A stretch of 64,000 nucleotides of DNA from Coriobacteriia bacterium (GTDB lineage: Bacteria > Actinomycetota > Coriobacteriia > Anaerosomatales > PALSA-660), in the NCBI GenBank assembly GCA_025361885.1, contig JANYJF010000009.1, positions 3,696-67,695 of the forward strand, written 5' to 3'. The notes under the pieces are model-generated. The model was not told the DNA's origin, did no database searches, and saw only the letters and a program-made list of their open reading frames with translations. Positions 1 through 64,000 of this stretch are shown here, in pieces (position 1 is the first letter of the stretch; each line of letters opens with the position of its first letter). The position numbers and the translations under genes were made by a program.

Positions 1-609
1 GGCCGACGACGGCTTGGCACGCACGATCTCCTCGAGTACCGCCGAGTAGTTCGCCAACAGAGCGGCGGTGTCGAACGAGACCTTGCCGATGCCGACGTGA
101 GCGATGCCGAACTTGTCGGCGCGGTACTCGACCTTGCCGGCCTTCAGCTCGCCTACGACGCGGGCCACGTCCATGGTGACCGTACCGAGCTTCGGGTTCG
201 GCATAAGGCCGCGGGTACCGAGTATCTTGCCGAGGCGTCCGACCTTAGCCATCATGTCCGGCGTCGCGATGGTGGCGTCGAAGTCGAGGAACCCTCCGGA
301 GATGCGCTCGATCAGGTCGTCGGCACCGACGACGTCAGCGCCCGCGGCTTCCGCCTCTTTCGCCTTGTCACCCTGCGCGAAGACGGCGACGCGGACCGTG
401 CGACCGGTGCCGTTCGGGAGCGAGACACTGCCGCGGACCTGCTGCTCGGCCTGACGGGTGTCGACACCCAGACGGAAATGGGCCTCGACGGTCTCGTCGA
501 ACTTGGCGTTGGCCAGCTCACGGACCAGGTCGAGGGCTTCCTTGGGCGAGTAGAGCCGATCGCGGTCCAAGCGCTCGCGCGCCGCCCGCATGTTCTTCGA
601 GTACTTCAT
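1..609 (-). CDS. rplA: 50S ribosomal protein L1 (uL1), C-terminus cut by window edge
   Basis: Absent from the ORF track because it runs off the left edge. Hand translation from ATG (607-609, AGGAGG about 10 nt upstream) gives [60 protein letters not shown]..., in frame to base 1. Typical uL1 N-terminus. Follows rplK as in the rplKA operon. Confidence 0.9.
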
Positions 610-704
610 GCGCTTCCTACCTCCTGTGGTCAACGGGTCGCATGGACCCTCCCACGCTATCTCTTCGCGGCCCGCTCCGGGTCCGCGGCACAACCCACAC
701 GACC

Positions 705-1127
705 CTATTCGACGACGATGCCCATCGAGCGGGCGGTGCCGGCGATGATCTTCATGGCGGCCTCGACGTCATTGGCGTTGAGGTCGACGAGCTTGGTCTG
801 GGCGATCTCGCGGACCTGATCCCAGGTCACAGTGGCGACCTTGTCGCGGTTCGGCACTGCCGAGCCCGACTCGATGCCGGCTGCCTGCTTGAGCAGGTAC
901 GCCGCCGGTGGGGTCTTCGTGATGAACGTGAAAGAGCGGTCTTCGAGAACCGTGATCTCGACGGGGGTTATGATCCCCATCTTGTCCTTGGTCGCCTCGT
1001 TGAATGCCTGGCAGAACTGCATGATGTTGACCTGGTGCTGACCCAGCGCGGGACCGACCGGCGGTGCCGGGTTGGCCTGGCCGCCAGGGATCTGCAGCTT
1101 GATGAAGCCCACGACCTTCTTAGCCAT
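705..1127 (-). CDS. rplK: 50S ribosomal protein L11 (uL11)
   Basis: 140-aa [34 protein letters not shown]..., a canonical uL11 sequence. Lies between nusG and rplA. Confidence 0.97.
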
Positions 1128-1274
1128 CTTCGTCTCGATCCTTCACTCGCACGGCGTTCGCCCCGTTCAGGGCGGCCTGCCGAAACTGTTCGCTTCCAAT
1201 ACACGGACCCTCAGCGCCGAGAAGCCCAACCAGGCATCGTCTTGGTCGGCGGCGTGGATGCGAGTCCGACGATC

Positions 1275-1805
1275 CTAGAGCTTCGCAACCTGGTCGAACC
1301 CGAGCTCGACCGGCGTCTCCCGGCCGAATATCGAGACCATGACCTTGAGTTTGCCCTGGTCGGGGTTGACCTCGGCGATCAGTCCGTCGAACTCGGCCAA
1401 CGGGCCGGACGTGACCTTGACGGCCATGCCCTGCGCGAACTCGGTGAACGACTTTGTAGGAGCCGCGGCGCCCGCGGAACCTTGGATCTTCTTGACCTCA
1501 TCGCGCGACAGCGGTACGGGCTTGGCCTGGCTGCCTACGAATCCGGTGACACCCGGGGTGTTGCGCACGACGTACCACGAGTCATCGTCGAGCTCCATCT
1601 GAACCAGGATGTAGCCGGGGAAGACCTTCTTCTCGCTCGTGACCTTGCGGCCGCCCTGCTTGAGTTCGGTGACGGTCTCCTTCGGGATGAACACCTCGAA
1701 GATCTTGTGGGCCATGTTCATCGACTCGATGCGATGCTCGAGGTTGGCCTTGACCTTGTTCTCGTAGCCTGAATACGTGTGGATGACGTACCACTTCTTC
1801 GCCAT
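1275..1805 (-). CDS. nusG: Transcription termination/antitermination factor NusG
   Basis: 176-aa ORF with NGN domain (KWYVIHTYSGYENKVKANLE) and C-terminal KOW (VKVTSGPLAEFDGLIAEV). Conserved secE-nusG-rplK order. Confidence 0.96.
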   Translation of the reverse strand: MAKKWYVIHTYSGYENKVKANLEHRIESMNMAHKIFEVFIPKETVTELKQGGRKVTSEKKVFPGYILVQMELDDDSWYVVRNTPGVTGFVGSQAKPVPLSRDEVKKIQGSAGAAAPTKSFTEFAQGMAVKVTSGPLAEFDGLIAEVNPDQGKLKVMVSIFGRETPVELGFDQVAKL

Positions 1806-1811
1806 GCCGGG

Positions 1812-2048
1812 CTACCGTCCTATCTTGGCGAGCAGCTGGATGGCGTTCTGGGACAAGAAGTCGAGCGAGCCGACGTACATGACCATGATCACGAGCGTCA
1901 CAAGGACGACCATGCTCATGTTCACGATCTCGGGCCGGTTCGGCCACACGACCCGCTTCATCTCGGCCTTGACGTCGTTGAAGTACCGAGTCAAGCGCGC
2001 GAAGACGTTGGGCTTGGCGGCTTTGGCTGCCTGCGCCATCTCGTCCAT
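1812..2048 (-). CDS. secE: Preprotein translocase subunit SecE
   Basis: 78 aa with one C-terminal TM helix and the region VKAEMKRVVWPNRPE typical of SecE. Ends 6 nt before the nusG start. Confidence 0.88.
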   Translation of the reverse strand: MDEMAQAAKAAKPNVFARLTRYFNDVKAEMKRVVWPNRPEIVNMSMVVLVTLVIMVMYVGSLDFLSQNAIQLLAKIGR

Positions 2049-2137
2049 CCGTCCTTCCGTGTCCGACCAGTAGTTCGCCGGACCACATTTACGTCACGTG
2101 CGACGCGCCATGAGGGAAGCGGCGCGGGTCTTGAGTC

Positions 2138-2214
2138 TGGCAGGCCAGGAGGGGCTCGAACCCCCAACATCCGGTTTTGGAGACCGGCGCTCTACCAATT
2201 GGAGCTACTGGCCT
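2138..2214 (-). tRNA. tRNA-Trp (anticodon CCA)
   Basis: Minus-strand read AGGCCAGTAGCTCCAATTGGTAGAGCGCCGGTCTCCAAAACCGGATGTTGGGGGTTCGAGCCCCTCCTGGCCTGCCA. 7-bp acceptor, anticodon loop CT-CCA-AA, GTTCGAG T-loop, encoded CCA. Confidence 0.95.
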
Positions 2215-2255
2215 GTCCCGCCGCGGCTCTCGGGGAGTGCGATCACCTCTGAGGG

Positions 2256-2405
2256 CTAGCGCGTCTCCTTGTGGACCGTATGCGTGCGGCACCACTTGCA
2301 GTACTTCTTGAGCTCGATGCGCTCGGGGTTGGACTGCTTGTTCTTCTTGGTCGTGTAGTTGCGGCGTTTGCACTCGGTGCAAGCCATTGTGACGAGCGTC
2401 CTCAT
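2256..2405 (-). CDS. rpmG: 50S ribosomal protein L33 (bL33)
   Basis: Below the ORF-track size cutoff. Hand translation gives [49 protein letters not shown] (49 aa) with two CxxC pairs (zinc-ribbon L33). GGAGG lies 4 nt upstream of the ATG. Classic position between tuf and tRNA-Trp/secE. Confidence 0.9.
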
Positions 2406-2522
2406 CTGTCCTCCCGGATTGCCCGTGCAGGCGCACCCCTACAAGGGGGTGGACGGCGGCACGGTAGCGTAATCTAACACCCGCCTTCCGGCAGTGTCAA
2501 CGCGCATGGGACTTCGGTGCGA

Positions 2523-2551
2523 GCGGGGTCCGGCGTGAGGCCGGACCCCGC
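2523..2551 (-). terminator. GC-rich hairpin downstream of tuf (putative intrinsic terminator, no U-tract)
   Basis: Perfect 12-bp inverted repeat gcggggtccggc / gccggaccccgc with a 5-nt loop, about 30 nt after the tuf stop codon. Confidence 0.55.
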
Positions 2552-2581
2552 TTCGACCGATTCTACCGTTGTTCGAGCAGC

Positions 2582-3769
2582 TTACTTGATGATCTTGATG
2601 ACTCGGCCTGAGCCGACGGTGCGGCCGCCTTCGCGGATGGCGAAGCGCAGGCCCTCTTCCATCGCGATCGGGTTGATGAGCTCTCCGCGGACCTCCACGT
2701 TGTCGCCGGGCATGACCATCTCGGTGCCCTCCGGCAGATGCGCTATTCCGGTGACGTCAGTGGTGCGGAAGTAGAACTGCGGGCGGTAGCCGTCGAAGAA
2801 CGGGGTGTGACGGCCGCCTTCTTCCTTGGTCAGGATGTAGACCTGGCCCATGAAGTCGGTATGCGGGGTGATGGAACCGGGCTTGCACAGGACCTGCCCA
2901 CGCTCGATCTCGGTGCGAGCGATGCCGCGGAGCAGCACGCCGATGTTGTCGCCGGCCTCAGCCTGGTCCAGCAGCTTCCGGAACATCTCGACACCGGTCA
3001 CGACCGTCTTCTTGGTCGCGGCGTGGATGCCCACGATCTCGACCTCGTCGCCGACCTTGACGACGCCGCGCTCGACACGGCCGGTCGCCACGGTACCGCG
3101 GCCGGTGATCGTGAAGACGTCCTCGATAGCCATCAGGAACGGCTTGTCGGTGGCGCGCAGGGGCGTGGGGATGTACGTGTCGACCGCATCCATGAGCTCC
3201 CAGATGGCCTTCTTGGCATCTTCGTCACCCTCGAGGGCCTTGAGCGCGGAGCCCTTGATGACGGGAAGGTTGTCGCCATCGAACCCGTACTCGGAGAGCA
3301 GTTCGCGGACTTCCATCTCGACAAGCTCGATGAGCTCCGGGTCGTCGACCATGTCGACCTTGTTCATGAACACGACGATATACTCGACGCCGACCTGGCT
3401 CGCGAGCAGGATGTGCTCGCGGGTCTGCGGCATGGGGCCGTCGGCGGCGGACACGACCAGGATCGCGCCGTCCATCTGCGCGGCGCCGGTGATCATGTTC
3501 TTGACGTAGTCAGCGTGACCCGGGCAGTCGACGTGCGCGTAGTGACGATTCGTGGTCTCGTACTCCACGTGGGCGATAGCGATGGTGATGCCGCGCTCGC
3601 GCTCTTCGGGGGCCTTGTCGATCTGGTCGAACGGCGTGTACTCCGCGAAGCCCTTCTCGGCCAGGGTCTTGGTGATGGCCGCGGTCAGTGTCGTCTTGCC
3701 ATGGTCGACGTGACCGATGGTACCGACGTTCACGTGCGGCTTGGTGCGCTCGAACTTCTTCTTCGCCAT
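2582..3769 (-). CDS. tuf: Elongation factor Tu
   Basis: 395-aa [35 protein letters not shown]... with G1-G4 motifs ([17 protein letters not shown]). AAGGAGGAG RBS. Confidence 0.99.
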
Positions 3770-3918
3770 GAGTCTCCTCCTTAGAGCCTTCAGCGGCGGT
3801 CGCCGCGCCTCGCGCGGCAGCCTGGTGGGCCTTCGACGGCCTGTCTGCTTCCATCTCGTGCACGTGCGGTCGTGCTATACGACGATCGACCGGCCGTCAG
3901 CGCGGACGTCGATTGCGG

Positions 3919-3995
3919 TTGGTAGCGGTGGCTGGACTCGAACCAGCGACTCCGCGGGTATGAACCGCGTGCTCTGACCAACTGAGCTACACCGC
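3919..3995 (-). tRNA. tRNA-Met (anticodon CAT)
   Basis: GGCGGTGTAGCTCAGTTGGTCAGAGCACGCGGTTCATACCCGCGGAGTCGCTGGTTCGAGTCCAGCCACCGCTACCA. Cloverleaf with anticodon loop TT-CAT-AC. A CAT anticodon could also be tRNA-Ile2, which cannot be distinguished here. Confidence 0.88.
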
Positions 3996-4036
3996 CACGC
4001 AGCCGTACCCACAGGTCGGGGCGGCTGGATCTTTGC

Positions 4037-4112
4037 TGGAGCCCACAACCGGACTCGAACCGGTGACCTCTTCCTTACCAAGGAAGTGCTCTGCCAACTG
4101 AGCTATGTGGGC
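4037..4112 (-). tRNA. tRNA-Thr (anticodon GGT)
   Basis: GCCCACATAGCTCAGTTGGCAGAGCACTTCCTTGGTAAGGAAGAGGTCACCGGTTCGAGTCCGGTTGTGGGCTCCA. Acceptor GCCCACA/TGTGGGC, anticodon loop TT-GGT-AA. Confidence 0.95.
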
Positions 4113-4117
4113 GATGC

Positions 4118-4202
4118 TGGTGGGGGCGCTAGGATTCGAACCTAGGTAGGCGTAGCCAACGGGTTTACAGCCCGTCCCCTTTAGCCACTCGGGCACACCC
4201 CC
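4118..4202 (-). tRNA. tRNA-Tyr (anticodon GTA), long variable arm
   Basis: GGGGGTGTGCCCGAGTGGCTAAAGGGGACGGGCTGTAAACCCGTTGGCTACGCCTACCTAGGTTCGAATCCTAGCGCCCCCACCA. Anticodon loop CT-GTA-AA, class II variable arm. Confidence 0.93.
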
Positions 4203-4369
4203 AACAAGAAAAAAGCCCTCTATTCGCGGTTTCAAGTTGCCAGCCCTGCGAAAAGGCAAGCGAATGGTACTGCGTGGCCTAGTCCAAGTCAACGACGACA
4301 ACGCCTCCGGGCGTAGCTCACATTTCGGGACGCGGGCGGCTCGGGGATCCACGAGAGGAAGAAGCGCCG

Positions 4370-4996
4370 TCAGTGGGGGGACAGCCGCTCGAAGACGCGC
4401 CTCTCCACCGTGATGCCCGGAATCGCGGCGTCGATGTCGCCGATCGGCACGATCCTGCACCACCCGGAGTGGTCCCCTCGCACGACAGGGCGCGACGTGT
4501 ATCGCTCATTGTTGAGTTCGAACCACCCACGCAGAGCGGCGATAGGCAGTATGTGCAGTTCGTCGCGATCGACGGCGAGCTCCGAGAAGAAAAGCTCGTC
4601 AGGTTCGTCCATGAGCGCGGCGACCTCGTCCTGGGGCTGAGACACAGCGATGAAGTAGTAGTAGGCATCGTCGGCGGTGGAGGAGAATACCCACCCGGGC
4701 TCGCGCGTGACATGATGCGCGATGGTCTCGAGAGCGTAGGCGCCGACGGGTTTGCGATAGAAGGTCAGCGTCCGATCCTCGCACTTGTCCGGATCTGTGC
4801 CGAAGTATGGGTCCGGCTGGACCTTGATGCGCGTGCTGCGGCCCGCCCGTGTGCACACGATGTCCACGCCCGCCAGCTTGAGCGGGTCGAATTCGGACTC
4901 GACGATCAGGATCCCGGTCGCGCCAGCATCGGCCAGATAGCGGCCGACGATCCGGTCCGCGACGGCCTGCAGAAGCGTTCCCCCCGTGCGCTTCAA
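4370..4996 (-). CDS. Hypothetical protein (208 aa, no recognisable domain)
   Basis: Long ORF with G/C-rich third positions. TTG start preceded by GGGGAGGGG. The sequence (MKRTGGTLLQAVADRIVGRYL...) has no motif I can assign. Confidence 0.6.
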   Translation of the reverse strand: MKRTGGTLLQAVADRIVGRYLADAGATGILIVESEFDPLKLAGVDIVCTRAGRSTRIKVQPDPYFGTDPDKCEDRTLTFYRKPVGAYALETIAHHVTREPGWVFSSTADDAYYYFIAVSQPQDEVAALMDEPDELFFSELAVDRDELHILPIAALRGWFELNNERYTSRPVVRGDHSGWCRIVPIGDIDAAIPGITVERRVFERLSPH

Positions 4997-5021
4997 TGCC
5001 CCTCCCCTATGTTCGCCCGGA

Positions 5022-5435
5022 TCAGCCGCTCAAGCGCTCATCGGCCACACGCAGACGGCGACTGAGCACCTCCAGCAGCTTGATCGCGATGGATGGATGC
5101 TTCTCGAGCAGCGCCTTGAAGTCCCAACTCGACAACATGAGGCACCGGGTCTTCTCGAGCGCGTGGATCGTCGCGGAACGTGGCGCCTGGTCGAGCAGGG
5201 CCATCTCCCCGAAGAAGTCCCCGGGACTGAACGATCCCAACGAGCGGCCGTCGCGCGCGATCTCGACGCGGCCCTCGAGGACCATGTAGAAAGCCTGCCC
5301 GGGGGTGCCTTGGGTCACGATGATCTGGCCCGCCTCGAACGGATGCTCTTGGGCGACCGCCGCTATCGCCGAGATCTCGGCTGGCGTGCAGTTCGAGAAT
5401 ATCGGTACTCGGGCGAGGAACTCATCATGACCCAT
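5022..5435 (-). CDS. Stand-alone cyclic-nucleotide-binding (cNMP/CAP effector) domain protein
   Basis: The real start is the internal ATG at 5433-5435 (AGGAGG upstream), and the longer 412-aa track ORF is an artefact. 137 aa: MGHDEFLARVPIFSNCTPAEI...GDFFGEMALLDQAPRSATIHALE..., the canonical cNMP-binding beta-barrel (FGE...RSA). No HTH follows. Confidence 0.88.
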   Translation of the reverse strand: MGHDEFLARVPIFSNCTPAEISAIAAVAQEHPFEAGQIIVTQGTPGQAFYMVLEGRVEIARDGRSLGSFSPGDFFGEMALLDQAPRSATIHALEKTRCLMLSSWDFKALLEKHPSIAIKLLEVLSRRLRVADERLSG

Positions 5436-5567
5436 AGGTCCTCCTGATCGTCTCGGCCTGTCCATCATAGCGCCTTGGATGCCCCTCGCACGCAGGCCGT
5501 CCACCGAAGTGCTCTCGATGATGCACAATGGACGCACGTGACCTCCGCGCGCATTGGGAGTGTATGA

Positions 5568-6332
5568 ATGGCCCTGTTCCTGGACCTGCTGCTGGGACAT
5601 ATGCTCGGGGACTTCCTGCTGCAGCCCGGCAAGCTGGTCGCTGCGAAGCGCGACGGCTGGCCGGGAGTGTTCCTGCACTCCGGCGTGGTTGGTGTCGTGA
5701 CCGCTCTCGTCACTTTGGGCACACTGCGCCGCGACTGGTTCGCCATCGTCGCGGTCACGCTCGCGCACATGCTGATAGAGAAGATCACCATCCTCGCATA
5801 CGAGAAGACCCCCACCCGGGGACTGTTCACACTCTTGTTCGACCAGTCGCTCCATGTCCTGTCGATCAGCGCGATCGTACTGGCCGGAGGCGGGCTTGAA
5901 CCCCGCGCGACCGCGATGCTGCTCGGGTTCCCTGTCGCGACACGGGTCCTCGCGATCATCGTCGGCCTGGTCACGGTGATGCTGGCCGGCTCGATCCTGG
6001 CGTTCGAAGCCGGCAACGCACTGGAGCCGGGCGGCTCGAAGGGTGCGCTGCTGACGCTGGACCTGGCAAGGACCGTCGGGATGGTCGAACGGGGCGGAGC
6101 CGTGGCGCTGGCGCTCGTCGCCGGACCCGCCCTCGGTTCCATGGTGTTCCTGCCACGAGCGATCTGGGCCATGACGCTCACTCCCAAGGAGCGCGCACGA
6201 CAACTCGCACAGACAGCGGCGGGGCTCCTGCTCTGCGCGTTCGTCCTCTTCGGGATCCACGCGGTTACGACGCTGGCTGACGCGGGCAGCCCGCCGGTCT
6301 GGGCGTGGCCGTCATGGAATGCCGGCTCTTGA
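5568..6332 (+). CDS. DUF3307-family integral membrane protein
   Basis: 254 aa, multi-TM. N-terminal LLGHMLGDFLLQP matches the H-x3-DF-x2-Q signature I associate with DUF3307. GGGAG RBS 7 nt upstream. Confidence 0.75.
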   Translation: MALFLDLLLGHMLGDFLLQPGKLVAAKRDGWPGVFLHSGVVGVVTALVTLGTLRRDWFAIVAVTLAHMLIEKITILAYEKTPTRGLFTLLFDQSLHVLSISAIVLAGGGLEPRATAMLLGFPVATRVLAIIVGLVTVMLAGSILAFEAGNALEPGGSKGALLTLDLARTVGMVERGGAVALALVAGPALGSMVFLPRAIWAMTLTPKERARQLAQTAAGLLLCAFVLFGIHAVTTLADAGSPPVWAWPSWNAGS

Positions 6333-6378
6333 GCGCCGTGGAGCCGCACGGCACCGATCCGATCGAGGTGAGGGCACG

Positions 6379-7938
6379 ATGAGCAGGACCCGGACACAGC
6401 GACGGCACTCGGGTGTGCTGCCCTGGTTGCGGGCACTCGCGTTCGGAGTGACTGCCATGGCGGGTCTGGTCGCAGTGCCGTTCTATCCTCTGCCGGTGGC
6501 GGTGGGCCTGGCCTTGGCGGTCGCGCTCCTGGGCCGGTTCACTCCGGAGCTGGGCGTCTTGGCGGTGGTGATCGCGCTGTCCGTGTCGCTTGCCGCCGCC
6601 GATCTGGTAGCCGGGGCACTCTTCTTGGTCGTCGGAGTGAGCACGATCCAGTACCTCGGTGAGCGGCAGGGGCGGGTGTACATGGTCGTGGCGATGGCAT
6701 TCGTGGGCGCGCTGGCGGGCGTGCCCTGGGCCGTGGTGGCGGCCGCCGGGCTCATCATGGGCGTCAGTGACGGCGCGATCGCCGCGCTCTTCGCCTGCCT
6801 GGTCATCGAGGTCGCCGGCATCATGACCGGAGTGCCCTCCTTTGGCGTGGTGGCGACCTCCGGCAGTCACCCCGGCGTCGTCGACGTCGCATACCTGCGG
6901 TCCATCCCTTCGCCGCTGGCGTTCGGCTGGCTGGGAGCGGCCGCCAACCGGATAGACATCGACTCATTCCTGAAGACGGCCCTTGGCGCGCGGGATCTGG
7001 TGACCTTCGTCGGCCAGCCAGTGGTGTGGGCGGTCGGGGCTGCGGTCACCGGGCTCCTAGTCAAGCCCGTCGGAGACCGGAAGCGTCGTGTCACAGCCTT
7101 GGCGGCGGCCGCGGCGGGTGTGGCCGTCCTGGCCGTTGGCACAGCGGCGCTCGGCGCTGTCGCCGGTCGAACGGTGGACGCCGTCGCGGTGATCGCTGTC
7201 GGCGCTCTCTCCCTCGCGGCGGCCGTCGGATTCGCCGCCACCTCCGAGTGGGTGTTCACCCCCTCGATCGTCGAGCCAGTTGCGCCGAGGGAAGCGCCTC
7301 GCATGAGCACTGAGGACGCGGACGTGGACGATCTGTTGAGGATGATCTCGTCGGCCGAAGAGGAACTGGCCAGTAAGCACACGGCCGTTCGCACGGTGCT
7401 CATGACGGACATGAAGTCATTCTCGCGGATGACTCAGGACCTAGGCAGCACCGAGACCGCGAAAAAGGTGCAGCGTCACCGCGACCTGCTTCTGCCGATC
7501 ATCGAGGCGCACGGAGGCAGAGGCAAGTCGGCGGGTGGCGACGGGCTGCTGGCGGCCTTCGACTCGCCTCCCCAGGCAGTCGCGGCCGCGGTCGAGATGC
7601 AGCGGACTCTCGACGCACACAATCGCACGCATCCGGGCGACGAGCCGATCCTCGTTCGCATGGGCGTGGCCGAGGGCGAGGTCGTGCTCGATCGCGGAGG
7701 CAAGCCCTTTCTGGGAGACGCGCTCAACCTGGCGGCACGGATCATGAGCCTCGCGGATGGCGAGCAGGTCTTCGCCTCGCTCGATGTGTTCGAGAGAGCC
7801 GGGGACCTGCCCTACGGTGGAGTCGACCACGGCGAGTTCCGGCTCAAGAACATCTCGACCGCGGTGGATGTGGTCGAGCTGCTGTGGACGGAAGGGCAGC
7901 TGGCTCGCGCTCCGCTCGACGAGAGTCCGGGAGCATAG
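6379..7938 (+). CDS. Membrane-anchored class III adenylate/guanylate cyclase
   Basis: About 6 N-terminal TM helices, then a cyclase homology domain (VLMTDMKSFSRM...GGDGLLAAFDSP...GEVV...GDALNLAARI). Start is uncertain: ATG 6379 with GAGG upstream is preferred over the track start at 6319. Confidence 0.88.
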   Translation: MSRTRTQRRHSGVLPWLRALAFGVTAMAGLVAVPFYPLPVAVGLALAVALLGRFTPELGVLAVVIALSVSLAAADLVAGALFLVVGVSTIQYLGERQGRVYMVVAMAFVGALAGVPWAVVAAAGLIMGVSDGAIAALFACLVIEVAGIMTGVPSFGVVATSGSHPGVVDVAYLRSIPSPLAFGWLGAAANRIDIDSFLKTALGARDLVTFVGQPVVWAVGAAVTGLLVKPVGDRKRRVTALAAAAAGVAVLAVGTAALGAVAGRTVDAVAVIAVGALSLAAAVGFAATSEWVFTPSIVEPVAPREAPRMSTEDADVDDLLRMISSAEEELASKHTAVRTVLMTDMKSFSRMTQDLGSTETAKKVQRHRDLLLPIIEAHGGRGKSAGGDGLLAAFDSPPQAVAAAVEMQRTLDAHNRTHPGDEPILVRMGVAEGEVVLDRGGKPFLGDALNLAARIMSLADGEQVFASLDVFERAGDLPYGGVDHGEFRLKNISTAVDVVELLWTEGQLARAPLDESPGA

Positions 7939-7966
7939 CCTGCGCGCGATGCGCGACGAACGTCAC

Positions 7967-8001
7967 GGCGCTCGCCGGACCATGGAGGTCCGGCGAGCGC
8001 C
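7967..8001. terminator. Bidirectional GC-rich hairpin between convergent cyclase gene and tRNA-Thr
   Basis: Perfect 15-bp inverted repeat ggcgctcgccggacc / ggtccggcgagcgcc with loop atgga. Lies 29 nt after the cyclase stop and 13 nt after the tRNA 3' end. Confidence 0.6.
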
Positions 8002-8013
8002 GGTGCGATGCCC

Positions 8014-8088
8014 TGGAGCTGGCGAGGGGATTTGAACCCCTAACCTACTGATTACAAGTCAGTTGCGCTACCGTTGCGCCACGCCAGC
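8014..8088 (-). tRNA. tRNA-Thr (anticodon TGT)
   Basis: GCTGGCGTGGCGCAACGGTAGCGCAACTGACTTGTAATCAGTAGGTTAGGGGTTCAAATCCCCTCGCCAGCTCCA. Anticodon loop CT-TGT-AA. Confidence 0.93.
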
Positions 8089-8140
8089 GGGTGCGCACCA
8101 TTGTATGCGCTGCCGACGGCGAGGCGCCACGGGCTGGGCT

Positions 8141-8794
8141 TCAGCAAGCTCGGCTCCGGCGGATCTGGATCTCCACCTTGCGCTTCACGCGCTGCAGCGC
8201 GTTGTCGATCGACTTGACGTGGCGGCTGAGCATGCCGGCGATCTCCTGGTATGACTTGCCGTCGACGTACAGGCGGAGCACCTCCGACTCGAACGAAGAG
8301 AGGACCTCCGTGAAGCCTGCCTTGATGCTGGCGGCTTCCCACGCCGAGATGACGATCTCGGCCGGGTCGCAGACCTCTTTGGCGGCCAGGATGTCGGAAA
8401 GGACTCGGTCTCCCTCGTCTTCCGGGGTCGCGGATCGGTGCAGCGACACATACGAGTTGAGCGGTGAGTGCTTCTGTCTCGTCGCCGTCTTGATGGCGGT
8501 GATGAGCTGGCGGGTCACGCACAGCTCCGCGAAGGACCGGAAAGAGGACTGGCGCTCGGCCTTGTAGTCTCTGATGGCCTTGTAGAGGCCGATCATACCT
8601 TCCTGGATGACATCGTCCCGGTCGGCGCCTGCGAGGAAATAGGAGCGCGCCTTGCACCTGACGAAGCTGCGGTACTTGGTCATGAGAGCCGCGCTGGCGC
8701 CCTCATCACCCGATTGTGCTGCCAAGATGAGTGCGAGTTCCCCCTCCGCACCTCTGGCGTGACAGCGACGGACGCTGATGCCTTGTGCTTCCAT
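8141..8794 (-). CDS. sigH: Sigma-70 family sigma factor, Bacillus SigH-like
   Basis: 217 aa. KYRSFVRCKARSYFLAGADRDDVIQEGMIGLYKAIRDYKAERQSSFRSFAELCVTRQLITAIKTATRQKHSPLNSYVSL and SYQEIAGMLSRHVKSIDNALQRVKRKV are near-identical in pattern to B. subtilis sigma-H as I remember it. Same position after yacP as in Bacillus. ATG with GGGAGG RBS. Confidence 0.85.
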   Translation of the reverse strand: MEAQGISVRRCHARGAEGELALILAAQSGDEGASAALMTKYRSFVRCKARSYFLAGADRDDVIQEGMIGLYKAIRDYKAERQSSFRSFAELCVTRQLITAIKTATRQKHSPLNSYVSLHRSATPEDEGDRVLSDILAAKEVCDPAEIVISAWEAASIKAGFTEVLSSFESEVLRLYVDGKSYQEIAGMLSRHVKSIDNALQRVKRKVEIQIRRSRAC

Positions 8795-9007
8795 TCACGT
8801 ACCTCCCTCGAAGGACCCCCGTTGCGTGAGGGGAAGGCGTATGACCCGGTCCCGGCAGACCTGATGGGTCGACTTCGACGATAGGCACGGCGCCAGAAGG
8901 GGTCAAGCGATTCGAGGAAGCCTGAAAGAGCCTTACACGGGCAGGGCCGGATGGGTGCTATGGGAGGATGAGCGGCTCCCAATGCTGTGCGAAAGTTAGC
9001 GCGCCGC

Positions 9008-9520
9008 TCAGCGGTCCCGCCCGCGCGCCCACCGGGCCAACGCATCGCGGACGGCGGGGTCTATCCGCTCGTCGACGCGAGAACGAGGGCTGCCCGCAGG
9101 GGTGTGCTCCAGCCACTCACGCGATCCCGGGCGCACCTCTCGGACGAATTGCGCCGATGACATGCGGGTCACGCGTCCGCCCATCGCCACCCACTGGGTC
9201 GCGGCGTCGGAGGTGACGACGACGGCCTCCTGGCCCGCCTCGCGGGCTGTGCGGGCCAGCCCCTCGATGACGGCGTCGGCGTCCGCACCCGCGGGCGAGA
9301 AACAGACCTCTATGCCGCCGATGTCGTGGGAGACTCCGTCGGATGCGGGATTCCCCCCGCCGTCGAACACCACAGTGGCGGACGCGCCCTCCGCGGCCGA
9401 CCACGCGGAGATGTCGGAGACGAGGCGCGCGCGAGCAGCGTCCAGGTCGCGGCCGGCGAGCGCCGAGTAGCGATCGTCGGTATGGATGACGTTGTAGCCG
9501 TCGACGATCACGCGGCGCAC
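9008..9520 (-). CDS. yacP: NYN-domain protein, YacP/Rae1-like ribonuclease
   Basis: RRVIVDGYNVIH...VVFDGGG...VCFSP...ADAVIE...VVVTSD matches the YacP-like NYN pattern. Preferred start is GTG 9518-9520, 6 nt after the rlmB TGA. The track ORF start at 9583 would overlap rlmB by 56 nt. Confidence 0.75.
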   Translation of the reverse strand: MRRVIVDGYNVIHTDDRYSALAGRDLDAARARLVSDISAWSAAEGASATVVFDGGGNPASDGVSHDIGGIEVCFSPAGADADAVIEGLARTAREAGQEAVVVTSDAATQWVAMGGRVTRMSSAQFVREVRPGSREWLEHTPAGSPRSRVDERIDPAVRDALARWARGRDR

Positions 9521-9527
9521 TCGGCCG

Positions 9528-10256
9528 TCACCGTCCCCGCCGCACCCATTCGAACGCCAGGACGGCCGCGGCGGCGGATACATTGAGAGACCCGACCGGG
9601 CCGGTGACCGGGAGGCTCACCAGGAAGTCGCACTGCCTTTGCGTGAGCCGGGCGAGGCCTTCGCCCTCGGAACCCATCACGAGAACGAGACGGCCCTCCA
9701 TGGGGGCGTCCCATACGGACTGCTCCGCGTGCTCGCTGGCGCCAGCTATCCAGTAGCCGGCGGCCTTGCACGTCTCGAGCGTCTGCACCAAGTTGGACTC
9801 CCGGGCGACCGGGATGTGCTCGGCCGCGCCGGCGGCGGCCTTGTACGCGTGGGCCGTCATGGCGGCGGAGCGGTGCTTGGTGGTGATGATACCGTCGGCG
9901 CCGGCCACGTCCGCGGTGCGCATGATGGCGCCGAGGTTGCCGGGGTCGGTGACCTGGTCCAGCGCGATCAGCAGGCTCCGGTCGTGAACGGCAGTGGCAT
10001 CCAGGATCCGCTGGATCGGCGTGTACACGAATGGCTCGACCAGCGCCACGACGCCCTGGTGGGCGCCGTGCTCGCTGTCGCGGTCGAGCTCGCGACGGGA
10101 CACCGTCTCGACCGGCACCTTCGCAGCCGTGGCAGCCGTGACCACATCGGCGATCCCAGCCGGCTTGGCGCCGTCCGCGAGCAGCACCTTGTGCACGCGG
10201 CGCCCGGAGCGGAGCGCTTCCAGCACCGCGTTGCGACCCTCGAGTCGCTCGGCCAC
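9528..10256 (-). CDS. rlmB: 23S rRNA 2'-O-methyltransferase, SpoU/TrmH family (RlmB/YacO-like)
   Basis: 242 aa. N-terminal L30e-like substrate-binding domain (LEGRNAVLEALRSG) and SpoU MTase motifs (LDQVTDPGNLGAIMRTA, LVMGSEGEGL, IPxxGxxxSLNVS). Lies between cysS and yacP as in Bacillus. Confidence 0.88.
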   Translation of the reverse strand: MAERLEGRNAVLEALRSGRRVHKVLLADGAKPAGIADVVTAATAAKVPVETVSRRELDRDSEHGAHQGVVALVEPFVYTPIQRILDATAVHDRSLLIALDQVTDPGNLGAIMRTADVAGADGIITTKHRSAAMTAHAYKAAAGAAEHIPVARESNLVQTLETCKAAGYWIAGASEHAEQSVWDAPMEGRLVLVMGSEGEGLARLTQRQCDFLVSLPVTGPVGSLNVSAAAAVLAFEWVRRGR

Positions 10257-10261
10257 GTCGC

Positions 10262-11764
10262 CTACTCCCCTGACCGGAAGACGACCCGGGCGCCCCGCGC
10301 GGTGTCTTCGATGGTCAGGCCGACCCGCGCCAGTCCGTCGCGGATGATGTCGGCCGCCTGCCAGTTGCGCTCGGCCCTGGCGGCGGAGCGCGCCGCGAGC
10401 AGTGCGTCGACGGCCGCCTCAGCATCGACACCGGCGTAGCCGGCCATGTCGGCCGCGAGCTCCAGGACCTCGGGCGGGTAGGAGGCACGCTCGTCGGAGG
10501 TCGTGGGCAACGTCACCCCGAGCACCGAGAGCAGTTCGGAGAGTGTGCGAGCGGTGCGGTCGAGGGTCGCCATGTCCTCGGACGACAGACCGGCGTTGTG
10601 CGCGGCGATGAACGCGTTCGCCGTGCGGGACAGGTCGAAGACCGCGGCGAGCGCGCCGGCTGTGTTGAAGTCGTCGTCCATGTCTGTGTCGAACTTCGCG
10701 ACGGCCTCGTCGGTGGTGGCGGCCAGCGCTTCGCGCTCAGCAGTCGAGGCCCCCTCGCCCGAAGGACCGTTGGACTGGGCCCACCTGATCTCGCGGACGG
10801 CGTTCGCGAGCCGCTCGTACGCGGTGGCGGCCTCGTCCAAGCGCGAGTCGGAGAAGTCGAGGGGACTGCGGTAGTGGGTCTGCAGCATGAGCAGGCGCAA
10901 CACGGGCGCGGGGTAGCGGCCCAGCACGTCCTTGAGCAAGGTGAAGTTCCCGAGGGACTTCGACATCTTCTCGGCATTGATGTTGAGCATGCCGCCGTGG
11001 AGCCAGTAGTTGGCGAAGATCTTGCCCGTGGCGGCCTCGGACTGGGCGATCTCGTTCTCGTGGTGCGGGAAGATGAGATCGCTGCCGCCGCCGTGGATGT
11101 CGAACGGGAGGCCAAGCTCCTTCTCCGACATCGCGGAGCATTCGATGTGCCACCCGGGGCGTCCCTCGCCCCATGGAGAGGGCCAGTGCGGCTCGCCTGG
11201 CTTCGCGGACTTCCACAGCGCGAAGTCAAGGGGGTCCGTCTTACGCTCGTCCACATCCACGCGGGCTCCTGAGAGCAGGTCGTCGATATCGCGTCCGGAG
11301 AGTTTCCCGTACCCGGGGTGACTGCGGACGGAGAAGTACACGTCCCCGTCGACGACGTAGGCGTGTTCCGAGTCGATGAGGCGCTCGACCATCCGGATCA
11401 TGTCGGGGATCGTCTCGGTCGCACGGGGCGCGATGGTGGCCGGCTTGACGCCCAGGTCGTGCATCGCCTTCAGGAACGCGTCGGAGTACTCGCGCGCGAC
11501 GTCGGCCGCGCTGACGCCTTCCACCGCCGCCTGCTTGATGATCTTGTCGTCCACGTCCGTGATGTTCTGCACGAACGTGACGTCGAACCCGCGGCGCTCC
11601 AGATAGCGGCGCATCACGTCGAACGACAGGAACGTTCGGGCGTTCCCGATGTGGATATGGTTGTAGACGGTCGGGCCGCAGACGTACATCGCGACCTTGC
11701 CCGGCTCGCGCGGCTCGAAGATCTCCTTGCGGCGGGACATGGTGTTGTACAGGGTGACGGGCAT
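10262..11764 (-). CDS. cysS: Cysteine--tRNA ligase
   Basis: 500 aa. MYVCGPTVYNHIHIGNAR (HIGH) and KMSKSLGN (KMSKS) motifs. Confidence 0.97.
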   Translation of the reverse strand: MPVTLYNTMSRRKEIFEPREPGKVAMYVCGPTVYNHIHIGNARTFLSFDVMRRYLERRGFDVTFVQNITDVDDKIIKQAAVEGVSAADVAREYSDAFLKAMHDLGVKPATIAPRATETIPDMIRMVERLIDSEHAYVVDGDVYFSVRSHPGYGKLSGRDIDDLLSGARVDVDERKTDPLDFALWKSAKPGEPHWPSPWGEGRPGWHIECSAMSEKELGLPFDIHGGGSDLIFPHHENEIAQSEAATGKIFANYWLHGGMLNINAEKMSKSLGNFTLLKDVLGRYPAPVLRLLMLQTHYRSPLDFSDSRLDEAATAYERLANAVREIRWAQSNGPSGEGASTAEREALAATTDEAVAKFDTDMDDDFNTAGALAAVFDLSRTANAFIAAHNAGLSSEDMATLDRTARTLSELLSVLGVTLPTTSDERASYPPEVLELAADMAGYAGVDAEAAVDALLAARSAARAERNWQAADIIRDGLARVGLTIEDTARGARVVFRSGE

Positions 11765-11779
11765 GTCGCTTCGCGCTTT

Positions 11780-12532
11780 CTACTGGATGTCGCAGCTCTC
11801 GCCCACGGGGGCGTCAGCAGGCAGATCGGCGGCGCCCGTGGGGGCCGTTGACGGGGAGGCGGCGGGCACGGACTCGGTGCGCTGTCCACTGGCTCCCACC
11901 TCGTCCGCGGTGAGGCGAGCGTCGATGCGGTCGATGCGGTGCTGGATGCACTTGAACATCTCGACGACCGGGTCGGGAAGGTCCTCGTGATGCAGGTCCA
12001 CGACGTCCACGCGTGCACCCTCGCGCACGACTATGCGCCCGGGGACGCCGACCACAGTGCAGTTGGGCGGCACGTTGTTGACGACGACAGCCCCGCCGCC
12101 GACCTTCGAACCCCGCCCGACGGTGATGTTACCAAGAACGGTCGCCCCCACGCCGATGACGACGCAGTCCTCGATCGTTGGATGGCGCTTGCCGCGCTCC
12201 TTGCCCGTGCCGCCGAGTGTCACACCCTGGTAGATCGTCACGTTCTCGCCGATGACGGTGGTCTCGCCTATGACCACACCCATGCCGTGGTCGATGAACA
12301 GGCCCTCGCCTATCGTTGCCCCCGGATGGATCTCGATGCCCGTGCGGTGCCGGACCCACTGGCTGATCGAGCGCGCCAGGAACGTGTGGCCGCGTTCGTG
12401 CAGCCAGTGGGTCCGGCGTTGCCAGCGGATCGCCTTGAGCCCGGGATAGTTGAAGAATGCCGACAGCGACGAGGTCGCAGCCGGGTCACGGTCCTTGATA
12501 GCCTGCAGGTCCTGCTTGAGCCTTGCGAACAT
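11780..12532 (-). CDS. cysE: Serine O-acetyltransferase
   Basis: MFARLKQDLQAIKDRDPAA...GIEIHPGATIGEGLFIDHGMGVVIGETTVIG hexapeptide repeats. The C-terminal DLPDPVVEMFK segment also occurs in B. subtilis CysE. ATG 12532 preferred over upstream GTG 12544. Confidence 0.93.
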   Translation of the reverse strand: MFARLKQDLQAIKDRDPAATSSLSAFFNYPGLKAIRWQRRTHWLHERGHTFLARSISQWVRHRTGIEIHPGATIGEGLFIDHGMGVVIGETTVIGENVTIYQGVTLGGTGKERGKRHPTIEDCVVIGVGATVLGNITVGRGSKVGGGAVVVNNVPPNCTVVGVPGRIVVREGARVDVVDLHHEDLPDPVVEMFKCIQHRIDRIDARLTADEVGASGQRTESVPAASPSTAPTGAADLPADAPVGESCDIQ

Positions 12533-12583
12533 GGAGTTGCGCACGCCTTCCGGTCTGGGGCCGTGGGGATCTCTATCGTTTCA

Positions 12584-14035
12584 CTATTCGTTCCGCCCGT
12601 CGTCGCTGTCAATCGCGGCGAGCGAGGCCTCCGCCCTGGCGATGGAGCCACGCGGTCCGAGCAATGCGAGGAGCATGCCGATAGGGAGCCCGTGAGCCCT
12701 GCCCGTGAGCGCCGCACGCAGAGCCGGCAGGCCCACCTTCATCCCGACCCCCGTCGCCTTGATCGCGGACCGGACGGCCGCAGCCGACTCGTCTCCCCCA
12801 CGCGGGCCGGAGGCCGCGTCGATGAGTGCGGCGATCGCCGCTCGCAGGGCTGCGGGTGCGCCCGGCGCGGCCAGCGCGAGTCGGGCTTCGTCGTCGGTGG
12901 GCAGCGGAGCGGCGAGCGGCGCCGCAAGGATGGCGGCGTCGCCGGCGACTTCGACCTCCTCGGCCAGTGCGGCGACGACTTCCGAGCGATCGAGGACGTC
13001 TGGCAGCTCCCCGATGTGTCGCTCGACGATATCGCGGCGAGCTTGCGGGCAGAGTCGGTGCATGTGCTGCGCGTTGAACCAGCGCAGACGGCCTGGATCG
13101 TGCGACGTGGGCGAGCTCGAGATACGGGCGATGTCGAATGCGTCGGCGATCTCCCGCAGGCTCATCACGTCGCGGTGCTCGGGGTCCGACCAGCCGAGCA
13201 GGGCCAGATGGTTGACCACGGCCTCGGGCAGGTAGCCGGCGTCGCGCAGAGCGCCGACCGCCATCGCGCCTTCGGACTTCGACAACGGCGATCCGTCCGG
13301 CCCGAGAACCAGCGGGATATGGGCGAACCGAGGGACCGCCTGACCGAGGGCCTCGTGCAGCAGGATCTGACGGGGGGTGTTCGGCAGGTGATCGTCGCCG
13401 CGGATGACGGTCGTTATCCCCATGACGCCGTCGTCGGCGACGCAGGCCAGGTCGTAGACGGCCGAGCCGTCCGAACGAGCCACTACGAAATCCGAGATGG
13501 TGGCGCTCCGGAAGGTCACCTCACCGTGGACCAGATCGTGGACGACCACGTCGCCCGATCTGTCGACCGCGAACCTCCAGACGTGCGGCTCGCCGCTGAG
13601 GGCGCGTTCCTCGGACTCATCGGTGGCGATGGAACGACAGGCTCCGGAGTACATGGACGCGGTGCCCCGCTCGGCATGGCGCTCGCGCTGCCTGGCCAGC
13701 TGTGCCGGGGTGCAGAAGCACCGGTAGACCGTACCTGACGCCCTCAGCCGCTCGAGAGCCGTGGCGTAGACGTCCGCCCTCTCCGACTGCCGGTAGGGCG
13801 CGTGCGGGCCGCCCTGTCCGGGACCCTCGTCGGGCGCGATGCCGAGCCAGGCGAGGTCCTGGGCGATGGAGCTCTCACAGGCCGGGTCGCAGCGGTCGAG
13901 GTCCGTGTCCTCGATCCTGAGGATGAACTCTCCACCGGACCTCCATGCGACGAGCCGGTTGAACAGCGCCGTTCGCGCGCCGCCCAAGTGCAGGCCGCCG
14001 GTAGGGCTGGGCGAGAATCGGACCCGTTCCCGCAT
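12584..14035 (-). CDS. gltX: Glutamate--tRNA ligase
   Basis: 483 aa. RFSPSPTGGLHLGGART (HIGH-like) and PLSKSEG (KMSKS-like). Position upstream of cysE-cysS. Confidence 0.93.
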   Translation of the reverse strand: MRERVRFSPSPTGGLHLGGARTALFNRLVAWRSGGEFILRIEDTDLDRCDPACESSIAQDLAWLGIAPDEGPGQGGPHAPYRQSERADVYATALERLRASGTVYRCFCTPAQLARQRERHAERGTASMYSGACRSIATDESEERALSGEPHVWRFAVDRSGDVVVHDLVHGEVTFRSATISDFVVARSDGSAVYDLACVADDGVMGITTVIRGDDHLPNTPRQILLHEALGQAVPRFAHIPLVLGPDGSPLSKSEGAMAVGALRDAGYLPEAVVNHLALLGWSDPEHRDVMSLREIADAFDIARISSSPTSHDPGRLRWFNAQHMHRLCPQARRDIVERHIGELPDVLDRSEVVAALAEEVEVAGDAAILAAPLAAPLPTDDEARLALAAPGAPAALRAAIAALIDAASGPRGGDESAAAVRSAIKATGVGMKVGLPALRAALTGRAHGLPIGMLLALLGPRGSIARAEASLAAIDSDDGRNE

Positions 14036-14039
14036 CGCT

Positions 14040-14522
14040 CTACACCCGCTCGAGCAGGACGACGGCGGAAGCGGCGACGCCCTCTTCGCGCCCGGTGAGT
14101 CCCAAGCCCTCGGTCGTCGTGGCCTTGACTCCGACGCGGTCGGTATTCACGCCCAGCGCCTCCGCCATGGCCTGGCGCATCATCTCGCGGTGCGCGGAGA
14201 TGCGAGGGCGCTGCAGGACGAGCACCGTGTCGGCGTCCAGCAGCCGCCAGCCGCGCTCGGCCATCAGCCCCGCGACACGGCGGAGCAGCTCGATGCTCGA
14301 GATCCCGGCGTAGGCGGGGTCGGTGTCGGGAAAGTGCAGGCCGATGTCACCCTCCCGCATCGCGCCCAGGATCGCGTCCATGAGTGCATGGACCAGCACG
14401 TCGGCGTCGGAGTGGCCGGCGAGGCCTCGCTCGTGGGTGATGGTGATGCCACCGAGCACAAGAGCCCGACCTTCGGCGAAGGCATGTACGTCGTAACCGA
14501 GGCCGATCCTCACGTCCGGCAT
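14040..14522 (-). CDS. ispF: 2-C-methyl-D-erythritol 2,4-cyclodiphosphate synthase
   Basis: Internal ATG at 14520-14522 gives 160 aa: MPDVRIGLGYDVHAFAEGRALVLGGITITHERGLAGHSDADVLVHALMDAILGA..., a classic IspF. The upstream part of the 321-aa track ORF overlaps ispD and is rejected. Confidence 0.95.
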   Translation of the reverse strand: MPDVRIGLGYDVHAFAEGRALVLGGITITHERGLAGHSDADVLVHALMDAILGAMREGDIGLHFPDTDPAYAGISSIELLRRVAGLMAERGWRLLDADTVLVLQRPRISAHREMMRQAMAEALGVNTDRVGVKATTTEGLGLTGREEGVAASAVVLLERV

Positions 14523-14526
14523 CACA

Positions 14527-15228
14527 TCACTCACCTTCCCGGGTCGCGAGCAGCGCGCTCGCGAACATGAGATCCTCGGGGACCGTGACCTTGATATTGT
14601 GCCGCGGGCCCTCGACCATCCGCACCACACCGCCGGCCCGCTCCACGAGGCTCGCGTCGTCGGTACCAGTGAAGCCGGATGCCGCGGCTGCCTCGTGAGC
14701 GCGACGCAACACCCGCGCGAGGAAGACCTGCGGAGTCTGCGCGACCCAAAGGCTCGCCCGGTCCGGCGTACCGGTGACAGTCCCGTCCACGTCGACGGAC
14801 TTGAGCGTGTCGACCGCCGGATGGCCCACGACCACGCCCTCCGCGGGGCCGCCACAGAGCAGTGCGGCGATCGCCTGGCTGAAGATGGTGGGTGTGACCA
14901 GCGGGCGGGCGCCGTCGTGGACCACGATGATCGTCGCGTCCTCGCGCACCCTCTCAAGACCTGCCGCGACGGATCCCTGACGGGTGTCCCTCCCCGGCAC
15001 GACACGCGAGACCTTGGTCAGCCCGAGCCCGACCACGACGTCGGCACTGAACTCTTCTACGCGGTCCGGATGGCACACCAGGACGATCTCGTCGACCTCC
15101 TCGCACTTCTCGAGCGCCAGCATCGAGTGACCGACGAGCGGGATGCCGGCGAGGGTGGCGAGCTGCTTGCCCTCGCCCCCGCCGAACCGCGAACCCGAGC
15201 CCGACGCCACGACGATCGCCGAGATCAT
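14527..15228 (-). CDS. ispD: 2-C-methyl-D-erythritol 4-phosphate cytidylyltransferase
   Basis: 233 aa. MISAIVVASGSGSRFGG..KQLATLAG P-loop-like IspD N-terminus. ATGA overlap with the upstream PIN/TRAM gene. Confidence 0.93.
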   Translation of the reverse strand: MISAIVVASGSGSRFGGGEGKQLATLAGIPLVGHSMLALEKCEEVDEIVLVCHPDRVEEFSADVVVGLGLTKVSRVVPGRDTRQGSVAAGLERVREDATIIVVHDGARPLVTPTIFSQAIAALLCGGPAEGVVVGHPAVDTLKSVDVDGTVTGTPDRASLWVAQTPQVFLARVLRRAHEAAAASGFTGTDDASLVERAGGVVRMVEGPRHNIKVTVPEDLMFASALLATREGE

Positions 15229-16283
15229 GCGCCGGCCCGCAGCTTGGAGAACACCATGCGTCCTGCAGAGGTCTGCAGGACCGAGGTCACCACGACGTCC
15301 GCTTCAGCACCGACTCTCTCGCGTCCGCCCTGAACGACCACCATCGTCCCGTCCTCAAGGTAGCCGACACCCTGGTCGGCCTCCTTGCCGTCGCGCGAGA
15401 TGTCGATGTGGATGACCTCGCCCGGCAGATGACTGGGACGCAGCGCGGCGGCCAACTCGTTGATGTTGAGAACGGTCACTCCCTGCACCCGCGCGACCTG
15501 GGTCAGGTTGTAGTCGGTCGTGACGATGGTGGCGCCAAGATCGGCGGCCAGACGCACGAGCTTACCATCGACATCCGGGACCTCGGGGTGGTCCGCCTCG
15601 AATACCTCGACCCCGCGGCTGCTCCCCTGGAGCGTGGCGAGGAGGTCGAGGCCGCGGCGCCCACGCGCCCGCTTGCCGTCATCGGCGGAGTCCGAAAGGG
15701 TCTGGAGCTCGGCCAGCACGAATCGCGGAAGGCGGAGCGTCCCTTCAAGGAATCCGGCGCGCGCCATCTCGGCAAAGCGGCCGTCGATGACCGTGCTCGT
15801 GTCGAGCAGTTTGAACGCCGACGTCGGCCCGCCCGGGAGCCGTGCGGTCGCGCGCCCACGCGTGAACAGGCGGCCGAAATCGGGTGCTTTGACATGCGCG
15901 ATCTTGACGCCGAGGTAGACGCACACGACGTAGACCGCGACGGTCGCCCAGAACGCGAGCACGTCGGGCTTGATGAGGCGCAGCGGTGTGCTGACGAGCA
16001 CGGCGAAGATAAGCCCGACGATCATGCCGACCGTGATGGCCGTCAGGTCGGGGGTGGCGAGGCCGCGGATGTACGACTCGAGCATGTCGTAGCCTCGCTG
16101 CAGCTCGCGACCGATGATCCCGCCGACGATGAACCCCACCGCGCAACCCAGTATGACGAAGAGGATGATGACGAAGTATTCCGGGTAACCGATGGTGCTC
16201 GTCCAGTCGACCAGGTTCTTTGCCGCAAGCCCAGCGAGAGCGCCCGCCGTCGCGAACATGAAACGGGTGAGCTGGGTGATCAT
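15225..16283 (-). CDS. yacL: Membrane-anchored PIN + TRAM domain protein (YacL-like)
   Basis: 352 aa. About 4 N-terminal TM helices, a PIN-like core (LDTSTVIDGRFAEMARAGFLEG.L.LPRFVLAELQ) and a C-terminal TRAM-like beta domain. Same position as B. subtilis yacL. Confidence 0.82.
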   Translation of the reverse strand: MITQLTRFMFATAGALAGLAAKNLVDWTSTIGYPEYFVIILFVILGCAVGFIVGGIIGRELQRGYDMLESYIRGLATPDLTAITVGMIVGLIFAVLVSTPLRLIKPDVLAFWATVAVYVVCVYLGVKIAHVKAPDFGRLFTRGRATARLPGGPTSAFKLLDTSTVIDGRFAEMARAGFLEGTLRLPRFVLAELQTLSDSADDGKRARGRRGLDLLATLQGSSRGVEVFEADHPEVPDVDGKLVRLAADLGATIVTTDYNLTQVARVQGVTVLNINELAAALRPSHLPGEVIHIDISRDGKEADQGVGYLEDGTMVVVQGGRERVGAEADVVVTSVLQTSAGRMVFSKLRAGA

Positions 16284-16425
16284 GGCTTGTCGACGCTGGT
16301 GTTGGCAGCCACCGAGCGGCTGCCGGCGCCGTCACCTCCTCCACGACGGATGACTGATGGCGGGGACACCGCCAACCCTCTCGCGGTGTCCGGATGAATG
16401 GCTTTCAGTGTACCACGCGGGCCCC

Positions 16426-17484
16426 TCATCTAACCCTGTCGCGGAGCCTCCGCAGGCCGTCATGGACGGCCTTCGCGCGCCTCGGACCGACTCCGTCGAC
16501 GTCGTCGAGGGCGGCGATGTCGGCGGCCATCAGGGCAGGAAGCGACCGGAACCTCTCGACGATACGCCCGATCACCGCAGCAGGGAGTCCCGGCACGCGC
16601 CGCAGGATGCGATAGCCGCGCGGCACGACATGGCGCTCCAGTACGTCCGGCGAGCTGGGATGCCCCAAGACGTGGGCCAATGCGACCGTGCCGACGAGCT
16701 GATCGTCGCCCATGGCGCCCACGACCGCCCGCGTGGCCGCCGCGGCCCTGGCCGACGGGTCGGTCGAATAGTCTCTGAGCAACATCGCGAACTCGTCTTC
16801 GATGAACGCCGTGAGTTCATCGGCCTGCATGCGGACGAGTCGACCCTCGCTCCCTAGCTGGTTGATGTAGCGCGAGACCTCGGCCGCGACACGGGTGACC
16901 ATGGAGGCGCGCACGATGACTCCCGTGACGACGGCCAGGGTCGCAAGGTCCTCGAACTCCAGGAGGGTCAGCCGCATGGCGTCCGCGTCGAAGCGAGCGC
17001 GGTAGCGCTGGAGCGTCTGGAGCGCCTGGTCCGCGCGTGCCAGGAGCACGCGTATGTCATCGAGTGCGCGGCGCTCGTCGCGCAGATAGAGGGTGACGAT
17101 GTCGCGTCGCTGCGACACCGAGATCACAAGGACGCCCGTCTGACGGGCGACTCGCTCTGCAGTGCGATGCCGCATCCCTGTCTCGGAGGCCGGCAAGCGT
17201 GCGTCCGGCTGCAGGTGGACGTTCGCGCGAAGGATGGTCCGGGCGTTCGCGTCCAGCACTATCGCGCCGTCCATCTTCGCGAGCTCGAACAGACGCTGGG
17301 GAGTGAACGGCGTCTCGAGAAGGAAGCCGCCGTCGCACAGGGCGGCGACCCTGTCTCGCTCGCCCACGACGATCAGACCGCCGGTCTTGCCCGCGACGAT
17401 GGAGTCCAGCCCCTCGCGCAGCTCCGTGCCAGGTGCGACGCGCGCGAGCGCCTCGGCCATGCTCTCGGGCTTCTTCGGGTCCAT
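16426..17484 (-). CDS. disA: DNA integrity scanning protein DisA (diadenylate cyclase)
   Basis: 352 aa. DAC domain motifs (GGLIVVG, DGAIVLD, GMRHRTAERVARQTG), linker and C-terminal HhH (VPGLPAAVIGRIVERF). Follows radA. Confidence 0.95.
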   Translation of the reverse strand: MDPKKPESMAEALARVAPGTELREGLDSIVAGKTGGLIVVGERDRVAALCDGGFLLETPFTPQRLFELAKMDGAIVLDANARTILRANVHLQPDARLPASETGMRHRTAERVARQTGVLVISVSQRRDIVTLYLRDERRALDDIRVLLARADQALQTLQRYRARFDADAMRLTLLEFEDLATLAVVTGVIVRASMVTRVAAEVSRYINQLGSEGRLVRMQADELTAFIEDEFAMLLRDYSTDPSARAAAATRAVVGAMGDDQLVGTVALAHVLGHPSSPDVLERHVVPRGYRILRRVPGLPAAVIGRIVERFRSLPALMAADIAALDDVDGVGPRRAKAVHDGLRRLRDRVR

Positions 17485-17522
17485 CCGGCTCCCTCTTTTC
17501 GCTGTGCTTGCCCATCGCGCAC

Positions 17523-18911
17523 TCAGCGCCGGGAAGGCTCCCGGCGTCCGTCCAGTAGGGCCACTGCCTCGCGCACCGTCGACACCCGGCTGATCCGCAG
17601 GCCGTCGGGCGCATGCGCGGCCCCGGCTCCCGACGAAGAAGCGGCGGTGACCGCGTGCGCCAATCCCAACCGCGAGATCTCCGCGAGGCGCGCCGGTCCG
17701 TGCGCTACCGGGCGGAGCTCTCCGGCAAGCCCGACCTCACCGAACGCCGCGAGGCCCTCCGGGACCGGCGCGTCCGAGCGAGCGGAAGCCAGAGCCAGGG
17801 CCAGGGCCAGATCGACGGCCGGCTCCGCGACGCGAACGCCGCCTGCGACCGAGACGTACACGTCGTGCTGGCCGAAGGTGAGTCCAGCGCGTCGTTCGAG
17901 GACCGCCAACACCTGGAGCAGTCGCGGCGTGTCGATGCCGGTGGCGAGCCGGCGCGGCATCTGCAGATAGGTCGGGCTGACGAGCGCCTGTATCTCGACG
18001 AGCAGCGGTCGAGAGCCTTCCATGGTTGCCATCACAACGGATCCGGACACGTCCTTCGGGCGTTGCGCGAGCAAAGCCGCGGACGGGTTATCCACACCCA
18101 CGAGCCCCTCTTCGCGCATCTCGAACACGCCGATCTCACTGACGGAGCCGAACCGGTTCTTGACCGCGCGAACTATGCGGAACGCGTGCTCGGTGTCGCC
18201 CTCGAAGTACAGGACGGTGTCGACCAGGTGCTCGAGCACGCGAGGCCCGGCGATCGCGCCCTCCTTGGTGACATGGCCGACGATGAGGGTTGTGATGCCG
18301 TGGTCCTTGGCCAGACGCATCAGGCGCGCGGTGCACGCCCTGACCTGACCGACACTGCCGGCCACGCCGGCTGAGTCCGGATCCTGCATGGTCTGGATCG
18401 AGTCGATGACGAGCAGGCCCGGCCTCTCGGCCAGGGCCGTTGCTTCGATGGCGGCGATGTCGGTCTCCGGCAGCAGCGCCATCGGACCGTGAGCGCCCAG
18501 GCGATCCGCACGCATCTTGATCTGCGACGGAGACTCCTCGCCGGAGACGTACAGGACACTGGTGCCTTTGCGGGAGACGGCGTCCGCGACTTGGAGCAGC
18601 AGTGTGGACTTGCCGATGCCCGGCTCCCCGCCGAGCAGCACCAGCGAGCCCTTCACGAGTCCGCCACCCAGCACCCGGTCGAACTCGGCGATGCCCGAGA
18701 CGGCACGTTTGTCGGCGATGCTGACGACCTCGGACAACAGTATCGGGCGCGAAGCGGGGGTGTCGCGCCCCGTCGACGCAGGTACGACACGCTCGACCTC
18801 TTCGAGGAACGTGCCGTACTCGCCGCAATCAGGACAGCGGCCCAGCCACTTTGGAGCGGTGTGTCCGCATTGGCGGCAACGCCAGACGGTTCGCGACTTC
18901 GCCCCCGCCAT
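17523..18911 (-). CDS. radA: DNA repair protein RadA/Sms
   Basis: 462 aa. N-terminal zinc finger (CRQCGHTAPKWLGRCPDCG), Walker A (GGEPGIGKST), KNRFG motif and Lon-like C-domain. Confidence 0.97.
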   Translation of the reverse strand: MAGAKSRTVWRCRQCGHTAPKWLGRCPDCGEYGTFLEEVERVVPASTGRDTPASRPILLSEVVSIADKRAVSGIAEFDRVLGGGLVKGSLVLLGGEPGIGKSTLLLQVADAVSRKGTSVLYVSGEESPSQIKMRADRLGAHGPMALLPETDIAAIEATALAERPGLLVIDSIQTMQDPDSAGVAGSVGQVRACTARLMRLAKDHGITTLIVGHVTKEGAIAGPRVLEHLVDTVLYFEGDTEHAFRIVRAVKNRFGSVSEIGVFEMREEGLVGVDNPSAALLAQRPKDVSGSVVMATMEGSRPLLVEIQALVSPTYLQMPRRLATGIDTPRLLQVLAVLERRAGLTFGQHDVYVSVAGGVRVAEPAVDLALALALASARSDAPVPEGLAAFGEVGLAGELRPVAHGPARLAEISRLGLAHAVTAASSSGAGAAHAPDGLRISRVSTVREAVALLDGRREPSRR

Positions 18912-18916
18912 ATCTT

Positions 18917-21478
18917 CTACGCGCCCGCCACGCCGCCGGACGAAGTGGTGCCGCCCGTCGAGGTGCCGGACTTGCGGGGAGGCATCAGCCCGCGGGCAGC
19001 GGCAGCTTTCTTGCGCGGCGCCACCTCAGGCGAGGCCGGAGAGCTCTTGAGTTTGGTGAAGATGGCGCGACCGTCCACGGCCGAGACCTCGACGACGTCG
19101 CCCGCGCTCCACATGCCCGAGAGTATCTCCTCGGACAGTGGGTCCTCGATCATGCGCTGGATGGCGCGACGCAGGGGCCTGGCGCCGAACGCTGGGTCGA
19201 AGCCCTCCTTGGCCAGCAGGTCTCTTGCCTCAGGCTTCAGCGTGATACCGATGCCCTGAGCACCAAGTTGCTCGCGGAGTCGCGCGACCATGAGGTCGAC
19301 GATCGAGTGGATCTCCTCGCTGGTGAGCTCGTGGAAGACGATCGTCTCGTCCACGCGGTTCAGGAACTCGGGACGGAACGCCCGCTTGAGCTCGCCCGTG
19401 ACACGTTCCTTGATCTTGTCGTGGGTCAGGCTTCCCTCGGGCTGATCGGAGAAACCGAGCGAGGTCTTGCCCTTGGTGATATCACGAGCGCCCACGTTCG
19501 ACGTCATGATCAAGATGGTGTTCTTGAAGTCGACCTTGCGGCCCTGGGCGTCGGTGAGGCGACCTTCCTCCAGGATCTGGAGCAGGATGTTGAACACGTC
19601 CGGGTGCGCCTTCTCGATCTCGTCGAACAGGATCACCGAGTAAGGACGGCGGCGGACCGCCTCGGTCAACTGACCGCCCTCCTCGAACCCGACATAGCCG
19701 GGAGGCGAGCCCACAAGCCTGGAGACCGTGTGCTTCTCCATATACTCGGACATGTCGAGCGAGATGAGAGCGTCCTCGGAACCGAACAGGAATTTGGACA
19801 GGGTCTTCGCCAACTCGGTCTTGCCCACGCCGGAGGGGCCGAGGAAGATGAACGACCCACCGGGGCGGTTCGGGTTCTTCAGGCCGGCGCGCGTGCGGCG
19901 GATGGCCCGGCTGACCGCGACCACGGCCTCGTGCTGGCCTATGACGCGCTCATGCAGTGAATCCTCCATGCGCAGGAGCCTCGCGGTCTCCTCCTCGGTG
20001 AGGTTCGAGACCGGGATCCCCGTCCACACGGACACGATGTCGGCGATCTCTCGCTCGGTGACCTCGACGATCCGCCGGTTGTCCGGCTTCATCCACTCTT
20101 CCTCGATCTTGCGCTTCTCGGCCAGCACCTGCTTCTCCCGGTCGCGAAGCGAGGCGGCCTTCTCGAACTCCTGCGCCTCGATGGCCGCTTCCTTCTCCTG
20201 ACGGACGCTCTTGAGCTTGTCCTCGACCTCGCGCACGTCGGGAGGCGCGGTCATGGTCTTCATGCGCATCTTGGAGCCGGCCTCGTCGATGAGGTCGATG
20301 GCCTTATCGGGCAGGAAGCGATCGGAGATGTAGCGGTCGGCCAGCGTGGCTGCGGCCTCGAGGGCTCCGTCCGTGAAGGACACCCGGTGGTGCGCCTCGT
20401 AGCGGTCGCGCAGCCCGCGAAGGATCTGGACGGTCTCGGGGACCGACGGCTCGCCGACCGTGATCGGCTGGAACCGGCGCTCAAGAGCGGGGTCCTTCTC
20501 GACGTACTTTCGGTACTCGTCGAGCGTGGTCGCGCCGATGGTCTGCAACTCGCCGCGGGCCAGCGCCGGCTTGATGATCGAGGCGGCGTCGATCGCGCCC
20601 TCGGCGGCGCCGGCGCCCACGAGCGTGTGCATCTCGTCGACGAACAGGATGATGTCGCCGCGCTCGCGGATCTCCTTGATGACCTTCTTGAGGCGCTCCT
20701 CGAACTCGCCGCGGTACTTGGAGCCGGCGACCAGCGCCGCCAGGTCGAGCGTGTAGAGCTGCTTGTTGCGAAGGGTCTCGGGGACCTCGTCGCGGGCGAT
20801 GGCCTCGGCCAGCCCTTCGGCGACCGCGGTCTTGCCGACTCCCGGCTCGCCTATGAGCACCGGGTTGTTCTTGGTGCGGCGAGACAGGATCTGCATGACG
20901 CGCTCGATCTCCTGCTGCCTCCCGATGACGGGATCGAGCTTGCCGTCGCGGGCCTGACTCGTGAGGTTGCGGCCGAACTCGTCGAGAAGCTGGCTGGATC
21001 CGCCGCCGCGCTCCTCGGACGGGGTGTCGCCCTGTTTGCCGTAGTAGCCGCTGAGCAGCTGGATGACGGCCGAGCGGACTTTGTCGAGGTCGGCGCCGAG
21101 GTTGAGCAGCACCTGGGCGGCGACGCCCTCGCCCTCGCGGATGAGGCCGAGCAGGATGTGCTCGGTCCCGATGTAGTTGTGGCCGAGCTGCAGCGCCTCT
21201 CGCAGCGAGAGCTCGAGGACCTTCTTCGCACGCGGCGTGAAGGGGATGTGGCCCGTCGGCACGTACGTACCCTTGCCGATGAGCTCCTCGACCTGCTGGT
21301 GGACATCCTCCAGCGAGATGTTGAGCGACTCGAGCGCCTTTGCGGCGATCCCGTCCTGCTCGCGGATCAGCCCGAGCAGCAGGTGCTCGGTCCCGATGTA
21401 GTTCTGGTTGAGCATCCGCGCTTCTTCCTGCGCGTACACCACGACCCTGCGGGCCTTCTCAGTGAATCGTTCGAACAT
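18917..21478 (-). CDS. clpC: ATP-dependent Clp protease ATP-binding subunit ClpC
   Basis: 853 aa. Clp_N repeats, two AAA+ modules ([16 protein letters not shown]) and a UVR-like middle segment. Has a roughly 45-aa Ser/Gly/Lys-rich C-terminal tail. Confidence 0.97.
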
Positions 21479-21689
21479 GGAGCATCACCCCTGGGGCTCG
21501 ACGCGCCGCCGACGACGGCGCGGAAGTCGTTTCCTACATACCAGACAGTATACCCGCCTCCCTGACATGCGAGGTGGGTCGGACGCTCAAGGAAGCAAGT
21601 GCGGTGCCGGGATGTGAGTCGGTCGCGCTCAGATGTGTCACGTGATGCCACAGTCGCGCCCAGACGCGGGCTCGGCGCCATAGGGGCTG

Positions 21690-23204
21690 TCAGGCCTCCG
21701 GCCGCAGGGCCGGGAACAGCAGCACGTCGCGGATCGAGGCGCTGTCTGTCAGCAGCATGACGAGCCGATCGATGCCCAGCCCCATACCGCCGGCGGGCGG
21801 CATGCCGTATTCCATGGCGCGCAGGTAGTCCTCGTCGTAGCCCATCGCCTCGACGTCGCCGCCGGCCTTGGCGGCCATCTGCGCGGCGAACCGCTCGCGC
21901 TGGTCCACAGGGTCCACGAGCTCGGAGAACGCGTTCGCGAACTCCCGCCCGGTGATGATGAGCTCGAAGCGGTCGGTGAGCTCCTCGCGGCCGGTGATCT
22001 TGCGTGCGAGCGGCGAGGTCTCAAGTGGATACTCGGTCACGAACGTCGGTTCGATCAGCGTGCGCTCGACGAGCTTCTCGAACAGTTCGGTGATGAGTTT
22101 GCCCTTGCCCCAGGAGGCCTCGACCGGTACCTCGTGCTTCGCGCACAGTCCGCGCAGCTCATCGAGCGACCGGGCGAAAGAAACATCCTGATCCGCAGCT
22201 TCGCTCGTCAGCTCGATCATCGTGGCGCGGCGCCAGTTCCGGCCCAGGTCGACCACTTCGCCCTGGTAGGTGATCGTCGTCGTGCCAAGGACCTCCGTGG
22301 CCGCGTTCTTGATCAGTGCCTCGGTCAACTCGATCATCCCGCGCATGTCCGTGAACGCCTGGTACACCTCGAGCATCGTGAACTCGGGATTGTGACGCAC
22401 GGAGATACCCTCGTTGCGGAAGGAGCGGTTGATCTCGAAGACGCGTTCGAAACCCCCGACAAGCAGCCGCTTGAGGTACAGCTCCGGGGCGATGCGAAGG
22501 TACAGCTCCATGTCGAGCGCGTTGTGGTGCGTCACGAACGGGCGGGCGGTGGCACCTCCTGGGATCGGATGCAACATCGGGGTCTCGACTTCCAGGAACC
22601 CGCGGGACTCCAGGAAGCGCCGGATCGACGCGACGATGCGGAAGCGAGTCAGAAAGACATCGCGCACCTCGGGATTGGCGATGAGGTCGATGTATCGCTG
22701 GCGGTAGCGGGTCTCCGTGTCCGCGAGGCCGTGGTACTTCTCCGGCAGTGGGCGAAGAGACTTGGAGAGCAGGGTGACCTCCGTCGGGACGACGGAGAGC
22801 TCGCCGCGGCGGGTGCGCAGCACGGTCCCGGTGGCACCGACCCAGTCGCCGAGGTCGAGCTCACCGATCCTCGAGAAGGCTTCTTCTCCGAGGACGTTGA
22901 GGCGGCAGAAGATCTGGACATCGCCGGTGCCGTCGCGCAGGACCAGGAAGATGGCACGGCCCTGGTCGCGCTTGGCGACCAGCCGACCGGCGAGCGACAC
23001 GACGTCGGTGACATCCTCGCCCGCCCCAAGGGACCCGAACTCGGCCGTGAGCGCGCTGACGGGATGCGACACGTCGAAGTTGAGCTTGTACGGCTCCTCG
23101 CCCGCTGCCCGAAGGGCATCGAGCTTGGCGCGGCGGACCAACGACTCGTCGTCCCGCGGCGCCTGATCGGGAATCTCGCGGCCATCGTCCCCCATCGCCG
23201 GCAT
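21690..23204 (-). CDS. lysS: Lysine--tRNA ligase (class II)
   Basis: 504 aa. OB anticodon-binding domain and class II motifs (FRNEG, GGMGLGIDRLVMLL). Confidence 0.97.
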   Translation of the reverse strand: MPAMGDDGREIPDQAPRDDESLVRRAKLDALRAAGEEPYKLNFDVSHPVSALTAEFGSLGAGEDVTDVVSLAGRLVAKRDQGRAIFLVLRDGTGDVQIFCRLNVLGEEAFSRIGELDLGDWVGATGTVLRTRRGELSVVPTEVTLLSKSLRPLPEKYHGLADTETRYRQRYIDLIANPEVRDVFLTRFRIVASIRRFLESRGFLEVETPMLHPIPGGATARPFVTHHNALDMELYLRIAPELYLKRLLVGGFERVFEINRSFRNEGISVRHNPEFTMLEVYQAFTDMRGMIELTEALIKNAATEVLGTTTITYQGEVVDLGRNWRRATMIELTSEAADQDVSFARSLDELRGLCAKHEVPVEASWGKGKLITELFEKLVERTLIEPTFVTEYPLETSPLARKITGREELTDRFELIITGREFANAFSELVDPVDQRERFAAQMAAKAGGDVEAMGYDEDYLRAMEYGMPPAGGMGLGIDRLVMLLTDSASIRDVLLFPALRPEA

Positions 23205-23208
23205 GCCC

Positions 23209-23682
23209 CTACTTGGTGATGGAGACGACGACGTACTCCAAGACCTTGCCGGACGGCACGTGCACCGTCACGGAGTCGCCCTTCTTCTTGCCGAGGATCG
23301 CCTGGCCCACGGGGGACTCGTTGGAGATCTTGTCGTGCAGCGGGTCCGCCTCGGCGGAACCGACGATCTGGTAGATGTGATCCGTTGCGGTCTCGATGTC
23401 CCTGAGCTTGATCTTCGATCCCAAGGTCACCTTCTCGCTCGAGGTCGGGCTCGAGATGATCGTGGCATTCGCCAGGATCACGTTGATCTCGATGATCCGG
23501 CTCTCGACCCACGCCTGCTCGTTCTTGGCGTCGTCGTACTCCGAGTTCTCTGAGATGTCGCCGAACTCCTTGGCTTCCTTGATGCGCGCGCCCACTTCGC
23601 GGCGGCGGGTCGTCTCAAGGTGACGAAGCTCGTCCTCGAGCTTCGTCTGGCCTTCGACGGTGAGAGCGATCTCTTTGTGCAT
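23209..23682 (-). CDS. greA: Transcription elongation factor GreA
   Basis: Internal ATG 23680-23682 gives 157 aa: MHKEIALTVEGQTKLEDELRHLET..REVGARIKEAKEFGDISENSEYDDAK (GreA coiled coil). greA-lysS pairing is common. Confidence 0.94.
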   Translation of the reverse strand: MHKEIALTVEGQTKLEDELRHLETTRRREVGARIKEAKEFGDISENSEYDDAKNEQAWVESRIIEINVILANATIISSPTSSEKVTLGSKIKLRDIETATDHIYQIVGSAEADPLHDKISNESPVGQAILGKKKGDSVTVHVPSGKVLEYVVVSITK

Positions 23683-23847
23683 ACAGCGCTCCTGTACAAG
23701 ATGTCGGGCGCGACCTTTTCGCGCATCCGGCGTGCCCGTGCCCCTTGAGAACGGCACGAGGGGCCGTCAAGGCCCCTGAGAGTATAGGGGAGTATACGCC
23801 GTTTCGGAATAGGGACAAGAACGTGCCCAACGAGTGGCGGAGACGCA

Positions 23848-23876
23848 GCGGACCCCGCGTTTCAGGCGGGGTCCGC
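23848..23876 (-). terminator. GC-rich hairpin downstream of tatA (putative terminator)
   Basis: Perfect 11-bp inverted repeat gcggaccccgc / gcggggtccgc with a 7-nt loop, about 60 nt after the tatA stop. Confidence 0.5.
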
Positions 23877-23934
23877 AAGAACGTGCGAGGGGTCCTCTTG
23901 GGACCCGGGAAGCGTCGGTTCCGAGGTCGGGACT

Positions 23935-24180
23935 CTACTCGTCCTCGTCGCTCTCGGCCTTGGCCTTCTTCTCGGGCTTGGGAGCCTCGTCATCCTCGGG
24001 CTCGGTGGCGGGCTTCTTCTTGGGCTTGGGGGCCCCTTCCTCATCGTCCACGCCCTCCATGCCGTCGCGCAGGGACTTGACGCCCTTGCCGAACGTCTTG
24101 GCGAGCTTGGGGAGTTGGCTGGGGCCCATCACGACCAGCACGATGATGAGCGTGATGATCATGATCTTCTCGATGTTCAT
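23935..24180 (-). CDS. tatA: Twin-arginine translocase subunit TatA/E
   Basis: 81 aa. N-terminal TM plus amphipathic helix (IIVLVVMGPSQLPKLAKTFGKGVKSLR), then a charged Lys/Glu/Pro tail. Confidence 0.88.
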   Translation of the reverse strand: MNIEKIMIITLIIVLVVMGPSQLPKLAKTFGKGVKSLRDGMEGVDDEEGAPKPKKKPATEPEDDEAPKPEKKAKAESDEDE

Positions 24181-24286
24181 GCATCTTCTCCTTCGAACCT
24201 TGGTGCCGGTCTGCCGCTGCCGGGCGGGTGGCCGGAGGCGCGCCGAGGGCTAGCATAGCATCACGCCGACGGGAGCGTCACTGACT

Positions 24287-24949
24287 CTACAGCGCGCTCG
24301 AAGCGGTGTCGTCCTCCCGCCGTGACAGGTAGTAGAGCGTATGCAGCAGCTCCTGCACCGGATCGGTGTTGTGCAGCGTCACGCCAGCCGGGACCTTCAC
24401 GATCACGGGCGAGTAGTTCAGCATCACCCGGATCCCGGCAGCGGCCAACTGGTCGGCGACCGCCTGCGCCGCGGCCGGAGGCACCGCGATGACCCCGATG
24501 GAGATCTGCTGCTCGGCCACTACCCTCTCGAGGTCGTCCAGAGGCTGGACGATGACGTCCCCGATCCGCTTCCCGATCTTGGCCGGGTCCACGTCCAGGA
24601 TCGACGACACGATGAACCCGTGCTTGCGAAGACCGTTGTAGCCGGCGATAGCGGACCCGAGGTTACCGGCGCCCACGAGCACGAGGCGGTGGGTGTGGTC
24701 GGAGCCGAGGATGCGCTGGATCCGGTCGATGAGGCTGATGACGTCGTAGCCGATGCCGCGCTGCCCGAAGGAGCCGAAGTGCGTGAGATCGCGCCTGATC
24801 TGTGCGGGGTTGACGTCCGTGAGCCCGCCGAGGCGAGCCGACGACACGGTCGCGACCCCGTCCGAGCGCAGCTGGATGAGCACATTGAGGTACAGCGGGA
24901 GGCGCTCGATGACGCCCTCGGGAATCCGCCGCTCAACTTGTGCTGTCAC
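24287..24949 (-). CDS. rex: Redox-sensing transcriptional repressor Rex
   Basis: 220 aa. Winged helix (RLPLYLNVL..L...G...VSS..L), FGSFGQRGIGYDV and Rossmann motif VLVGAGNLGSAIAGY. GTG start with GGAGG RBS. Confidence 0.93.
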   Translation of the reverse strand: MTAQVERRIPEGVIERLPLYLNVLIQLRSDGVATVSSARLGGLTDVNPAQIRRDLTHFGSFGQRGIGYDVISLIDRIQRILGSDHTHRLVLVGAGNLGSAIAGYNGLRKHGFIVSSILDVDPAKIGKRIGDVIVQPLDDLERVVAEQQISIGVIAVPPAAAQAVADQLAAAGIRVMLNYSPVIVKVPAGVTLHNTDPVQELLHTLYYLSRREDDTASSAL

Positions 24950-25039
24950 TGACGCCTCCGTCGGACGGGGAAGATGTGCCTAATCGTAGCGGCGGCTACC
25001 CGCAGGGACAAGGACGCCCTTCAGGCGCCGGGCGCGGGC

Positions 25040-26167
25040 TCAGTTCCGCCGCGGCCCGACGTCCGTGATCGCGTGCTCACTCACGGCATCCACGGTGAGC
25101 GACCCAGCGATGCGTCCATCGCGCACAACGAGCAGACCGCGCTCCCCGCTGACCTGCATCGCTCGTGCAGCGACCTCGAGTGAGGAGCGGACGTCTATGA
25201 GCGCCTGGGGCGGCACGGGACGGGCGGTGGACATGACCTGCGCATCGCTGTCCTGTGCGGACATCGCGCGAGCGAGCGACGTCACGTCCGTCACGGCGAC
25301 CAGCAGGCCGTCCGCGGCCACGGGGATCAGTGAGCCCGGAGCGGTCGCGATCGCCGACTGCATGACCACCGAGACGGGCTCATGAGGCCCGAGAACCAGC
25401 GCCGCCGCCATGACATCGCCGGCTCGCACGGCGGCCAGCGCGAGGCGGACGGCCTGCTCGCGCATCGACGAGGCCGCCAGCTGACGCAGGAACAGCCCGA
25501 GCACGAACATCCACACCCATTCCCATCCCTGCGTGACGATGCCGACCGCCGCCCCGGCCGCGATGGCGACACCGAGTACCTGGCCCGCGCCGCTCGCCAG
25601 ACGGGTCGCCCGCAGCCGGTCGCCGGTTGCCCACCACAGGTAGGCGCGCAGCACCCGGCCTCCGTCCAGCGGGTAGCCGGGCAGGAAATTGAACACGGCG
25701 ACGACCCCATTGACGACAGCCAGGTACTCGACGGGCGCCCACCACACGTTCGAGACCCCGGCGTCGTACATCAGGGCGTAGGCCAGGTAGAGAAGGGTCG
25801 ACAGCACGACGGACATGAGCGGCCCCGCCACGGCCATCGCAAGCTCGCGGCCCGGCCCGCGGGGCTCCTCGGAAAGCTGTGAGACGCCGCCGAACATGAA
25901 CAGTGTGACCCGGTCCACGCCGATGCCTCCGCGGCGCGCCACGATCGAGTGACTGAACTCGTGCGCCACGATCGACGCGAAGAACAGCAGCGCGCCGACG
26001 ATCCCACTGGCGGCGTTCACCCACAGAGGGCGCCCCGGGAACTCGGTCGGGAAGTACGAGAAGGTGAGCACGCCACCGACGACCGCGAAGACGACGAACC
26101 ACGAGACGTTGAGCTCCAGCGGTATCCCGAACACGCGCCCTATTCGGATCGAGGGCAGGTCGAACAC
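25040..26167 (-). CDS. M50-family site-2 metalloprotease with C-terminal CBS pair
   Basis: 375 aa. HEFSH zinc motif in a TM segment, a second motif region FNFLPGYPLDGGRV and C-terminal CBS-like domains. GTG start with GGAGG RBS. Confidence 0.88.
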   Translation of the reverse strand: MFDLPSIRIGRVFGIPLELNVSWFVVFAVVGGVLTFSYFPTEFPGRPLWVNAASGIVGALLFFASIVAHEFSHSIVARRGGIGVDRVTLFMFGGVSQLSEEPRGPGRELAMAVAGPLMSVVLSTLLYLAYALMYDAGVSNVWWAPVEYLAVVNGVVAVFNFLPGYPLDGGRVLRAYLWWATGDRLRATRLASGAGQVLGVAIAAGAAVGIVTQGWEWVWMFVLGLFLRQLAASSMREQAVRLALAAVRAGDVMAAALVLGPHEPVSVVMQSAIATAPGSLIPVAADGLLVAVTDVTSLARAMSAQDSDAQVMSTARPVPPQALIDVRSSLEVAARAMQVSGERGLLVVRDGRIAGSLTVDAVSEHAITDVGPRRN

Positions 26168-26242
26168 GCAAGCCTCCGCTCATGGGCGTGGGCCGCGCGG
26201 CGGGTGCCGCGAGGCCCCGGCGGTAACCGTCCGGTCCTCGTG

Positions 26243-27037
26243 CTAGAAAGCGGCGCCCTCGAGCGCGTGCGAGCACACGCACGCACGCTCCTGAGGCAGA
26301 GCCGGGATCATCGCGAACAGGAGGTCCTTCACCTTGGAGTTGTTCTCGTTGAACACCCGTACGACTTCTTCGTTGCTGACGGGTTCCACGCCCTCAGCGC
26401 CGGCGTCGTGGTCGGTGATCAGCGAGATGTTGCAGTAGCAGATCTCGAGTTCGCGAGCGAGGTAGCACTCCGGGTACTGGGTCATGTTGATGACTTCCCA
26501 GCCCTGCGACGCGAACCACTTGGACTCCGCTCGGGTGGAGAAGCGCGGGCCTTGGATGACCACGACGGTGCCCGACGGGTGCACGTTGATGCCGAGCTCG
26601 CGGGCCTTGGCGACGGCGGTCTCGCGCATCACCGGGCAGTACGGGTCGGCGGAGGAGACGTGTGTGGTGGTCGGACCGTCATAGAATGTGTCCTTGCGGC
26701 CCCAGGTGCGATCGACGAACTGGTCGCAGATCACGAAGTCGCCCGGCACGACACCCGGCTGCAGCGAGCCGCACGCGTTCGGCCCGATGATGCGCGACAC
26801 GCCGAGGCTCTTCATAGCCCAGACGTTCGCACGGTAGTTGATCATGTGCGGCGGCAGAGAGTGGTCCTTGCCGTGCCGCGGCAGGAACGCCACCGAGCGG
26901 CCACCGATCTCGCCGATCATCACCGTAGAGGACGGCGCGCCATACGGCGTATCGACCTTGTACTCACTCACGTCATCGAGCAGCGAATAGAACCCGCTTC
27001 CGCCGAACACGCCGATCTCAGCCTTGGGCAGGGTCAT
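26243..27037 (-). CDS. mtnP: S-methyl-5'-thioadenosine phosphorylase
   Basis: Internal ATG 27035-27037 (AAGGAG RBS) gives 264 aa: MTLPKAEIGVFGGSGFYSLL...FLPRHG..H..PPH.INYRAN.WA...GV...NACGSL, the PNP/MTAP family pattern. Confidence 0.9.
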   Translation of the reverse strand: MTLPKAEIGVFGGSGFYSLLDDVSEYKVDTPYGAPSSTVMIGEIGGRSVAFLPRHGKDHSLPPHMINYRANVWAMKSLGVSRIIGPNACGSLQPGVVPGDFVICDQFVDRTWGRKDTFYDGPTTTHVSSADPYCPVMRETAVAKARELGINVHPSGTVVVIQGPRFSTRAESKWFASQGWEVINMTQYPECYLARELEICYCNISLITDHDAGAEGVEPVSNEEVVRVFNENNSKVKDLLFAMIPALPQERACVCSHALEGAAF

Positions 27038-27104
27038 CTCGGGCTCTCCTTCACGTCTCGGTCCGCATACGGACCCGGTTCGGGCCGGCGACCATTCTAG
27101 CCCA

Positions 27105-28109
27105 TCAGCCCGCGGCGAGGCAGTACACGTCGTCTTCCTCGGCATGCCGCCGTCGGTCGTCTTCGACTGGGCGCGGGACGAACAGAGGCCGGCGAAACAG
27201 GTTGTCCGCATCGGTCCAGCGGTCCTCCAGCCCACTCGCTCCGGTGACCGCCGTCATGAAACCCGCGATCTTCGCGTCGAGGTTGTCGACGTGGTGCAGA
27301 ACGAGCGCCTCGAGCGTGCATGGTCGCTTCGGAGATCCCCACTCGAGTTCGCCGTGATGGGACAGCAGCACGTGGGACAGCCTCAATGCCAAGGTCCGAG
27401 GGATCCCCGCCCCGACAGCCGCCACTACCGCCGCCACGCGCCTCTCCCCCAGCACGACGTGACCTATCAGCCGACCTTCATCCGTGTACTCGATGGCGGT
27501 CTCGAACGCCAGCTCGTCGACCTTGCCCACGTCGTGCAGCAGGGCGGCTGCCAGCAGGAGGTCGGCGTCGATCGCGTCGTAGCCCTGCCCGACGGCCTGG
27601 CACGTGGACGCGACACTAACGGTGTGCTCCAACAGGCCGCCGATGTGCGCGTGATGGTGCGACTGGGCGGCGGGACAGCGGGCGAAGCGCTCCATGAACG
27701 CGGCGTCGCCGAAGATCCGATCGAGGACCGCCCGCAGACCCGGATGCCGCACCTCGCCGAGGAGCGACTCAAAGTACCCGAGCAGCTCGTCGGTGTCGCG
27801 CAGCCCGCTCGCCAGAAGGTCTGACGGGTCCGGGTGCTCCTCGATGTCGAGCCACTCCACGGAGACTCGGCGCTGCCCGCGGAACGACGTGACGGTGCCG
27901 CGAACGCGGACCGCGGAGCCCACCGGGACCGAACCGTCGCCCGAGCGCGGGCCGAACATCACCGCGGGGATGCGTCCGCTCCGGTCGGCGAGCTCCATCG
28001 ACAGGTACACCTCGCCGGTGCGCGTGGGCCGCAGGTCCCGTGACCTGAGCGCGAACACAGTGTCCACGGCGTCTCCCTCGACCAGGCCCTTCACGTACTG
28101 CTCCTTCAT
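27105..28109 (-). CDS. OB-fold + HD-domain nuclease (YhaM / CMP-binding-factor-like 3'-5' exoribonuclease)
   Basis: 334 aa. N-terminal OB fold (DTVFALRSRDLRPTRTGEVYLSMELADRSG) followed by an HD domain (HHAHIGGLLEHT...ALLHDVGK). Confidence 0.8.
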   Translation of the reverse strand: MKEQYVKGLVEGDAVDTVFALRSRDLRPTRTGEVYLSMELADRSGRIPAVMFGPRSGDGSVPVGSAVRVRGTVTSFRGQRRVSVEWLDIEEHPDPSDLLASGLRDTDELLGYFESLLGEVRHPGLRAVLDRIFGDAAFMERFARCPAAQSHHHAHIGGLLEHTVSVASTCQAVGQGYDAIDADLLLAAALLHDVGKVDELAFETAIEYTDEGRLIGHVVLGERRVAAVVAAVGAGIPRTLALRLSHVLLSHHGELEWGSPKRPCTLEALVLHHVDNLDAKIAGFMTAVTGASGLEDRWTDADNLFRRPLFVPRPVEDDRRRHAEEDDVYCLAAG

Positions 28110-28300
28110 CGAACTGCCCTGCTCCCCGCCGGTCCGGCGCTCCGTGTCGGTGTGTTCGTGACCAGCTTAGCGGCGACCTCTGACATCTCAGACCTGGCCC
28201 CCCGGTCGACCCGCCACGCCGACACTCCGGTCCCGAGCCGATGGGCTAAGATGGCACCATCCGACCCCGTATCCCGAAGGTGGCAGCAGTGACAGCCAAG

Positions 28301-28741
28301 ATGCGCACGGCAGTCGTGACGATCTCACTGCTGGCGATGACAATGGCGCTCGCCGCATGCGGCGTCCGCACGGGCGTGGTCTTCGAGGCCAAAGCCGGAG
28401 CGCTCACCATGGCGCAGGTCGAGCAGAAGGCCCGGACGGTCTCGCTGGGTTCGGCGGCAGGTGTGGACAAGGCGGACGCGCCCTCCGCGCGCGAGAAGGT
28501 CCTCGTGGACCTGCGCACCCGAGGTGCCAAGGGCCAGCGCGCGGCCGTCCTTCTGACCAAGGACTTCCCACAGAACACCCCATCGGTCCCCGTGTGGGTT
28601 GGCGCCGCCTCCGTCGACGGAGTGCCATCGATCATCGCGATCGAGGCGTATCCGAACAAGCGAGGCAGACTCGAGTGGCGGCGACTCTGGGTCTTCGACG
28701 AGGGCTCCGGCGCGGTCAGACTCGCTGCGTCCTACCACTAG
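28301..28741 (+). CDS. Putative lipoprotein, unknown function
   Basis: MRTAVVTISLLAMTMALAAC has a signal peptide with lipobox LAAC. One of the few plus-strand genes. The start could also be GTG 28280. Confidence 0.6.
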   Translation: MRTAVVTISLLAMTMALAACGVRTGVVFEAKAGALTMAQVEQKARTVSLGSAAGVDKADAPSAREKVLVDLRTRGAKGQRAAVLLTKDFPQNTPSVPVWVGAASVDGVPSIIAIEAYPNKRGRLEWRRLWVFDEGSGAVRLAASYH

Positions 28742-28749
28742 TCGTCCGT

Positions 28750-29106
28750 TCAGACGCCCAAGGGCAGCGGCAACGTCCACATCGACGGAGCCGGGTACTC
28801 TGGATCAGTCGCGGACGCGGATCGAAGATCCTCGTCGATGGAGGCCGCCACCAAGCGGCGGCGGTAGGCGAGGAGCTCCGGACCGCCGGTCCGAAAGGCC
28901 CGACGCCTCACGACGGCATCGAAGTACGCGGTCATCCGGCGTCTGGTGCCCTCGTCCAGCGGCTCGCAGCACGCGCCGGCAAAGCGCTCCGCGGTGATCC
29001 GCTCCGCCTGTCTCGCCAACTTGACGGGGATTCCCCTGGAGGCAGCGGCGTGCTGGGCCAGAACAGCAGCGTGTCCATCAACTGTGCGGTCGGATCGGAA
29101 GTCCAT
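28750..29106 (-). CDS. Hypothetical protein (118 aa)
   Basis: ATG preceded by GAGGAG RBS with plausible composition. No recognisable motif. Confidence 0.5.
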   Translation of the reverse strand: MDFRSDRTVDGHAAVLAQHAAASRGIPVKLARQAERITAERFAGACCEPLDEGTRRRMTAYFDAVVRRRAFRTGGPELLAYRRRLVAASIDEDLRSASATDPEYPAPSMWTLPLPLGV

Positions 29107-29191
29107 GGCGCTCTCCTCGCATCGAACGTGTGTGCGATGAGAGCGTACGTGCCGGGTCTGACATCCGCGTCGTGAAGCGGGAGGGCGGCCC

Positions 29192-29437
29192 TCAGACCTC
29201 GTCGATCGGGAACACGCAGCCGATGCTGACGCGGTTGACCGCGATGTAGGACGGGGTGTACAGCGGCGTATCGCTACCTATCCGGAACACCCGGGCATCC
29301 GTCACGGCGAAGTAGTCCTTGGCTTTCGAGTTCAACGAGTCGGTGAGTCGGCTACCGACGAGGACATGCATGTCCCCCTCGATCCTGTACTCGTTCGTGA
29401 CGATGACGACGCGGATCCGGTCCTTGTTCGTGTACAC
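29192..29437 (-). CDS. Small hypothetical protein (81 aa)
   Basis: GTG start with GGGAGG 6 nt upstream. Beta-rich sequence VYTNKDRIRVVIVTNEYRIEGDMHVLVGSRLTDSLN.... No function assignable. Confidence 0.6.
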   Translation of the reverse strand: MYTNKDRIRVVIVTNEYRIEGDMHVLVGSRLTDSLNSKAKDYFAVTDARVFRIGSDTPLYTPSYIAVNRVSIGCVFPIDEV

Positions 29438-29508
29438 CGGTCACCTCCCAGGTCGGTCGGGTCGATGGATCGCCGGAGCACCCGGCGATGACGCGAACTC
29501 TCCCTATG

Positions 29509-30195
29509 CTACCGCACGCCTGCAATGCTTTGAAGGATGACCCGCAGCCAGGCGGCGAGTCCTATCTCGGTGGCCGACAATGCCAAGGCGATGAGCGCGG
29601 GAGCCCACGCGTCCCTCGCCCGATCGAAGGAGCGGTCGAATCGCAGCGGCAGCAGCGCGATGACCATGTTGACGCCCACGAAGGTCGCCACGATCGCCGC
29701 CACGACCACCAGGGGATACCACACTCCGAGCAGCGGCATCACCCACCACACGAACGCGAAGGCCACAGGCAGCGGAAGCACCCACAGCAAGAGGTCGAAG
29801 GTGCCAGACATCGAACGCTCCGGACTCGACCGCCGCCACAGCGACCCCGTCACCATGGGATACACGACGACCGGAAGCGCCCACCCCGCCAGCAGACCGG
29901 TGATCAGGCGCAGCGAGTTATCGGTGACGCGCCATCCCGCGTAACTCGTGACGCCGTCCCAAGCCATCGCGGCCACGAACAGCCCGGCCAGTGCCAGCGC
30001 GGGCCACGCGGGAAGCCCGGAGCGCCGCCGGCCCCGGTCGATCCATGCGATTACGGCGAAGGAGATCACGAAGCCGATGTATATCCCGGTGTCTCGCGCG
30101 CACACCGGCACCTGGTGCGTCCCTCCGAAGAAGGAGCGGGCGGGCAGCTGATGGCACAGGCCGAAACCGAACCAGTGCAGGAGCGTGTCGATCAC
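29509..30195 (-). CDS. DUF2085-family membrane protein
   Basis: GTG start 30193-30195 (GAGGAGG RBS) gives 228 aa: VIDTLLHWFGFGLCHQLPARSFFGGTHQVPVCARDTGIYIGF..., the CHQ-x-P-x-RSF...CARxTG pattern I associate with DUF2085. The longer track ORF would run through tRNA-Pro. Confidence 0.78.
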   Translation of the reverse strand: MIDTLLHWFGFGLCHQLPARSFFGGTHQVPVCARDTGIYIGFVISFAVIAWIDRGRRRSGLPAWPALALAGLFVAAMAWDGVTSYAGWRVTDNSLRLITGLLAGWALPVVVYPMVTGSLWRRSSPERSMSGTFDLLLWVLPLPVAFAFVWWVMPLLGVWYPLVVVAAIVATFVGVNMVIALLPLRFDRSFDRARDAWAPALIALALSATEIGLAAWLRVILQSIAGVR

Positions 30196-30269
30196 GCGAG
30201 CCTCCTCGCCGGCTGAAACGAAGTGGCAGGCCCGGGATGGTGCCCCGGACCTGCCACGTGCTCGTCGGT

Positions 30270-30346
30270 TGGTCGGGATGGCGGGATTCGAACCCACGAC
30301 CTCTGCGTCCCGAACGCAGCGCTCTACCAAGCTGAGCCACATCCCG
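30270..30346 (-). tRNA. tRNA-Pro (anticodon CGG)
   Basis: CGGGATGTGGCTCAGCTTGGTAGAGCGCTGCGTTCGGGACGCAGAGGTCGTGGGTTCGAATCCCGCCATCCCGACCA. Anticodon loop TT-CGG-GA. Confidence 0.94.
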
Positions 30347-30422
30347 ACGAGGCGCCATTCTACACGACCACCGAACCGACGCAAAGCGCGGATGTCCGGA
30401 CGCGCGGCGCGATGGTCGTGCG

Positions 30423-30470
30423 ACGGACGCGAAAGGACCCGGGCGCTTGTGGCGCCCGGGTCCCGTCCGT
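30423..30470 (-). terminator. Two-tier GC-rich hairpin downstream of the 24-heme cytochrome gene
   Basis: Inner perfect 12-bp repeat ggacccgggcgc / gcgcccgggtcc (loop ttgtg) flanked by an outer 7-bp repeat acggacg / cgtccgt. Starts 22 nt after the stop codon. Confidence 0.6.
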
Positions 30471-30491
30471 AGTGCGGCCCACCTTGTTCGG

Positions 30492-32507
30492 TTAGCGGAT
30501 CAACCTCACGTGGCAGTATGAGCAGTAGGTCTCCTTGTGGCACTTGAAGCAGTCCTGCGGATTCCCTGCCTTGACCACGTCCGGATGCTGCTTGAGCCAC
30601 GGCACAGTCGGCGAGGAGCCGGCGTGATGGCAAGCGTTGCAGAACGTGGTGGCGTGGCAGTTCACACAGGTTGCGCGATCGAGCTTGGCTGGCGTCGCCT
30701 TGAAGTCGGCGGCGTGCTGGCCACCAGGCAGGGTCTTGGCGCTGAACCCTGTCGGGTGCGGCATTGCGACCTTGTGGCAGCTCTGGCAGAAGGCGTTGGT
30801 GTTCGCATCGCCATCACCATGGCAGTAGGCACAACTGTCCTTCTGCTTGTTGTAGGAAGCCCAGTGGATCGCGCCGTTCGCGTCGGTCCGGTGCGTCCAG
30901 TTAGCAGCCTTGTGCGAGTCGGGCAGCACCTTGTTCTTCTGATGGCACGTGATGCAGAAGGCCTTGTCCTGATGGCACTTCTGGAAACATCCTGCGGTAC
31001 CGGCGGCGGCGACGGACGCCCCGTGCTGCTTGACCCACGGGACCGACGCCGTGGAACCGACGTGATGGCAGTTGCTGCACAACTCCTTGAAGGTGTGGCA
31101 GTTCGCGCACAGCTTCGGATTCGCGCTTCCGGTCTTGGCGTGGAACTGCTTGAACTCGGCCGGGTGCGGCATCGCGAGCTGATGGCAACCCACGCAGAAC
31201 GGGTTCTTGGTCGCGTCACCAGGTCCGTGGCAGATCTCACACGTCTTGATGTTCTTGGCAGCGGCCGTGTGCGCCGCAGGCGTCTTGTCCTTGGCCTGGC
31301 TGTCCGCGCCGGACGGCGAGTGCAGCCAGATCGCGGCCTTGTGCGACGTCGGGAACGGCTTCAGCTTCGTGTGGCAATCGGAGCAGAACTGCGTCGTGTG
31401 GCACTGCTTGAGACAAGAATCCATTCCATTCTTGTCGACGAGCGTCGCATGACCGTTCAGCCACGGTGTCGCAGCGTCGAACTTGCCGCCCACCTGCGTG
31501 CCGTGGTGGCAGTTGTCACAGAAGTGCGTAGCGGCGTTGTCGCCGTGGCACATGACGCACTTGGCGAGCGAGGTCTTGGAGACCGCGGGGTGGGACTTCG
31601 TCTTGAAGTCCGCGCTGTGCGGCATCGGCATGCCGTGGCACGCCTCGCAGAAAGCCTTCTCGTCATGACACATGCCGCAGTATGCGACCTGCTTGAACGG
31701 CGTGATCTTGACTCCGGCCTCGCGGTCCGAGGAGGCAGCCTTCTGGGTGCCTCCGGCCGCCTTCGATGCTTCTTCGGCCGCCTTGACCTCTTCTTCGTAG
31801 AAGGTCTTGGCGAGCGCGCCATGGCCCTTCGGAAAGAAGTTGGCCACAGCGTGGTTCGACGGCTTGAGCGGGAAGTCGGGTGTGTGGCACGCGGAGCAGA
31901 TGCCAGGGGCCTGACCACCCTTCGCCAAGCTGTGACAACGGAAGCAGCCCTGCATCTTCATATAGTCGGGGTGCTTCTGCTGCGTGAGCTTGAGGGTCAG
32001 GTTCTGCTCGTTGTGGCCGACCCGGTTGTGGCAGGTCGTGCAGGTGACGTTCTTGTCCGCGTGGACCTTATGGTCGATCACGATGCCCGCTGAGGGCGTG
32101 ACCTTGCGGTTCGCGGAATGGCATTGCGTGCATTGCGAGGAGGGGAACTCCCCGCTGTTGAGCGAGAGCTCGGATTCGGCGTTGAGGGGCAACGTGAAGT
32201 TGCCGCTCACCGTCAGGTACAGCTCTCCGAGTGCCTTCGCCTTCTTGAGGATGAACGTCACCGTGTCCGCGTTGACGGGTTCGTGACATGCCATGCAGGA
32301 CACCTCGGAGTGCGAGGAGTTCTCATACGCGGCGATCGAGTCGTCCTGCACCTTGTGACACACCTGGGCACAGAACCACCGTGTCGATGTCGCCCCCAAC
32401 ATGACGATGACGAACGCGGCCAACGCCAGGACAATGACACCCGTCCAGATGACGTATCGCGGTCGGCGGACCGGGTCTTTGAACCCGGCCAGGGAGATCT
32501 TGGCCAT
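30492..32507 (-). CDS. Membrane-anchored multiheme c-type cytochrome (about 24 heme-binding motifs; NapC/NirT-like N-terminus)
   Basis: ATG 32505-32507 with AAGGAG 8 nt upstream. One N-terminal TM helix (YVIWTGVIVLALAAFVIVMLGA). I count 21 CxxCH plus 3 Cx3CH (CAQVCH, CLKQCH, CFQKCH). The C-terminal two thirds are three tandem hexaheme repeats. Confidence 0.9.
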   Translation of the reverse strand: MAKISLAGFKDPVRRPRYVIWTGVIVLALAAFVIVMLGATSTRWFCAQVCHKVQDDSIAAYENSSHSEVSCMACHEPVNADTVTFILKKAKALGELYLTVSGNFTLPLNAESELSLNSGEFPSSQCTQCHSANRKVTPSAGIVIDHKVHADKNVTCTTCHNRVGHNEQNLTLKLTQQKHPDYMKMQGCFRCHSLAKGGQAPGICSACHTPDFPLKPSNHAVANFFPKGHGALAKTFYEEEVKAAEEASKAAGGTQKAASSDREAGVKITPFKQVAYCGMCHDEKAFCEACHGMPMPHSADFKTKSHPAVSKTSLAKCVMCHGDNAATHFCDNCHHGTQVGGKFDAATPWLNGHATLVDKNGMDSCLKQCHTTQFCSDCHTKLKPFPTSHKAAIWLHSPSGADSQAKDKTPAAHTAAAKNIKTCEICHGPGDATKNPFCVGCHQLAMPHPAEFKQFHAKTGSANPKLCANCHTFKELCSNCHHVGSTASVPWVKQHGASVAAAGTAGCFQKCHQDKAFCITCHQKNKVLPDSHKAANWTHRTDANGAIHWASYNKQKDSCAYCHGDGDANTNAFCQSCHKVAMPHPTGFSAKTLPGGQHAADFKATPAKLDRATCVNCHATTFCNACHHAGSSPTVPWLKQHPDVVKAGNPQDCFKCHKETYCSYCHVRLIR

Positions 32508-32749
32508 ACACACCTCTCCTTGCTCACATCGGGGCCCTCATGCACGCGACAAGAACAGTCGAAATCCCCTCTCGACCGATCGCGTCAACGATATCGGAAC
32601 GCATCGGGTACCGCAAACGGCCCGTCCGCACTTCCGGGGTGTTTCTGGAGGGATCTCTCGCGAGTCCTCCCTGTTGCGTCATTCGACGGGCGTGGGCCGA
32701 ATCCTGCATGCCACGGCGGCCGAGGCACACACTGCGGCCAGGCAGCCGA

Positions 32750-33208
32750 CTAGCGCAGTTGCAAAGTGAGCTCCACCTCCACCGGCGAGCCGAGCGGAAG
32801 CTCGGCGACACCGACCGCGCACCGTGCGTGCCGGCCCGCTTCCCCGAAGGCCGCGACGAGCACCTCGCTCGCGCCGTTGAGGACGGCCGGCTGGCCGGTG
32901 AAGCCGGGTGCCGATGCGACGAAGCCACCAAGGCGGACCACGCACTCGACCTCGTCGAGATCGCACACGGTCGAGGCAGCCGCGAGGGCGTTGAGAGCGG
33001 CGATTGCCGCGCAGCGCGCAGCGACCTCGGGCGTCACGGCGTCGCCAACGCGCCCGGCGGTGAAGAGCTTCCCGGCGACCGTGGGAAGCTGTCCGGATGT
33101 CAGGACGAGCGCACCGGATCGCACCGCGGACACATACATACCGAGCGCGGCCGGCGCCTGGGGCAACTCGAAGCCGGCCTCACGCAGTCTGTCCGAGACC
33201 CGTGACAT
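32750..33208 (-). CDS. RidA/YjgF/TdcF-family protein
   Basis: Internal ATG 33206-33208 gives 152 aa: ...[18 protein letters not shown]...[20 protein letters not shown], the RidA-family pattern. Confidence 0.8.
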
Positions 33209-33216
33209 CGCGTCCC

Positions 33217-34374
33217 CTATCCCGTGATGAGGGCGTCGGCCACGCTGTTGAGTTCGCCGACGGACGAGGATATCTGACGGGACGTCGCGGCGGCCTGCTG
33301 CGAGACCATCGCCACTTCGCGCATCGAGACGACCACCTGGTCGGAGGCCGAACGCTGCTGTTGGGTGGCGATCGAGATCTGCTTGGCCGCATCCGTGGTC
33401 TGCTCGACTTCGGCGACGATCCTGTCGAGGGCGTCGGCGGTGCGACGGGCCAGGTCCTTGCCCTCGCCGACCTTCTTGGCGGAGCGCTCGGTGGCCATGA
33501 CCAGCGCGGAGGTCGATGCCTGTATCTCGCGCACGACCCGTCCGATCTCCTGGGTCGAGTCCGTCACCGAGTCCGCCAGCTTGCGGATCTCCTCGGCCAC
33601 CACAGCGAAGCCCTTGCCGGCCTCGCCCGCCCGCGCGGCCTCGATGGCGGCGTTGAGCGCCAGGATCTTCGTCTGCTCGGCTATCTCGTCGATGATCGTC
33701 AGCACGCGGCCGATCTCCTGGCTGCGCTCGCCCAGGGCGAGGATCCTGTCCGATGACTGCTGGGTGGTGATGCGGATCTCCTCGATGCCGGCAGCGGTGT
33801 CGCTCACGGCGGTCATGCCTTCCTCGGCTGACGCGAGGGTGCGCTCGGCGACCCGGACCACCGACTCGGAGTTCTCCGCTATCTGCTTGGACGTCTGTGC
33901 CAGCTCCTCGAGGGTCGCCGAGGTCTCGGTCACCGCTGCGGCCTGCTCCGCGGCACCCGACACCTGCTGCTCCGTGGCCGCGAGGATGTCGGATGCCAGT
34001 CCGCGCAGCCGGGAGTTCACACTGCGCACCTGGGAGAGGAGTGAGGTGACGTTCGCGAAGACGTGGTCGAGCTCGACCTGCGACTCGTCGATGCCGCGCG
34101 TGTCTCGAACGGCGACTCCCATGGTGCCTCCGGCTGACTTCAGGACCTCGTGCAGCACCCGCTCGGCGGTCTGCCTCGCGATGAACCAGCAGCCGGCGCC
34201 CAGTCCCACGCCCGCGATGACGCACATCGCCCAGAAGACGATGGTCTGCACGGGCCCGTCGGTGGTGACGAACAGGCTGGCGAGCAGCGGGAACGCGACT
34301 CCGACCCCGACTCCCATCGCGAGCATCGTGTACAGCAGCCTCCGACCGGTGATGTCGCTGGTTCTGGAGCTCAC
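33217..34374 (-). CDS. Methyl-accepting chemotaxis protein without an extracytoplasmic sensor domain
   Basis: 385 aa. Two closely spaced TM helices, then an MCP signalling domain with the highly conserved hairpin [30 protein letters not shown]. Confidence 0.92.
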
Positions 34375-34493
34375 GTCGCTGGCCTCTCTTGTCTTCGGGC
34401 GCGATGCGCTGACCGCCTCGCGGACGCGGCAATCATAGCATCGGGCCGAGGGGCGCGCCTGAGCCGCGCCTCACAGGGAGTCCCACCAGAGAG

Positions 34494-34522
34494 TTGTAAC
34501 CTCATACCCCTTGGGGTATACT
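34494..34522 (+). promoter_or_regulatory. Putative sigma-70 promoter of the ferredoxin / Sec-candidate / DUF362 operon
   Basis: TTGTAA (34494-34499), 17-nt spacer, TATACT (34517-34522). Lies 35 nt upstream of the ferredoxin ATG, which has an AGGAG RBS. Confidence 0.45.
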
Positions 34523-34556
34523 GTCGAGGCAGGCAGACGAATAGCCAGGAGAGCGT

Positions 34557-34781
34557 ATGCTGACAGCCAGTATCGACCAGACCAGGTGCGACAGGCAGCC
34601 CGGTTGCCCGGCAAGCCGTGTGTGCCCGCGGGGGGCCGTGGTCCCGATCGCGGCCTCGGCTCCGGGTGCGCGGCACGGGTGGACGATCGACGAGAAGCGC
34701 TGTACTGGTTGCGGCGTGTGCATCAGGGTATGTCCCATGGCAGCGATACAGGTCCGCGAGTACGTGGAGGAGACATCATGA
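34557..34781 (+). CDS. Small 4Fe-4S ferredoxin-type protein
   Basis: 74 aa. CTGCGVCIRVCP (CxxCxxCxxxCP) plus a degenerate first motif CDRQPGCPASRVCP. The stop overlaps the next start (ATGA). Confidence 0.8.
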   Translation: MLTASIDQTRCDRQPGCPASRVCPRGAVVPIAASAPGARHGWTIDEKRCTGCGVCIRVCPMAAIQVREYVEETS

Positions 34782-35110
34782 GCGATAGCAGCCCCAAGGT
34801 CGTCGTCGAGGTCTTCGACTTGGCGAGCGAGACCGCGTGCGGTTCCGGCGGTTGAGGCCCGTCGTGGTCTCCGGAGGAGATCACCTCGATAGTCCGGGCC
34901 GAGATCGAGCGGAGGTTCGGCGACCGCGTATCGGTGCAGTACCACGACACAGGCAAGCCCGAGGTACGGGCCGAGCATGAGGAGGCCGTACGGGCGATAC
35001 AGGACGCCGACTTGCTCTATCCTGTGACGGTGATCGACGGCCACGCACTGTACGATGGTGCGGTCTCCTACCCCGCCATCCTGCGGGCCGTCGAGGCGAA
35101 GTTGGCCTGA
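34778..35110 (+). CDS. Thioredoxin/glutaredoxin-fold protein with in-frame TGA (candidate selenocysteine at codon 26)
   Basis: ATG with GGAGGAG RBS and ATGA coupling to the ferredoxin. Reading through TGA 34853-34855 in the same frame gives MSDSSPKVVVEVFDLASETACGSGG-U-GPSWSPEEITSIVRAEIERRFGDRVSVQYHDTGKPEVRAEHEEAVRAIQDADLLYPVTVIDGHALYDGAVSYPAILRAVEAKLA (110 aa). That is a complete beta-alpha-beta-alpha-beta-beta-alpha fold with the TGA at the redox-loop position. The track ORF stops at 34855. Confidence 0.55.
34856..34900 (+). promoter_or_regulatory. SECIS-like stem-loop immediately 3' of the in-frame TGA
   Basis: Lower stem ggcccg (34856-61) / cgggcc (34895-900). Upper 9-bp stem gtggtctcc (34864-72) / ggagatcac (34876-84) with one G.U pair. 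Apical loop GGA lies about 20 nt from the UGA. Confidence 0.45.
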
Positions 35111-35166
35111 TCCCGGTCCTTCCTTCGCCTGTCCGAACGCCACCGGGCCGAAGGAAGGTTCTTGCG

Positions 35167-36333
35167 ATGGATGCCGTCAGCATCGCCCGCTGTTCAGATT
35201 ACTCCGCCGCGCAGGTCCAGCGAGCGGTTCACGATGCGCTCACGCCGCTCGGAGGCATGAGCGCATTCGTGTCCGAGGGCCAGCGCGTCTTCATCAAGCC
35301 GAACCTCCTGTCGAAGGCGGAGCCGGAGCGCGCGGTGACGACCCACCCGGAGGTACTGAGGGCCGTGATCCGCGAAGTCCGCGCGTGCAGCCCGGCGAGC
35401 GTCTCCGTCGGGGACAGCCCCGGAGGTCGTCATTCGGCCACCTCGATCCGGGGAGTGTGGGACGCCTGCGGGCTGACCGCCGTATGTGCCGAGGAGGGGG
35501 CCGACCTGGTGCTGCTCGATGACGACGTGGTCCGTGTGCCCAATCCGTCGGGAAGCGCGCTGTACGCCTACTTCAACCTGGGGCGCGCCGTCGTCGACAC
35601 CGACGTGCTCATCGACCTCCCCAAGTTCAAGACCCACGGCTTCATGATGTTCACGGGCGCCGTGAAGAACTGCTTCGGCTGCATCCCGGGACTCGAGAAG
35701 GCGCAGTTCCATCTAAAGGTGCCGGACCGCGATGATTTCGGCGAGATGCTCGTCGACCTCATGCTGGCCTGCGCGCCCAAGCTCGCGATCATGGATGCCG
35801 TCGTCGGCATGGAGGGCGAGGGGCCCGCGGGTGGCACTCCGAAGCACATCGGCGCCGTACTGGCTTCGGCCGGCTGTGTGGAGCTCGACGTGGTGGCCTC
35901 GGCCATCGCGGGATTCGACCCCATGGAGGTCTACACGAACAAGGCTGCCGTCGGTCGTGGCCTGGGGCCGAAGACCGCCGACGAGGTCGATGTGCACGGG
36001 ACGCCGTGGCGCGAGCTGGTACCGGACACGTTCGAGAGGCCGACGCGCGACCTATCGCGGGGGATGCCCCCTTGGCTGGGACGATTCGCACGCCGCGTCA
36101 TCACGTCGAAGCCCTGTCTGGAGCGGAGGAACGAGTGCACCGGCTGTGCGACCTGCAAGGTCAACTGCCCGGTGTCCGCTATCACGATGGTCGACCACAG
36201 GCCGTCGTTCGACTACGACAAGTGCATCCGCTGCTACTGCTGCCAGGAGCTGTGCCCCCCGCAGGTCATCGGGCTCAAGACACCGTGGCTGGTGCGCACA
36301 CTGGTCGCGAGCGGGCGTGGTCGCCGGGCGTAG
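35167..36333 (+). CDS. DUF362-domain protein with C-terminal 2x[4Fe-4S] ferredoxin domain
   Basis: 388 aa. N-terminal pattern (VFIKPNLL...HPEV...GDSPGG...KTHGFMMFTGAVKNCFGCIPG) matches what I recall for DUF362. C-terminus has CTGCATCKVNCP and CIRCYCCQELCP. Confidence 0.8.
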   Translation: MDAVSIARCSDYSAAQVQRAVHDALTPLGGMSAFVSEGQRVFIKPNLLSKAEPERAVTTHPEVLRAVIREVRACSPASVSVGDSPGGRHSATSIRGVWDACGLTAVCAEEGADLVLLDDDVVRVPNPSGSALYAYFNLGRAVVDTDVLIDLPKFKTHGFMMFTGAVKNCFGCIPGLEKAQFHLKVPDRDDFGEMLVDLMLACAPKLAIMDAVVGMEGEGPAGGTPKHIGAVLASAGCVELDVVASAIAGFDPMEVYTNKAAVGRGLGPKTADEVDVHGTPWRELVPDTFERPTRDLSRGMPPWLGRFARRVITSKPCLERRNECTGCATCKVNCPVSAITMVDHRPSFDYDKCIRCYCCQELCPPQVIGLKTPWLVRTLVASGRGRRA

Positions 36334-36365
36334 AAGCGCCGGGGGCGACCGGCGTCGGGTACGGA

Positions 36366-38366
36366 CTAGTGCTTCGTGCACACCGACTTCGGGACCAGCT
36401 GGGGCTCCAGGTCGACCGCGACGACATCGGGACACCGCGGGTTCGCGAGCAGGAACGTCGCGCGGCAGATCCGCACATGCACCGTCTCTTGGCCACTCCC
36501 TCCGCCCGAGGACGTCGTCGGCGCCCCACCCCCGGCGCCGGCCGCTCCCATCACGGGCAGAGCCGCACCCGTGTACCGCCCCCAGATCGCGGCGGGGAAC
36601 GTCCCGCCGGCCACCTTGGTGCCGCGGACATCCGTCATGTCGATCTGCGCCTGCCGGTAGCCGACCCACACGGCCGTGCACAGGTCGCCCGAATACCCGA
36701 CGAACCATGCGTCACGGTACGACTGCGTGGTGCCCGTCTTGCCAGCGGCCCAGCCTCCGAAGCGGGCGTTCATGCCGGTCCCTCGCTCCACCACGTCATG
36801 GAGCATCCCCGAGACCTGCGCGGCCACGTCCTGGCCCACCGCACGCTTCGGGGTCGTCTTCGGTTTGAGCACGACGCGCCCCGAGCCGTCGGATACCATC
36901 CGGATCGCGGTCGGCTCCACCCGCATGCCGCCCGACGCGAGCGTGCCGTATGCCGACGCCATCTCGAGCGGCGAGACACCGTTGGTGAGCCCCCCGAGGG
37001 CGATGGCCGGGTCGGCGTTCAGTGGTGTGGTGATGCCCATCCGCTTGGCCGCGTCGACGACCGAGGCCGGTCCCACCTCGAGCACGAGACGGGCGAAGAC
37101 CGCGTTGACCGACCAGTCTGTCGCGGCGCGCAGCGTGAGCTGCCCGGTGGTGAACCCGTTCTCGTAGTTCGTGACGTTCCACATCCTGTCCTTGACCTTG
37201 ACACTCAGCGGCGAGGTCTCGAACTGACGGTCGGGACTCACACCCTTCTCGAGCGCCGCGACCAGCACGAACGGCTTGAACGCGCTGCCCGGCTGGCGCC
37301 GGCCCTGCGCTGCGAGGTTGAACTGCCCGGTCTTGAAGTCGCGGCCGCCGATCATTGCGACGATCTCGCCCGTGGCGGGGATCACGGAGACCACCGCGGC
37401 CTCCGGATCCGTCGGGGCTGTGAGGACCGAGGCCACCGCGGCCTCGGCCTGACGCTGCACCGCCGGGCGCAGCGTGGTGTACACGCGAAGACCGCCGGTG
37501 TACACGGCCTGTGAGCCAAGCTTGGCGATGAGCTCCTGCTTCACGTACTCGACGAAATGGGGGGCGATCTTCGCGACGTCCGCCAGTGCCGACTTGTTCA
37601 GCGCTACAGGCGTCTTGCGTGCGGCGACCTCCGCCTCCGACGTGATCGTCCCCAGATCGCGCATCTTGATCAGGACTGCGTCACGACGCAGCGTGGCGAG
37701 CTTGAGGTCGTTGGTCGGCGCGGCCTTCGTCGGCAGGTCGATGATCCCGGCGAGTGTTGCGGCCTCAGACAGGGTGAGCTCCGAGGCAGGCTTGGCGAAG
37801 TAGCCGCGCGCGGCGCTCTCCACTCCGTAGCGGCCGTCGCCGAAATACGCGAGGTTGAGGTATGCCTCCAAGACCTTGTCCTTGGAGGAGCGGGTCTCGA
37901 GCAGGTAGGCCATGAGCACCTCACGCACCTTCTGGACGAAGGTGCGCTTCTGCTGCGCCATGATCATCTTCACGAGCTGCTGGGTGATCGAGGCACGCCC
38001 GCCACCGTCCGCTGTGCTCATGCCCAACGCTTTGGAGACTGCGCCAGAAGCCAGACCGGCGTGCGCATAGAAACCCGGGTCCTCCGCAGCGACGACCGCG
38101 TCGCGCATCGCCTTGGGGATGGAGGTGAGCGGGATCACCTTGCGGTCCTGGCCGCCGTGCCATTCCGCGATCACGGAGTCGTCAGCGGCGTACACGATCG
38201 ACGTTCGGGGGGCGCCCAGACCCGGGGGCGCCGTGTCCAGGTCGGGCAGCGTCGTCGCGAGCCACATGAGCCCCGCGCTGGCTGCGAACGCCAGGAGCGC
38301 GACAGCGAACAGCGCGATGGCGAGCGATCGCAGGACGACGACCGTGAAACGACGACCACTGGTCAT
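36366..38366 (-). CDS. Class A penicillin-binding protein (transglycosylase/transpeptidase, PBP1A-like)
   Basis: 666 aa. N-terminal TM anchor, GT51 motifs (AAEDPGFYAHAG, ITQQLVK) and transpeptidase SxxK (GSAFKP), SxN (WSVN), KTG (AGKTGTT). Confidence 0.93.
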   Translation of the reverse strand: MTSGRRFTVVVLRSLAIALFAVALLAFAASAGLMWLATTLPDLDTAPPGLGAPRTSIVYAADDSVIAEWHGGQDRKVIPLTSIPKAMRDAVVAAEDPGFYAHAGLASGAVSKALGMSTADGGGRASITQQLVKMIMAQQKRTFVQKVREVLMAYLLETRSSKDKVLEAYLNLAYFGDGRYGVESAARGYFAKPASELTLSEAATLAGIIDLPTKAAPTNDLKLATLRRDAVLIKMRDLGTITSEAEVAARKTPVALNKSALADVAKIAPHFVEYVKQELIAKLGSQAVYTGGLRVYTTLRPAVQRQAEAAVASVLTAPTDPEAAVVSVIPATGEIVAMIGGRDFKTGQFNLAAQGRRQPGSAFKPFVLVAALEKGVSPDRQFETSPLSVKVKDRMWNVTNYENGFTTGQLTLRAATDWSVNAVFARLVLEVGPASVVDAAKRMGITTPLNADPAIALGGLTNGVSPLEMASAYGTLASGGMRVEPTAIRMVSDGSGRVVLKPKTTPKRAVGQDVAAQVSGMLHDVVERGTGMNARFGGWAAGKTGTTQSYRDAWFVGYSGDLCTAVWVGYRQAQIDMTDVRGTKVAGGTFPAAIWGRYTGAALPVMGAAGAGGGAPTTSSGGGSGQETVHVRICRATFLLANPRCPDVVAVDLEPQLVPKSVCTKH

Positions 38367-38539
38367 GTGAGTGCCCGATACTCCGATCCGGATCCCCGGT
38401 GCCGGCGGGGCGGCTCGCGGGTGATGTCCACGGTCCGATCAAGCAGCGCACCGGCGGCACCGGGCGTCGGAGTCGAGCCGCACTCCTGCTAGACTTGGCA
38501 GCCATGACACCACCACCGTAGAGCAGGGACCGCGAGCAC

Positions 38540-39190
38540 ATGGTAGCACGGCCGAATGACACCCCAGCGCGCAAGAGAGCGACCGTCGCCACTGTCGCGG
38601 GGGAACTGTTCGGGTACTGGCGGGTGGCGGTCACGAAGGCGCTACGAACGGCCCGCTCCCTGCCTTCGCGATCCGGCGCGACCATCTGGCTGGCGTCGGT
38701 CGCGGACTTCATCGGTCGGCCCGAAGGCATGATCTGCTCGGACGACCCGCGGGCGCGGGTCCTCGTGTCTCGGACGGGATACGGGTTCCTGGCCATAGGG
38801 ACGTCTCTGGCTGCGTTCGTGACATGGCACAGTGGGGCGGGTGCGGTCGCCGCGGTCGCCGACGGCGCGTGGCTGATCGTCTGGGCGGGTGCGCGCTTGG
38901 CCGTCATGCGTCTAGCCGCGAGCGGAGAGCTCCGGGCCCGGCCGGCATCCGTTGACGTCGCTTGGTCGGGCGGCCTCATGCCCCTGGCCCTGGCGGTGAC
39001 ACCCTATCTTCACGCCGTTGCGCTCGTCGCTTCGGCGGCGCTGACGTGGCGCGCCCTGCGAGCCGGGGGTGGCACGAAGCGAGAGGTGTGGTCGATGGTA
39101 GGAGCTGCGTTCGGCGGACAGGCGGCCGTCGAGGTCGTCGCGTGGATGGTGCGCGGCGGCGTCATCTACGCGCTCGTGCTCGGCCGCTGA
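38540..39190 (+). CDS. Hypothetical membrane protein
   Basis: 216-aa ORF with strong G/C third-position bias and 4-5 hydrophobic segments. The competing minus-strand ORF 38182-38979 is Arg/Ser/Ala-rich and looks non-coding. Confidence 0.45.
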   Translation: MVARPNDTPARKRATVATVAGELFGYWRVAVTKALRTARSLPSRSGATIWLASVADFIGRPEGMICSDDPRARVLVSRTGYGFLAIGTSLAAFVTWHSGAGAVAAVADGAWLIVWAGARLAVMRLAASGELRARPASVDVAWSGGLMPLALAVTPYLHAVALVASAALTWRALRAGGGTKREVWSMVGAAFGGQAAVEVVAWMVRGGVIYALVLGR

Positions 39191-39235
39191 CGGCGGTACG
39201 CCGTTGGCGTTCGGCCGCTGGCCGTCCCAGCGACT

Positions 39236-40162
39236 CTAGAGGCCCGCGAACTCGTCGACCTCGACGGTCTTCCGCGCTCGAGAGCCCGACGGGCGCCACT
39301 CGGCGAGCACGACTCCCGCGAGAAGGATGACGGCGCCGGCCCACTGCAGGGGCGAGAGACGCTCGCCCAGGACCGCCATCGCGAGCAGGATCGTGAACAG
39401 CGGCTCGAATGTGGAAATGATCGCCGCCTGCGCTGCACCGAGCCCGCCGAGTCCGCGCAGATACAGCAGCACCGCGATCACCGTGGGGATGAGCACGATG
39501 AGCGCCAGCAGGCCCCACACCCCAGGCGCCCACGCCGCGGTCGACAGGCTGTTGCCCGACAGGAGCGTGACCGCCGCCACGCCGATTGCGGAGATGGCGA
39601 ACGTGTAGGTCATCAGCACTATCCGGGGCTGTCGTCCCATCCAGCGGAAGGAGAACACGTTGAACACCGCGTAGCCCAACGCGGCCCCCAGCCCCAGAGC
39701 GACTCCCGTGAGGTTGGCAGAGCCGCGCGCACCCAGCACGTCGGCCACGAGCGCGCACCCGGCGAACGTCAGGCTGATCGCGGCCAGGCGCCGCCACGTG
39801 AACGGTTCCCCCAGGAAGACCCAGGCGATGAGCGAGACGATCGCGGGGTACGTGTACAGCAGCACCGTCGTCACCGAGGCGCCGACGTACCTCACCGCGA
39901 AGAAGAAGCACAGGGACGCGGCGCCGTAGCCGGTCAGCGACAGGATGGAGTAGCGCCCGATGTCTCCGGCGCTGACTCTCAGCGCCCCGGGTGAGCGCAC
40001 CAACTGCCACACGGCCAAGACAAGGGCCACGGCCACGAACCGCCATGTGAGCAGCGGCAGTGGGCCCGCTCCGTAGCGATAGGCGATCTTGGTGAGCACG
40101 GCGAGCGTGGAGAAACACGCTGCGGAGGCAACCACCGATATGAGCGCGCCCCGTCTCTCCAA
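39236..40162 (-). CDS. EamA/DMT-family transporter
   Basis: About 10 TM helices in two EamA-like halves. The start is uncertain: TTG 40160-40162 with GGAGAGG upstream is preferred, and the track ORF extends to GTG 40237. Confidence 0.78.
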   Translation of the reverse strand: MERRGALISVVASAACFSTLAVLTKIAYRYGAGPLPLLTWRFVAVALVLAVWQLVRSPGALRVSAGDIGRYSILSLTGYGAASLCFFFAVRYVGASVTTVLLYTYPAIVSLIAWVFLGEPFTWRRLAAISLTFAGCALVADVLGARGSANLTGVALGLGAALGYAVFNVFSFRWMGRQPRIVLMTYTFAISAIGVAAVTLLSGNSLSTAAWAPGVWGLLALIVLIPTVIAVLLYLRGLGGLGAAQAAIISTFEPLFTILLAMAVLGERLSPLQWAGAVILLAGVVLAEWRPSGSRARKTVEVDEFAGL

Positions 40163-40286
40163 GGTCCCCGACCTCTCCACACGATCACCCGTGCCCGCAT
40201 CGCATGCCGCCCACCGTGGCGCAAACAGGCGCGCCACGTCAATGTCTTCGACCGTCTGACGGTCGGCGGGATGCTAGACTCTCGCC

Positions 40287-40703
40287 ATGACCGATCCGGC
40301 AGCCACTCCCCCTCGCGGGATCTCCCTCGCGCCTGGCACCACGCTTCGCTGGTGCGCGGTCGCCGCATGGGCTGCCGTGATCTTCGCGATGTCCTCGCTG
40401 CATGGCTCGCAGGTCCCCGGGCGGTTCGGGAACGAGGCGCACGTGGTCGAGTACGTGGTGCTCGGCTCACTCGTGGTGTTCGCACTCCTCGCGTCCCTCG
40501 ATGTCGGGAGAGCGGCGTGGCTCGCGGTCGCCATGTGCTGGGTCTACGCGTTGAGCGACGAGTGGCACCAGGCGTTCGTCCCCGGAAGGGTGCCCGACCC
40601 CATGGACTGGACGCTCGACGCGATCGGGGTGGGCATCGGTGTGGCGCTCACGCTGCTCGTGCTCGACAGACTGACCCGCGAACCGTCGCGATCGGACGCA
40701 TGA
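40287..40703 (+). CDS. VanZ-like family membrane protein
   Basis: 138 aa, 4 TM. HVVEYVVLG and SDEWHQAFVPGRVPDPMDW match the VanZ-like pattern. Confidence 0.78.
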   Translation: MTDPAATPPRGISLAPGTTLRWCAVAAWAAVIFAMSSLHGSQVPGRFGNEAHVVEYVVLGSLVVFALLASLDVGRAAWLAVAMCWVYALSDEWHQAFVPGRVPDPMDWTLDAIGVGIGVALTLLVLDRLTREPSRSDA

Positions 40704-40768
40704 TAGAATGTCCGTCGGTCGGGGGGACCGTCTCTCGGCTATCAGTGCACTCGAGCAGTGGAGGCCTA

Positions 40769-42229
40769 ATGCCTGATCGTATCCGCCGGATCGCCCTCGT
40801 GACGCCGCCGTACCACAGCGGGGTCGTGGAAACGGCTGGAAGCTGGCCGAACGTCGCCTTCGTCTACATCGCCGGAGCACTGCGTGCCGCCGGCTTCGAT
40901 CCCATCATCTACGACGCGATGACGATGAACCACGACCTCGATCAGATCGCGACGCACTTGGCCGAGATAGGGCCGGATGTCGTTCTGACCACCTCGTACA
41001 CCTCGTCGTACCCGAAAGCGGCGCAGCTCCTGCGGCTGGTGAAGGAGGCGCTCCCCGGCGTCGTGACGGGGATCGGCGGCGTCCACGCGCACTTCATGTA
41101 CGACGAGGTCCTGCGCCTCGACGGTGACGCCGTCGACTTCGTCCTGCGGGGAGAAGGCGAGCGGACCGCGGTCGAGCTGATGCGCTGTCTGGACGCGGGC
41201 GACGATCCCGCCAAAGTGACCGGCATCGCCTACAACGTCGCCGGCACCCCCTTTGCGACGCCGAGCCGTCCGTTCATCCACAACCTCGACGACATGCCGG
41301 CTGCGTGGGACCTCGTCGACTGGGACATCTACACGTTCTACCCGATGCCCGAGACCAATCTCGCGATCGTCTCATCATCTCGCGGGTGCGACCAGGCGTG
41401 CTCCTTCTGCAGTCAGCAGGTCTTCTGGCAGCGCACGTGGCGCGCCCGAAGCGCCGAGGACTTCGTGTCCGAGCTCGAGATGCTGCGCGACAAGTTCGGC
41501 GTGGGTGTGGCGATGCTGTCGGACGAGACGCCGACCTTGGACGGCCAACGGTGGGAGCGCATCCTCGACCTGCTCATTGAGCGCGACGTAGGCATGCACC
41601 TGCTCATGGAGACCCGCGTGGACGACGTCTTGCGCGACGAGGCCATCATGGGCAAGTACAAGCGGGCCGGCATCGAGCACATCTACGTGGGCGTGGAGCG
41701 CACAGACCAGGCGACCCTCGACATGTTCAAGAAGAACACCGAGGTGGCGATGGGCAAGCGCGCCATAGAGCTCATCAACTCGCACGACATGATCTCGGAG
41801 ACCTCTCTCGTGCTCGGCCTGCCGGGCGACACCCCCGCCGACATCAAGGCGACCTTCGACCTCGCGGTGCACTACGACCCGGACCTGGCGTTCTTCCTGA
41901 CCATCGCGCCGTGGCCGTACGCGGACATGTATCCCGACCTCGAGCCGTACATAGTGAGCCGGGACTACGAGGACTACAACCTCGTGGCACCTGTCGTGAA
42001 GCCCGAGGCCATGACGACGGACGAGCTCATGAAGATGGTCATCGACTGCTACCGCAACTTCTACATGGGCAAGCTCAAGCGCGTGCCGACGATGTCGAAG
42101 TCCAAGCGGGACTACTTCATGATCACGATGAAGCTGCTCATGGATAACAGCTACCTGAAGCAGCACATGGGCGGTCTGGGCAACATGCCAGCGGAGGTCG
42201 ACGAGCTGCTCGCCAAGTACGTCAGGTAG
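40769..42229 (+). CDS. Cobalamin-binding-domain radical SAM enzyme (unknown substrate)
   Basis: ATG 40769 (GTGGAGG RBS) gives 486 aa. N-terminal B12-binding Rossmann-like domain (IALVTPP...VAFVYIAGALRAAGFDP..YDA), then a radical SAM cluster motif SSRGCDQACSFCSQ (Cx3Cx2C). Confidence 0.85.
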   Translation: MPDRIRRIALVTPPYHSGVVETAGSWPNVAFVYIAGALRAAGFDPIIYDAMTMNHDLDQIATHLAEIGPDVVLTTSYTSSYPKAAQLLRLVKEALPGVVTGIGGVHAHFMYDEVLRLDGDAVDFVLRGEGERTAVELMRCLDAGDDPAKVTGIAYNVAGTPFATPSRPFIHNLDDMPAAWDLVDWDIYTFYPMPETNLAIVSSSRGCDQACSFCSQQVFWQRTWRARSAEDFVSELEMLRDKFGVGVAMLSDETPTLDGQRWERILDLLIERDVGMHLLMETRVDDVLRDEAIMGKYKRAGIEHIYVGVERTDQATLDMFKKNTEVAMGKRAIELINSHDMISETSLVLGLPGDTPADIKATFDLAVHYDPDLAFFLTIAPWPYADMYPDLEPYIVSRDYEDYNLVAPVVKPEAMTTDELMKMVIDCYRNFYMGKLKRVPTMSKSKRDYFMITMKLLMDNSYLKQHMGGLGNMPAEVDELLAKYVR

Positions 42230-42238
42230 GCGGCTCCG

Positions 42239-43342
42239 TCAGTAGATCCCGCTCTCGGCGGCGGTGTGGCTGTCCACTCCCAGTTGGCGCACCTTGATCT
42301 TGAAGTCGTGCGCGTTGCCTGCCATGGACACCGCGTCGTCCATCGTGATCTGGCCGGCCTGGTACAGCCGCAGCAGCGATTGGTCGAAGGTCTGCATACC
42401 GTAGTACTCGCCCTCGTCCATCGCATCGCGGATCTTGTACGTCTGCTCGGAGTCCAGGATGTACTCGCGGATAGTCCCGGTCATGACCAGCGCCTCCACC
42501 GCGGGCACCAGCCCGCCGTTGATCGACGGGATCAGCCGCATCGACACGATGCCCTTCAGCGTCGAGGCCAGCATGAGCCGGACCTGCTTCTGCTGGTACG
42601 GCGGGAAGAAGTCGATGATGCGGTTGATGGTCTCGGTGGCGTCGATCGTGTGCAGCGTCGAGAACACCAAGTTGCCGATCTCGGCCGCCGTCAGGGCCGC
42701 GGAGACCGTCTCGTGGTCGCGCATCTCTCCGATCAGGATGACGTCGGGGTCCTGCCTCACGACGTGCCGCAGCGCGTCGGCGTAGCTCTCGGTGTCGATG
42801 CCTATCTCGCGCTGGTTCACGATGCACTTCTCGTCGCGATGGAGGACCTCGATGGGGTCCTCGATGGTCACGATGTGACCTTCGCGCGTGTGGTTGATGT
42901 GGTCGATCATCGCAGCGAGCGTCGTGGTCTTGCCCGAGCCGGCCGTACCGGTCACGAGCACGAGGCCCCGCGGCTCGTTGGCCAGCTGCAGGATGACCGG
43001 CGGAAGCCCGAGATCCGTGATGGAGCAGCGCTCCGTGGAGACACGCCGCAGGGTCATCGCGACGCTCCCCCGCTGGTGGAAGACGTTGACGCGGAAGCGC
43101 CCGACGCCCGAGAGCGAATACGCGAAGTCGATCTCGCGATGATTCTCGAAGGTGGCCTGCTGCCGTTCGTCCATCATGCCGATGGCGAGGCGCTGCGTCA
43201 TCTCTGGCGTGAGCGACTGGATCTCGCGCAGGATCACCAGCTTGCCGTTGAGCCGCACCGCCGGAGGGCTGCCGGCCTTGAGATGAAGGTCGGAGGAGCC
43301 CTGTTCCGCCATGAGCTTTAGAAGTCCGTCGATCTCAGCCAT
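42239..43342 (-). CDS. pilT: Type IV pilus retraction ATPase PilT
   Basis: MAEIDGLLKLMAEQGSSDLHLKAGSPP..R..G, Walker A GTAGSGKTTT, Asp box, Walker B VILIGEMRD and His box. ATG 43342 preferred over the track start 43375. Confidence 0.9.
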   Translation of the reverse strand: MAEIDGLLKLMAEQGSSDLHLKAGSPPAVRLNGKLVILREIQSLTPEMTQRLAIGMMDERQQATFENHREIDFAYSLSGVGRFRVNVFHQRGSVAMTLRRVSTERCSITDLGLPPVILQLANEPRGLVLVTGTAGSGKTTTLAAMIDHINHTREGHIVTIEDPIEVLHRDEKCIVNQREIGIDTESYADALRHVVRQDPDVILIGEMRDHETVSAALTAAEIGNLVFSTLHTIDATETINRIIDFFPPYQQKQVRLMLASTLKGIVSMRLIPSINGGLVPAVEALVMTGTIREYILDSEQTYKIRDAMDEGEYYGMQTFDQSLLRLYQAGQITMDDAVSMAGNAHDFKIKVRQLGVDSHTAAESGIY

Positions 43343-43459
43343 CGTTGCAGTCACTCCACAGCCGTCCGCCGTCACATACCGGAACGCTCAAGAGCATACC
43401 GCAAGTGAGGGTGATGGGACTCGCTGGAAGCCGAAGGACGAGCGGCGGGCCAGCTCCTG

Positions 43460-44506
43460 CTACGGCCTGCTGGCACCGGCGAAGTTGCTCTGGAGCGGGC
43501 CGATCTTGACCACGTCGCCGGAGTGCGGCGCATGGATCATCTCGCCGCCCCCGATGTAGATGCCCACGTGGTGGATCGGGCTGCCGAAGAACACCAGGTC
43601 ACCGGGCTGCAGGTCCGCCAGTGAGACGCGCTGGCCCACGTTGATCTGGTCCCGGGAACTGTGCGGCAGGGAGATCCCCACCTTGGCGTAGGCCCACATC
43701 GTGAGACCGGAACAGTCGAACGAGTTCGGGCCGCTGGCCGCCCACACGTAGGGAAGCCCGAGGCGCGAGCGGGCGAAGTCGACCACGCTACCGTGCGCGG
43801 GGATCGTCGGCGTCGGGTAGTGCCCGCCACCGCCACCGCCACCGCTGGTGCTTCGACGCGAAACCAGCGCCCGCGCGGCTGCGAGCCGTGCGGCCTCGTC
43901 CGCGGCCTGCAGCGCGGCGACCTCGGCTTCAAGGCCAGAGAGCGCCTTCTTGCGCTCCTGGAGCTGCGCGGTGATCTGGCTCTTGCGATCCGCCATGGTC
44001 TTGAACTGGCTCTTGGCGTCCGCCTGAGCGACGAGAAGCTGTCCCTCGGTGCTCTTGACCTGGACACGCGTGCTCTTGAGATCGACGACCGTGATGGCAT
44101 CGGCCTTATTGACCTGGTTGAGCAAGTCCCACGTGGAGGCGAAGTCGTCGAACGTTCGGGAACCCAGCAGCACGGAGACCATGCCGGTGGGCCCGTTGCG
44201 GTACATGCCGTCGGCGCGAACGTCGAGGCTGCCCTGGAGCTGGTCCTGATGGGCGGTGAGCGAAGCGAGATGGGCCTGGGTGCTCTTGACCTTGGCCGTC
44301 AGCTGCTTGTACTTCTCAGACGCCTTGTTGTAGTCCTCGCTCGCGACTTCCATCTTGACGTCGAGGGAGTCGACCTGTGCTTTGACGGCCATCGCCTGCT
44401 TCTGCTTGTCGGCGACGGCGGCCGGCGAGGCGTACGCGGGAACGATGGCGGACAGAAGCAGTGCCGCCGTGAGCAGGGAGATCAAGCGAAGTCGAGAGGG
44501 GGTCAT
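43460..44506 (-). CDS. Secreted coiled-coil + NlpC/P60 peptidoglycan endopeptidase (RipA/CwlO-like)
   Basis: ATG 44506 (AGGAGG RBS). Signal peptide ...VPAYA-SP, a long coiled coil and a C-terminal NlpC/P60 domain (FDCSGLTMWAY...HHVGIYIG...IHAPHSG). Confidence 0.9.
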   Translation of the reverse strand: MTPSRLRLISLLTAALLLSAIVPAYASPAAVADKQKQAMAVKAQVDSLDVKMEVASEDYNKASEKYKQLTAKVKSTQAHLASLTAHQDQLQGSLDVRADGMYRNGPTGMVSVLLGSRTFDDFASTWDLLNQVNKADAITVVDLKSTRVQVKSTEGQLLVAQADAKSQFKTMADRKSQITAQLQERKKALSGLEAEVAALQAADEAARLAAARALVSRRSTSGGGGGGGHYPTPTIPAHGSVVDFARSRLGLPYVWAASGPNSFDCSGLTMWAYAKVGISLPHSSRDQINVGQRVSLADLQPGDLVFFGSPIHHVGIYIGGGEMIHAPHSGDVVKIGPLQSNFAGASRP

Positions 44507-44577
44507 GGCCTTCGCCTCCTTTGGGAGGTCGCAGTCAGATACGCCGTCGTCGGCGAGAGGTGGCTTGGAAAACCCGG

Positions 44578-45495
44578 TCAGGATACCACAGGCCGGCGGG
44601 CCGCATCCAACCCGAGGCACAGTCCATCAAGCAAACCCACCGCCAAGTGCTGCAGTTCATGCTCTCCGGAAACATCCGCGTCACCGAGCACGACGGCCAC
44701 ATCGAGAGGCACGCAGGCCGCTGCGTTCAACGCCGTGACCATGCGGGTCGCCAAGGTCGGATCCGGGCCGTCGCAGCACCGCACCACCGGCATGGCGGTG
44801 GTCGTCCGCGGTGCCTCACGCCCGATCCGGACGATCGCGGCAACACCAGCCGGGGCAGTCTCAGCCACGGTCACCAGGGCGCCGTCCCAGCTGGCGGCCG
44901 CAAGGTTCGCGACCCGCTCCGCAAGACGCCGGCCGTCCTCGTCGGACGGCACGATCGCAACCGGGGAAGACGCGAGGACCCCGGCGCTGCGGGCCGGCAT
45001 GGCGCGCAGGCCCGACGGGGTGGTCGGCGTCTTGTCCGCCCACACGTGCCGCAGGCTTCCGATCGCTCGCACCGTGTCCATCCCGACGATCCCGTCGTCG
45101 GGCAGACCGGTGTTGGTCTGGAAGTCACTGACCGCGCGCTCGGTGAAGGCTCCGAAGATGCCATCATGCTCGCCGCACGCGAACCCGAGCGCGTTCAGCG
45201 CTCCTTGGAGCGTCCGCACATCGGCTCCGTGGAAGTACGGTCGCCGCAGGTATAGGAGCCTGTCGCCCAGGCTGAAGGTGGCATCGACGAGGGCCGACCA
45301 TGTGCGTGGACCGACCTCACCGTCCTCGGCCAGGTCAAGCTCACGCTGGAACGCGCGAACGGCCGAGAGGGTCGCGCCTAGGAACACGCCATCGACTCCC
45401 GTACCCCCCAGCACGATGCCGAGGGTGAGGAGTCTGCGTTGGATGTCTTCGACTGCTGGGCCGCGGTCACCCTCGCGGATTGGTCTGGATTCCAC
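44578..45495 (-). CDS. Protein with two PG_binding_1-type peptidoglycan-binding repeats and an unassigned C-terminal domain
   Basis: 305 aa. GDRGPAVEDIQRRLLTLG...DGVFLGATLSAVRAFQ and GADVRTLQGALNALGF...DGIFGAFTERAVSDFQ repeats. No obvious signal peptide. Confidence 0.7.
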   Translation of the reverse strand: MESRPIREGDRGPAVEDIQRRLLTLGIVLGGTGVDGVFLGATLSAVRAFQRELDLAEDGEVGPRTWSALVDATFSLGDRLLYLRRPYFHGADVRTLQGALNALGFACGEHDGIFGAFTERAVSDFQTNTGLPDDGIVGMDTVRAIGSLRHVWADKTPTTPSGLRAMPARSAGVLASSPVAIVPSDEDGRRLAERVANLAAASWDGALVTVAETAPAGVAAIVRIGREAPRTTTAMPVVRCCDGPDPTLATRMVTALNAAACVPLDVAVVLGDADVSGEHELQHLAVGLLDGLCLGLDAARRPVVS

Positions 45496-45555
45496 GCCGC
45501 TCCTGAGATGCCGGCGACGATGCCCGAGGATGCCCGGGCCGACTCCGACGTTGGC

Positions 45556-45891
45556 CTAGTGCGTACCGTACCGCTCGCGGAACTTCGCGACATTCGCTTG
45601 CACGAACTCGTTGTGAGTCTCCGCGCGGCGCAGGAAGCGCTCGATCTCCATATCGACGATCGTGTCCCGGTGGTACCGGTAGCGGTCCGCGTCGGCGGAG
45701 AGCACGTAGAAGTCGGCAAGCACACATAGTATCACGCCGGCAGTCGTCTCATTGAGACCTGCTCGGCGCGCGACGTCAGTCACCGAGAGCGGCTCGTCGG
45801 GGTGGTGACGGAAGAGACGAAGGATGTCCTTGGCGGCCGTCTCGCTCATCCGGTCGTCCGGGATCTTCTCAAGGGCTCGCTTGAGGCTCAT
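45556..45891 (-). CDS. Small hypothetical protein, possible winged-helix fold
   Basis: Internal ATG 45889-45891. 111 aa: MSLKRALEKIPDD...LSVTDVARRAGLNETTAGVIL. The HTH-like segment is the only clue. Confidence 0.5.
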   Translation of the reverse strand: MSLKRALEKIPDDRMSETAAKDILRLFRHHPDEPLSVTDVARRAGLNETTAGVILCVLADFYVLSADADRYRYHRDTIVDMEIERFLRRAETHNEFVQANVAKFRERYGTH

Positions 45892-46064
45892 CGACGGCAC
45901 TTCCCTTCGCCCGTCGTGGTCAGCTCGTGCTCGCAAGCCGATCCTCGGGTCTCGCTCACATGGTACCCCGCACACTCATGTGAGTCACAGCAATCTTCAC
46001 GCCGATTAAGGTATGTGAACTCGTCTGAACGCTTCTCCCATGACACGCGACGGGCCCTGCGGCA

Positions 46065-47555
46065 TCACTCAGCCGAGACGACACGGTTCTTTCCGCTGCG
46101 CTTCGAAACGTACATGGCGTGGTCCGCCGTCTCGATGAGCTTGCCCTGGGTGGTCGCGTTGCGCGGATACGACGCCACGCCGACGGAGATGGTCTTGCGG
46201 ACCGACGGGATGCCATCGCCTCCGATGAACGACAGCGCCTCGACGCTGCGGCGGATGCGCTCGGCGACGGCGCGCGCCCCCTCGAGATCCGTCTCGGGAA
46301 GCACCACGACGAACTCCTCACCGCCATAGCGCGCGGCCACGTCCATCTCCCGGAGGTTCTCCCGGATGGCGTCGCTCACCATCTGCAGGACCTTATCGCC
46401 GCGAGGATGCCCGAAGGTGTCGTTGAACACCTTGAAGTCGTCGATGTCGAGCATGATCAATGACAGCGTGTGCGCGAATCGCGACGCGCGGCCGAGCTCC
46501 TCTTCGAGGCGCTGCTGGAAATACCCGTGGTTGTACAGTTCGGTGAGCCTGTCCGTCACCGAAAGACGCTCGAGTTCCTCATGGAGCAGCGCGTTCTGGA
46601 GCGCCAGGGAGCTTTGGTTGGCGATGACCTGGAGGCGCTCAATCTCCGCCGGCGTCATCTCCCGGTATGTGGAGGACGCGACGACCAGCACTCCGACGAT
46701 CAGGTCGCCGGTGCGGAGCGGGATCGCAGCGTGCGAGCGGAGATCGGAAGGCTCGCACACCCAGCGCGCCGACCGGCCGCCATCGGGGATGTCGGTCTCC
46801 TGCACCGTCCCTTCGGTGAAGGCGCGGCCGAGCAGCGTTTCCGACACGGGGACAGCGGCTGCGAAGAAGTGCTCGGGGCGCCCCTGGCTCGCTCTAAGCC
46901 GCAAGAGCCACTTCTCCTGGTCGAGCAGGTACACGCAGCTGATCTCGGCGCCGAGGATCCCGTTGGCACCGTCGACGATCAGGGACGTGACGTCGTCGAC
47001 CGACGAGAACGACGTGAGGGCCTTGAAGAACTCATGGGTGAAGAAGATCTCGGCGAGTCGGCCCTCGAGCTCACCGTTCGCCCGCTCGAGAGCCTCCTTG
47101 CTGGACTGGAGCTTGCGCTCATGGCTGCGGATCTTGTCGTACGCCACCTGCAGTTCGACGAACAGCTTCTCCTGCTCCTCGCCGCGCTTCTTGGCGACGA
47201 GGAGGTCCCAGATCATCTCCGACCCGCGGCTCCCTATGACCTCGACACCGGACGGGCAATCCTCTTCCAGCAGGACGCGCGTGGCTGCGTCCTCGGACAC
47301 GTCGACGATCAGGTCGAGGTCCCGCACCTGGTACAGCTCGCTGATGTCGGATGTCGTGAAGATGCCGAGCTCCTCGGCCAGACGAACGCCAGGTGACGAC
47401 TGGTTGTTGTCGGCGAGCGCTACGACGGACAGGTTATCGACCTCGTTGAGAAGGCGGAGGATGGAAGCCGAGCGGAGGTTGCCCCCGACGATGGCTATCG
47501 TCAGGCGCCCGGGGTGCGTGCGCGCCATGGTCGCCTCTGCACGTGCGTCGGTCAT
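46065..47555 (-). CDS. Diguanylate cyclase: Rossmann-like N-domain, coiled coil, GAF, GGDEF
   Basis: 496 aa. C-terminal GGDEF domain (DRLTELYNHGYF...LIMLDIDDFKVFNDTFGHPRGD...RYGGEEFVVVLPE) with an RxxD-like I-site region, and a central GAF. N-terminal IAIVGGNLRSASILRLL...VVALAD is Rossmann-like. Confidence 0.9.
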   Translation of the reverse strand: MTDARAEATMARTHPGRLTIAIVGGNLRSASILRLLNEVDNLSVVALADNNQSSPGVRLAEELGIFTTSDISELYQVRDLDLIVDVSEDAATRVLLEEDCPSGVEVIGSRGSEMIWDLLVAKKRGEEQEKLFVELQVAYDKIRSHERKLQSSKEALERANGELEGRLAEIFFTHEFFKALTSFSSVDDVTSLIVDGANGILGAEISCVYLLDQEKWLLRLRASQGRPEHFFAAAVPVSETLLGRAFTEGTVQETDIPDGGRSARWVCEPSDLRSHAAIPLRTGDLIVGVLVVASSTYREMTPAEIERLQVIANQSSLALQNALLHEELERLSVTDRLTELYNHGYFQQRLEEELGRASRFAHTLSLIMLDIDDFKVFNDTFGHPRGDKVLQMVSDAIRENLREMDVAARYGGEEFVVVLPETDLEGARAVAERIRRSVEALSFIGGDGIPSVRKTISVGVASYPRNATTQGKLIETADHAMYVSKRSGKNRVVSAE

Positions 47556-47588
47556 TTGGGCTCTTCCGTAGGTCGGCTTGGTCGTCGC

Positions 47589-48116
47589 TCAGATGTCCCG
47601 GATGCCGTACTGATAGCTGCGCACGACAAGGATACCTGTGTCGAGATGCAGTTCGATAGTGCGTGCGTGGTCTCCACCGGTATCTTCGGCACGCAGCAAG
47701 ACGCCCGCGAGATGCAGCTGGCGGTGGACCTCGTCGATGTTGCGGCTGCCGATGCCCGCGAGCATCGAGTCCCCCTTGAACATGGCAGCCCCTCCTGCGA
47801 TCTTGGCCACCAGGCGCCGGTGCGAACTGCCTTCGGCCTCGAGCAGCGCGATGAGGGCCGGGACCGCGTGGGTGGCGAAGCGGTCCATCTTGCCCACCAT
47901 CCGCGTGTCTTCCGAGGACGGCAGCATGACGTGCGCCATGCCCCCGGCCTGCCGGGACGGGTCCCATAGCGCGATGCCGATGCAGGAGCCCAGCGCCTGG
48001 GTCGTGAGGATCTCCGGGTAGGTCGCCGTGGCAAGCTCGCCCACACCGACCGTGACATGCCGGTCGACGTTGTCGAGATAGCTTGTGTCGCTGTGCATCA
48101 CAGGAAGTTGCCTCAC
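47589..48116 (-). CDS. cheD: Chemoreceptor glutamine deamidase CheD
   Basis: 175 aa. TQALGSCIGIALWD (active-site Cys) and GMAHVMLP. ATGA overlap with cheC. Confidence 0.92.
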   Translation of the reverse strand: MRQLPVMHSDTSYLDNVDRHVTVGVGELATATYPEILTTQALGSCIGIALWDPSRQAGGMAHVMLPSSEDTRMVGKMDRFATHAVPALIALLEAEGSSHRRLVAKIAGGAAMFKGDSMLAGIGSRNIDEVHRQLHLAGVLLRAEDTGGDHARTIELHLDTGILVVRSYQYGIRDI

Positions 48117-48724
48117 ACGACCCCGAGTCTGCCAAGAAGCACATCCAGACTGTCCGGGTCCGGGAGGAAGAACATGTACGCGTCCACGGTGGTCTCTTCG
48201 CTGAAGAAGCGCGTGCGCAGCAGAAGCGCGTTCTCCGCCCGCATACCGATCTCGGCGGTCACGACCTCCAGTATCGCCCCCGCCATGTCCAGCGCGAACG
48301 AGGGCTTCGCGGGCAGGATGTTGAGGTCCGCGAGCCTCGCGATCGAGGCAACGTACGAAGCCGCGAGTATCGACGCGACGTGCGTGATCATCGCCTCCTC
48401 CTCGGTGCCGAACGACTTGGCGGTGCCGACCGGCCTGTTGCGCATGAGGTCCACGAGCGCCAGCGAGGAGTCGCGAGGAGCCACGAACAGCAGCCCTCCA
48501 CCCAGGTCGCCGAGCATCCTGTCGTACACGGCGCCGACCAGCGTCTCCGGTCCGCCGAACACATCAGGAACGCTGCCTATCGGCAGCAGCTCGAGCTGCG
48601 GCACTTCGAGATCTATGCGATGGTCCACGAGTTGGGAGAGCGCCGTCGCCGCGTGCCCGGCGCCTATGCTCCCCACCTCTCGCAAGGCATCCAGTTGCAT
48701 GGCCGTGAGGTCCTCGATGCGCAT
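48113..48724 (-). CDS. cheC: CheY-P phosphatase CheC
   Basis: 203 aa. LDALREVGSIGAGHAATALS and a second internal CheC-like repeat. 1-nt TGATG overlap with cheA. Confidence 0.9.
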   Translation of the reverse strand: MRIEDLTAMQLDALREVGSIGAGHAATALSQLVDHRIDLEVPQLELLPIGSVPDVFGGPETLVGAVYDRMLGDLGGGLLFVAPRDSSLALVDLMRNRPVGTAKSFGTEEEAMITHVASILAASYVASIARLADLNILPAKPSFALDMAGAILEVVTAEIGMRAENALLLRTRFFSEETTVDAYMFFLPDPDSLDVLLGRLGVV

Positions 48725-50700
48725 CAGCGTTCCCCTCCCATGCTGAACAGCATGCGCGGATCGAGGATCAGCGCCACGGAGCCGTCTCCGAGGACCGTAG
48801 CGCCCCCCAGACCGCGCACCCCGCGGAACATGCGTGACAGCGGCTTGATCACGATCTCCTGTCTTCCGGTGAGCGACTCGACGGACAGCGCCCGCGCGAC
48901 ATCGCCCGTCTCAACCAACACCACGTGCTCCCGCGGTCCCGGTAGGCGCGTGGCGTCGTCCGAGAATCCCAGCAGCACGTCGAGCCGGTGGAGAGAGACG
49001 ATACGCCCGTCGCGCAGCGTGACCACAGGCATGCCGTCCACGCTCCCGGCGTCGATCTCGTCGGGCGCGAAGACCTCGGTGACCGCGCCGAGCGGCAGCG
49101 CGAACGTCTGCCCGCTCGACCTCACGAGCAGCGCTTGGATGATCGCCAGCGTGAGAGGCAGGCTCAGCTCGAACTCGGTCCCGCCCGTCGGCCGCTGCCT
49201 GATGTGGAGCGAACCGCCGAGGTACTCGATCTTGCCGCGGACGACGTCAAGGCCGACGCCACGACCGGACACCTTCGTCGCGACGTCAGCCGTGGAGAAG
49301 CCGGGTGTGCACGTGAGCATCAGCACGTCATCGGCCGAGTAGCCGTCGCGGTCCGCCGGGTCGACCATCCCGCGCTCGACGGCCTTGGCCCAGATGCGGT
49401 CGGGATCCATGCCCCCGCCGTCGTCGGAGACGCTGATGAGCACTTGGTCGCGCTCGCGCGCGGCGACCAGCCGCACACACCCGCGCCCTGGCTTGTCGGC
49501 GGCGACACGCTCACTCGCGCTCTCGATGCCGTGGTCGACCGCGTTGCGCAGCAGGTGCACGAGGGGGTCGCCGATCTCGTCCAGGACCGTCCTGTCCAGC
49601 TCGATGTCCAGGCCGTCCATCTCGAAGGCTATGTCCTTGCCCAGGTCGCGCGCCAGGTCTCGCACCATGCGCGGGAAGCGGTTGAAGATGTTGCCGACGG
49701 GCACCATGCGTGTCTGCATGACCTCGTGCTGGAGGTCCGACGAGATTGCGTGAAGTCTCTCGACGGCCTCGGTGAACCGGAGGTCGTCCGCCTCGCCGGC
49801 GAGGGTCTCGAGCCTGGAGCGCAGGATCACGAGCTCACCAACGAGGTCGACGAGCGTATCGAGGTGCCCGATGGAGATGCGCACCGTCTGGGTCTCGGAG
49901 AGCTTCGGGACCTCGGTGCGGGCTCGCGCGTGGAGCTCCCCGGGAACGCTCGTCTCCACTGGCGCCGCGTCGCCGCCGGCGACCTCCATCTCGTCGACCC
50001 GCGCCGCGTGCACCTCGGTCACGGCCAGGATCGCGCGCTCGACATCACCGACGGCCTGCCTGGTGCGGACGACCACCTCGAACGTGTGGTCGAACAGCTC
50101 ATCCTCTATCTCGCGTGCTGACGGCGTCGTGTCGACGACGTGGCCCATGTGGCTGAGACGCTTCACCACCATGTACGCCCGTACGGACTTGAGCACGCAG
50201 GTATCCTCGAGGTCGACGGAGGCGTGGATGACCCTCTCCCCGGGCTCGAGCGCCATGTCGCCGTGGGCCGGAGCTGATGGCGCACCGGCAGCCGCATCGG
50301 CCGTGGCGTCAGGGACGCTGCTTCGGAACTGCGTCCGTACTTCGAGCTCGGAGGTGATGCTCGACGTGTCGATCGCCGCTCTCCCGTTCGACTCGTCATC
50401 GATGAGCGCCTTCGCGACGTCCACCGCGCGAAGCACGATATCCACGAGCGCCCCGTCCACGCTCTGCTCGCGCTTGCGTACGGTGTCCATGAGCGACTCC
50501 ATCTTGTGGGTCAGCTCGGACGTGCGCTCGTAGCCCATCGCGGCGGCCATGCCCTTGAGGCTGTGCGCGCCGCGGAAGACCACTTCGACCGGCTCGAGGT
50601 CATGCGGGTCGGACTCGAGCACGAGCATGCCGTCGATTATCGCCTGGATGTACTCGGCGCTCTCGGATAGGAACACGTCGCGATAGACCTGCATGTCCAT
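48724..50700 (-). CDS. cheA: Chemotaxis histidine kinase CheA
   Basis: The start MDMQVYRDVFLSESAEYIQ matches the Bacillus CheA N-terminus. HPt domain (FRGAHSLKGMAAAMG), HATPase (DDGGGMD, GRGVGLDVV) and a C-terminal CheW-like domain. The track ORF start at 50820 overlaps cheB and is rejected. Confidence 0.95.
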   Translation of the reverse strand: MDMQVYRDVFLSESAEYIQAIIDGMLVLESDPHDLEPVEVVFRGAHSLKGMAAAMGYERTSELTHKMESLMDTVRKREQSVDGALVDIVLRAVDVAKALIDDESNGRAAIDTSSITSELEVRTQFRSSVPDATADAAAGAPSAPAHGDMALEPGERVIHASVDLEDTCVLKSVRAYMVVKRLSHMGHVVDTTPSAREIEDELFDHTFEVVVRTRQAVGDVERAILAVTEVHAARVDEMEVAGGDAAPVETSVPGELHARARTEVPKLSETQTVRISIGHLDTLVDLVGELVILRSRLETLAGEADDLRFTEAVERLHAISSDLQHEVMQTRMVPVGNIFNRFPRMVRDLARDLGKDIAFEMDGLDIELDRTVLDEIGDPLVHLLRNAVDHGIESASERVAADKPGRGCVRLVAARERDQVLISVSDDGGGMDPDRIWAKAVERGMVDPADRDGYSADDVLMLTCTPGFSTADVATKVSGRGVGLDVVRGKIEYLGGSLHIRQRPTGGTEFELSLPLTLAIIQALLVRSSGQTFALPLGAVTEVFAPDEIDAGSVDGMPVVTLRDGRIVSLHRLDVLLGFSDDATRLPGPREHVVLVETGDVARALSVESLTGRQEIVIKPLSRMFRGVRGLGGATVLGDGSVALILDPRMLFSMGGER

Positions 50701-50714
50701 GTCGTCCGACACCG

Positions 50715-51815
50715 TCACGCTTCCCCTCTGACATGACGCCGCACTTCCGCGGCGATCCGATCCAGCGGCTCCACCAGCACGGCGGCCCCCATTTTGACCG
50801 CCGCGCCAGGCATGCCCCACACGATGGAGGTGTGCTCGTCCTGCGCGATCGTGTGTCCGCCAGCGTTGCGCAGGGCCATGAGCCCTTTGGCGCCGTCCGT
50901 ACCCATTCCTGTAAGGACGACACCCGTGCCGCGGTCGCCATACTCGTTCGCAAGCGAGACGAGCAGCGGGTCGGCGGCGGGCCTCACTCCGTGCATCGGC
51001 GGACTGTCGAGGAGTTCCAGCACCGTGGTCCGGCCAGGCCTTCCGGAGACGACCATATGGCTTCCGTACGGCGCCAGGTACCCGTGTCCGGGCTGGACGC
51101 GCATGCCCATCGCCGCCTCCACCACCGGCATCCCGGAGATTCGCGCGAGACGTTTCGCGAAGGAGGCCGTGAACCCCGCGGGCAGGTGCTGTACCACCAG
51201 ATACGCGACCGGCAGGTCCTGCGGCAGGCCGGAGAACACCTGCTCCAGGGCCGGAGGCCCTCCCGTCGAGGCGGCCAGCGCGACGATGTGCGCCAGAGAG
51301 TCCGTCGCGGCGCGCGGCGGTCTCACATGTTCCCGGGTCCCGGACCCGGATGCCCCGGCGACCGACGACTCCACCCGCCCATCCGACCCGTCGTGCCCGA
51401 TGGTCCTCTTGGCGGGATCGATCCTATAGGCGGTCTTGATCTTCTTGACCAGCTGGTCGGACAACTCGGAGAGCGACGTGGCGAAACCGCCGCGCGGTTT
51501 GGAGATGAAGTCGACGGCCCCGCGAGTGAGCGCCTGGTAGGTGACTTCGGGATCGTCCTGAGAGGAGAGCATGAGCACGCGAGCCTTGGAATTCCGCACG
51601 ATGTGCGGAAGGGCCTCGAGTCCGGTGAGCTCGGGCATCTCGATGTCGAGAGTGATGACGTCGGGTTGCAGCCTGCGGCTCTGCTCGATCGCTTCCACGC
51701 CATTGCGGGCCCATCCGACGACCTCGATGCGAGGATCGAGGCCCAAGGCCCGAACGAGCATCTGGCGCACGAGGGCCGAGTCGTCGACCACGAGGACGCG
51801 GATCGGCTCTCGCAT
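50715..51815 (-). CDS. cheB: Protein-glutamate methylesterase/glutaminase CheB
   Basis: MREPIRVLVVDDSALVRQML REC domain plus methylesterase domain (LAASTGGPPAL, QHLPAGFTASFA, IAQDEHTSIVWGMPGAA). An alternative GTG at 51854 would overlap cheY. Confidence 0.93.
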   Translation of the reverse strand: MREPIRVLVVDDSALVRQMLVRALGLDPRIEVVGWARNGVEAIEQSRRLQPDVITLDIEMPELTGLEALPHIVRNSKARVLMLSSQDDPEVTYQALTRGAVDFISKPRGGFATSLSELSDQLVKKIKTAYRIDPAKRTIGHDGSDGRVESSVAGASGSGTREHVRPPRAATDSLAHIVALAASTGGPPALEQVFSGLPQDLPVAYLVVQHLPAGFTASFAKRLARISGMPVVEAAMGMRVQPGHGYLAPYGSHMVVSGRPGRTTVLELLDSPPMHGVRPAADPLLVSLANEYGDRGTGVVLTGMGTDGAKGLMALRNAGGHTIAQDEHTSIVWGMPGAAVKMGAAVLVEPLDRIAAEVRRHVRGEA

Positions 51816-51829
51816 CGCGGGAATCCGGT

Positions 51830-52201
51830 CTAGTGCGGCGTCGTCTGCAGGCACTTCTTGACCGTCTCCAGCACCTTCGTCGGCTGGAACGGCTTGACCA
51901 AGAAGTCCATGGCCCCGGCCTCCAGCGCCTCGACTATCATCTTCTGTTGTCCCATGGCGCTGACCATCAGGACTCGGGCTTGAGGGTCCCCGTCGCGGAT
52001 GAGTCGCAACGCATCGAGACCGTTCATCTCGGGCATCGTGATATCCAGCGTGACGAGATCGGGGTGGATCTCCTCGTACTTGTCCACGGCATCCCGGCCA
52101 TTGACGGCCTCGTGGATGACGTAGCCCTCCTTGGCCAGGATGTCGCGGATCATCATGCGCATGAATGCGGCATCATCGACCACGAGGACAGTACTAGACA
52201 T
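51830..52201 (-). CDS. cheY: Chemotaxis response regulator CheY
   Basis: MSSTVLVVDDAAFMRMMIRDIL...LVTLDITMPEMNGLDAL...VSAMGQ...GAMDFLVKPF. GGGGAGG lies 9 nt upstream of ATG 52201. Confidence 0.95.
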   Translation of the reverse strand: MSSTVLVVDDAAFMRMMIRDILAKEGYVIHEAVNGRDAVDKYEEIHPDLVTLDITMPEMNGLDALRLIRDGDPQARVLMVSAMGQQKMIVEALEAGAMDFLVKPFQPTKVLETVKKCLQTTPH

Positions 52202-52682
52202 GCGCCTCATCCTCCCCGGCCTCGGTAGTGCCAGTCGCTGCGTAGTCAGCGCGGGGAAGCGCCTTGTCGAGTTCGAGCAGGATCACGAGTCTTCCCTCCA
52301 TCTGGACCACGCCACGGAACGCCTCGGCGGTCTCGGCCACCAGCGCCGCCTCGGGCGCGGGTCGCACGTCATCGTCGAGGATCGTCGCCACCTCATGCGC
52401 GGCATCGACGACCAGCCCTACGGGTCCGTTCGACGACTCCGCGATGACGATGCGGCTGGCGACAGTGATCACGGGGTCGCTGCCGAAGAGCTTGCGGGAC
52501 AGCGAGACGATGGGCACTACGCGCCCGCGCAGGTTGATGACGCCTTCGACCATATCGGGCGCACGCGGGACGGGCGTCGCGATCTCGTGGCGGATGATGC
52601 TCGACACTTGCGCGATCGGCAGGCCGAACTCCTCGGCGCCGACCCGGAATATGACGTACTGGCTGCTCAGAGGTCCACTCAT
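52194..52682 (-). CDS. cheW: Chemotaxis coupling protein CheW
   Basis: 162 aa. YVIFRVGAEEFGLPIAQV..I.........P.AP..V.GVINLRGRVVPIV.L. Confidence 0.93.
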   Translation of the reverse strand: MSGPLSSQYVIFRVGAEEFGLPIAQVSSIIRHEIATPVPRAPDMVEGVINLRGRVVPIVSLSRKLFGSDPVITVASRIVIAESSNGPVGLVVDAAHEVATILDDDVRPAPEAALVAETAEAFRGVVQMEGRLVILLELDKALPRADYAATGTTEAGEDEAHV

Positions 52683-52691
52683 GCGGCAGCC

Positions 52692-54014
52692 TCAGTCCTC
52701 TGAGATGCGGAAGATGTGGACCGAGTCCTCGAGGCGGTGAGCCATGTCCGCCAGGTCCTGCGCCGAAGACGAGATCTCTTGCATGCAGGCGGTCTGCTCC
52801 TCGGCGGCCGCGGCGGTCTGCTGAGCCGAGGCCGCGTTCTGCTCCACCACGGCCGCGATGTCATGCATCGCGCGGTCCACGGAGGCGGTGCGCTCGCGCT
52901 GCTCGGCCATGGCCTCGGCAATGCGCTCTGCCAGCGCCGCTGTGCGGTTGACCACATCGTTGATCTGGGAGAGCGACGCCGAACTGCGGCCCACGACCTC
53001 CGTACCCGCAGCGACCTCGCGCATGCCGATCTGCATGTACTTGACCGCCTTGCCCGTCTCCTCCTGGACCTCTTTGATGAGGTCGCCGATCTGCTCGGCA
53101 GCCTTGCCCGAGCCCTCGGCCAACTTGCGGACCTCCTCGGCCACGACAGAGAAACCGCGACCCGACTCGCCCGCGCGCGCGGCCTCGATGGCCGCGTTGA
53201 GTGACAGCAGGTTCGTCTGGTCCGCTATGGATGTGATGACGTCGACGATCTTGCCGATCTCGACCGAACGCGTCCCGAGCACTTCCACCGAGCCGGCGAG
53301 GGTCTCGATCGCCGATTGCACCTCGGCCATCTTCGCGATGGCTTCATCGGTGGCCTGCTGTCCATGTGCGGTATACCGGGCGGCCTCCTCGCTCGTGCGG
53401 GACGCCTCCTCGGCCTGCTCTGCGGCCCGGCCGACCGTCTCGACGATGGCCTCCATCGCCGACGACGTCTCCTCGACCTTGCGCGACTGCAGCTCGGCGC
53501 CGTGCGCTATCTGCTGCACCGAGGACGATATCTCCATGGTCGAGGAGTTGATCTCCTCGGATGAGGCGGAGAGCTCCGTGGCGGCCGCGGACACTGACTC
53601 CGCGGAGCGGCGCACGTTGGCGGCGATGTCTGACAGGGACGCGATCAGGCCGTTGCACTCATTTGCCAGCAGGCCGATCTCGTCGTTCGTATCGATGTTG
53701 GCGCGCACGGTCAGGTCGCCCTGCCCCGCCTCGACCATCACATCGCCCAGATCGCGCAGAGGGCGCAGGATCTTGTTCTTGAACGCCCTGTTCCACAGGA
53801 GCTGTCCCGGTATCGCCGCCAGCAGCATCGCTACGCCGCCCCAGAATGCGATGGGGAACATCTTCGCGGGTGTGAGAGCGAGGTCAACGTACGCGTAGAT
53901 GGCGGTCACGAGCAGGCCGATCGTCACGGCCGGCCCGATGGTTATCCATGTCCAAAGGGTGAAGCGATACGACAGGCCGCCCCGTATCGAGCTGTCACGG
54001 CGTTCCTCGGTCAA
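52692..54014 (-). CDS. Methyl-accepting chemotaxis protein (2 TM, HAMP, no large sensor domain)
   Basis: 440 aa. TTG start after GGAGGAGGAGGG. Two TM helices separated by a short loop, a HAMP region, and [31 protein letters not shown]. Confidence 0.92.
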
Positions 54015-54110
54015 GAAGACCCTCCTCCTCCGTTGACGGATGCACGGCCGCCCCTGCCGCGTCGGAACAGATTCTACTCCATGGCGAGCAGGGAGAGTGT
54101 GCCATCGTGC

Positions 54111-54953
54111 TCAGGACTTCGGCGGCCGTTTCCGGTAGATGCGCTCGCGCCCGCTGACCGCTTCGAAGCGCTCCGAGAGCGCCGGTGACATCTTCTCGCT
54201 GCGACCGAGGACCAGATAGCCGTCGCGGGACAGCGCCTTCCAGAACAGCTCGAGGACGCGCTCCTGCTGCTCGCGCGTGAAGTAGATGAAGACGTTGCGA
54301 CAGAACACGACGTCCACGACGTTGACGGGCTCGTCGCGGAATAGGTCGAGCACGCGGAACTTGACGTGCGACGTGACTTCGCGCTTGATGGTGAACGTGG
54401 CGGGCCCCTCGTCCACAAAATGCCTGTCGGCCTCCGGGATGTGCGAGAGCTTCGCGATGTCATAGGTGGCGAGCTTGGCGGTCTCGAGAACCGACGGGTC
54501 GATATCGGTGGCGAGGATGGTGAGTACGAACCGGCTCGCGTTGTCGCCGATCGCGTCGAGGAACGACATCGCCAGCGAATACGCCTCCTCGCCTGTCGCG
54601 CAGCCAGCGGACCACACCCGGATCATCCTGTGACGCCCGCGCAGCTTGGTGTCCACGATCCCTGGGACGATCTGCGAACGGAACAGTTCGTACACCGGCG
54701 TGTCCCGGAAGAAGTCGGTGACGTTGATGGTCAGAGTGTCGAGCAGGCGGGCGTATTCGTCAGGATCGGAGTCCAGGGCGCGTGCGTACTGGCGGTACGT
54801 ATGCAGGTTGAGGGAACGGAGCCGCGCGGCGATGCGCCGTTCCACGTAAGGCCGGCGGTACTGGGTCAGGTCAAGCCCCCGGGCTTGGACGACCTTGTCG
54901 ATGAGCCGCTCGAGGTCGCCGCGATAGACCTGATCGAGTTCCACCTTGTCCAT
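54111..54953 (-). CDS. cheR: Chemotaxis protein methyltransferase CheR
   Basis: ATG 54951-54953 (GGAGG RBS). Motifs: Y.R.Y.ERRI.AR, LTINVTDFFRD and SAM-binding IRVWSAGCATGEEAYSLAM. Confidence 0.93.
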   Translation of the reverse strand: MDKVELDQVYRGDLERLIDKVVQARGLDLTQYRRPYVERRIAARLRSLNLHTYRQYARALDSDPDEYARLLDTLTINVTDFFRDTPVYELFRSQIVPGIVDTKLRGRHRMIRVWSAGCATGEEAYSLAMSFLDAIGDNASRFVLTILATDIDPSVLETAKLATYDIAKLSHIPEADRHFVDEGPATFTIKREVTSHVKFRVLDLFRDEPVNVVDVVFCRNVFIYFTREQQERVLELFWKALSRDGYLVLGRSEKMSPALSERFEAVSGRERIYRKRPPKS

Positions 54954-55067
54954 CCGACCTCCGTCACCTGCGGTCGTGCCGCCCGCGCGCATCTACTATA
55001 GCGCCGAACGTCGAAGGACAGCGCGCGCACGAGTCCAGACTCGCGCCCGACGTGGACGGACCCGCGC

Positions 55068-58000
55068 CTACGGGTTCTTGTACGAGTGCGGCGCCGTGTG
55101 GCATGCGTTGTCGCACGAGCCACCGTCGTCGGAGAGCGAGTGTTTGAAGCCCACGTCCGATCGGATGAGGTGCAGCTCGGTCGCGGAGCCGTGCGTCACG
55201 TGGCACGAGCCGCAACCCAAGCCCAGGTCCTTGGTGTGCAGCATGTGCAGCTTCCCGTTGATCGTGAACGCTGCGGACGTGCCCTTGGAGGAGTCGTTGA
55301 ATCGGCTGGCCCTCCCGCCGCTGTCGGTCGTGCCGTCCAGATAGGTCCCGACCAGGTGGCAGCGATAGCACAGGAGGTCCGGGGCTTCCGGAGATACGCC
55401 CCACAGTGGCCGCCTCAGGATCGGCGCGGCGGATGAGGTGTGCGGTCCAGCGGGCTTGGTCGCGTCGGCGTTCGAGTGGCAGTCGGTACAACGCAGCACC
55501 GAGGCGTTCGACCACCCGGCCTCGAAGCTGCCCGCCGTGGCGGTGGCCGATGTCGATGGCGCCTTCACCGCGTGGACCGAGGCGTTGTAGGTGTTGAAAT
55601 CGGTGGCGACATCACCACGCCCGGCGAGCGGGACGTAGCTGGAATGGCACCGCGCACACACCTCGTACTCGTTGGCGGCCCGCGCGGGTGCCGCGATCGA
55701 GAAAGAGCCGACGCCGGTATCGGTCAGCGCGACGCCCCGGGCGCCCAGCATCCGGCCGCCGACGGCTGGAGCTGCGCCGACAGTGGACGTCGCCTCGTGC
55801 ACGTTGTGGCAGTCGTCGCAGGTGACATGGCGAACGACGCTGGCGGTCTCGGTCGAGACGTGGGCTGTTCCAGCGACCTCGTCGATGGGGTGACGCGACG
55901 GCCCCACGGCGCCCAGGTCCGCCAAGGCGAGCGAAGGCGCTTCGGGCCCGGCCATCTCGCTGCCGCCCCCCGGGTAGGTGATAGTGGCCGCCGGGTCGAG
56001 GGCGAGTCCGAGCAGATTCGCGCGCAAGACCTGCACGGACGGCCCCTGGCGGGTGACGTCCTTGGCCCAGATGCCGGCGTTGCCCACGACGAGCTCGTCC
56101 CTGCCGTCACCGTCGACGTCGCCCGCGGCCAGGCTCCCCGACGCGTAGCGCGCCCCCGTGACGTACGTGAGCGCGTTCCCGGCGTCCGGACCACCGAGCG
56201 CGGCCTGCGGATAGACCTCGACGGCGCTGGCGCCGGTGCCGCCCATCAACGCGACGGCGATCTCCCGGCCGCTCGAACCCGTGTTCACACCGGGCAGGAC
56301 GTTGGCCACGACCGAAGCGTACGGCACGGCGCCGGGCTGGCCCGTCGCCGGGATGCTGCCCAGCAGCGCGCCGCCGCCATCGAACACCGAGACGCCCGGC
56401 GTGGCAGCGCCAGGTTCGCACACGACGACCTCGTCCTTGCTGCCAGCACCGCGGTCCCATGCGTCCCCGATGCTCGGTCCCCGCACGCCCGCGAGAGTCG
56501 TGCTGACGGTAGAGACCATCGTCCCGCCGGATTCTGTGAAGATGCGCAGCGTATCGTCGCCGGAGCATGTGATGGCCAGGTCCGCCTTGGCGGTCCCGGT
56601 CACGTCGCCTGAAGCGATCCCCGTGACGCCGGGCCCGACGGGCAGCGGGCCGTCGACCGTGGTGAGTACCGACCCCAGATACCGGTAGATCCAAAGCTCG
56701 TGCGCCGTGTCGTCGACCACGCATATCTCAGGGAGCCCGAGGTCGACGCCCGCCACAGTCACGTCGGCGACCGTCACGAAGTCCGCGTTCACGCCGATGG
56801 GCAGCACGCCGGGACCGGCCTGCTGAGTGATGCCGCGGAGATCGTCGCGCTGGTAGACGGTCACGTGCTTGACGCCGGGCTCGCCCATGACGAGTTCCGA
56901 TCGGCCGTCACCATCGATGTCACCGGCGGAGATGCGACCGACGGAGCCCGGTGCCGTGTACTCCCGCGGCCCGACGAGCGGCCTAGGCGAGGGACCCGCG
57001 GTCGCGCGGCTGTAGACAGCCAACCGGCCCGAGCGGGCGGTCGGCGCCGCCGGCGCGTAGGCGGCCGAGAGCTCCAGCTTCGTCGCCTCGGTCGGCGGGT
57101 ATGCCAGGGACGCCAGGTCGGTCTTCGCGGCGCCTCCGGCCTTGTGGCACGTGTCGCACAGTACGCGGCCGCGGTTCTCGGCCAGCTTCGGGATGGTCCC
57201 GCCGGCACCGTCCGGGCGCCCCATCGGGTCGTGGCAGACCTGGCACTCACCCGTGCGGCGCACCGTGGGCGACTTCGGCCATTCCGCGACGACCGGCACC
57301 GTCGCCGTCGCCAGTCCGTGCGAGGAGCGTGCGTAGGCCGTCGCGCCGGACCATGTGGCGCTGGCCGCGGGATGGCAGGCGACGCACTCGCGACGGTCGT
57401 TGGCCGCGACCACCGAGGTGGCCGGCGCGGCAGGCGCGGCCACCGAGCTCGCCAGCAGCGGAGCGATGTCCGACCCGTGCGCGGCGTGGCACTGAAGGCA
57501 CGAGATCGCGGTCCCGTCCGCTGGCGCGGGCATGGCGGTGTAGTGACCCGTGCGCTTGTAGACGTCGAGACCCGCGAACCGTGACGACGGCCGAGCTACG
57601 TGGCATGTCGCGCAGTACTCGTCGCCGGAGAAGACGAGTGTCGAGGTCGTGGCCCATGCGCGCAGCAGCCGCGGGTAGGGCAGTCCGCCGACCGCGCGGT
57701 CCTGCCCGTGGCTGTCGTGGCACGACCCGCACAACTTCGGCGACGGCCCGTACAGCGAGGTCGAAGGCGCGAGGGAGTGGGTCGACTCCATCGCGAACGA
57801 GCTCTCGACGTCCGTGCTGGCTCCGAGCGAGGCGATCCCATGGCAGGCGTAGCACAGGTCGACGTCCCCTCGTCCGGCATCGGCGGAGAGCACGAGTGCG
57901 TTGGCGGTCGGCACCACGGAGAGCTGCGATCGGTACGGCAGCTGGGTGTTCGCGGTGTGTGCGCGGTGGCAGATGGCGCACGCGTCTGTGCCGTTCCCGT

Positions 58001-58214
58001 CCGCGACGTGCGGAGCGGTGGCTGCAATGGCGATCGCGGGCGCGACGAGGACCGCTGCCACCGCGAAGCAGGACACAGCGAAACGCGACGCCCATCGGGC
58101 GAAGCGTTCGGAAACGAGCGGAGAATGCGGACGTCGCCTGGACGTCGCCAGATGGAGCATGCCGCGGACCTTGCCGATCGCCGGTGACCGACCCTTACCC
58201 TGCCCGTGCATCAT
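55068..58214 (-). CDS. Giant extracytoplasmic multiheme cytochrome c (13 CxxCH + 1 Cx3CH) with a central FG-GAP/VCBS-type beta-propeller region
   Basis: 1048 aa. N-terminal hydrophobic signal/anchor (FAVSCFAVAAVLVAPAIAIAA). Eight CxxCH in residues about 79-350, many as CxxCHxxH(G). About 430 aa with DxDxDG repeats (GDIDGDGRSELVMG, GDVDGDGRDELVVGN, SGDVTGTAKADLAI). Then CDDCH, CARCH, CTDCH, CYRCH, CGSCH and CDNACH. Confidence 0.88.
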   Translation of the reverse strand: MMHGQGKGRSPAIGKVRGMLHLATSRRRPHSPLVSERFARWASRFAVSCFAVAAVLVAPAIAIAATAPHVADGNGTDACAICHRAHTANTQLPYRSQLSVVPTANALVLSADAGRGDVDLCYACHGIASLGASTDVESSFAMESTHSLAPSTSLYGPSPKLCGSCHDSHGQDRAVGGLPYPRLLRAWATTSTLVFSGDEYCATCHVARPSSRFAGLDVYKRTGHYTAMPAPADGTAISCLQCHAAHGSDIAPLLASSVAAPAAPATSVVAANDRRECVACHPAASATWSGATAYARSSHGLATATVPVVAEWPKSPTVRRTGECQVCHDPMGRPDGAGGTIPKLAENRGRVLCDTCHKAGGAAKTDLASLAYPPTEATKLELSAAYAPAAPTARSGRLAVYSRATAGPSPRPLVGPREYTAPGSVGRISAGDIDGDGRSELVMGEPGVKHVTVYQRDDLRGITQQAGPGVLPIGVNADFVTVADVTVAGVDLGLPEICVVDDTAHELWIYRYLGSVLTTVDGPLPVGPGVTGIASGDVTGTAKADLAITCSGDDTLRIFTESGGTMVSTVSTTLAGVRGPSIGDAWDRGAGSKDEVVVCEPGAATPGVSVFDGGGALLGSIPATGQPGAVPYASVVANVLPGVNTGSSGREIAVALMGGTGASAVEVYPQAALGGPDAGNALTYVTGARYASGSLAAGDVDGDGRDELVVGNAGIWAKDVTRQGPSVQVLRANLLGLALDPAATITYPGGGSEMAGPEAPSLALADLGAVGPSRHPIDEVAGTAHVSTETASVVRHVTCDDCHNVHEATSTVGAAPAVGGRMLGARGVALTDTGVGSFSIAAPARAANEYEVCARCHSSYVPLAGRGDVATDFNTYNASVHAVKAPSTSATATAGSFEAGWSNASVLRCTDCHSNADATKPAGPHTSSAAPILRRPLWGVSPEAPDLLCYRCHLVGTYLDGTTDSGGRASRFNDSSKGTSAAFTINGKLHMLHTKDLGLGCGSCHVTHGSATELHLIRSDVGFKHSLSDDGGSCDNACHTAPHSYKNP

Positions 58215-58220
58215 ACCTTG

Positions 58221-59447
58221 TCAGGGCCCCTTTCGGCACTCGGGACCCGTGTTCCCGCGCCGGGCGGTAACGTTTGATCCGCTCTGGCGAAGGCGCCGCC
58301 GGCGCACCGCCGTCACTGCGGCGGCCGCGAGACCCGCCACGAGCAACAGGGCACCCGTGACGAGCGCCGAGGGCAGCGACCACCGTGTGGTCGCGAGCGG
58401 GACCGCCGGCCCCGCCCCACCGGTGGTCGGCGGTCCCATCGACCACATCTGGACGCGTCGGTTACCCGTGTCGGTCGCGTACACCGTCCCGTCGGACCCC
58501 GCAGCCACACCCGTCGGGTATGCGAACTCGCCTGTGCCGGACCCCGCGTGTCCCGCCTCCCCGAGCGACGTGCCGTCGGACGCCCACAGGGTCAGCTTGC
58601 GTCCTATGGTGTCCGCGACCACGAGGTCGCTGCGATTGCCCGCGCCTCTCCCGCTCGCCACCACCGCGACGCCCCGCGGCAGCCCGCCTGTCCGGATCTG
58701 GAGCGCGACGGAGCCATTGGAAGCGAAGACGATCAGGCGGGCGTTGTTGCTGTCGGCCACGACCACGTCGCGTCCGAGCACCGCTATGCCGTTCGGATAG
58801 GAGAGACCGTGGTCGGGCGGACCAGTGAGAACACGGCGGAATGCCCCGTCGGGGGCGAAGACGAGCACCCTGTGCTCCCCGGCCACGTCGGTGACATAGA
58901 GGGTCCCGTCCGGCGCGAAGGCTGCCGCCAGGGGTCTCCACGGACCCGCGGTGCCCGTGGCTGCGACGCCTTGGGGGAGCTTCGGGTCGAACGCTCCCTT
59001 GGCGTGCCCGTCGGCACCGAACGCGAGGAGGGTCCCCACCTGCCGGTCGCTCACGAGCACGCGTCCGTCGCGCGGATCGACCGCGACGTAGGCCGGGACC
59101 TCCATGCCGCCGCCGGACAGCGTGGCGACCCGCGTGCCGGCGCGGTCGAAGACCGCCACCGTATGCGCGCCGGCGTCGGCGACATAGACGCGTTCCCCCG
59201 CGATCGCGATGCCCAGCGGCGCGATCAGCCGCGGGGAGCCCGTGTCACCGAACGACCCCAGATAGCGCGGCCGCAACCCGGCGCCCACGGACGCTCCGGG
59301 TTGCGGGAGCGGCGCGCCTCCACGTCCCCACAGCAGCCAGGAGGCGGTCGCTGCGGCGGCGAGCAGCACCAGTGCCACCGCGACCAGAGCCGCCCGCCTC
59401 GCACGGACCCGGCGTACGGGGCGGCGCGCTGTCCTCGCCTCGGTCAT
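58221..59447 (-). CDS. NHL-repeat beta-propeller protein with N-terminal signal/anchor and C-terminal TM anchor
   Basis: 408 aa. Repeated units such as LIAPLGIAIAGERVYVADAGAHTVAVF, LSYPNGIAVLGRDVVVADSNNARLIVF and FAYPTGVAAGSDGTVYATDTGNRRVQMW. C-terminus is ALVTGALLLVAGLAAAAVTAV-RRRR. Confidence 0.88.
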   Translation of the reverse strand: MTEARTARRPVRRVRARRAALVAVALVLLAAAATASWLLWGRGGAPLPQPGASVGAGLRPRYLGSFGDTGSPRLIAPLGIAIAGERVYVADAGAHTVAVFDRAGTRVATLSGGGMEVPAYVAVDPRDGRVLVSDRQVGTLLAFGADGHAKGAFDPKLPQGVAATGTAGPWRPLAAAFAPDGTLYVTDVAGEHRVLVFAPDGAFRRVLTGPPDHGLSYPNGIAVLGRDVVVADSNNARLIVFASNGSVALQIRTGGLPRGVAVVASGRGAGNRSDLVVADTIGRKLTLWASDGTSLGEAGHAGSGTGEFAYPTGVAAGSDGTVYATDTGNRRVQMWSMGPPTTGGAGPAVPLATTRWSLPSALVTGALLLVAGLAAAAVTAVRRRRLRQSGSNVTARRGNTGPECRKGP

Positions 59448-59454
59448 CGGGACG

Positions 59455-60309
59455 CTACCGGGCGATCCTGGCGGACAGCGACGAGAGCTCGCCGCGGAGC
59501 GCCGCGGGGTCGCCCGAGGACGCCTGCCCCTCGATCACGACCAGCACGGCGCCGTCGTTGAACGCCAGCACCGCGAACCGGCGCCCGTCGGTGCCGAAGT
59601 AACCCTTGGCGCTCTTGACGGCAACGGTCGCCGGGCTGGCCGGATAGTCCCGCTTCACGCCGCGCGCCATCGCCGCGGTGGCTGACTCGGCGTTCTTGTA
59701 CTGCTCGACGGATAGCACGAGGCCCGCGACGGTCCCCGAAGACTTGGGCGTGTACTCCCGCACGATCGAGTAGACGTCGGCGACCGCGGGCGAGGCCGTG
59801 TACCCCTCCAGAGCATCCGGCACGAACCCCATGAGGCTGGCGATCGGGCCGACGGGGACCTGCCCCTCACCGCCGCCGGCCTGGCCACCGTTGCCTCCCG
59901 AGACGGTCGCGCCCGGCACGAAGCTGCTGTCGACGGCCGGCTTCTTGCCCGAGTTGATGGCGTTGAGCTGTGCGAGAGCTGAGCGGAACGCGGGATCGCT
60001 CTTGAGCACCTGCGTGAGCGTGGCCCGGGCCTCCGCCAGCTTGCCGGCGCCTATCTGGTCCTGCGCCTGGCCGTAGAGCGCCTCGAGCCGCTTGTGCCGG
60101 CTGCATACCACGGTCTTCACGGTGACCTTGTAGCCCGCTGCCTTGTCCGCCGGGACGCTGACCGTCTTGACGGTGCTCGATACGGTCTCGCCGTAGGTGC
60201 ACACGACCTTCTCGCCCGTCCGCACGTCGACCATCTTGGGGCCGCAGCCGATCAGGACGGTGGCGGACAGCACCACGGCGGCAAGGAACACGAGCGGTGT
60301 TCGTCTCAT
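59455..60309 (-). CDS. Lipoprotein with one TPR-like segment, unknown function
   Basis: Internal ATG 60307-60309 overlaps the upstream stop by 1 nt (TGATG). MRRTPLVFLAAVVLSATVLIGCG has lipobox LIGC. 284 aa, with a Gly-rich linker. Confidence 0.8.
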   Translation of the reverse strand: MRRTPLVFLAAVVLSATVLIGCGPKMVDVRTGEKVVCTYGETVSSTVKTVSVPADKAAGYKVTVKTVVCSRHKRLEALYGQAQDQIGAGKLAEARATLTQVLKSDPAFRSALAQLNAINSGKKPAVDSSFVPGATVSGGNGGQAGGGEGQVPVGPIASLMGFVPDALEGYTASPAVADVYSIVREYTPKSSGTVAGLVLSVEQYKNAESATAAMARGVKRDYPASPATVAVKSAKGYFGTDGRRFAVLAFNDGAVLVVIEGQASSGDPAALRGELSSLSARIAR

Positions 60310-61808
60310 CAGCGCATCTCTCCACTCTTCGGCGCGGGAGGCTGGCCGGTCCGGCCGCGCACCCCGACGATCGCGTGATAGGTCGACACTAGCGCAAGTC
60401 CCGCGCCGGACAGGACGACCGAGGCATCGAGCGGCCAGGCGGCTACGGGAGCGAACATCAGCGCGGCGTAAGGCGTTCCGTAGTCCTGCTGCACCTCCGG
60501 TGCCAGCCACGTGTTCCACGTGTGCAGCGGCACGCCCCGGGCCGCCAGATACGCGGGCACGCATGCAAGTGCAAAGAGCGCGATAGCGAGACCCACGGGC
60601 CGCGAGCGGGCGCTCGCACTCAGCACCGCCGCGAGCAGCAACGCCGCCACGGCGAGCGCCCACCATCCCGCCGCGGTCTCCGCGCCGGCCAGCGTCCACG
60701 CGATGTCGAGCGTGCGTCCGTCACCCGGGTTCCATGAGAGGGTGGCCCGCAGGGCGGGCAGTGCCATCCCAACGATGGCGATGAGCGCCGGGGCCAGCGA
60801 CGCGACGGCGGCGCGGAGAGGGAGCGGCCGGTCGGCCCTCGTCGCGGCCGCAGCGGCCATCACGGTCAGGGCACCCGCGAGCGTCAGCAGTGTGCCGGCA
60901 GCCACCGGGGCCCACAGCAGCGGGTCCGGCCCGGAGGCGCCCAGCAGCGGCTCCAGTCGTGCGAGCAACGACAGCGCGGCGGCCGGCAGGAACAGCGCGG
61001 CAGCCAGACTGGGGAGTCCCGCGGCGCCGCGGCCCAGCGGGGAGGTGTCCCGCGCGAGCTCCAGGGCCGCGACCCACGCGACCGCGCCCGTCAGTGCGAA
61101 GACGGCCATCGGCGCACCGGCAGACGCCAGTGCGGAAACGGCGGCGATCGGCCCTCCTTGCGTGAGGCTGGCGGTCATCGCGAGGAAGAGCGCCGCGAGA
61201 GCGCCGGGCAGCAACGTTCCGCCGCCACGCACCCTGGACGATGCGCGGACGAGCAGCCACACCCCGGCTGCGAACGCCAAGCCGGCCGCCACCATCCACA
61301 CGTCTCCCAGCGGATAGCGGACGAACGGAGAGAAAGAGCTGGGACGCTCCCAGTCCGCCAAGATGACCGCCGAGCCCACGACGGCCGCCAGTGCGCCGCA
61401 GGCGGTCACGACCGCTGCCCGTCGCTGGCCGCGCCGGAACAGGACCGTCGCCCAAGCCAGCGCGATGATCGCGCCCCAGCACGCCGTCGTCGTGAACACC
61501 ACCTGGGAACCCGGGGGTGCATCGGTATGGTGATTCGCCAGCACCATCCATGGTGCGACGAAGAACATGAGCACTCCGCCGGTCACCGCGCCACCGAGGT
61601 CGCGACGCCGGTCGGGTGCGAACCAGCTCCGCAGCCGAGGAGCCCCCGGCAATGCGAACAGCACGACTGCCGCAGCCAATGCCACGAGCGACGCCGTCGT
61701 CGGGACGCGAGGAGAGTAGTACGCGAGCAGTGTCGTATACGCCGACAGAGCGGCGACGAACACGACGCCGATCGCGATCCTCCTCCACGCATCCGATCGC
61801 ACTTCCAT
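60309..61808 (-). CDS. Polytopic integral membrane protein (about 14 TM), unknown function
   Basis: Internal ATG 61806-61808 with GGGAGG RBS gives 499 aa of almost continuous Ala/Leu/Gly/Val-rich hydrophobic segments. No family signature recognised. The 5' extension in the track ORF is Arg-rich and rejected. Confidence 0.8.
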   Translation of the reverse strand: MEVRSDAWRRIAIGVVFVAALSAYTTLLAYYSPRVPTTASLVALAAAVVLFALPGAPRLRSWFAPDRRRDLGGAVTGGVLMFFVAPWMVLANHHTDAPPGSQVVFTTTACWGAIIALAWATVLFRRGQRRAAVVTACGALAAVVGSAVILADWERPSSFSPFVRYPLGDVWMVAAGLAFAAGVWLLVRASSRVRGGGTLLPGALAALFLAMTASLTQGGPIAAVSALASAGAPMAVFALTGAVAWVAALELARDTSPLGRGAAGLPSLAAALFLPAAALSLLARLEPLLGASGPDPLLWAPVAAGTLLTLAGALTVMAAAAATRADRPLPLRAAVASLAPALIAIVGMALPALRATLSWNPGDGRTLDIAWTLAGAETAAGWWALAVAALLLAAVLSASARSRPVGLAIALFALACVPAYLAARGVPLHTWNTWLAPEVQQDYGTPYAALMFAPVAAWPLDASVVLSGAGLALVSTYHAIVGVRGRTGQPPAPKSGEMR

Positions 61809-61860
61809 GTCCTCCCGCGCGTCGATATGGCCCAGCCAGCAGTGTGCCACACGAGATACG

Positions 61861-61888
61861 GGGAAGGGCCGGTTGCCCGGCCCTTCCC
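61861..61888 (-). terminator. Perfect 12-bp hairpin directly after the hexaheme cytochrome gene (terminator/attenuator)
   Basis: gggaagggccgg / ccggcccttccc with a 4-nt loop. Located in the only sizeable intergenic gap (134 nt) of the locus, about 55 nt after the cytochrome stop. Confidence 0.55.
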
Positions 61889-61942
61889 TCCGTGCTCGTG
61901 GTCCGTCGAGCGGCTCTAGGCCGAAGCCGGACCGCCGTGCGC

Positions 61943-63133
61943 TTACTTGTTGTGGCACACCTCGCACACGCCGCGGTTGTTCAGCCGGAGCAGGGCGCTG
62001 TGGTCGGTCGGTGCGACACCACCGCCGCCGGTGTCCTTCTGCGGGTTGGTGGAGTCCACGACGTTCGCGAAGCCCGTCATGACCGCGGAGGAGCCGTGAG
62101 CGGCGTGACACGTCAGGCACTCGATCCAGTCGGACGACTGGTTCGTGATGCCGCCCGCTTCGGACGCGTCGTGATCGAGCGGCAACGTGTTCGTGCCGCC
62201 GATGACCAGCGCTCGCGAAACGGGCTTGAAGTTGGACAGCGCCACGTTGATCGGGTGACGGTGCCGTGTGGTCAGGCCGTAACGGTCATTCGCGTTATAC
62301 ACGGTCCCGCCGACGGAGTCCTGGGTCAGATATGCCGTGTGGCAACCCGAGCACCAGGCGCTCATGCCCTTGGTAGGGTCGTTGCCTGGGCCCTTGGCGT
62401 ACTGCGCCGTCGTGAAGTTCGGCTTGTAGGTGGTGTACGGCTGGTGCAGCCGGAAGCCGCCTATCGGGTAGCCGACCTCCGCCGAGATCACGAACGGGTT
62501 CGGGTTCGGATCCGGCGTGTTCTCATCGCCGCTGTAGCCGCCGACCGTCACGCCGTTGACGTTGTCTTTCAGGATCCGGTAGTTCGACGAGCCGTGCGGA
62601 TCGTGGCAGGTGTCGCACCCCATCTTGATGAGGTTGCCGGTACCCACCTGGCCGACCGCGTTGCCGGTCGCCAGCACCGATCCGATGGGAACGCCGTAGT
62701 TGCCGCCGCCGTAAGCCGCCCAGCTGGCGCCCGTCTCGATGTGCTTGGACGTGACGGCGACACCGCCGACGCTGTCGAAGCCGCCGCCGTTGAGCGTGGC
62801 GTTCGGAGTGCCGTACAACGTACCGCGATACACGCCGCTCTGGACGTCGGTGTCGGCACCCTGGCCGGCCGAGTCATGGCAGACGTAGCACAACTGGTAC
62901 GTCTCCGACGCGGTGGAGATGAGCAGAGCGTTCTTCTGCTGCGGCACCGTGTCCGAGTTGGTCCATGTGATGCTGCTGACCGCTGTGTGAGCGCGGTGAC
63001 AACCGGCGCACGCCTCGGTATCCATGACGTAGTTGCCATGGATCGCGAAGTTCGCCATCGCGACGCCCGGGGTCACAGTGACCATGAGCGCGACGGCGGT
63101 GGCGATCAGGAGCAGGATCGTGGTCTTCTTCAC
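61943..63133 (-). CDS. Secreted hexaheme c-type cytochrome, OmcS-like
   Basis: 396 aa. Sec signal MKKTTILLLIATAVALMVTVTPGVAMA. Six CxxCH: CAGCHRAH, CYVCH, CDTCHDPHG, CSGCH, CLTCHAAHG and CEVCHNK, the last 2 residues from the C-terminus. GTG start 2 nt after the Fe-S gene stop, with GGGGAGG upstream. Confidence 0.9.
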   Translation of the reverse strand: MKKTTILLLIATAVALMVTVTPGVAMANFAIHGNYVMDTEACAGCHRAHTAVSSITWTNSDTVPQQKNALLISTASETYQLCYVCHDSAGQGADTDVQSGVYRGTLYGTPNATLNGGGFDSVGGVAVTSKHIETGASWAAYGGGNYGVPIGSVLATGNAVGQVGTGNLIKMGCDTCHDPHGSSNYRILKDNVNGVTVGGYSGDENTPDPNPNPFVISAEVGYPIGGFRLHQPYTTYKPNFTTAQYAKGPGNDPTKGMSAWCSGCHTAYLTQDSVGGTVYNANDRYGLTTRHRHPINVALSNFKPVSRALVIGGTNTLPLDHDASEAGGITNQSSDWIECLTCHAAHGSSAVMTGFANVVDSTNPQKDTGGGGVAPTDHSALLRLNNRGVCEVCHNK

Positions 63134-63135
63134 AG

Positions 63136-63990
63136 CTACCGCGCCTCCCCTGCAGTCTCGAGTTCGTCTTGTTCTATCTTTGCACGGCGCGCGGAGATGG
63201 CGAGGAGTCCGCCGAGCACGAGCGTCGGCACCAAAGCGGCCTTCGCGAACGGGCTGGACAGAACACTCGACATCATCGGGGACAGGTGATCTTCCACGAA
63301 CGGGTCGGCTTTCGGAGCCGCGATCAGGTACTTCTGGCTACCCCAGAACACGCTGCCGTCACCTTGGTACGAGAGCCAGGTGCCGTCGTTCAGCATCGCC
63401 ATGATGCTGTCGCGCGTGTCCCAGTACATGGTCTTGGCCGGGCACGTGTACACGCAGCTGGGCTCGTGTTTCCGCTCCGCCGTTGCCGCGATCTGCTCCG
63501 CCGTGGCACGGGTCGGGAGCTTGTTGCCGTACTTGGCAGTCATCGCCGGCGTGATGTCGGCGTCAGCGCCCGCACGACCGAAGCACAGCGTGCACTTCCA
63601 CGCCTTCTGGGTCGCGAACAGATCGCTGCCCACACCCACCTTGGGATAGCCGCCGCGCTGGCAGTCGGTGACGCACTGCCGGGTACACAGTGGCGAGTCC
63701 GGGTTGCACAGCGTCGGATCGATGCTGACAGCACCGTTCAGCTCCTTCTTGAGAGCCGTGAACGGACACCGCTTCACGCAGGGCGGATCCGGGCAGTGCC
63801 AGCAGCTGTACCGCACGAAGGGGCCGGCGTCGACTCGCTTCTGGGACTTGATCATGACTCGGCTGTCAGGAGCCACCTTGATGACGCCCGGATTGAGCGC
63901 CTTCATCTGCCAAGTGCGCTTGCAGCTGACTACGCAGCCGTTGCATCGCATGCACTTGTCAACGTTCTGGAACACAGCCATTACAGACAT
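63136..63990 (-). CDS. 4x[4Fe-4S] ferredoxin-type subunit (DmsB/NrfC/FdnH-like) with C-terminal TM anchor
   Basis: MSVMAVFQNVDKCMRCNGCVVSCK..., CWHCPDPPCVKRCP, CNPDSPLCTRQCVTDC, CTLCFGR and CVYTCP cluster motifs. C-terminal helix ALVPTLVLGGLLAISA. No twin-arginine signal is visible. The start is uncertain (ATG 63990, ATG 63981 or GTG 63999) because the window ends at 64000. Confidence 0.82.
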   Translation of the reverse strand: MSVMAVFQNVDKCMRCNGCVVSCKRTWQMKALNPGVIKVAPDSRVMIKSQKRVDAGPFVRYSCWHCPDPPCVKRCPFTALKKELNGAVSIDPTLCNPDSPLCTRQCVTDCQRGGYPKVGVGSDLFATQKAWKCTLCFGRAGADADITPAMTAKYGNKLPTRATAEQIAATAERKHEPSCVYTCPAKTMYWDTRDSIMAMLNDGTWLSYQGDGSVFWGSQKYLIAAPKADPFVEDHLSPMMSSVLSSPFAKAALVPTLVLGGLLAISARRAKIEQDELETAGEAR

Positions 63991-64000
63991 GTCTGCCACC

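Follow-up and report, generated by a model that had tools for sequence, protein, structure and literature searches.

NrfH of Desulfovibrio vulgaris (2J7A/2VR0) is a tetraheme menaquinol dehydrogenase that is held in the membrane by a single N-terminal anchor. CymA of Shewanella and TorC/DorC are likewise anchored NapC/NirT modules that feed extracytoplasmic acceptors. TorC provides a precedent for the fusion of a heme domain at the C-terminus. HmcA (16 hemes, c3-like domains) and GSU1996 (12 hemes, c7-type, ~12 nm) are built from small modules in tandem. For Gram-positive and uncultured subsurface organisms, electron transfer through the thick cell wall is known only in outline, and the picture comes from a few Firmicutes in which several small cytochromes form a relay. 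The relay proposed for Thermincola potens and Thermincola ferriacetica leads from the membrane through a periplasm-like space to CwcA in the wall and OcwA at the surface. In the Gram-positive iron reducer Carboxydothermus ferrireducens, a 20-heme "putative Q-oxidase" (Ga0395992_02_135863_137242) is produced constitutively (PMC7829351).

The gene described here was found in the window, which is the whole 64,000-nucleotide stretch of Coriobacteriia DNA that was analyzed. It encodes one membrane-rooted polypeptide with 24 heme motifs, whereas the Thermincola relay consists of several small proteins with 6–10 hemes each. The single N-terminal anchor is shared with NrfH, and residues 25–163 align with NrfH over its four hemes. 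The protein differs from NrfH in a Cx3CH motif without Met at heme 1, in 20 additional hemes, and in having no NrfA partner gene. A weak resemblance to class III/c7 cytochromes is shared with modules of the HmcA/GSU1996 type, but the repeat unit here has six hemes (diheme plus tetraheme) and the membrane anchor is NrfH-like. The Carboxydothermus protein annotated as "NapC/NirT family cytochrome c" (WP_028051368.1, ABB14926.1), to which the "putative Q-oxidase" corresponds, is a distant homolog over ~580 residues with 27% identity (E = 1e-41). It likewise has a transmembrane anchor, an NrfH-like module and hexaheme-type repeats; it differs in its 20 hemes, its length of ~455–495 aa, a canonical FCxxCH-x-M heme 1, and the number and phase of its repeats.

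Gene and Encoded Protein

The features of the locus are listed in Table 1. The ORF caller extends the reading frame to a GTG at 32513. The ATG at 32507 on the minus strand is preferred because the homologs start at MAKISL. The frame ends with a TAA stop codon (30492–30494). An AGGAGAG sequence is found 5' of 39 of the 70 orthologous genes inspected. The computed mass is ~72.4 kDa for the apoprotein and ~87.2 kDa with 24 hemes.

A recount in the translated ORF gave one N-terminal transmembrane helix, 21 CxxCH motifs and 3 Cx3CH motifs (residues 46, 365 and 507), identical to the initial annotation, and all of the repeat strings quoted there are found in the translation. All 48 Cys residues sit in heme motifs, the His residues total 50, and a scan for catalytic signatures found no CxxCK. 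The motifs are not a chance occurrence, given a GC3 of 0.85 in this frame and the retention of 24 heme motifs by 113 of the best 120 homologs.

Table 1. Features of the cytochrome locus, in positions of the window
Feature	Residues	Position	Strand	Remark
24-heme c-type cytochrome CDS	671 aa	30492..32507	minus	GC3, motif count, 609 homologs
Ribosome-binding site AGGAGAGG		32513..32520	minus	5 nt 5' of ATG
N-module (TM anchor and six hemes)	1-215	31863..32507	minus	PF03264, PF14522 and NrfH match
Single N-terminal TM anchor	~19-40	32388..32453	minus	sole hydrophobic helix of the protein
Heme-1 motif C46-A-Q-V-C50-H51 (Cx3CH)	46-51	32355..32372	minus	6 residues past TM; followed by invariant K-V-Q-D-D
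Hexaheme repeat 1 (hemes 7-12)	216-385	31353..31862	minus	re-phased, begins P-S-N-H219
Variable A/E/K-rich insertion	230-276	31680..31820	minus	separates H229 from the first heme of repeat 1
Hexaheme repeat 2 (hemes 13-18)	386-528	30924..31352	minus	homology to repeats 1 and 3
Hexaheme repeat 3 (hemes 19-24)	529-671	30495..30923	minus	homology to repeats 1 and 2
GC-rich terminator hairpin		30423..30470	minus	12-bp perfect core, then UUUCGCG; -47.7 kcal/mol, z = -5.3
tRNA-Pro (CGG)		30270..30346	minus	conserved neighbor directly 3' of the cytochrome; outside the protein

Membrane Anchor and N-Terminal Module

Five K/R residues precede the transmembrane helix and two follow it, which is a positive-inside distribution. 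By this charge rule the N-terminal tail would be cytoplasmic and the hemes would lie on the outer face. Residues G8, P12, R15, P16, R17 and W21 of the tail are invariant among the homologs. The helix is interpreted as an uncleaved anchor. The invariance of the tail and the short distance of 6 residues from the helix to heme 1 led to the rejection of a cleaved signal peptide. Tat export was also rejected; the RRPR in the tail is off the Tat consensus, and c-type cytochromes mature after Sec export.

The N-module is composed of a NrfH/NapC-like tetraheme part (residues 24–167) and a c7-like part (residues 143–209). The NapC/NirT model PF03264 scores 50.9 bits with the whole protein and 52.0 bits with the N-module alone, for a gathering cutoff of 24.1, and residues 24–167 are aligned to positions 17–171 of the 174 in the model. 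PF14522 scores 43 bits with the N-module. The sole PDB sequence match of the cytochrome in the profile search is NrfH (2j7a_C, E = 0.004). All 52 aligned sequences have K89, which aligns with K82 of 2j7a_C, the quinol-site Lys that corresponds to K91 of CymA, and the acidic residue E95 (46 of 52) appears at the position of NrfH D89. The N-terminal similarity to NapC/NirT/NrfH quinol dehydrogenases that had been proposed is thus borne out. The matches obtained with single-sequence phmmer against the PDB, to zinc-ribbon L32 over a Cys/His-rich stretch only, were discarded as spurious.

The more specific NCBIfam cutoffs were not reached. Scores of 44.4 bits for TIGR03153 (NrfH equivalog; cutoff 134.2), 22.3 for TIGR02161 (NapC/NirT subfamily; cutoff 310.6) and 25.6 for TIGR02162 (TorC; E = 6.7e-6; cutoff 478.2) were obtained. 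The TorC and NapC cutoffs are far above the scores of this protein, which has 24 heme motifs where CymA has 4 hemes and TorC has 5.

The membrane-proximal heme 1 is CxxxCH in 52 of 52 aligned members, with the canonical CxxCH absent from all of them, and the closely related 12- and 18-heme proteins share this form. The Met position of the NrfH CxxCH-x-M signature is occupied by Val in 51 of the 52 sequences (CH-K-V). The complete Cx3CH-KVQDD signature is limited to the close 12/18/24-heme clade, and distant relatives retain CxxCH-x-M. With Cx3CH at heme 1 and no NrfH-type Met, the quinol site has thus diverged precisely in the clade that bears this signature. For the quinol-oxidizing module suggested in the initial annotation, the NapC/NirT/NrfH homology and the invariant K89 hold, but heme 1 departs from every canonical NrfH/NapC signature.

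Hexaheme Repeats

The three tandem hexaheme repeats that had been described are mutually homologous, as demonstrated by repeat-versus-repeat BLASTP (E = 1.8e-28, 6.6e-24 and 3.5e-32; 34–41% identity). The division of each repeat into a diheme and a tetraheme unit was retained. The diheme motif required correction to CH-x-x-[AP]-M-P-H, which is one residue longer than first written. The insertion in repeat 1 ranges from 36 to 115 aa across the family, compared with 10 aa at the equivalent site in repeats 2 and 3, and has a pLDDT of 40–58. The C-terminus lies 5 residues past the last CxxCH of repeat 3.

Exactly 23 invariant His residues, the candidate ligands, are located outside of the motifs (5 in the N-module and 6 in each re-phased repeat) for 24 hemes. 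This number fits 23 putative bis-His electron-transfer hemes with a single heme left open, for which the analogy to NrfH and CymA suggests heme 1.

The model of the whole protein has a pLDDT of 74.7 and a pTM of 0.39. The AF2 model of two repeats (residues 386–671) is confident, with a pLDDT of 85.6 and a pTM of 0.64. Foldseek returned a single spurious match (E = 9) for the whole-protein model and no match for the hexaheme module against the PDB. No Pfam threshold was passed by the hexaheme module alone. PF02085 (class III cytochrome c3; cutoff 22.9) scores 26.4 with the whole protein and 16.5 with repeat 1 alone, and gives no match for repeats 2 and 3. PF22113 (MtrC/MtrF domain II/IV) scores 49.8 bits as the sum of 4 stretches, of which the best is residues 48–195 of the N-module, and 20.2 with repeat 3 alone against a cutoff of 30. 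The PF22113 similarity looks like a generic multiheme likeness.

Family and Heme Number

The homolog search yielded 609 matches, and the family is present in 303 species genomes. Nearly all of these belong to the Coriobacteriia, a Gram-positive class, and most are from uncultured members. Full-length homologs are colinear, with 99–100% query coverage and 44–84% identity, and are annotated as "NapC/NirT family cytochrome c" or "cytochrome c3 family protein". On the basis of these alignments, the cytochrome is assigned to an uncharacterized 24-heme family of the Coriobacteriia. Relatives with 12, 18 and 24 hemes have the N-module in common, and the repeats are added distally. The three sizes show a stepwise accretion of repeats at the C-terminus. 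In one genome, a 12-heme paralog is found together with a 24-heme ortholog. An ortholog is present in a MAG of the order Anaerosomatales. A second homolog search and cluster look-ups for orthologs in cultured Anaerosoma and Parvivirga returned no named isolates.

Genomic Neighborhood and Transcription

The position of the gene is conserved, with MCP/RidA upstream and tRNA-Pro(CGG), DUF2085 and DUF6812 downstream, both here and in the orthologous loci. The tRNA-Pro gene is found 3' of the cytochrome in all 8 orthologous loci that were tested and has its own terminator-like site (30223–30257). No redox partner gene adjoins the cytochrome in any locus examined. The initial annotation had suggested that the gene would complement the cytochrome locus at 55–64 kb; no link between the two was found.

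The upstream intergenic region measures 242 nt (32508–32749) rather than the 236 nt first given. The regions 5' of 70 orthologs revealed neither a Rex-type box nor a common motif besides the ribosome-binding site, and a sigma-70 promoter scan of the locus returned nothing. The strong terminator noted previously is a very strong GC hairpin (Table 1), although its U tract is weak. A strong hairpin follows the stop codon in 62 of 65 orthologous loci; its sequence is not conserved.

Gene 1d0898 of EMTCatB1, a Coriobacteriaceae bacterium from a thermophilic electromethanogenic (methane-producing) biocathode (PMC7943316), is an ortholog with 52% identity over the full length and the same 21 + 3 motifs. 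The gene order PBP, DnaJ, MCP, 1d0898, tRNA-Pro, DUF2085 presents the same neighbors as in the window. According to PMC7943316, 1d0898 has a TPM of 2347 at closed circuit versus 137 and 130 in two controls (~17-fold). Few cytochrome genes are turned on at the biocathode, and 1d0898 is one of them. An expression check had been proposed earlier for the cytochrome, and these values indicate that the ortholog is transcribed and is induced on a current-consuming cathode. Many growth-related EMTCatB1 genes are likewise higher at closed circuit in these data. The authors propose 1d0898 for direct electron uptake; the paper contains no analysis of its architecture. The other cathode-induced cytochrome gene of EMTCatB1, 1c0642, has a different neighborhood with FHA and kinase genes.

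In the same data, the 1d0898 transcript level is 16–25 times that of the flanking genes. Together with the ribosome-binding site and the post-stop hairpin, this agrees with the earlier description of the gene as probably monocistronic, and the cytochrome gene looks like its own transcription unit. EMTCatB1 also encodes cytochrome c maturation genes and the menaquinone genes MqnA, UbiD/A/X and UbiE.

Proposed Function and Alternatives

The protein is proposed, with a probability of roughly 55%, to be a stand-alone multiheme conduit that is rooted in the membrane and carries electrons between it and the exterior of this Gram-positive subsurface bacterium. The principal caveat is that quinones went undetected in cultured relatives. 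The altered heme 1, the scores far below the NCBIfam cutoffs, the lack of an adjoining redox partner gene, the low pTM of the whole-protein model with its low-confidence insertion separating the N-module from repeat 1, and the growth-related genes that also rise at closed circuit weigh against it as well. The single uncleaved helix, with the N-terminus inside, would anchor the protein in the cytoplasmic membrane and place the 24 hemes outside. Heme 1 would trade electrons with a lipid-soluble carrier, for which menaquinol is the likeliest candidate; the exchange would take place close to K89 and to the acidic patch formed by the invariant D55/D56. Electrons would be transferred from heme 1 through the five other hemes of the N-module and the three bis-His hexaheme modules to heme 24. 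At the C-terminal tip, heme 24 would exchange electrons with cytochromes of the wall or surface, minerals or electrodes, and the chain is expected to be reversible. Heme is presumably attached at all of the motifs, and quinol is presumably the substrate that is oxidized. The heme chain is likewise presumed to be continuous, and it may be long enough to span the wall toward a partner of the kind named above. Hemes are spaced by roughly 0.8–1 nm in the multiheme wires that have been solved. With this spacing, a linear chain would measure about 20 nm.

The same architecture could instead be used for the uptake of electrons from cathodes, reduced minerals or partner cells into the membrane pool, as has been proposed for cM552 or ImoA-type NapC/NirT proteins or for a reversed CymA. 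This function is possible but doubtful. The cathode data suggest uptake rather than export; the induction of 1d0898 on a methane-producing biocathode, for which the authors propose uptake, constitutes the sole expression data for an ortholog. NapC/NirT proteins are also known to be reversible. The cultured relative Parvivirga, on the other hand, is an obligate Fe(III) reducer, which corresponds to outward transfer, in an order with similar cytochrome sets, and the sequence itself sets no direction.

The N-module may also have been switched from quinol to a non-quinone lipid carrier or to a donor protein in the membrane, such as a Nuo-like complex or a hydrogenase or formate dehydrogenase cytochrome b, in which case the divergent heme 1 would reflect the switch. 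This is considered rather improbable. Respiratory quinones were "not detected" in two cultured Anaerosomatales despite membrane complexes (PMC9686372), the replacement of CxxCH-x-M by Cx3CH-KVQDD is confined to this clade, and the strictly conserved cytoplasmic tail hints at a protein contact. The quinol-site Lys K89 is invariant, however, and EMTCatB1, which bears an ortholog, encodes menaquinone genes of the futalosine pathway. The value "not detected" could stem from limited sensitivity of the assay, and the searches for orthologs in the cultured strains returned no named isolates.

A membrane-side hub or capacitor, storing up to 24 electrons for several soluble or wall-associated reductases in the manner of CymA or Hmc/Tmc, is comparably improbable. 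It would be in keeping with a conserved core gene that does not cluster with any single terminal reductase, with the 12-heme paralog and 24-heme ortholog in one genome, and with an overall shape that is poorly constrained by the model (pTM 0.39). The addition of whole modules strictly at the C-terminus, with the chain continuing up to the last heme, is more like an extension of length, and this is suggestive rather than decisive. That the protein is a multiheme enzyme, with an active-site heme for nitrite, hydroxylamine, sulfite or a similar substrate, is very improbable. One heme has no conserved distal His, but the simplest placement of this one open site is at heme 1 on the quinol side. Neither CxxCK nor any further catalytic signature is present, Pfam and NCBIfam gave no catalytic family match, and no nrfA-like gene adjoins the cytochrome here or in the orthologous loci, where the neighbors are RidA, MCP, tRNA-Pro and DUF2085.

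Significance

As a membrane-rooted electron conduit, the 24-heme family would be a one-protein alternative to the relays of the Firmicutes, rooted in the membrane through a quinol-dehydrogenase-like module. The family is a core syntenic gene across widespread non-gut Coriobacteriia (OPB41/Anaerosomatales and relatives). The conserved quinol-type site clashes with the quinones "not detected" in cultured relatives, and this clash is directly testable. A structure would provide a new multiheme building block because neither a Pfam model nor a solved structure exists for the hexaheme module. The 12/18/24-heme series is a natural experiment for the length of a heme chain. It is conceivable, though unlikely, that the protein is a length-adjustable single-polypeptide wire, in which an undescribed hexaheme fold was added distally from 12 to 18 to 24 hemes and the rebuilt heme 1 (Cx3CH, no Met) marks a non-canonical electron donor in the membrane, among bacteria for which quinones went undetected. 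If this is true, the number of modules would set the reach of electrons through the Gram-positive wall.

Gene, Start Site, and Topology

The 24-heme cytochrome proposed in the initial annotation is encoded by a real gene; the ORF, the 24 heme motifs, and the quoted repeat strings were all confirmed in the sequence. The start codon is the ATG at 32507. It is closely preceded by AGGAGAGG and agrees with the conserved MAKISLAGFKDP start among the homologs. The GC3 of the frame is 0.85. The heme motifs (21 CxxCH and 3 Cx3CH) use all 48 Cys residues of the protein. It contains 50 His, and its only hydrophobic helix spans residues 19–40. There are five K/R residues in the N-tail versus two immediately past the helix, which predicts an extracytoplasmic location for the hemes. 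The cytoplasmic N-tail (residues 1–21, 32445–32507) is near-invariant in the family at M1, G8, P12, R15, P16, R17, and W21, which is unusual if it is merely a membrane anchor. The coordinates of the annotated features are collected in the table.

Features annotated around the cytochrome gene and in the signalling neighbourhood
Feature	Position	Strand	Remark
24-heme cytochrome CDS	30492–32507	(-)	671 aa
tRNA-Pro(CGG)	30270–30346	(-)	directly 3' of cytochrome gene
Terminator-like hairpin of tRNA-Pro	30223–30257	(-)	
DUF2085 (predicted membrane protein)	29509–30120	(-)	conserved downstream neighbour
DUF6812	29192–29437	(-)	conserved downstream neighbour
MCP	33217–34374		upstream of cytochrome; position conserved in orthologous loci
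CheR	54111–54992	(-)	
MCP with HAMP	52692–54014	(-)	
GAF-GGDEF protein	46065–47555	(-)	

N-Terminal Module and Heme 1

The N-module (residues 1–215) was matched by PF03264 (NapC/NirT, Pfam) at residues 24–167 with 50.9 bits versus a cutoff of 24.1, and by cytochrome c7 (Pfam) at residues 143–209. The module thus consists of four NrfH-like hemes and two more. The only PDB sequence found with a profile of 52 family sequences was NrfH (2j7a_C, E = 0.004), and the likeness to NapC/NirT/NrfH proteins recognized earlier is upheld by both searches. K82 and D89 of NrfH are paired in the profile alignment with K89 (invariant) and E95 (present in 46 of the 52 aligned sequences). The quinol-site lysine of NrfH is kept as K89, but its heme-1 methionine is absent. 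Heme 1 reads W-F-C-x-x-x-C-H-K-V-Q-D-D, a Cx3CH motif lacking the CH-x-M methionine. This signature is restricted to the close clade of 12-, 18-, and 24-heme proteins; F-C-x-x-C-H-E-M is retained at heme 1 by more distant carriers of the N-module. Pfam places the protein in the NapC/NirT/NrfH superfamily; by the curated NCBIfam cutoffs, and likewise by the heme-1 signature, it is not NrfH, NapC, or TorC.

Hexaheme Repeats

The other 18 hemes form three repeats (R1, R2, and R3). The tandem hexaheme repeats claimed initially are homologous in pairwise BLASTP (E = 1.8e-28, 6.6e-24, and 3.5e-32), and the diheme motif described for them is present but one residue longer than written. Re-phasing of the repeat start to P-x-S-H-x-A puts H219, H389, and H532 at equivalent positions. 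Outside the motifs 23 His residues are invariant, 5 in the N-module and 6 per re-phased repeat. This would be the number needed by 23 bis-His hemes and one open heme, probably heme 1 by analogy with NrfH and CymA. The A/E/K-rich stretch H229–C277 ranges from 36 to 115 residues over the family, its equivalent in repeats 2 and 3 has 10 residues, and it is more likely an inserted loop than a tether.

None of the three repeats exceeded any gathering threshold when scored singly against Pfam. The AF2 model of repeats 2–3 is confident (pLDDT 85.6, pTM 0.64); the overall shape of the whole-protein model is poorly defined (pTM 0.39). No match to either model was found in the PDB with Foldseek, a weak negative because NrfH was also missed. 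In the literature searched, the hexaheme repeat is an undescribed building block.

Family and the 12/18/24-Heme Series

At E ≤ 1e-5, 609 homologs were found. The top homolog is 84% identical, and most are 45–60% identical over the full length. Coriobacteriia or Actinomycetota MAGs are the source of the named homologs, whose annotations are generic ("NapC/NirT family cytochrome c", "cytochrome c3 family protein"). All 24 motifs are retained in 113 of the best 120 of these 609. Relatives are encoded by 303 species-representative genomes, including an Anaerosomatales MAG and Coriobacteriaceae bacterium EMTCatB1.

A profile of the three repeats gave 976 cluster representatives of many architectures at E ≤ 0.001. 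Within the best 150 of the 976, the same N-module occurs with one (12 hemes), two (18), or three repeats (24) behind it. The growth pattern was read by scoring with repeat-specific HMMs. Proteins with 12 hemes score as N + R1-type and those with 24 as N + R1 + R2 + R3. Those with 18 have N + R1 and then a repeat that is as distant from R2 as from R3. Growth thus occurred at the distal C-terminal end. A 24-heme ortholog (L013) coexists with a 12-heme paralog (L085) on the complete MAG chromosome OY968780.1. The paralog (locus at 2498170–2511306, ORF at ~5990–7149 of the locus, 382 aa, N-module + R1-type repeat) adjoins a substrate-binding protein, Ig-like repeat proteins, and a CbiMQO-type transporter, with no redox enzymes alongside.

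The cluster of P0176, a 20-heme protein, includes "NapC/NirT family cytochrome c" from several Carboxydothermus species. The Carboxydothermus protein shares 27% identity with the window protein across ~580 residues (E = 1e-41) and corresponds to the 20-heme "putative Q-oxidase" whose constitutive production in C. ferrireducens has been reported (PMC7829351). The two Anaerosomatales isolates have a Gram-positive wall, 17–18 multiheme cytochromes per genome, and a G+C content of 66.6–67.7%, and respiratory quinones were "not detected" (PMC9686372). The GC content of the window is ~67%.

Gene Order and Transcription

The conserved upstream order is PBP, DnaJ or DUF362, MCP, RidA, and then the cytochrome. 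Downstream are tRNA-Pro(CGG), DUF2085, and DUF6812, followed by PNP, M50 protease, Rex, TatA, GreA, LysS, and ClpB. The tRNA-Pro occupies the same position at 8/8 orthologous loci tested; the cytochrome/tRNA-Pro/DUF2085 order is therefore ancient in the lineage. No respiratory partner gene adjoins the cytochrome in any locus examined.

The upstream region measures 242 nt, not the 236 nt reported initially. No shared operator was found upstream of the orthologs. A small hairpin, GTCGAGAGGGGATTTCGAC, flagged by the terminator scan at 32556–32578 (-), ~50 nt 5' of the start, may function as a leader or an operator and is not obviously conserved in orthologs. Of the strong terminator claimed, the GC hairpin 3' of the stop is strong but the U tract is weak. 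Such a hairpin occurs in the window and at 62/65 orthologous loci, without sequence conservation.

The gene order in EMTCatB1, from a thermophilic electromethanogenic biocathode, is 1d0895 mrcB, 1d0896 dnaJ, 1d0897 MCP, 1d0898 cytochrome, and 1d0899 membrane protein (PMC7943316). The same order is found at the EMTCatB1 locus analyzed here (L010). The cytochrome encoded there has 21 + 3 motifs and shares 52% identity with the window protein. This agreement strongly indicates that 1d0898 is the ortholog. Multiheme cytochrome genes 1d0898 and 1c0642 were among those raised under closed circuit, and direct electron uptake via both was proposed by the authors (PMC7943316). The TPM of 1d0898 was 2347 under closed circuit, 137 in BrES, and 130 under open circuit; those of the flanking 1d0897 and 1d0899 were 143 and 92 (PMC7943316). 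The values of 2347 versus 143/92 fit the single transcription unit suggested earlier. The counterparts of the downstream neighbours, 1d0899–1d0901, were several-fold up under closed circuit (TPM 92/16/45, 1249/151/318, and 1127/188/348), which could reflect co-regulation or a general growth effect. The EMTCatB1 genome annotations include MqnA, a UbiD-UbiA-UbiX cluster, UbiE/MenG, CcdA, and a CcmC/ResC-like protein.

Other Loci in the Window

A second cytochrome locus lies at 55068–63999 (-). One product, of 1048 aa, combines 14 heme motifs with FG-GAP repeats, and another, of 396 aa, has 6 heme motifs. Also encoded are an NHL-repeat protein, a 4Fe-4S dicluster protein extending beyond the window, and two proteins without a Pfam match, one of 414 aa and one a large polytopic membrane protein (~60309–61850). 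No link was found between this locus and the 24-heme gene, which had been said to complement it. A chemotaxis/signalling neighbourhood with peptidoglycan-binding and NlpC/P60 proteins occupies 44578–54992 (-). A 539-aa ORF at 6319–7938 (+) has a strong coding-type GC3 of 0.82 and no Pfam match at E ≤ 1e-5.

Proposed Function

The initial observation is confirmed, and its interpretation as a quinol-oxidising module fused to a long heme wire is partly supported. Fusions of membrane-anchored NapC-like modules to many hemes are already known from Gram-positive iron reducers, and transcriptomes have drawn attention to an ortholog. No description of the 24-heme three-repeat architecture, the hexaheme module, the 12/18/24 accretion series, or the clade-specific Cx3CH heme 1 was found in the literature searched.

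The best-supported reading of the window protein is a stand-alone, membrane-rooted electron conduit. The main caveats are the diverged heme-1 site, the quinone-negative cultured relatives, the pTM of 0.39, and the lack of an adjacent partner. In such a conduit, the NrfH-type site at the membrane would provide electron entry or exit, the bis-His heme chain would be lengthened by the three hexaheme modules, and hand-off to cytochromes of the wall or surface, to minerals, or to electrodes would be possible at the free distal end. Among solved multiheme wires, MtrA spans ~8 nm with 10 hemes, GSU1996 spans ~12 nm with 12 hemes, and OmcS contains 6 hemes per 4.7 nm. From these per-heme spacings, a linear chain of 24 would be roughly 20 nm long, on the scale of a Gram-positive wall. 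The cathode data point to uptake as the direction of transfer.

Follow-up and report, generated by a model that had tools for sequence, protein, structure and literature searches.

Within the window (the whole 64-kb stretch of DNA that was analysed), a short reading frame directly behind a ferredoxin-like gene runs into an in-frame UGA and then continues open, which raises the question of whether this codon ends a small peptide or is decoded as an amino acid within one longer protein. The preliminary description of the locus proposed selenocysteine (Sec), and this reading is supported by the conservation of the TGA, by relatives that carry Cys in its place and by the constraint on a hairpin just 3′ of it. 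We conclude that 34778–35110 is very probably one 110-residue selenoprotein gene, in which the UGA is read as Sec through the hairpin at 34865–34883. The features of the locus are collected in Table 1.

Table 1. Features of the probable selenoprotein locus, in window coordinates
Feature	Position	Strand	Description and basis
7-Cys ferredoxin-like gene	34557..34781	+	74 aa; TGA stop overlaps selenoprotein ATG; Pfam Fer4, Fer4_7, LdpA_Fe-S-bd
Shine-Dalgarno-like GGAGGAG	34766..34772	+	5 nt ahead of ATG 34778; read from sequence
Selenoprotein CDS (probable)	34778..35110	+	110 residues, U at 26; thioredoxin-fold, DUF1462/YuzD-like; translation, Pfam, structure model
Cys21 codon TGC	34838..34840	+	Sec partner in C-x4-U; codon and protein alignments
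In-frame UGA, residue 26, probably read as Sec	34853..34855	+	conservation, Cys homologues, alignment to SA0798 and ArsD
SECIS-like hairpin UGGUCUCC-GGA-GGAGAUCA	34865..34883	+	8 bp; loop 34873–34875; begins 9 nt past UGA
Pro82 codon (LYPVT)	35021..35023	+	only invariant column, 29 family members aligned
DUF362 + 2x[4Fe-4S] protein	35167..36333	+	Pfam DUF362 E 2e-57 plus Fer4; optional neighbour, outside conserved core

Reading Frame and Start Signals

The frame is as first described: 25 codons lead to the TGA, and 84 open codons follow it up to the stop at 35108–35110. The start signals were also borne out, with a GGAGGAG motif ahead of the gene and an ATGA shared between its ATG and the TGA of the ferredoxin gene; in relatives, AGGAG-type motifs likewise precede the ATG, which lies 21–25 codons 5′ of the TGA. 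The roughly 18–25 codons upstream of the TGA show coding behaviour, in that their in-frame amino acids are conserved and their codons vary synonymously. Residue 21 is Cys in 81/81 sequences, is encoded by TGC or TGT, and is invariant in the full-length alignment. The part downstream of the TGA had been described as having neither a start codon nor a ribosome-binding site of its own. The first half of this claim stands, as no canonical start lies at a usable distance and gene callers therefore choose arbitrary starts (GTG 34934, ATC), but the second half has to be amended, since the hairpin itself contains GGAGGAG.

Conservation of the UGA

We compared the window with 80 related loci, taken from species representatives among Coriobacteriia/Anaerosomatales MAGs, and found TGA at the site in all 81 sequences. 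A further 33 TGA carriers are distant metagenome members with GC contents of 0.38–0.68; five are from other contigs (L081, L084, L085, L087 and L088), and 28 are from a metagenome scan whose search pattern required the TGA and also fixed part of the stem. Neither TAA, nor TAG, nor a sense codon ever occupies the site in the 80 related loci or the 33 distant members. Termination of orthologues at this position, or their splitting into two genes, had been named as a possible objection, and with the TGA in 81/81 sequences and the 33 distant ones there is no sign of decay-like termination or chance splitting. Replacement of the TGA by a Cys codon was found as anticipated: seven full-length relatives carry Cys at the Sec column (P0121, P0128, P0137, P0141, P0143, P0150 and P0151), and in P0121, which was checked at the DNA level, the codon is TGC.

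The stop codon as such is all that favours reading the gene as a pseudogene, as the result of an error in sequencing or assembly, or as a nonsense mutation confined to one strain. The same TGA is common to 80 species-level genomes and 33 further contigs, it is kept in two near-identical strains that were independently assembled (99.8% and 98.5% identity), and at 34853–34855 the reads of three DNA metagenomes and of one metatranscriptome are free of variants, with the TGA unchanged in the metatranscriptome contig. The independent assemblies and the reads exclude a sequencing error at these positions, and we consider this explanation as a whole to have a negligible probability.

The Hairpin 3′ of the UGA

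A two-tier hairpin with a GGA loop had been drawn directly behind the UGA. RNAfold reproduces this structure, and its upper helix (34865–34872 with 34876–34883) is conserved, but the lower 6-bp GC stem is not: it pairs in 12–89% of relatives depending on the position, RNAalifold omits it, and we rejected it as a conserved element. The SECIS-like hairpin occurs once in the window, and its loop and 3′ arm together read GGAGGAG. In this 67% GC sequence the folding energy is no better than chance (z = −0.16), and no Rfam family matched.

As judged from the alignments, the hairpin is under RNA-level selection: synonymous variation falls to zero there only, and compensatory changes appear in distant members. 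Codon entropy is 0–0.1 bit at residues 31–35 versus 0.57–2.3 bits at every other conserved degenerate codon; only five of the 40 conserved degenerate codons lie at or below 0.1 bit, namely Ser31 (TCT in 79/79), Pro32 (CCG in 80/81), Glu33, Glu34 and Ile35. Pairing is retained in 99.1% and 92.8% of helix cells, the latter value compared with 33–59% when the partner columns are slid. At the top of the helix the pair is C-G in 18 sequences, U-A in 11, A-U in two and U-G in one; pair 20-36 occurs as G-C, A-U or G-U, and no sequence has pair 21-35 open. Because the hairpin is invariant in the close family, this covariation, whose score was reached by 0 of 500 shuffles, rests on about 33 distant sequences, 28 of them found by the pattern and with their stem partly fixed. 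The compensatory conservation whose absence would have spoken against a functional hairpin was thus found in the distant members. Indels between the UGA and the hairpin number zero in all sequences, and the apical loops read GGA, GGC or AGGAA. The peptide encoded by the hairpin, W-S-x-E-E-I-T, is kept in the Sec forms and lost in all Cys forms but the closest, P0121.

Bacterial SECIS elements, such as that of E. coli fdhF, are hairpins within the coding sequence, at a fixed short distance past the UGA and with a G in the apical loop. The present hairpin resembles the fdhF element in its location within the coding sequence, its fixed short spacing and its apical loop, with G at about 21–22 nt from the U of the UGA; the first G of the loop in the window lies 20 nt after this U, in agreement with the distance first estimated. 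It differs in having a perfect 7–8 bp stem, a loop of 3 or 5 nt and no bulged U that we could see, and in its near-identical sequence in very different genomes; binding of SelB to it is putative. In the mechanism that we propose, the hairpin (8 bp, a G-G-N apical loop, 9 nt past the UGA) would serve as the SECIS for SelB carrying Sec-tRNA(Sec).

The GGAGGAG of the hairpin could instead act as a ribosome-binding site, in which case the UGA would be a true stop and the locus would yield two products, a 25-residue peptide and a separately initiated C-terminal protein, and annotation pipelines do call C-terminal genes of 64–84 aa. However, no conserved canonical start follows the motif, codons +9 to +13 being ATC, ACN, GCN, ATH and RTC, and the starts that gene callers choose vary between genomes. 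Distant Sec forms retain the helix without any Shine-Dalgarno-like sequence (CAGGAAGAG, CTGGAAGAG). Moreover, the 25 upstream codons supply strand β1 and the invariant Cys, and they belong to one chain with the remainder in the Cys-form homologues and in the DUF1462 profile. We therefore regard two separate products as extremely unlikely and favor a single chain read through the UGA.

Family and Fold of the Probable Selenoprotein

The resemblance to YuzD/DUF1462 proteins, which had been put forward at the outset, was corroborated by Pfam DUF1462, by a profile match to 1xg8 and by Foldseek. The Pfam match spans the TGA (residues 18–106; profile positions 6–93 of 93; E 4.8e-10; 40 bits, cut-off 25), and the family profile matches 1xg8, the structure of S. 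aureus SA0798, with an E-value of 1.1e-8. An AlphaFold model of the orthologue P0001 (pLDDT 86.4) adopts a thioredoxin fold, and Foldseek returned 1xg8 as the best match and ArsD structures as the second, with thioredoxins also found. The order of elements in the model agrees with the β-α-β-α-β-β-α pattern assigned earlier, with the active-site pair ahead of helix 1 and a Pro ahead of strand 3. This Pro, in LYPVT, is invariant in the family, and Pro82 is presumably the cis-Pro typical of the thioredoxin fold, as first assigned. Going by the model, Cys21 and Sec26 lie in the β1-α1 loop, the usual site of the redox pair in thioredoxin-fold proteins. The placement of the TGA at the second redox residue is likewise upheld by the alignment, in which it falls on the second of the two cysteines in the SA0798 CASC motif.

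The protein is thus similar to DUF1462/YuzD (Pfam PF07315; 1xg8, SA0798) in scoring above the gathering cut-off, in its best structural match and in the position of the Sec column. It differs in the spacing of the pair, which is C-x4-U (C-x3-U in one subgroup) in place of the CxxC of SA0798 and YuzD, in having selenocysteine as the second residue, and in the coupling of its gene to a ferredoxin. We know of no established function for YuzD, so membership in DUF1462 says little about mechanism. With the catalogued thioredoxin-fold selenoproteins (Trx, Grx, and the PDO/AhpF-N-terminal homologue TIGR02187 with UxxC) it shares the features of a small redox protein with Sec in an active-site loop and Cys homologues, but it belongs to another Pfam family, and its Sec is the C-terminal member of a pair with a spacing of 4.

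Genomic Neighbors and Redox Context

The ferredoxin-like gene lies immediately 5′ of the selenoprotein gene in 73 of the 80 related loci, and its product carries C-x5-C-x5-CP followed by CxxCxxCxxxCP, with seven Cys columns conserved across 51 aligned sequences. On the 3′ side, DUF362 was rejected as an obligatory partner, following the selenoprotein gene in just 27/80 related loci; metatranscriptome contigs overlap from the selenoprotein gene into the DUF362 gene. The neighborhood further includes a multihaem cytochrome, a penicillin-binding protein and a homologue of a chemotaxis receptor. Directly 3′ of the gene, distant members encode a genuine thioredoxin-disulfide reductase (TIGR01292; 351 and 389 bits, cut-off 343), and further neighbors there are an ArsR-thioredoxin pair and, upstream of one member, a Fer4-thioredoxin fusion. 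The coupling to ferredoxin here and the thioredoxin-reductase operons elsewhere suggest a selenol/thiol redox carrier.

Comparison with ArsD

The C-x4-U spacing, which was first noted as unusual, equals that of Cys13-x4-Cys18 in the aligned ArsD. In this alignment each residue of C-G-S-G-G-U-G has its counterpart in C-P-T-G-L-C-G of ArsD, and Sec26 corresponds to Cys18. ArsD (3ktb, 3kgk, 3mwh) shares the thioredoxin-like fold and has two binding cysteines spaced C-x4-C and followed by Gly; the window protein differs in carrying Sec for Cys. We take the As(III) site of ArsD to consist of Cys12, Cys13 and Cys18; the window protein has counterparts of the second and third and, like most members, lacks the first (Cys12).

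This similarity raises the possibility that the protein is no redox carrier but, like ArsD, a chaperone for soft metals or metalloids, binding As(III), Sb(III), Se or S species through Cys21 and Sec26. The motif alignment, which equates Cys21 and Sec26 with the first and second aligned ArsD cysteines, the rank of ArsD as second-best structural match and one distant member that sits behind an ArsR-family regulator are all consistent with such a role. Against it, the window protein scores below the ArsD thresholds of both Pfam (19.3 versus 27) and NCBIfam (15.4 versus 90), the remaining ArsD cysteine is missing in most members, neither arsA nor arsB occurs among the neighbors examined at close and distant loci, and the recurrent neighbors are thioredoxin reductase, thioredoxin and ferredoxin. 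We consider a chaperone function unlikely and favor a role in redox chemistry.

Selenocysteine Machinery and Other Selenoproteins

Neither the window nor the 116 loci read, at about 20 kb per genome, contain selA, selB, selD or a tRNA-Sec. Searches by tblastn with E. coli SelA, SelB and SelD returned only EF-Tu in the window and nothing in the later loci, and an ARAGORN search of the window and 103 fetched loci for tRNA-Sec was also negative. When every in-frame TGA was scanned by GC3, no other selenoprotein gene emerged in the 64-kb window; the further candidates that the scan raised were rejected as a same-frame adjacent gene pair at 52694 and antisense artefacts. In four distant members (L095, L102, L110 and L114), however, a UxxC protein is encoded beside the family gene, and the two that were scanned (L102 and L110) match NCBIfam PDO_seleno_TRX with 264–272 bits against a cut-off of 185. 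PDO_seleno_TRX shares gene clusters with distant members, which lends indirect support to Sec use by the organisms that carry these, and its own hairpins have GGU or GGC loops.

The lack of Sec machinery in the available sequence (window and fetched loci), together with the rendering of the codon as W by some pipelines, would fit decoding of the UGA as something other than Sec, whether Trp were inserted by near-cognate read-through, Cys were delivered by a tRNA(UCA), or UGA were reassigned throughout the lineage. Yet homologues show Cys rather than Trp at this column, a dedicated hairpin with a GG loop at a fixed spacing is a hallmark of SelB-dependent recoding, and a recognised UxxC selenoprotein resides in the same clusters of distant members. 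Of the window's 35 long coding-like ORFs, moreover, 15 end in UGA, the selenoprotein gene among them, and the code is therefore not reassigned. SelB-dependent insertion of Cys, a variant of this alternative, would share the mRNA signals of Sec and would look the same at the level of sequence. Overall, we judge decoding as a residue other than Sec to be very unlikely and retain selenocysteine.

Discussion

If the UGA is decoded as Sec, Cys21 and Sec26 would, from the fold and the neighboring genes, cycle between a selenol/thiol and a selenenylsulfide, and the protein would therefore be a small redox carrier or reductase. In the Anaerosomatales lineage its electrons may be supplied by the translationally coupled 7-Cys ferredoxin, and in other lineages by the adjacent thioredoxin reductase or thioredoxin. 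A bolder proposal, which we rate as improbable, is that the selenoprotein and the 7-Cys ferredoxin work together as a new redox module of two proteins, in which Cys/Sec acts directly on an incompletely ligated Fe-S cluster. In such a module, Cys/Sec might supply the missing eighth ligand, much as in ferredoxin:thioredoxin reductase, and low-potential electrons would reduce the selenenylsulfide without a flavoprotein. The Fer4-thioredoxin fusion of the distant member mentioned above points in the same direction as this module.

In the literature covered here, we found no description of a selenoprotein family of the DUF1462 type. The list of 87 selenoprotein families in a 2022 review has no DUF1462 or ArsD-family entry (PMC9312934), and DUF1462, YuzD and ArsD are all absent from the BSepDB and deep-Sep papers. 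Among the papers covered, a single one mentions DUF1462, in a context unrelated to selenium; no model in the June 2026 release of NCBIfam fits the window protein, and the paper describing Anaerosomatales does not mention selenocysteine.

Under the names 'DUF1462 family protein' and 'disulfide oxidoreductase YuzD', the databases contain several hundred sequences from Coriobacteriia and other anaerobes that seem to be C-terminal fragments without the active site; read through, these truncated entries would make up a selenoprotein family. Because Sec marks a catalytic redox residue, the family offers a first functional handle on DUF1462, and its neighbors link DUF1462-type selenoproteins to the ferredoxin and thioredoxin systems. 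The hairpin is near-identical across genomes of 38–68% GC and is therefore a compact, testable candidate for a SelB recognition element, as well as a useful search pattern for more family members. For the organisms themselves, these findings would imply a selenium dependence of the subsurface order Anaerosomatales (OPB41).

The TGA codon is conserved across a family of small proteins

The UGA that interrupts the 110-residue reading frame very probably encodes selenocysteine (Sec), the interpretation proposed in the preliminary description; conservation of the TGA, the existence of Cys homologues and constraint on a downstream hairpin all support it. The layout described there, with a ribosome-binding site, an ATG overlapping the ferredoxin gene, 25 codons, the TGA and 84 further codons, was borne out in every element.

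Coordinates of features in the window and in related loci
Feature	Position	Strand	Remark
Multihaem c-type cytochrome, 673 aa	30492-32513	-	21 CxxCH motifs
385-aa gene	33217-34374	-	presumably a methyl-accepting chemotaxis receptor, from its sequence
Ferredoxin gene, 74 aa	34557-34781		directly upstream
Shine-Dalgarno-like GGAGGAG	34766-34772	+	read in the sequence
Start ATG of the putative selenoprotein gene	34778	+	overlaps the TGA stop of the ferredoxin gene
In-frame TGA	34853-34855	+	preceded by 25 codons
Upper helix, UGGUCUCC-GGA-GGAGAUCA	34865-34883	+	occurs only once in the window
Open stretch 3' of the TGA	stop 35108-35110	+	84 codons, from translation
DUF362 + 2x[4Fe-4S] gene	35167-36333
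TGA with coding-like flanks	52692-52694	-	selenoprotein less likely
Cys form P0121	L086 505-870
PDO_seleno_TRX-family ORF	L095 4169-4674
PDO_seleno_TRX-family ORF	L102 ~442	-
PDO_seleno_TRX-family ORF	L110 5150-5830
PDO_seleno_TRX-family ORF	L114 4231-4911
Thioredoxin-like ORF	L107 ~1383	-

A protein-database search returned 352 relatives, and details were taken from the 120 listed. Among these, 119 are 64–84 aa long and cover only the C-terminal 58–69% of the query, corresponding to gene calls with starts 3' of the TGA. The single "full-length" entry among the 120 carries Trp at the site, and its underlying DNA is TGA. We then took the 80 best loci from a bacterial genome set with one genome per species; they come from MAGs of Coriobacteriia, Anaerosomatales and "Actinobacteria", and the homologous codon is TGA in all 80, within the motif C-x-[SG]-G-G-TGA-G-P-[ST]-W-[ST]-P-E-E-I-T. 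Over the 18 codons 5' of the TGA, third positions vary and amino acids are kept, a coding-like pattern. The TGA is retained in near-identical strains from other assemblies (n = 2), and no site variant occurs in contigs of three DNA metagenomes and one metatranscriptome, the contig of the latter covering 34756–35089. The codon is therefore conserved and not accidental; the proposal that it is an error or marks a pseudogene fails, contradicted by both conservation and reads.

The short entries P0002–P0120, labeled "DUF1462 family protein" by NCBI and "disulfide oxidoreductase YuzD" by JGI, represent a systematic annotation artefact. Where entries were examined, their starts fall on arbitrary codons 3' of the TGA, including an ATC read as Met, and several metagenome pipelines render the TGA as Trp.

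TGA is otherwise a normal stop in the window, terminating 15 of 35 long coding-like ORFs, the putative selenoprotein gene among them; because UGA is so commonly a stop, lineage-wide reassignment of the codon fails as an explanation. The window is 67% GC, with a GC3 of ~85–90% in its genes. Despite this composition, the Gly codon preceding the UGA (34850–34852 and its equivalents in the 80 loci) is GGT in 58 cases, GGA in 18 and GGG in none, so that U or A immediately precedes the UGA in 76 of the 81 close-family sequences. This bias may reflect a context effect on recoding. A further TGA, at 52692–52694, is less likely to belong to a selenoprotein than to separate two adjacent same-frame genes, the second having its own Met four codons downstream and encoding what we take, by eye, to be a CheW-like protein.

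The joined product is a thioredoxin-fold member of the DUF1462 family

The thioredoxin fold and the resemblance to YuzD/DUF1462 proteins that had been described for the joined product both held. Translated with Cys in place of the TGA, the product (110 residues) has a Pfam DUF1462 match over residues 18–106 (E = 4.8e-10; 40 bits, cut-off 25), and the match therefore crosses the TGA; NCBIfam (June 2026) has no fitting model for it. The family profile matches the S. aureus DUF1462 structure 1xg8 (E = 1.1e-8), where the TGA column falls on the second CASC cysteine. For the orthologue P0001, a confident AlphaFold model (pLDDT 86.4, pTM 0.76) shows the element order of a thioredoxin and places the C/U pair in the loop preceding helix 1; Foldseek ranks 1xg8 ahead of ArsD and ArsD ahead of thioredoxins. 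The joined product is thus a real protein family member. Termination at the UGA followed by re-initiation downstream fails, because the SD-like motif is not followed by a conserved start codon and the fold includes the first 25 residues as an integral element.

Cys replaces the TGA in several relatives, as expected of a Sec position. Searching cluster representatives exhaustively with HMMER yielded 32 matches, 12 of them full-length; seven of these carry Cys where the TGA falls, spaced as C-x4-C or C-x3-C, and four carry "W", for which the DNA is TGA in every case. Of the Cys forms, P0121 is the closest (51% identity); it uses TGC and shares the neighborhood of the window gene, lying between the same ferredoxin, upstream, and DUF362, downstream. 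Its locus, L086, retains 7 bp of the former hairpin with a CUGAA loop rather than xGGxx; Cys appears to have replaced Sec recently there, leaving a SECIS (the UGA-recoding hairpin) in decay.

A DNA-pattern scan of metagenome contigs added 28 members (GC 0.38–0.68), all of them intact thioredoxin-fold ORFs after TGA read-through. One subgroup (L090, L094, L096, L104, L105, L108, L111, L113 and L116) bears the motif FGSR-[FWY]-LDSC-[AST]-GG-TGA-GP and therefore has C-x3-U spacing. The three of its loci examined, L094, L111 and L116, adjoin a PP-loop-like SGGxDS gene and a phosphofructokinase-like gene, judged by eye, a context unlike those with ferredoxin or TrxB.

The upper helix of the hairpin is constrained at the RNA level

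RNAfold recovers the two-tier stem-loop described earlier, at an energy ordinary for the base composition. RNAalifold on the close family retains the upper helix with its GGA loop alone; the lower stem is not conserved, with pairing down to 12% of relatives at some positions. Across the 81 genomes, the hairpin codons are TCT (79/79), CCG (80/81) and then essentially frozen GAG, GAG and ATC, and flanking Gly, Pro, Ser and Thr codons use all four synonyms. Of the 40 conserved degenerate codons in the whole gene, only these five have an entropy of 0.1 bit or less, the remainder ranging from 0.57 to 2.32 bits.

Compensatory pairs in the distant members complete this picture of a conserved hairpin. 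Their top pair is C-G in 18, U-A in 11, A-U in two and U-G in one, and the loop is widened to AGGAA where it is lost; pair 20-36 is G-C, A-U or G-U, and pair 21-35, broken in none, is G-U, G-C or A-U. Overall, 92.8% of helix cells are paired, as compared with 33–59% for slid partners, and the covariation score was matched by none of 500 shuffles; in the set of 86 sequences the paired fraction was 99.1%. In the 28 scan-derived sequences only the remaining pairs are informative, because the selection pattern fixed columns 22–24 and 31–34 and the loop GG. The UGA-hairpin spacer is 9 nt with no indels in any sequence, the second loop G is invariant and the first is present in at least 90%. The encoded peptide W-S-x-E-E-I-T is retained in Sec forms and lost from all Cys forms but the closest, so its conservation is best explained at the RNA level. 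On sequence alone, a residue other than Sec could still be inserted through the Sec pathway.

Selenocysteine decoding and other selenoproteins

Neither tRNA-Sec nor selA/B/D lies within the 64-kb window or any fetched locus, and no other candidate selenoprotein gene was found in the window. Four distant loci (L095, L102, L110 and L114) carry, in the same cluster, a PDO_seleno_TRX-family ORF (an AhpF N-terminal homologue; ...VTPT-TGA-PYCP...) whose gene calls end at the TGA. The joined L102 and L110 ORFs score 264–272 bits on NCBIfam TIGR02187 "PDO_seleno_TRX" (cut-off 185), a family on the published 2022 selenoprotein list, and a hairpin GGCCA-GGU/GGC-UGGCC follows the TGA in L102, L110 and L114, the three folded. 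This shared clustering is indirect support for the Sec reading, since carriers of the distant members evidently decode Sec. Another contig with a family member, L107, encodes a candidate UxxC selenoprotein, a thioredoxin-like ORF in which an N-terminal segment is hydrophobic and a TGA replaces the first active-site Cys (...VLVEFYSDT-TGA-SAC...); it scores under the NCBIfam thioredoxin cut-offs.

Gene neighborhood and proposed function

The small ferredoxin lies directly upstream, overlapping or within ~24 nt, in 73 of 80 Anaerosomatales-type loci. It has exactly seven conserved Cys, not eight (C-x5-C-x5-CP and CxxCxxCxxxCP), and is likened to the LdpA Fe-S domain and RLI; one of its clusters could be of the 3Fe-4S type, or a ligand from the partner or from a residue other than Cys could complete it. 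The DUF362 gene, a less constant neighbor, follows in only 27 of 80 related loci, as in L086; DUF362 and the LarA N-terminal domain belong to the same Pfam clan (PMC11770544). Among distant members, a true thioredoxin-disulfide reductase gene is immediately downstream in L095 and L100, the latter also having, upstream, DUF302 and a fusion of thioredoxin with this same ferredoxin domain. ArsR and thioredoxin lie upstream in L097, a ferredoxin upstream in L098, and a pyridine nucleotide-disulfide oxidoreductase nearby in L110. In 72 of 80 related loci the multihaem cytochrome gene keeps its syntenic place between tRNA-Pro(CGG) and the conserved 385-aa gene.

Neither DUF1462 nor the ArsD family appears among the 87 prokaryotic selenoprotein families catalogued in 2022, the BSepDB and deep-Sep papers name none of DUF1462, YuzD and ArsD, and the one paper found naming DUF1462 is unrelated. 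This is a new family of a well-known kind, the thioredoxin-fold selenoproteins, though a prior description elsewhere is conceivable; its C-x4-U spacing is unusual and its SECIS unusually invariant.

The main functional rival to a redox role is ArsD-like metalloid binding. ArsD gives a second, weak Pfam match, and in a pairwise alignment with Bacteroides ArsD, Cys21 and the TGA fall on both cysteines of its C-x4-C-G motif. This role is less likely, because family thresholds, a third Cys and ars context all fail. Fold, position of the C/U pair and neighbors suggest that the product is probably a small redox carrier, in which the Cys21/Sec26 pair would cycle through a selenenylsulfide, with electrons that may be fed by ferredoxin or the thioredoxin system.
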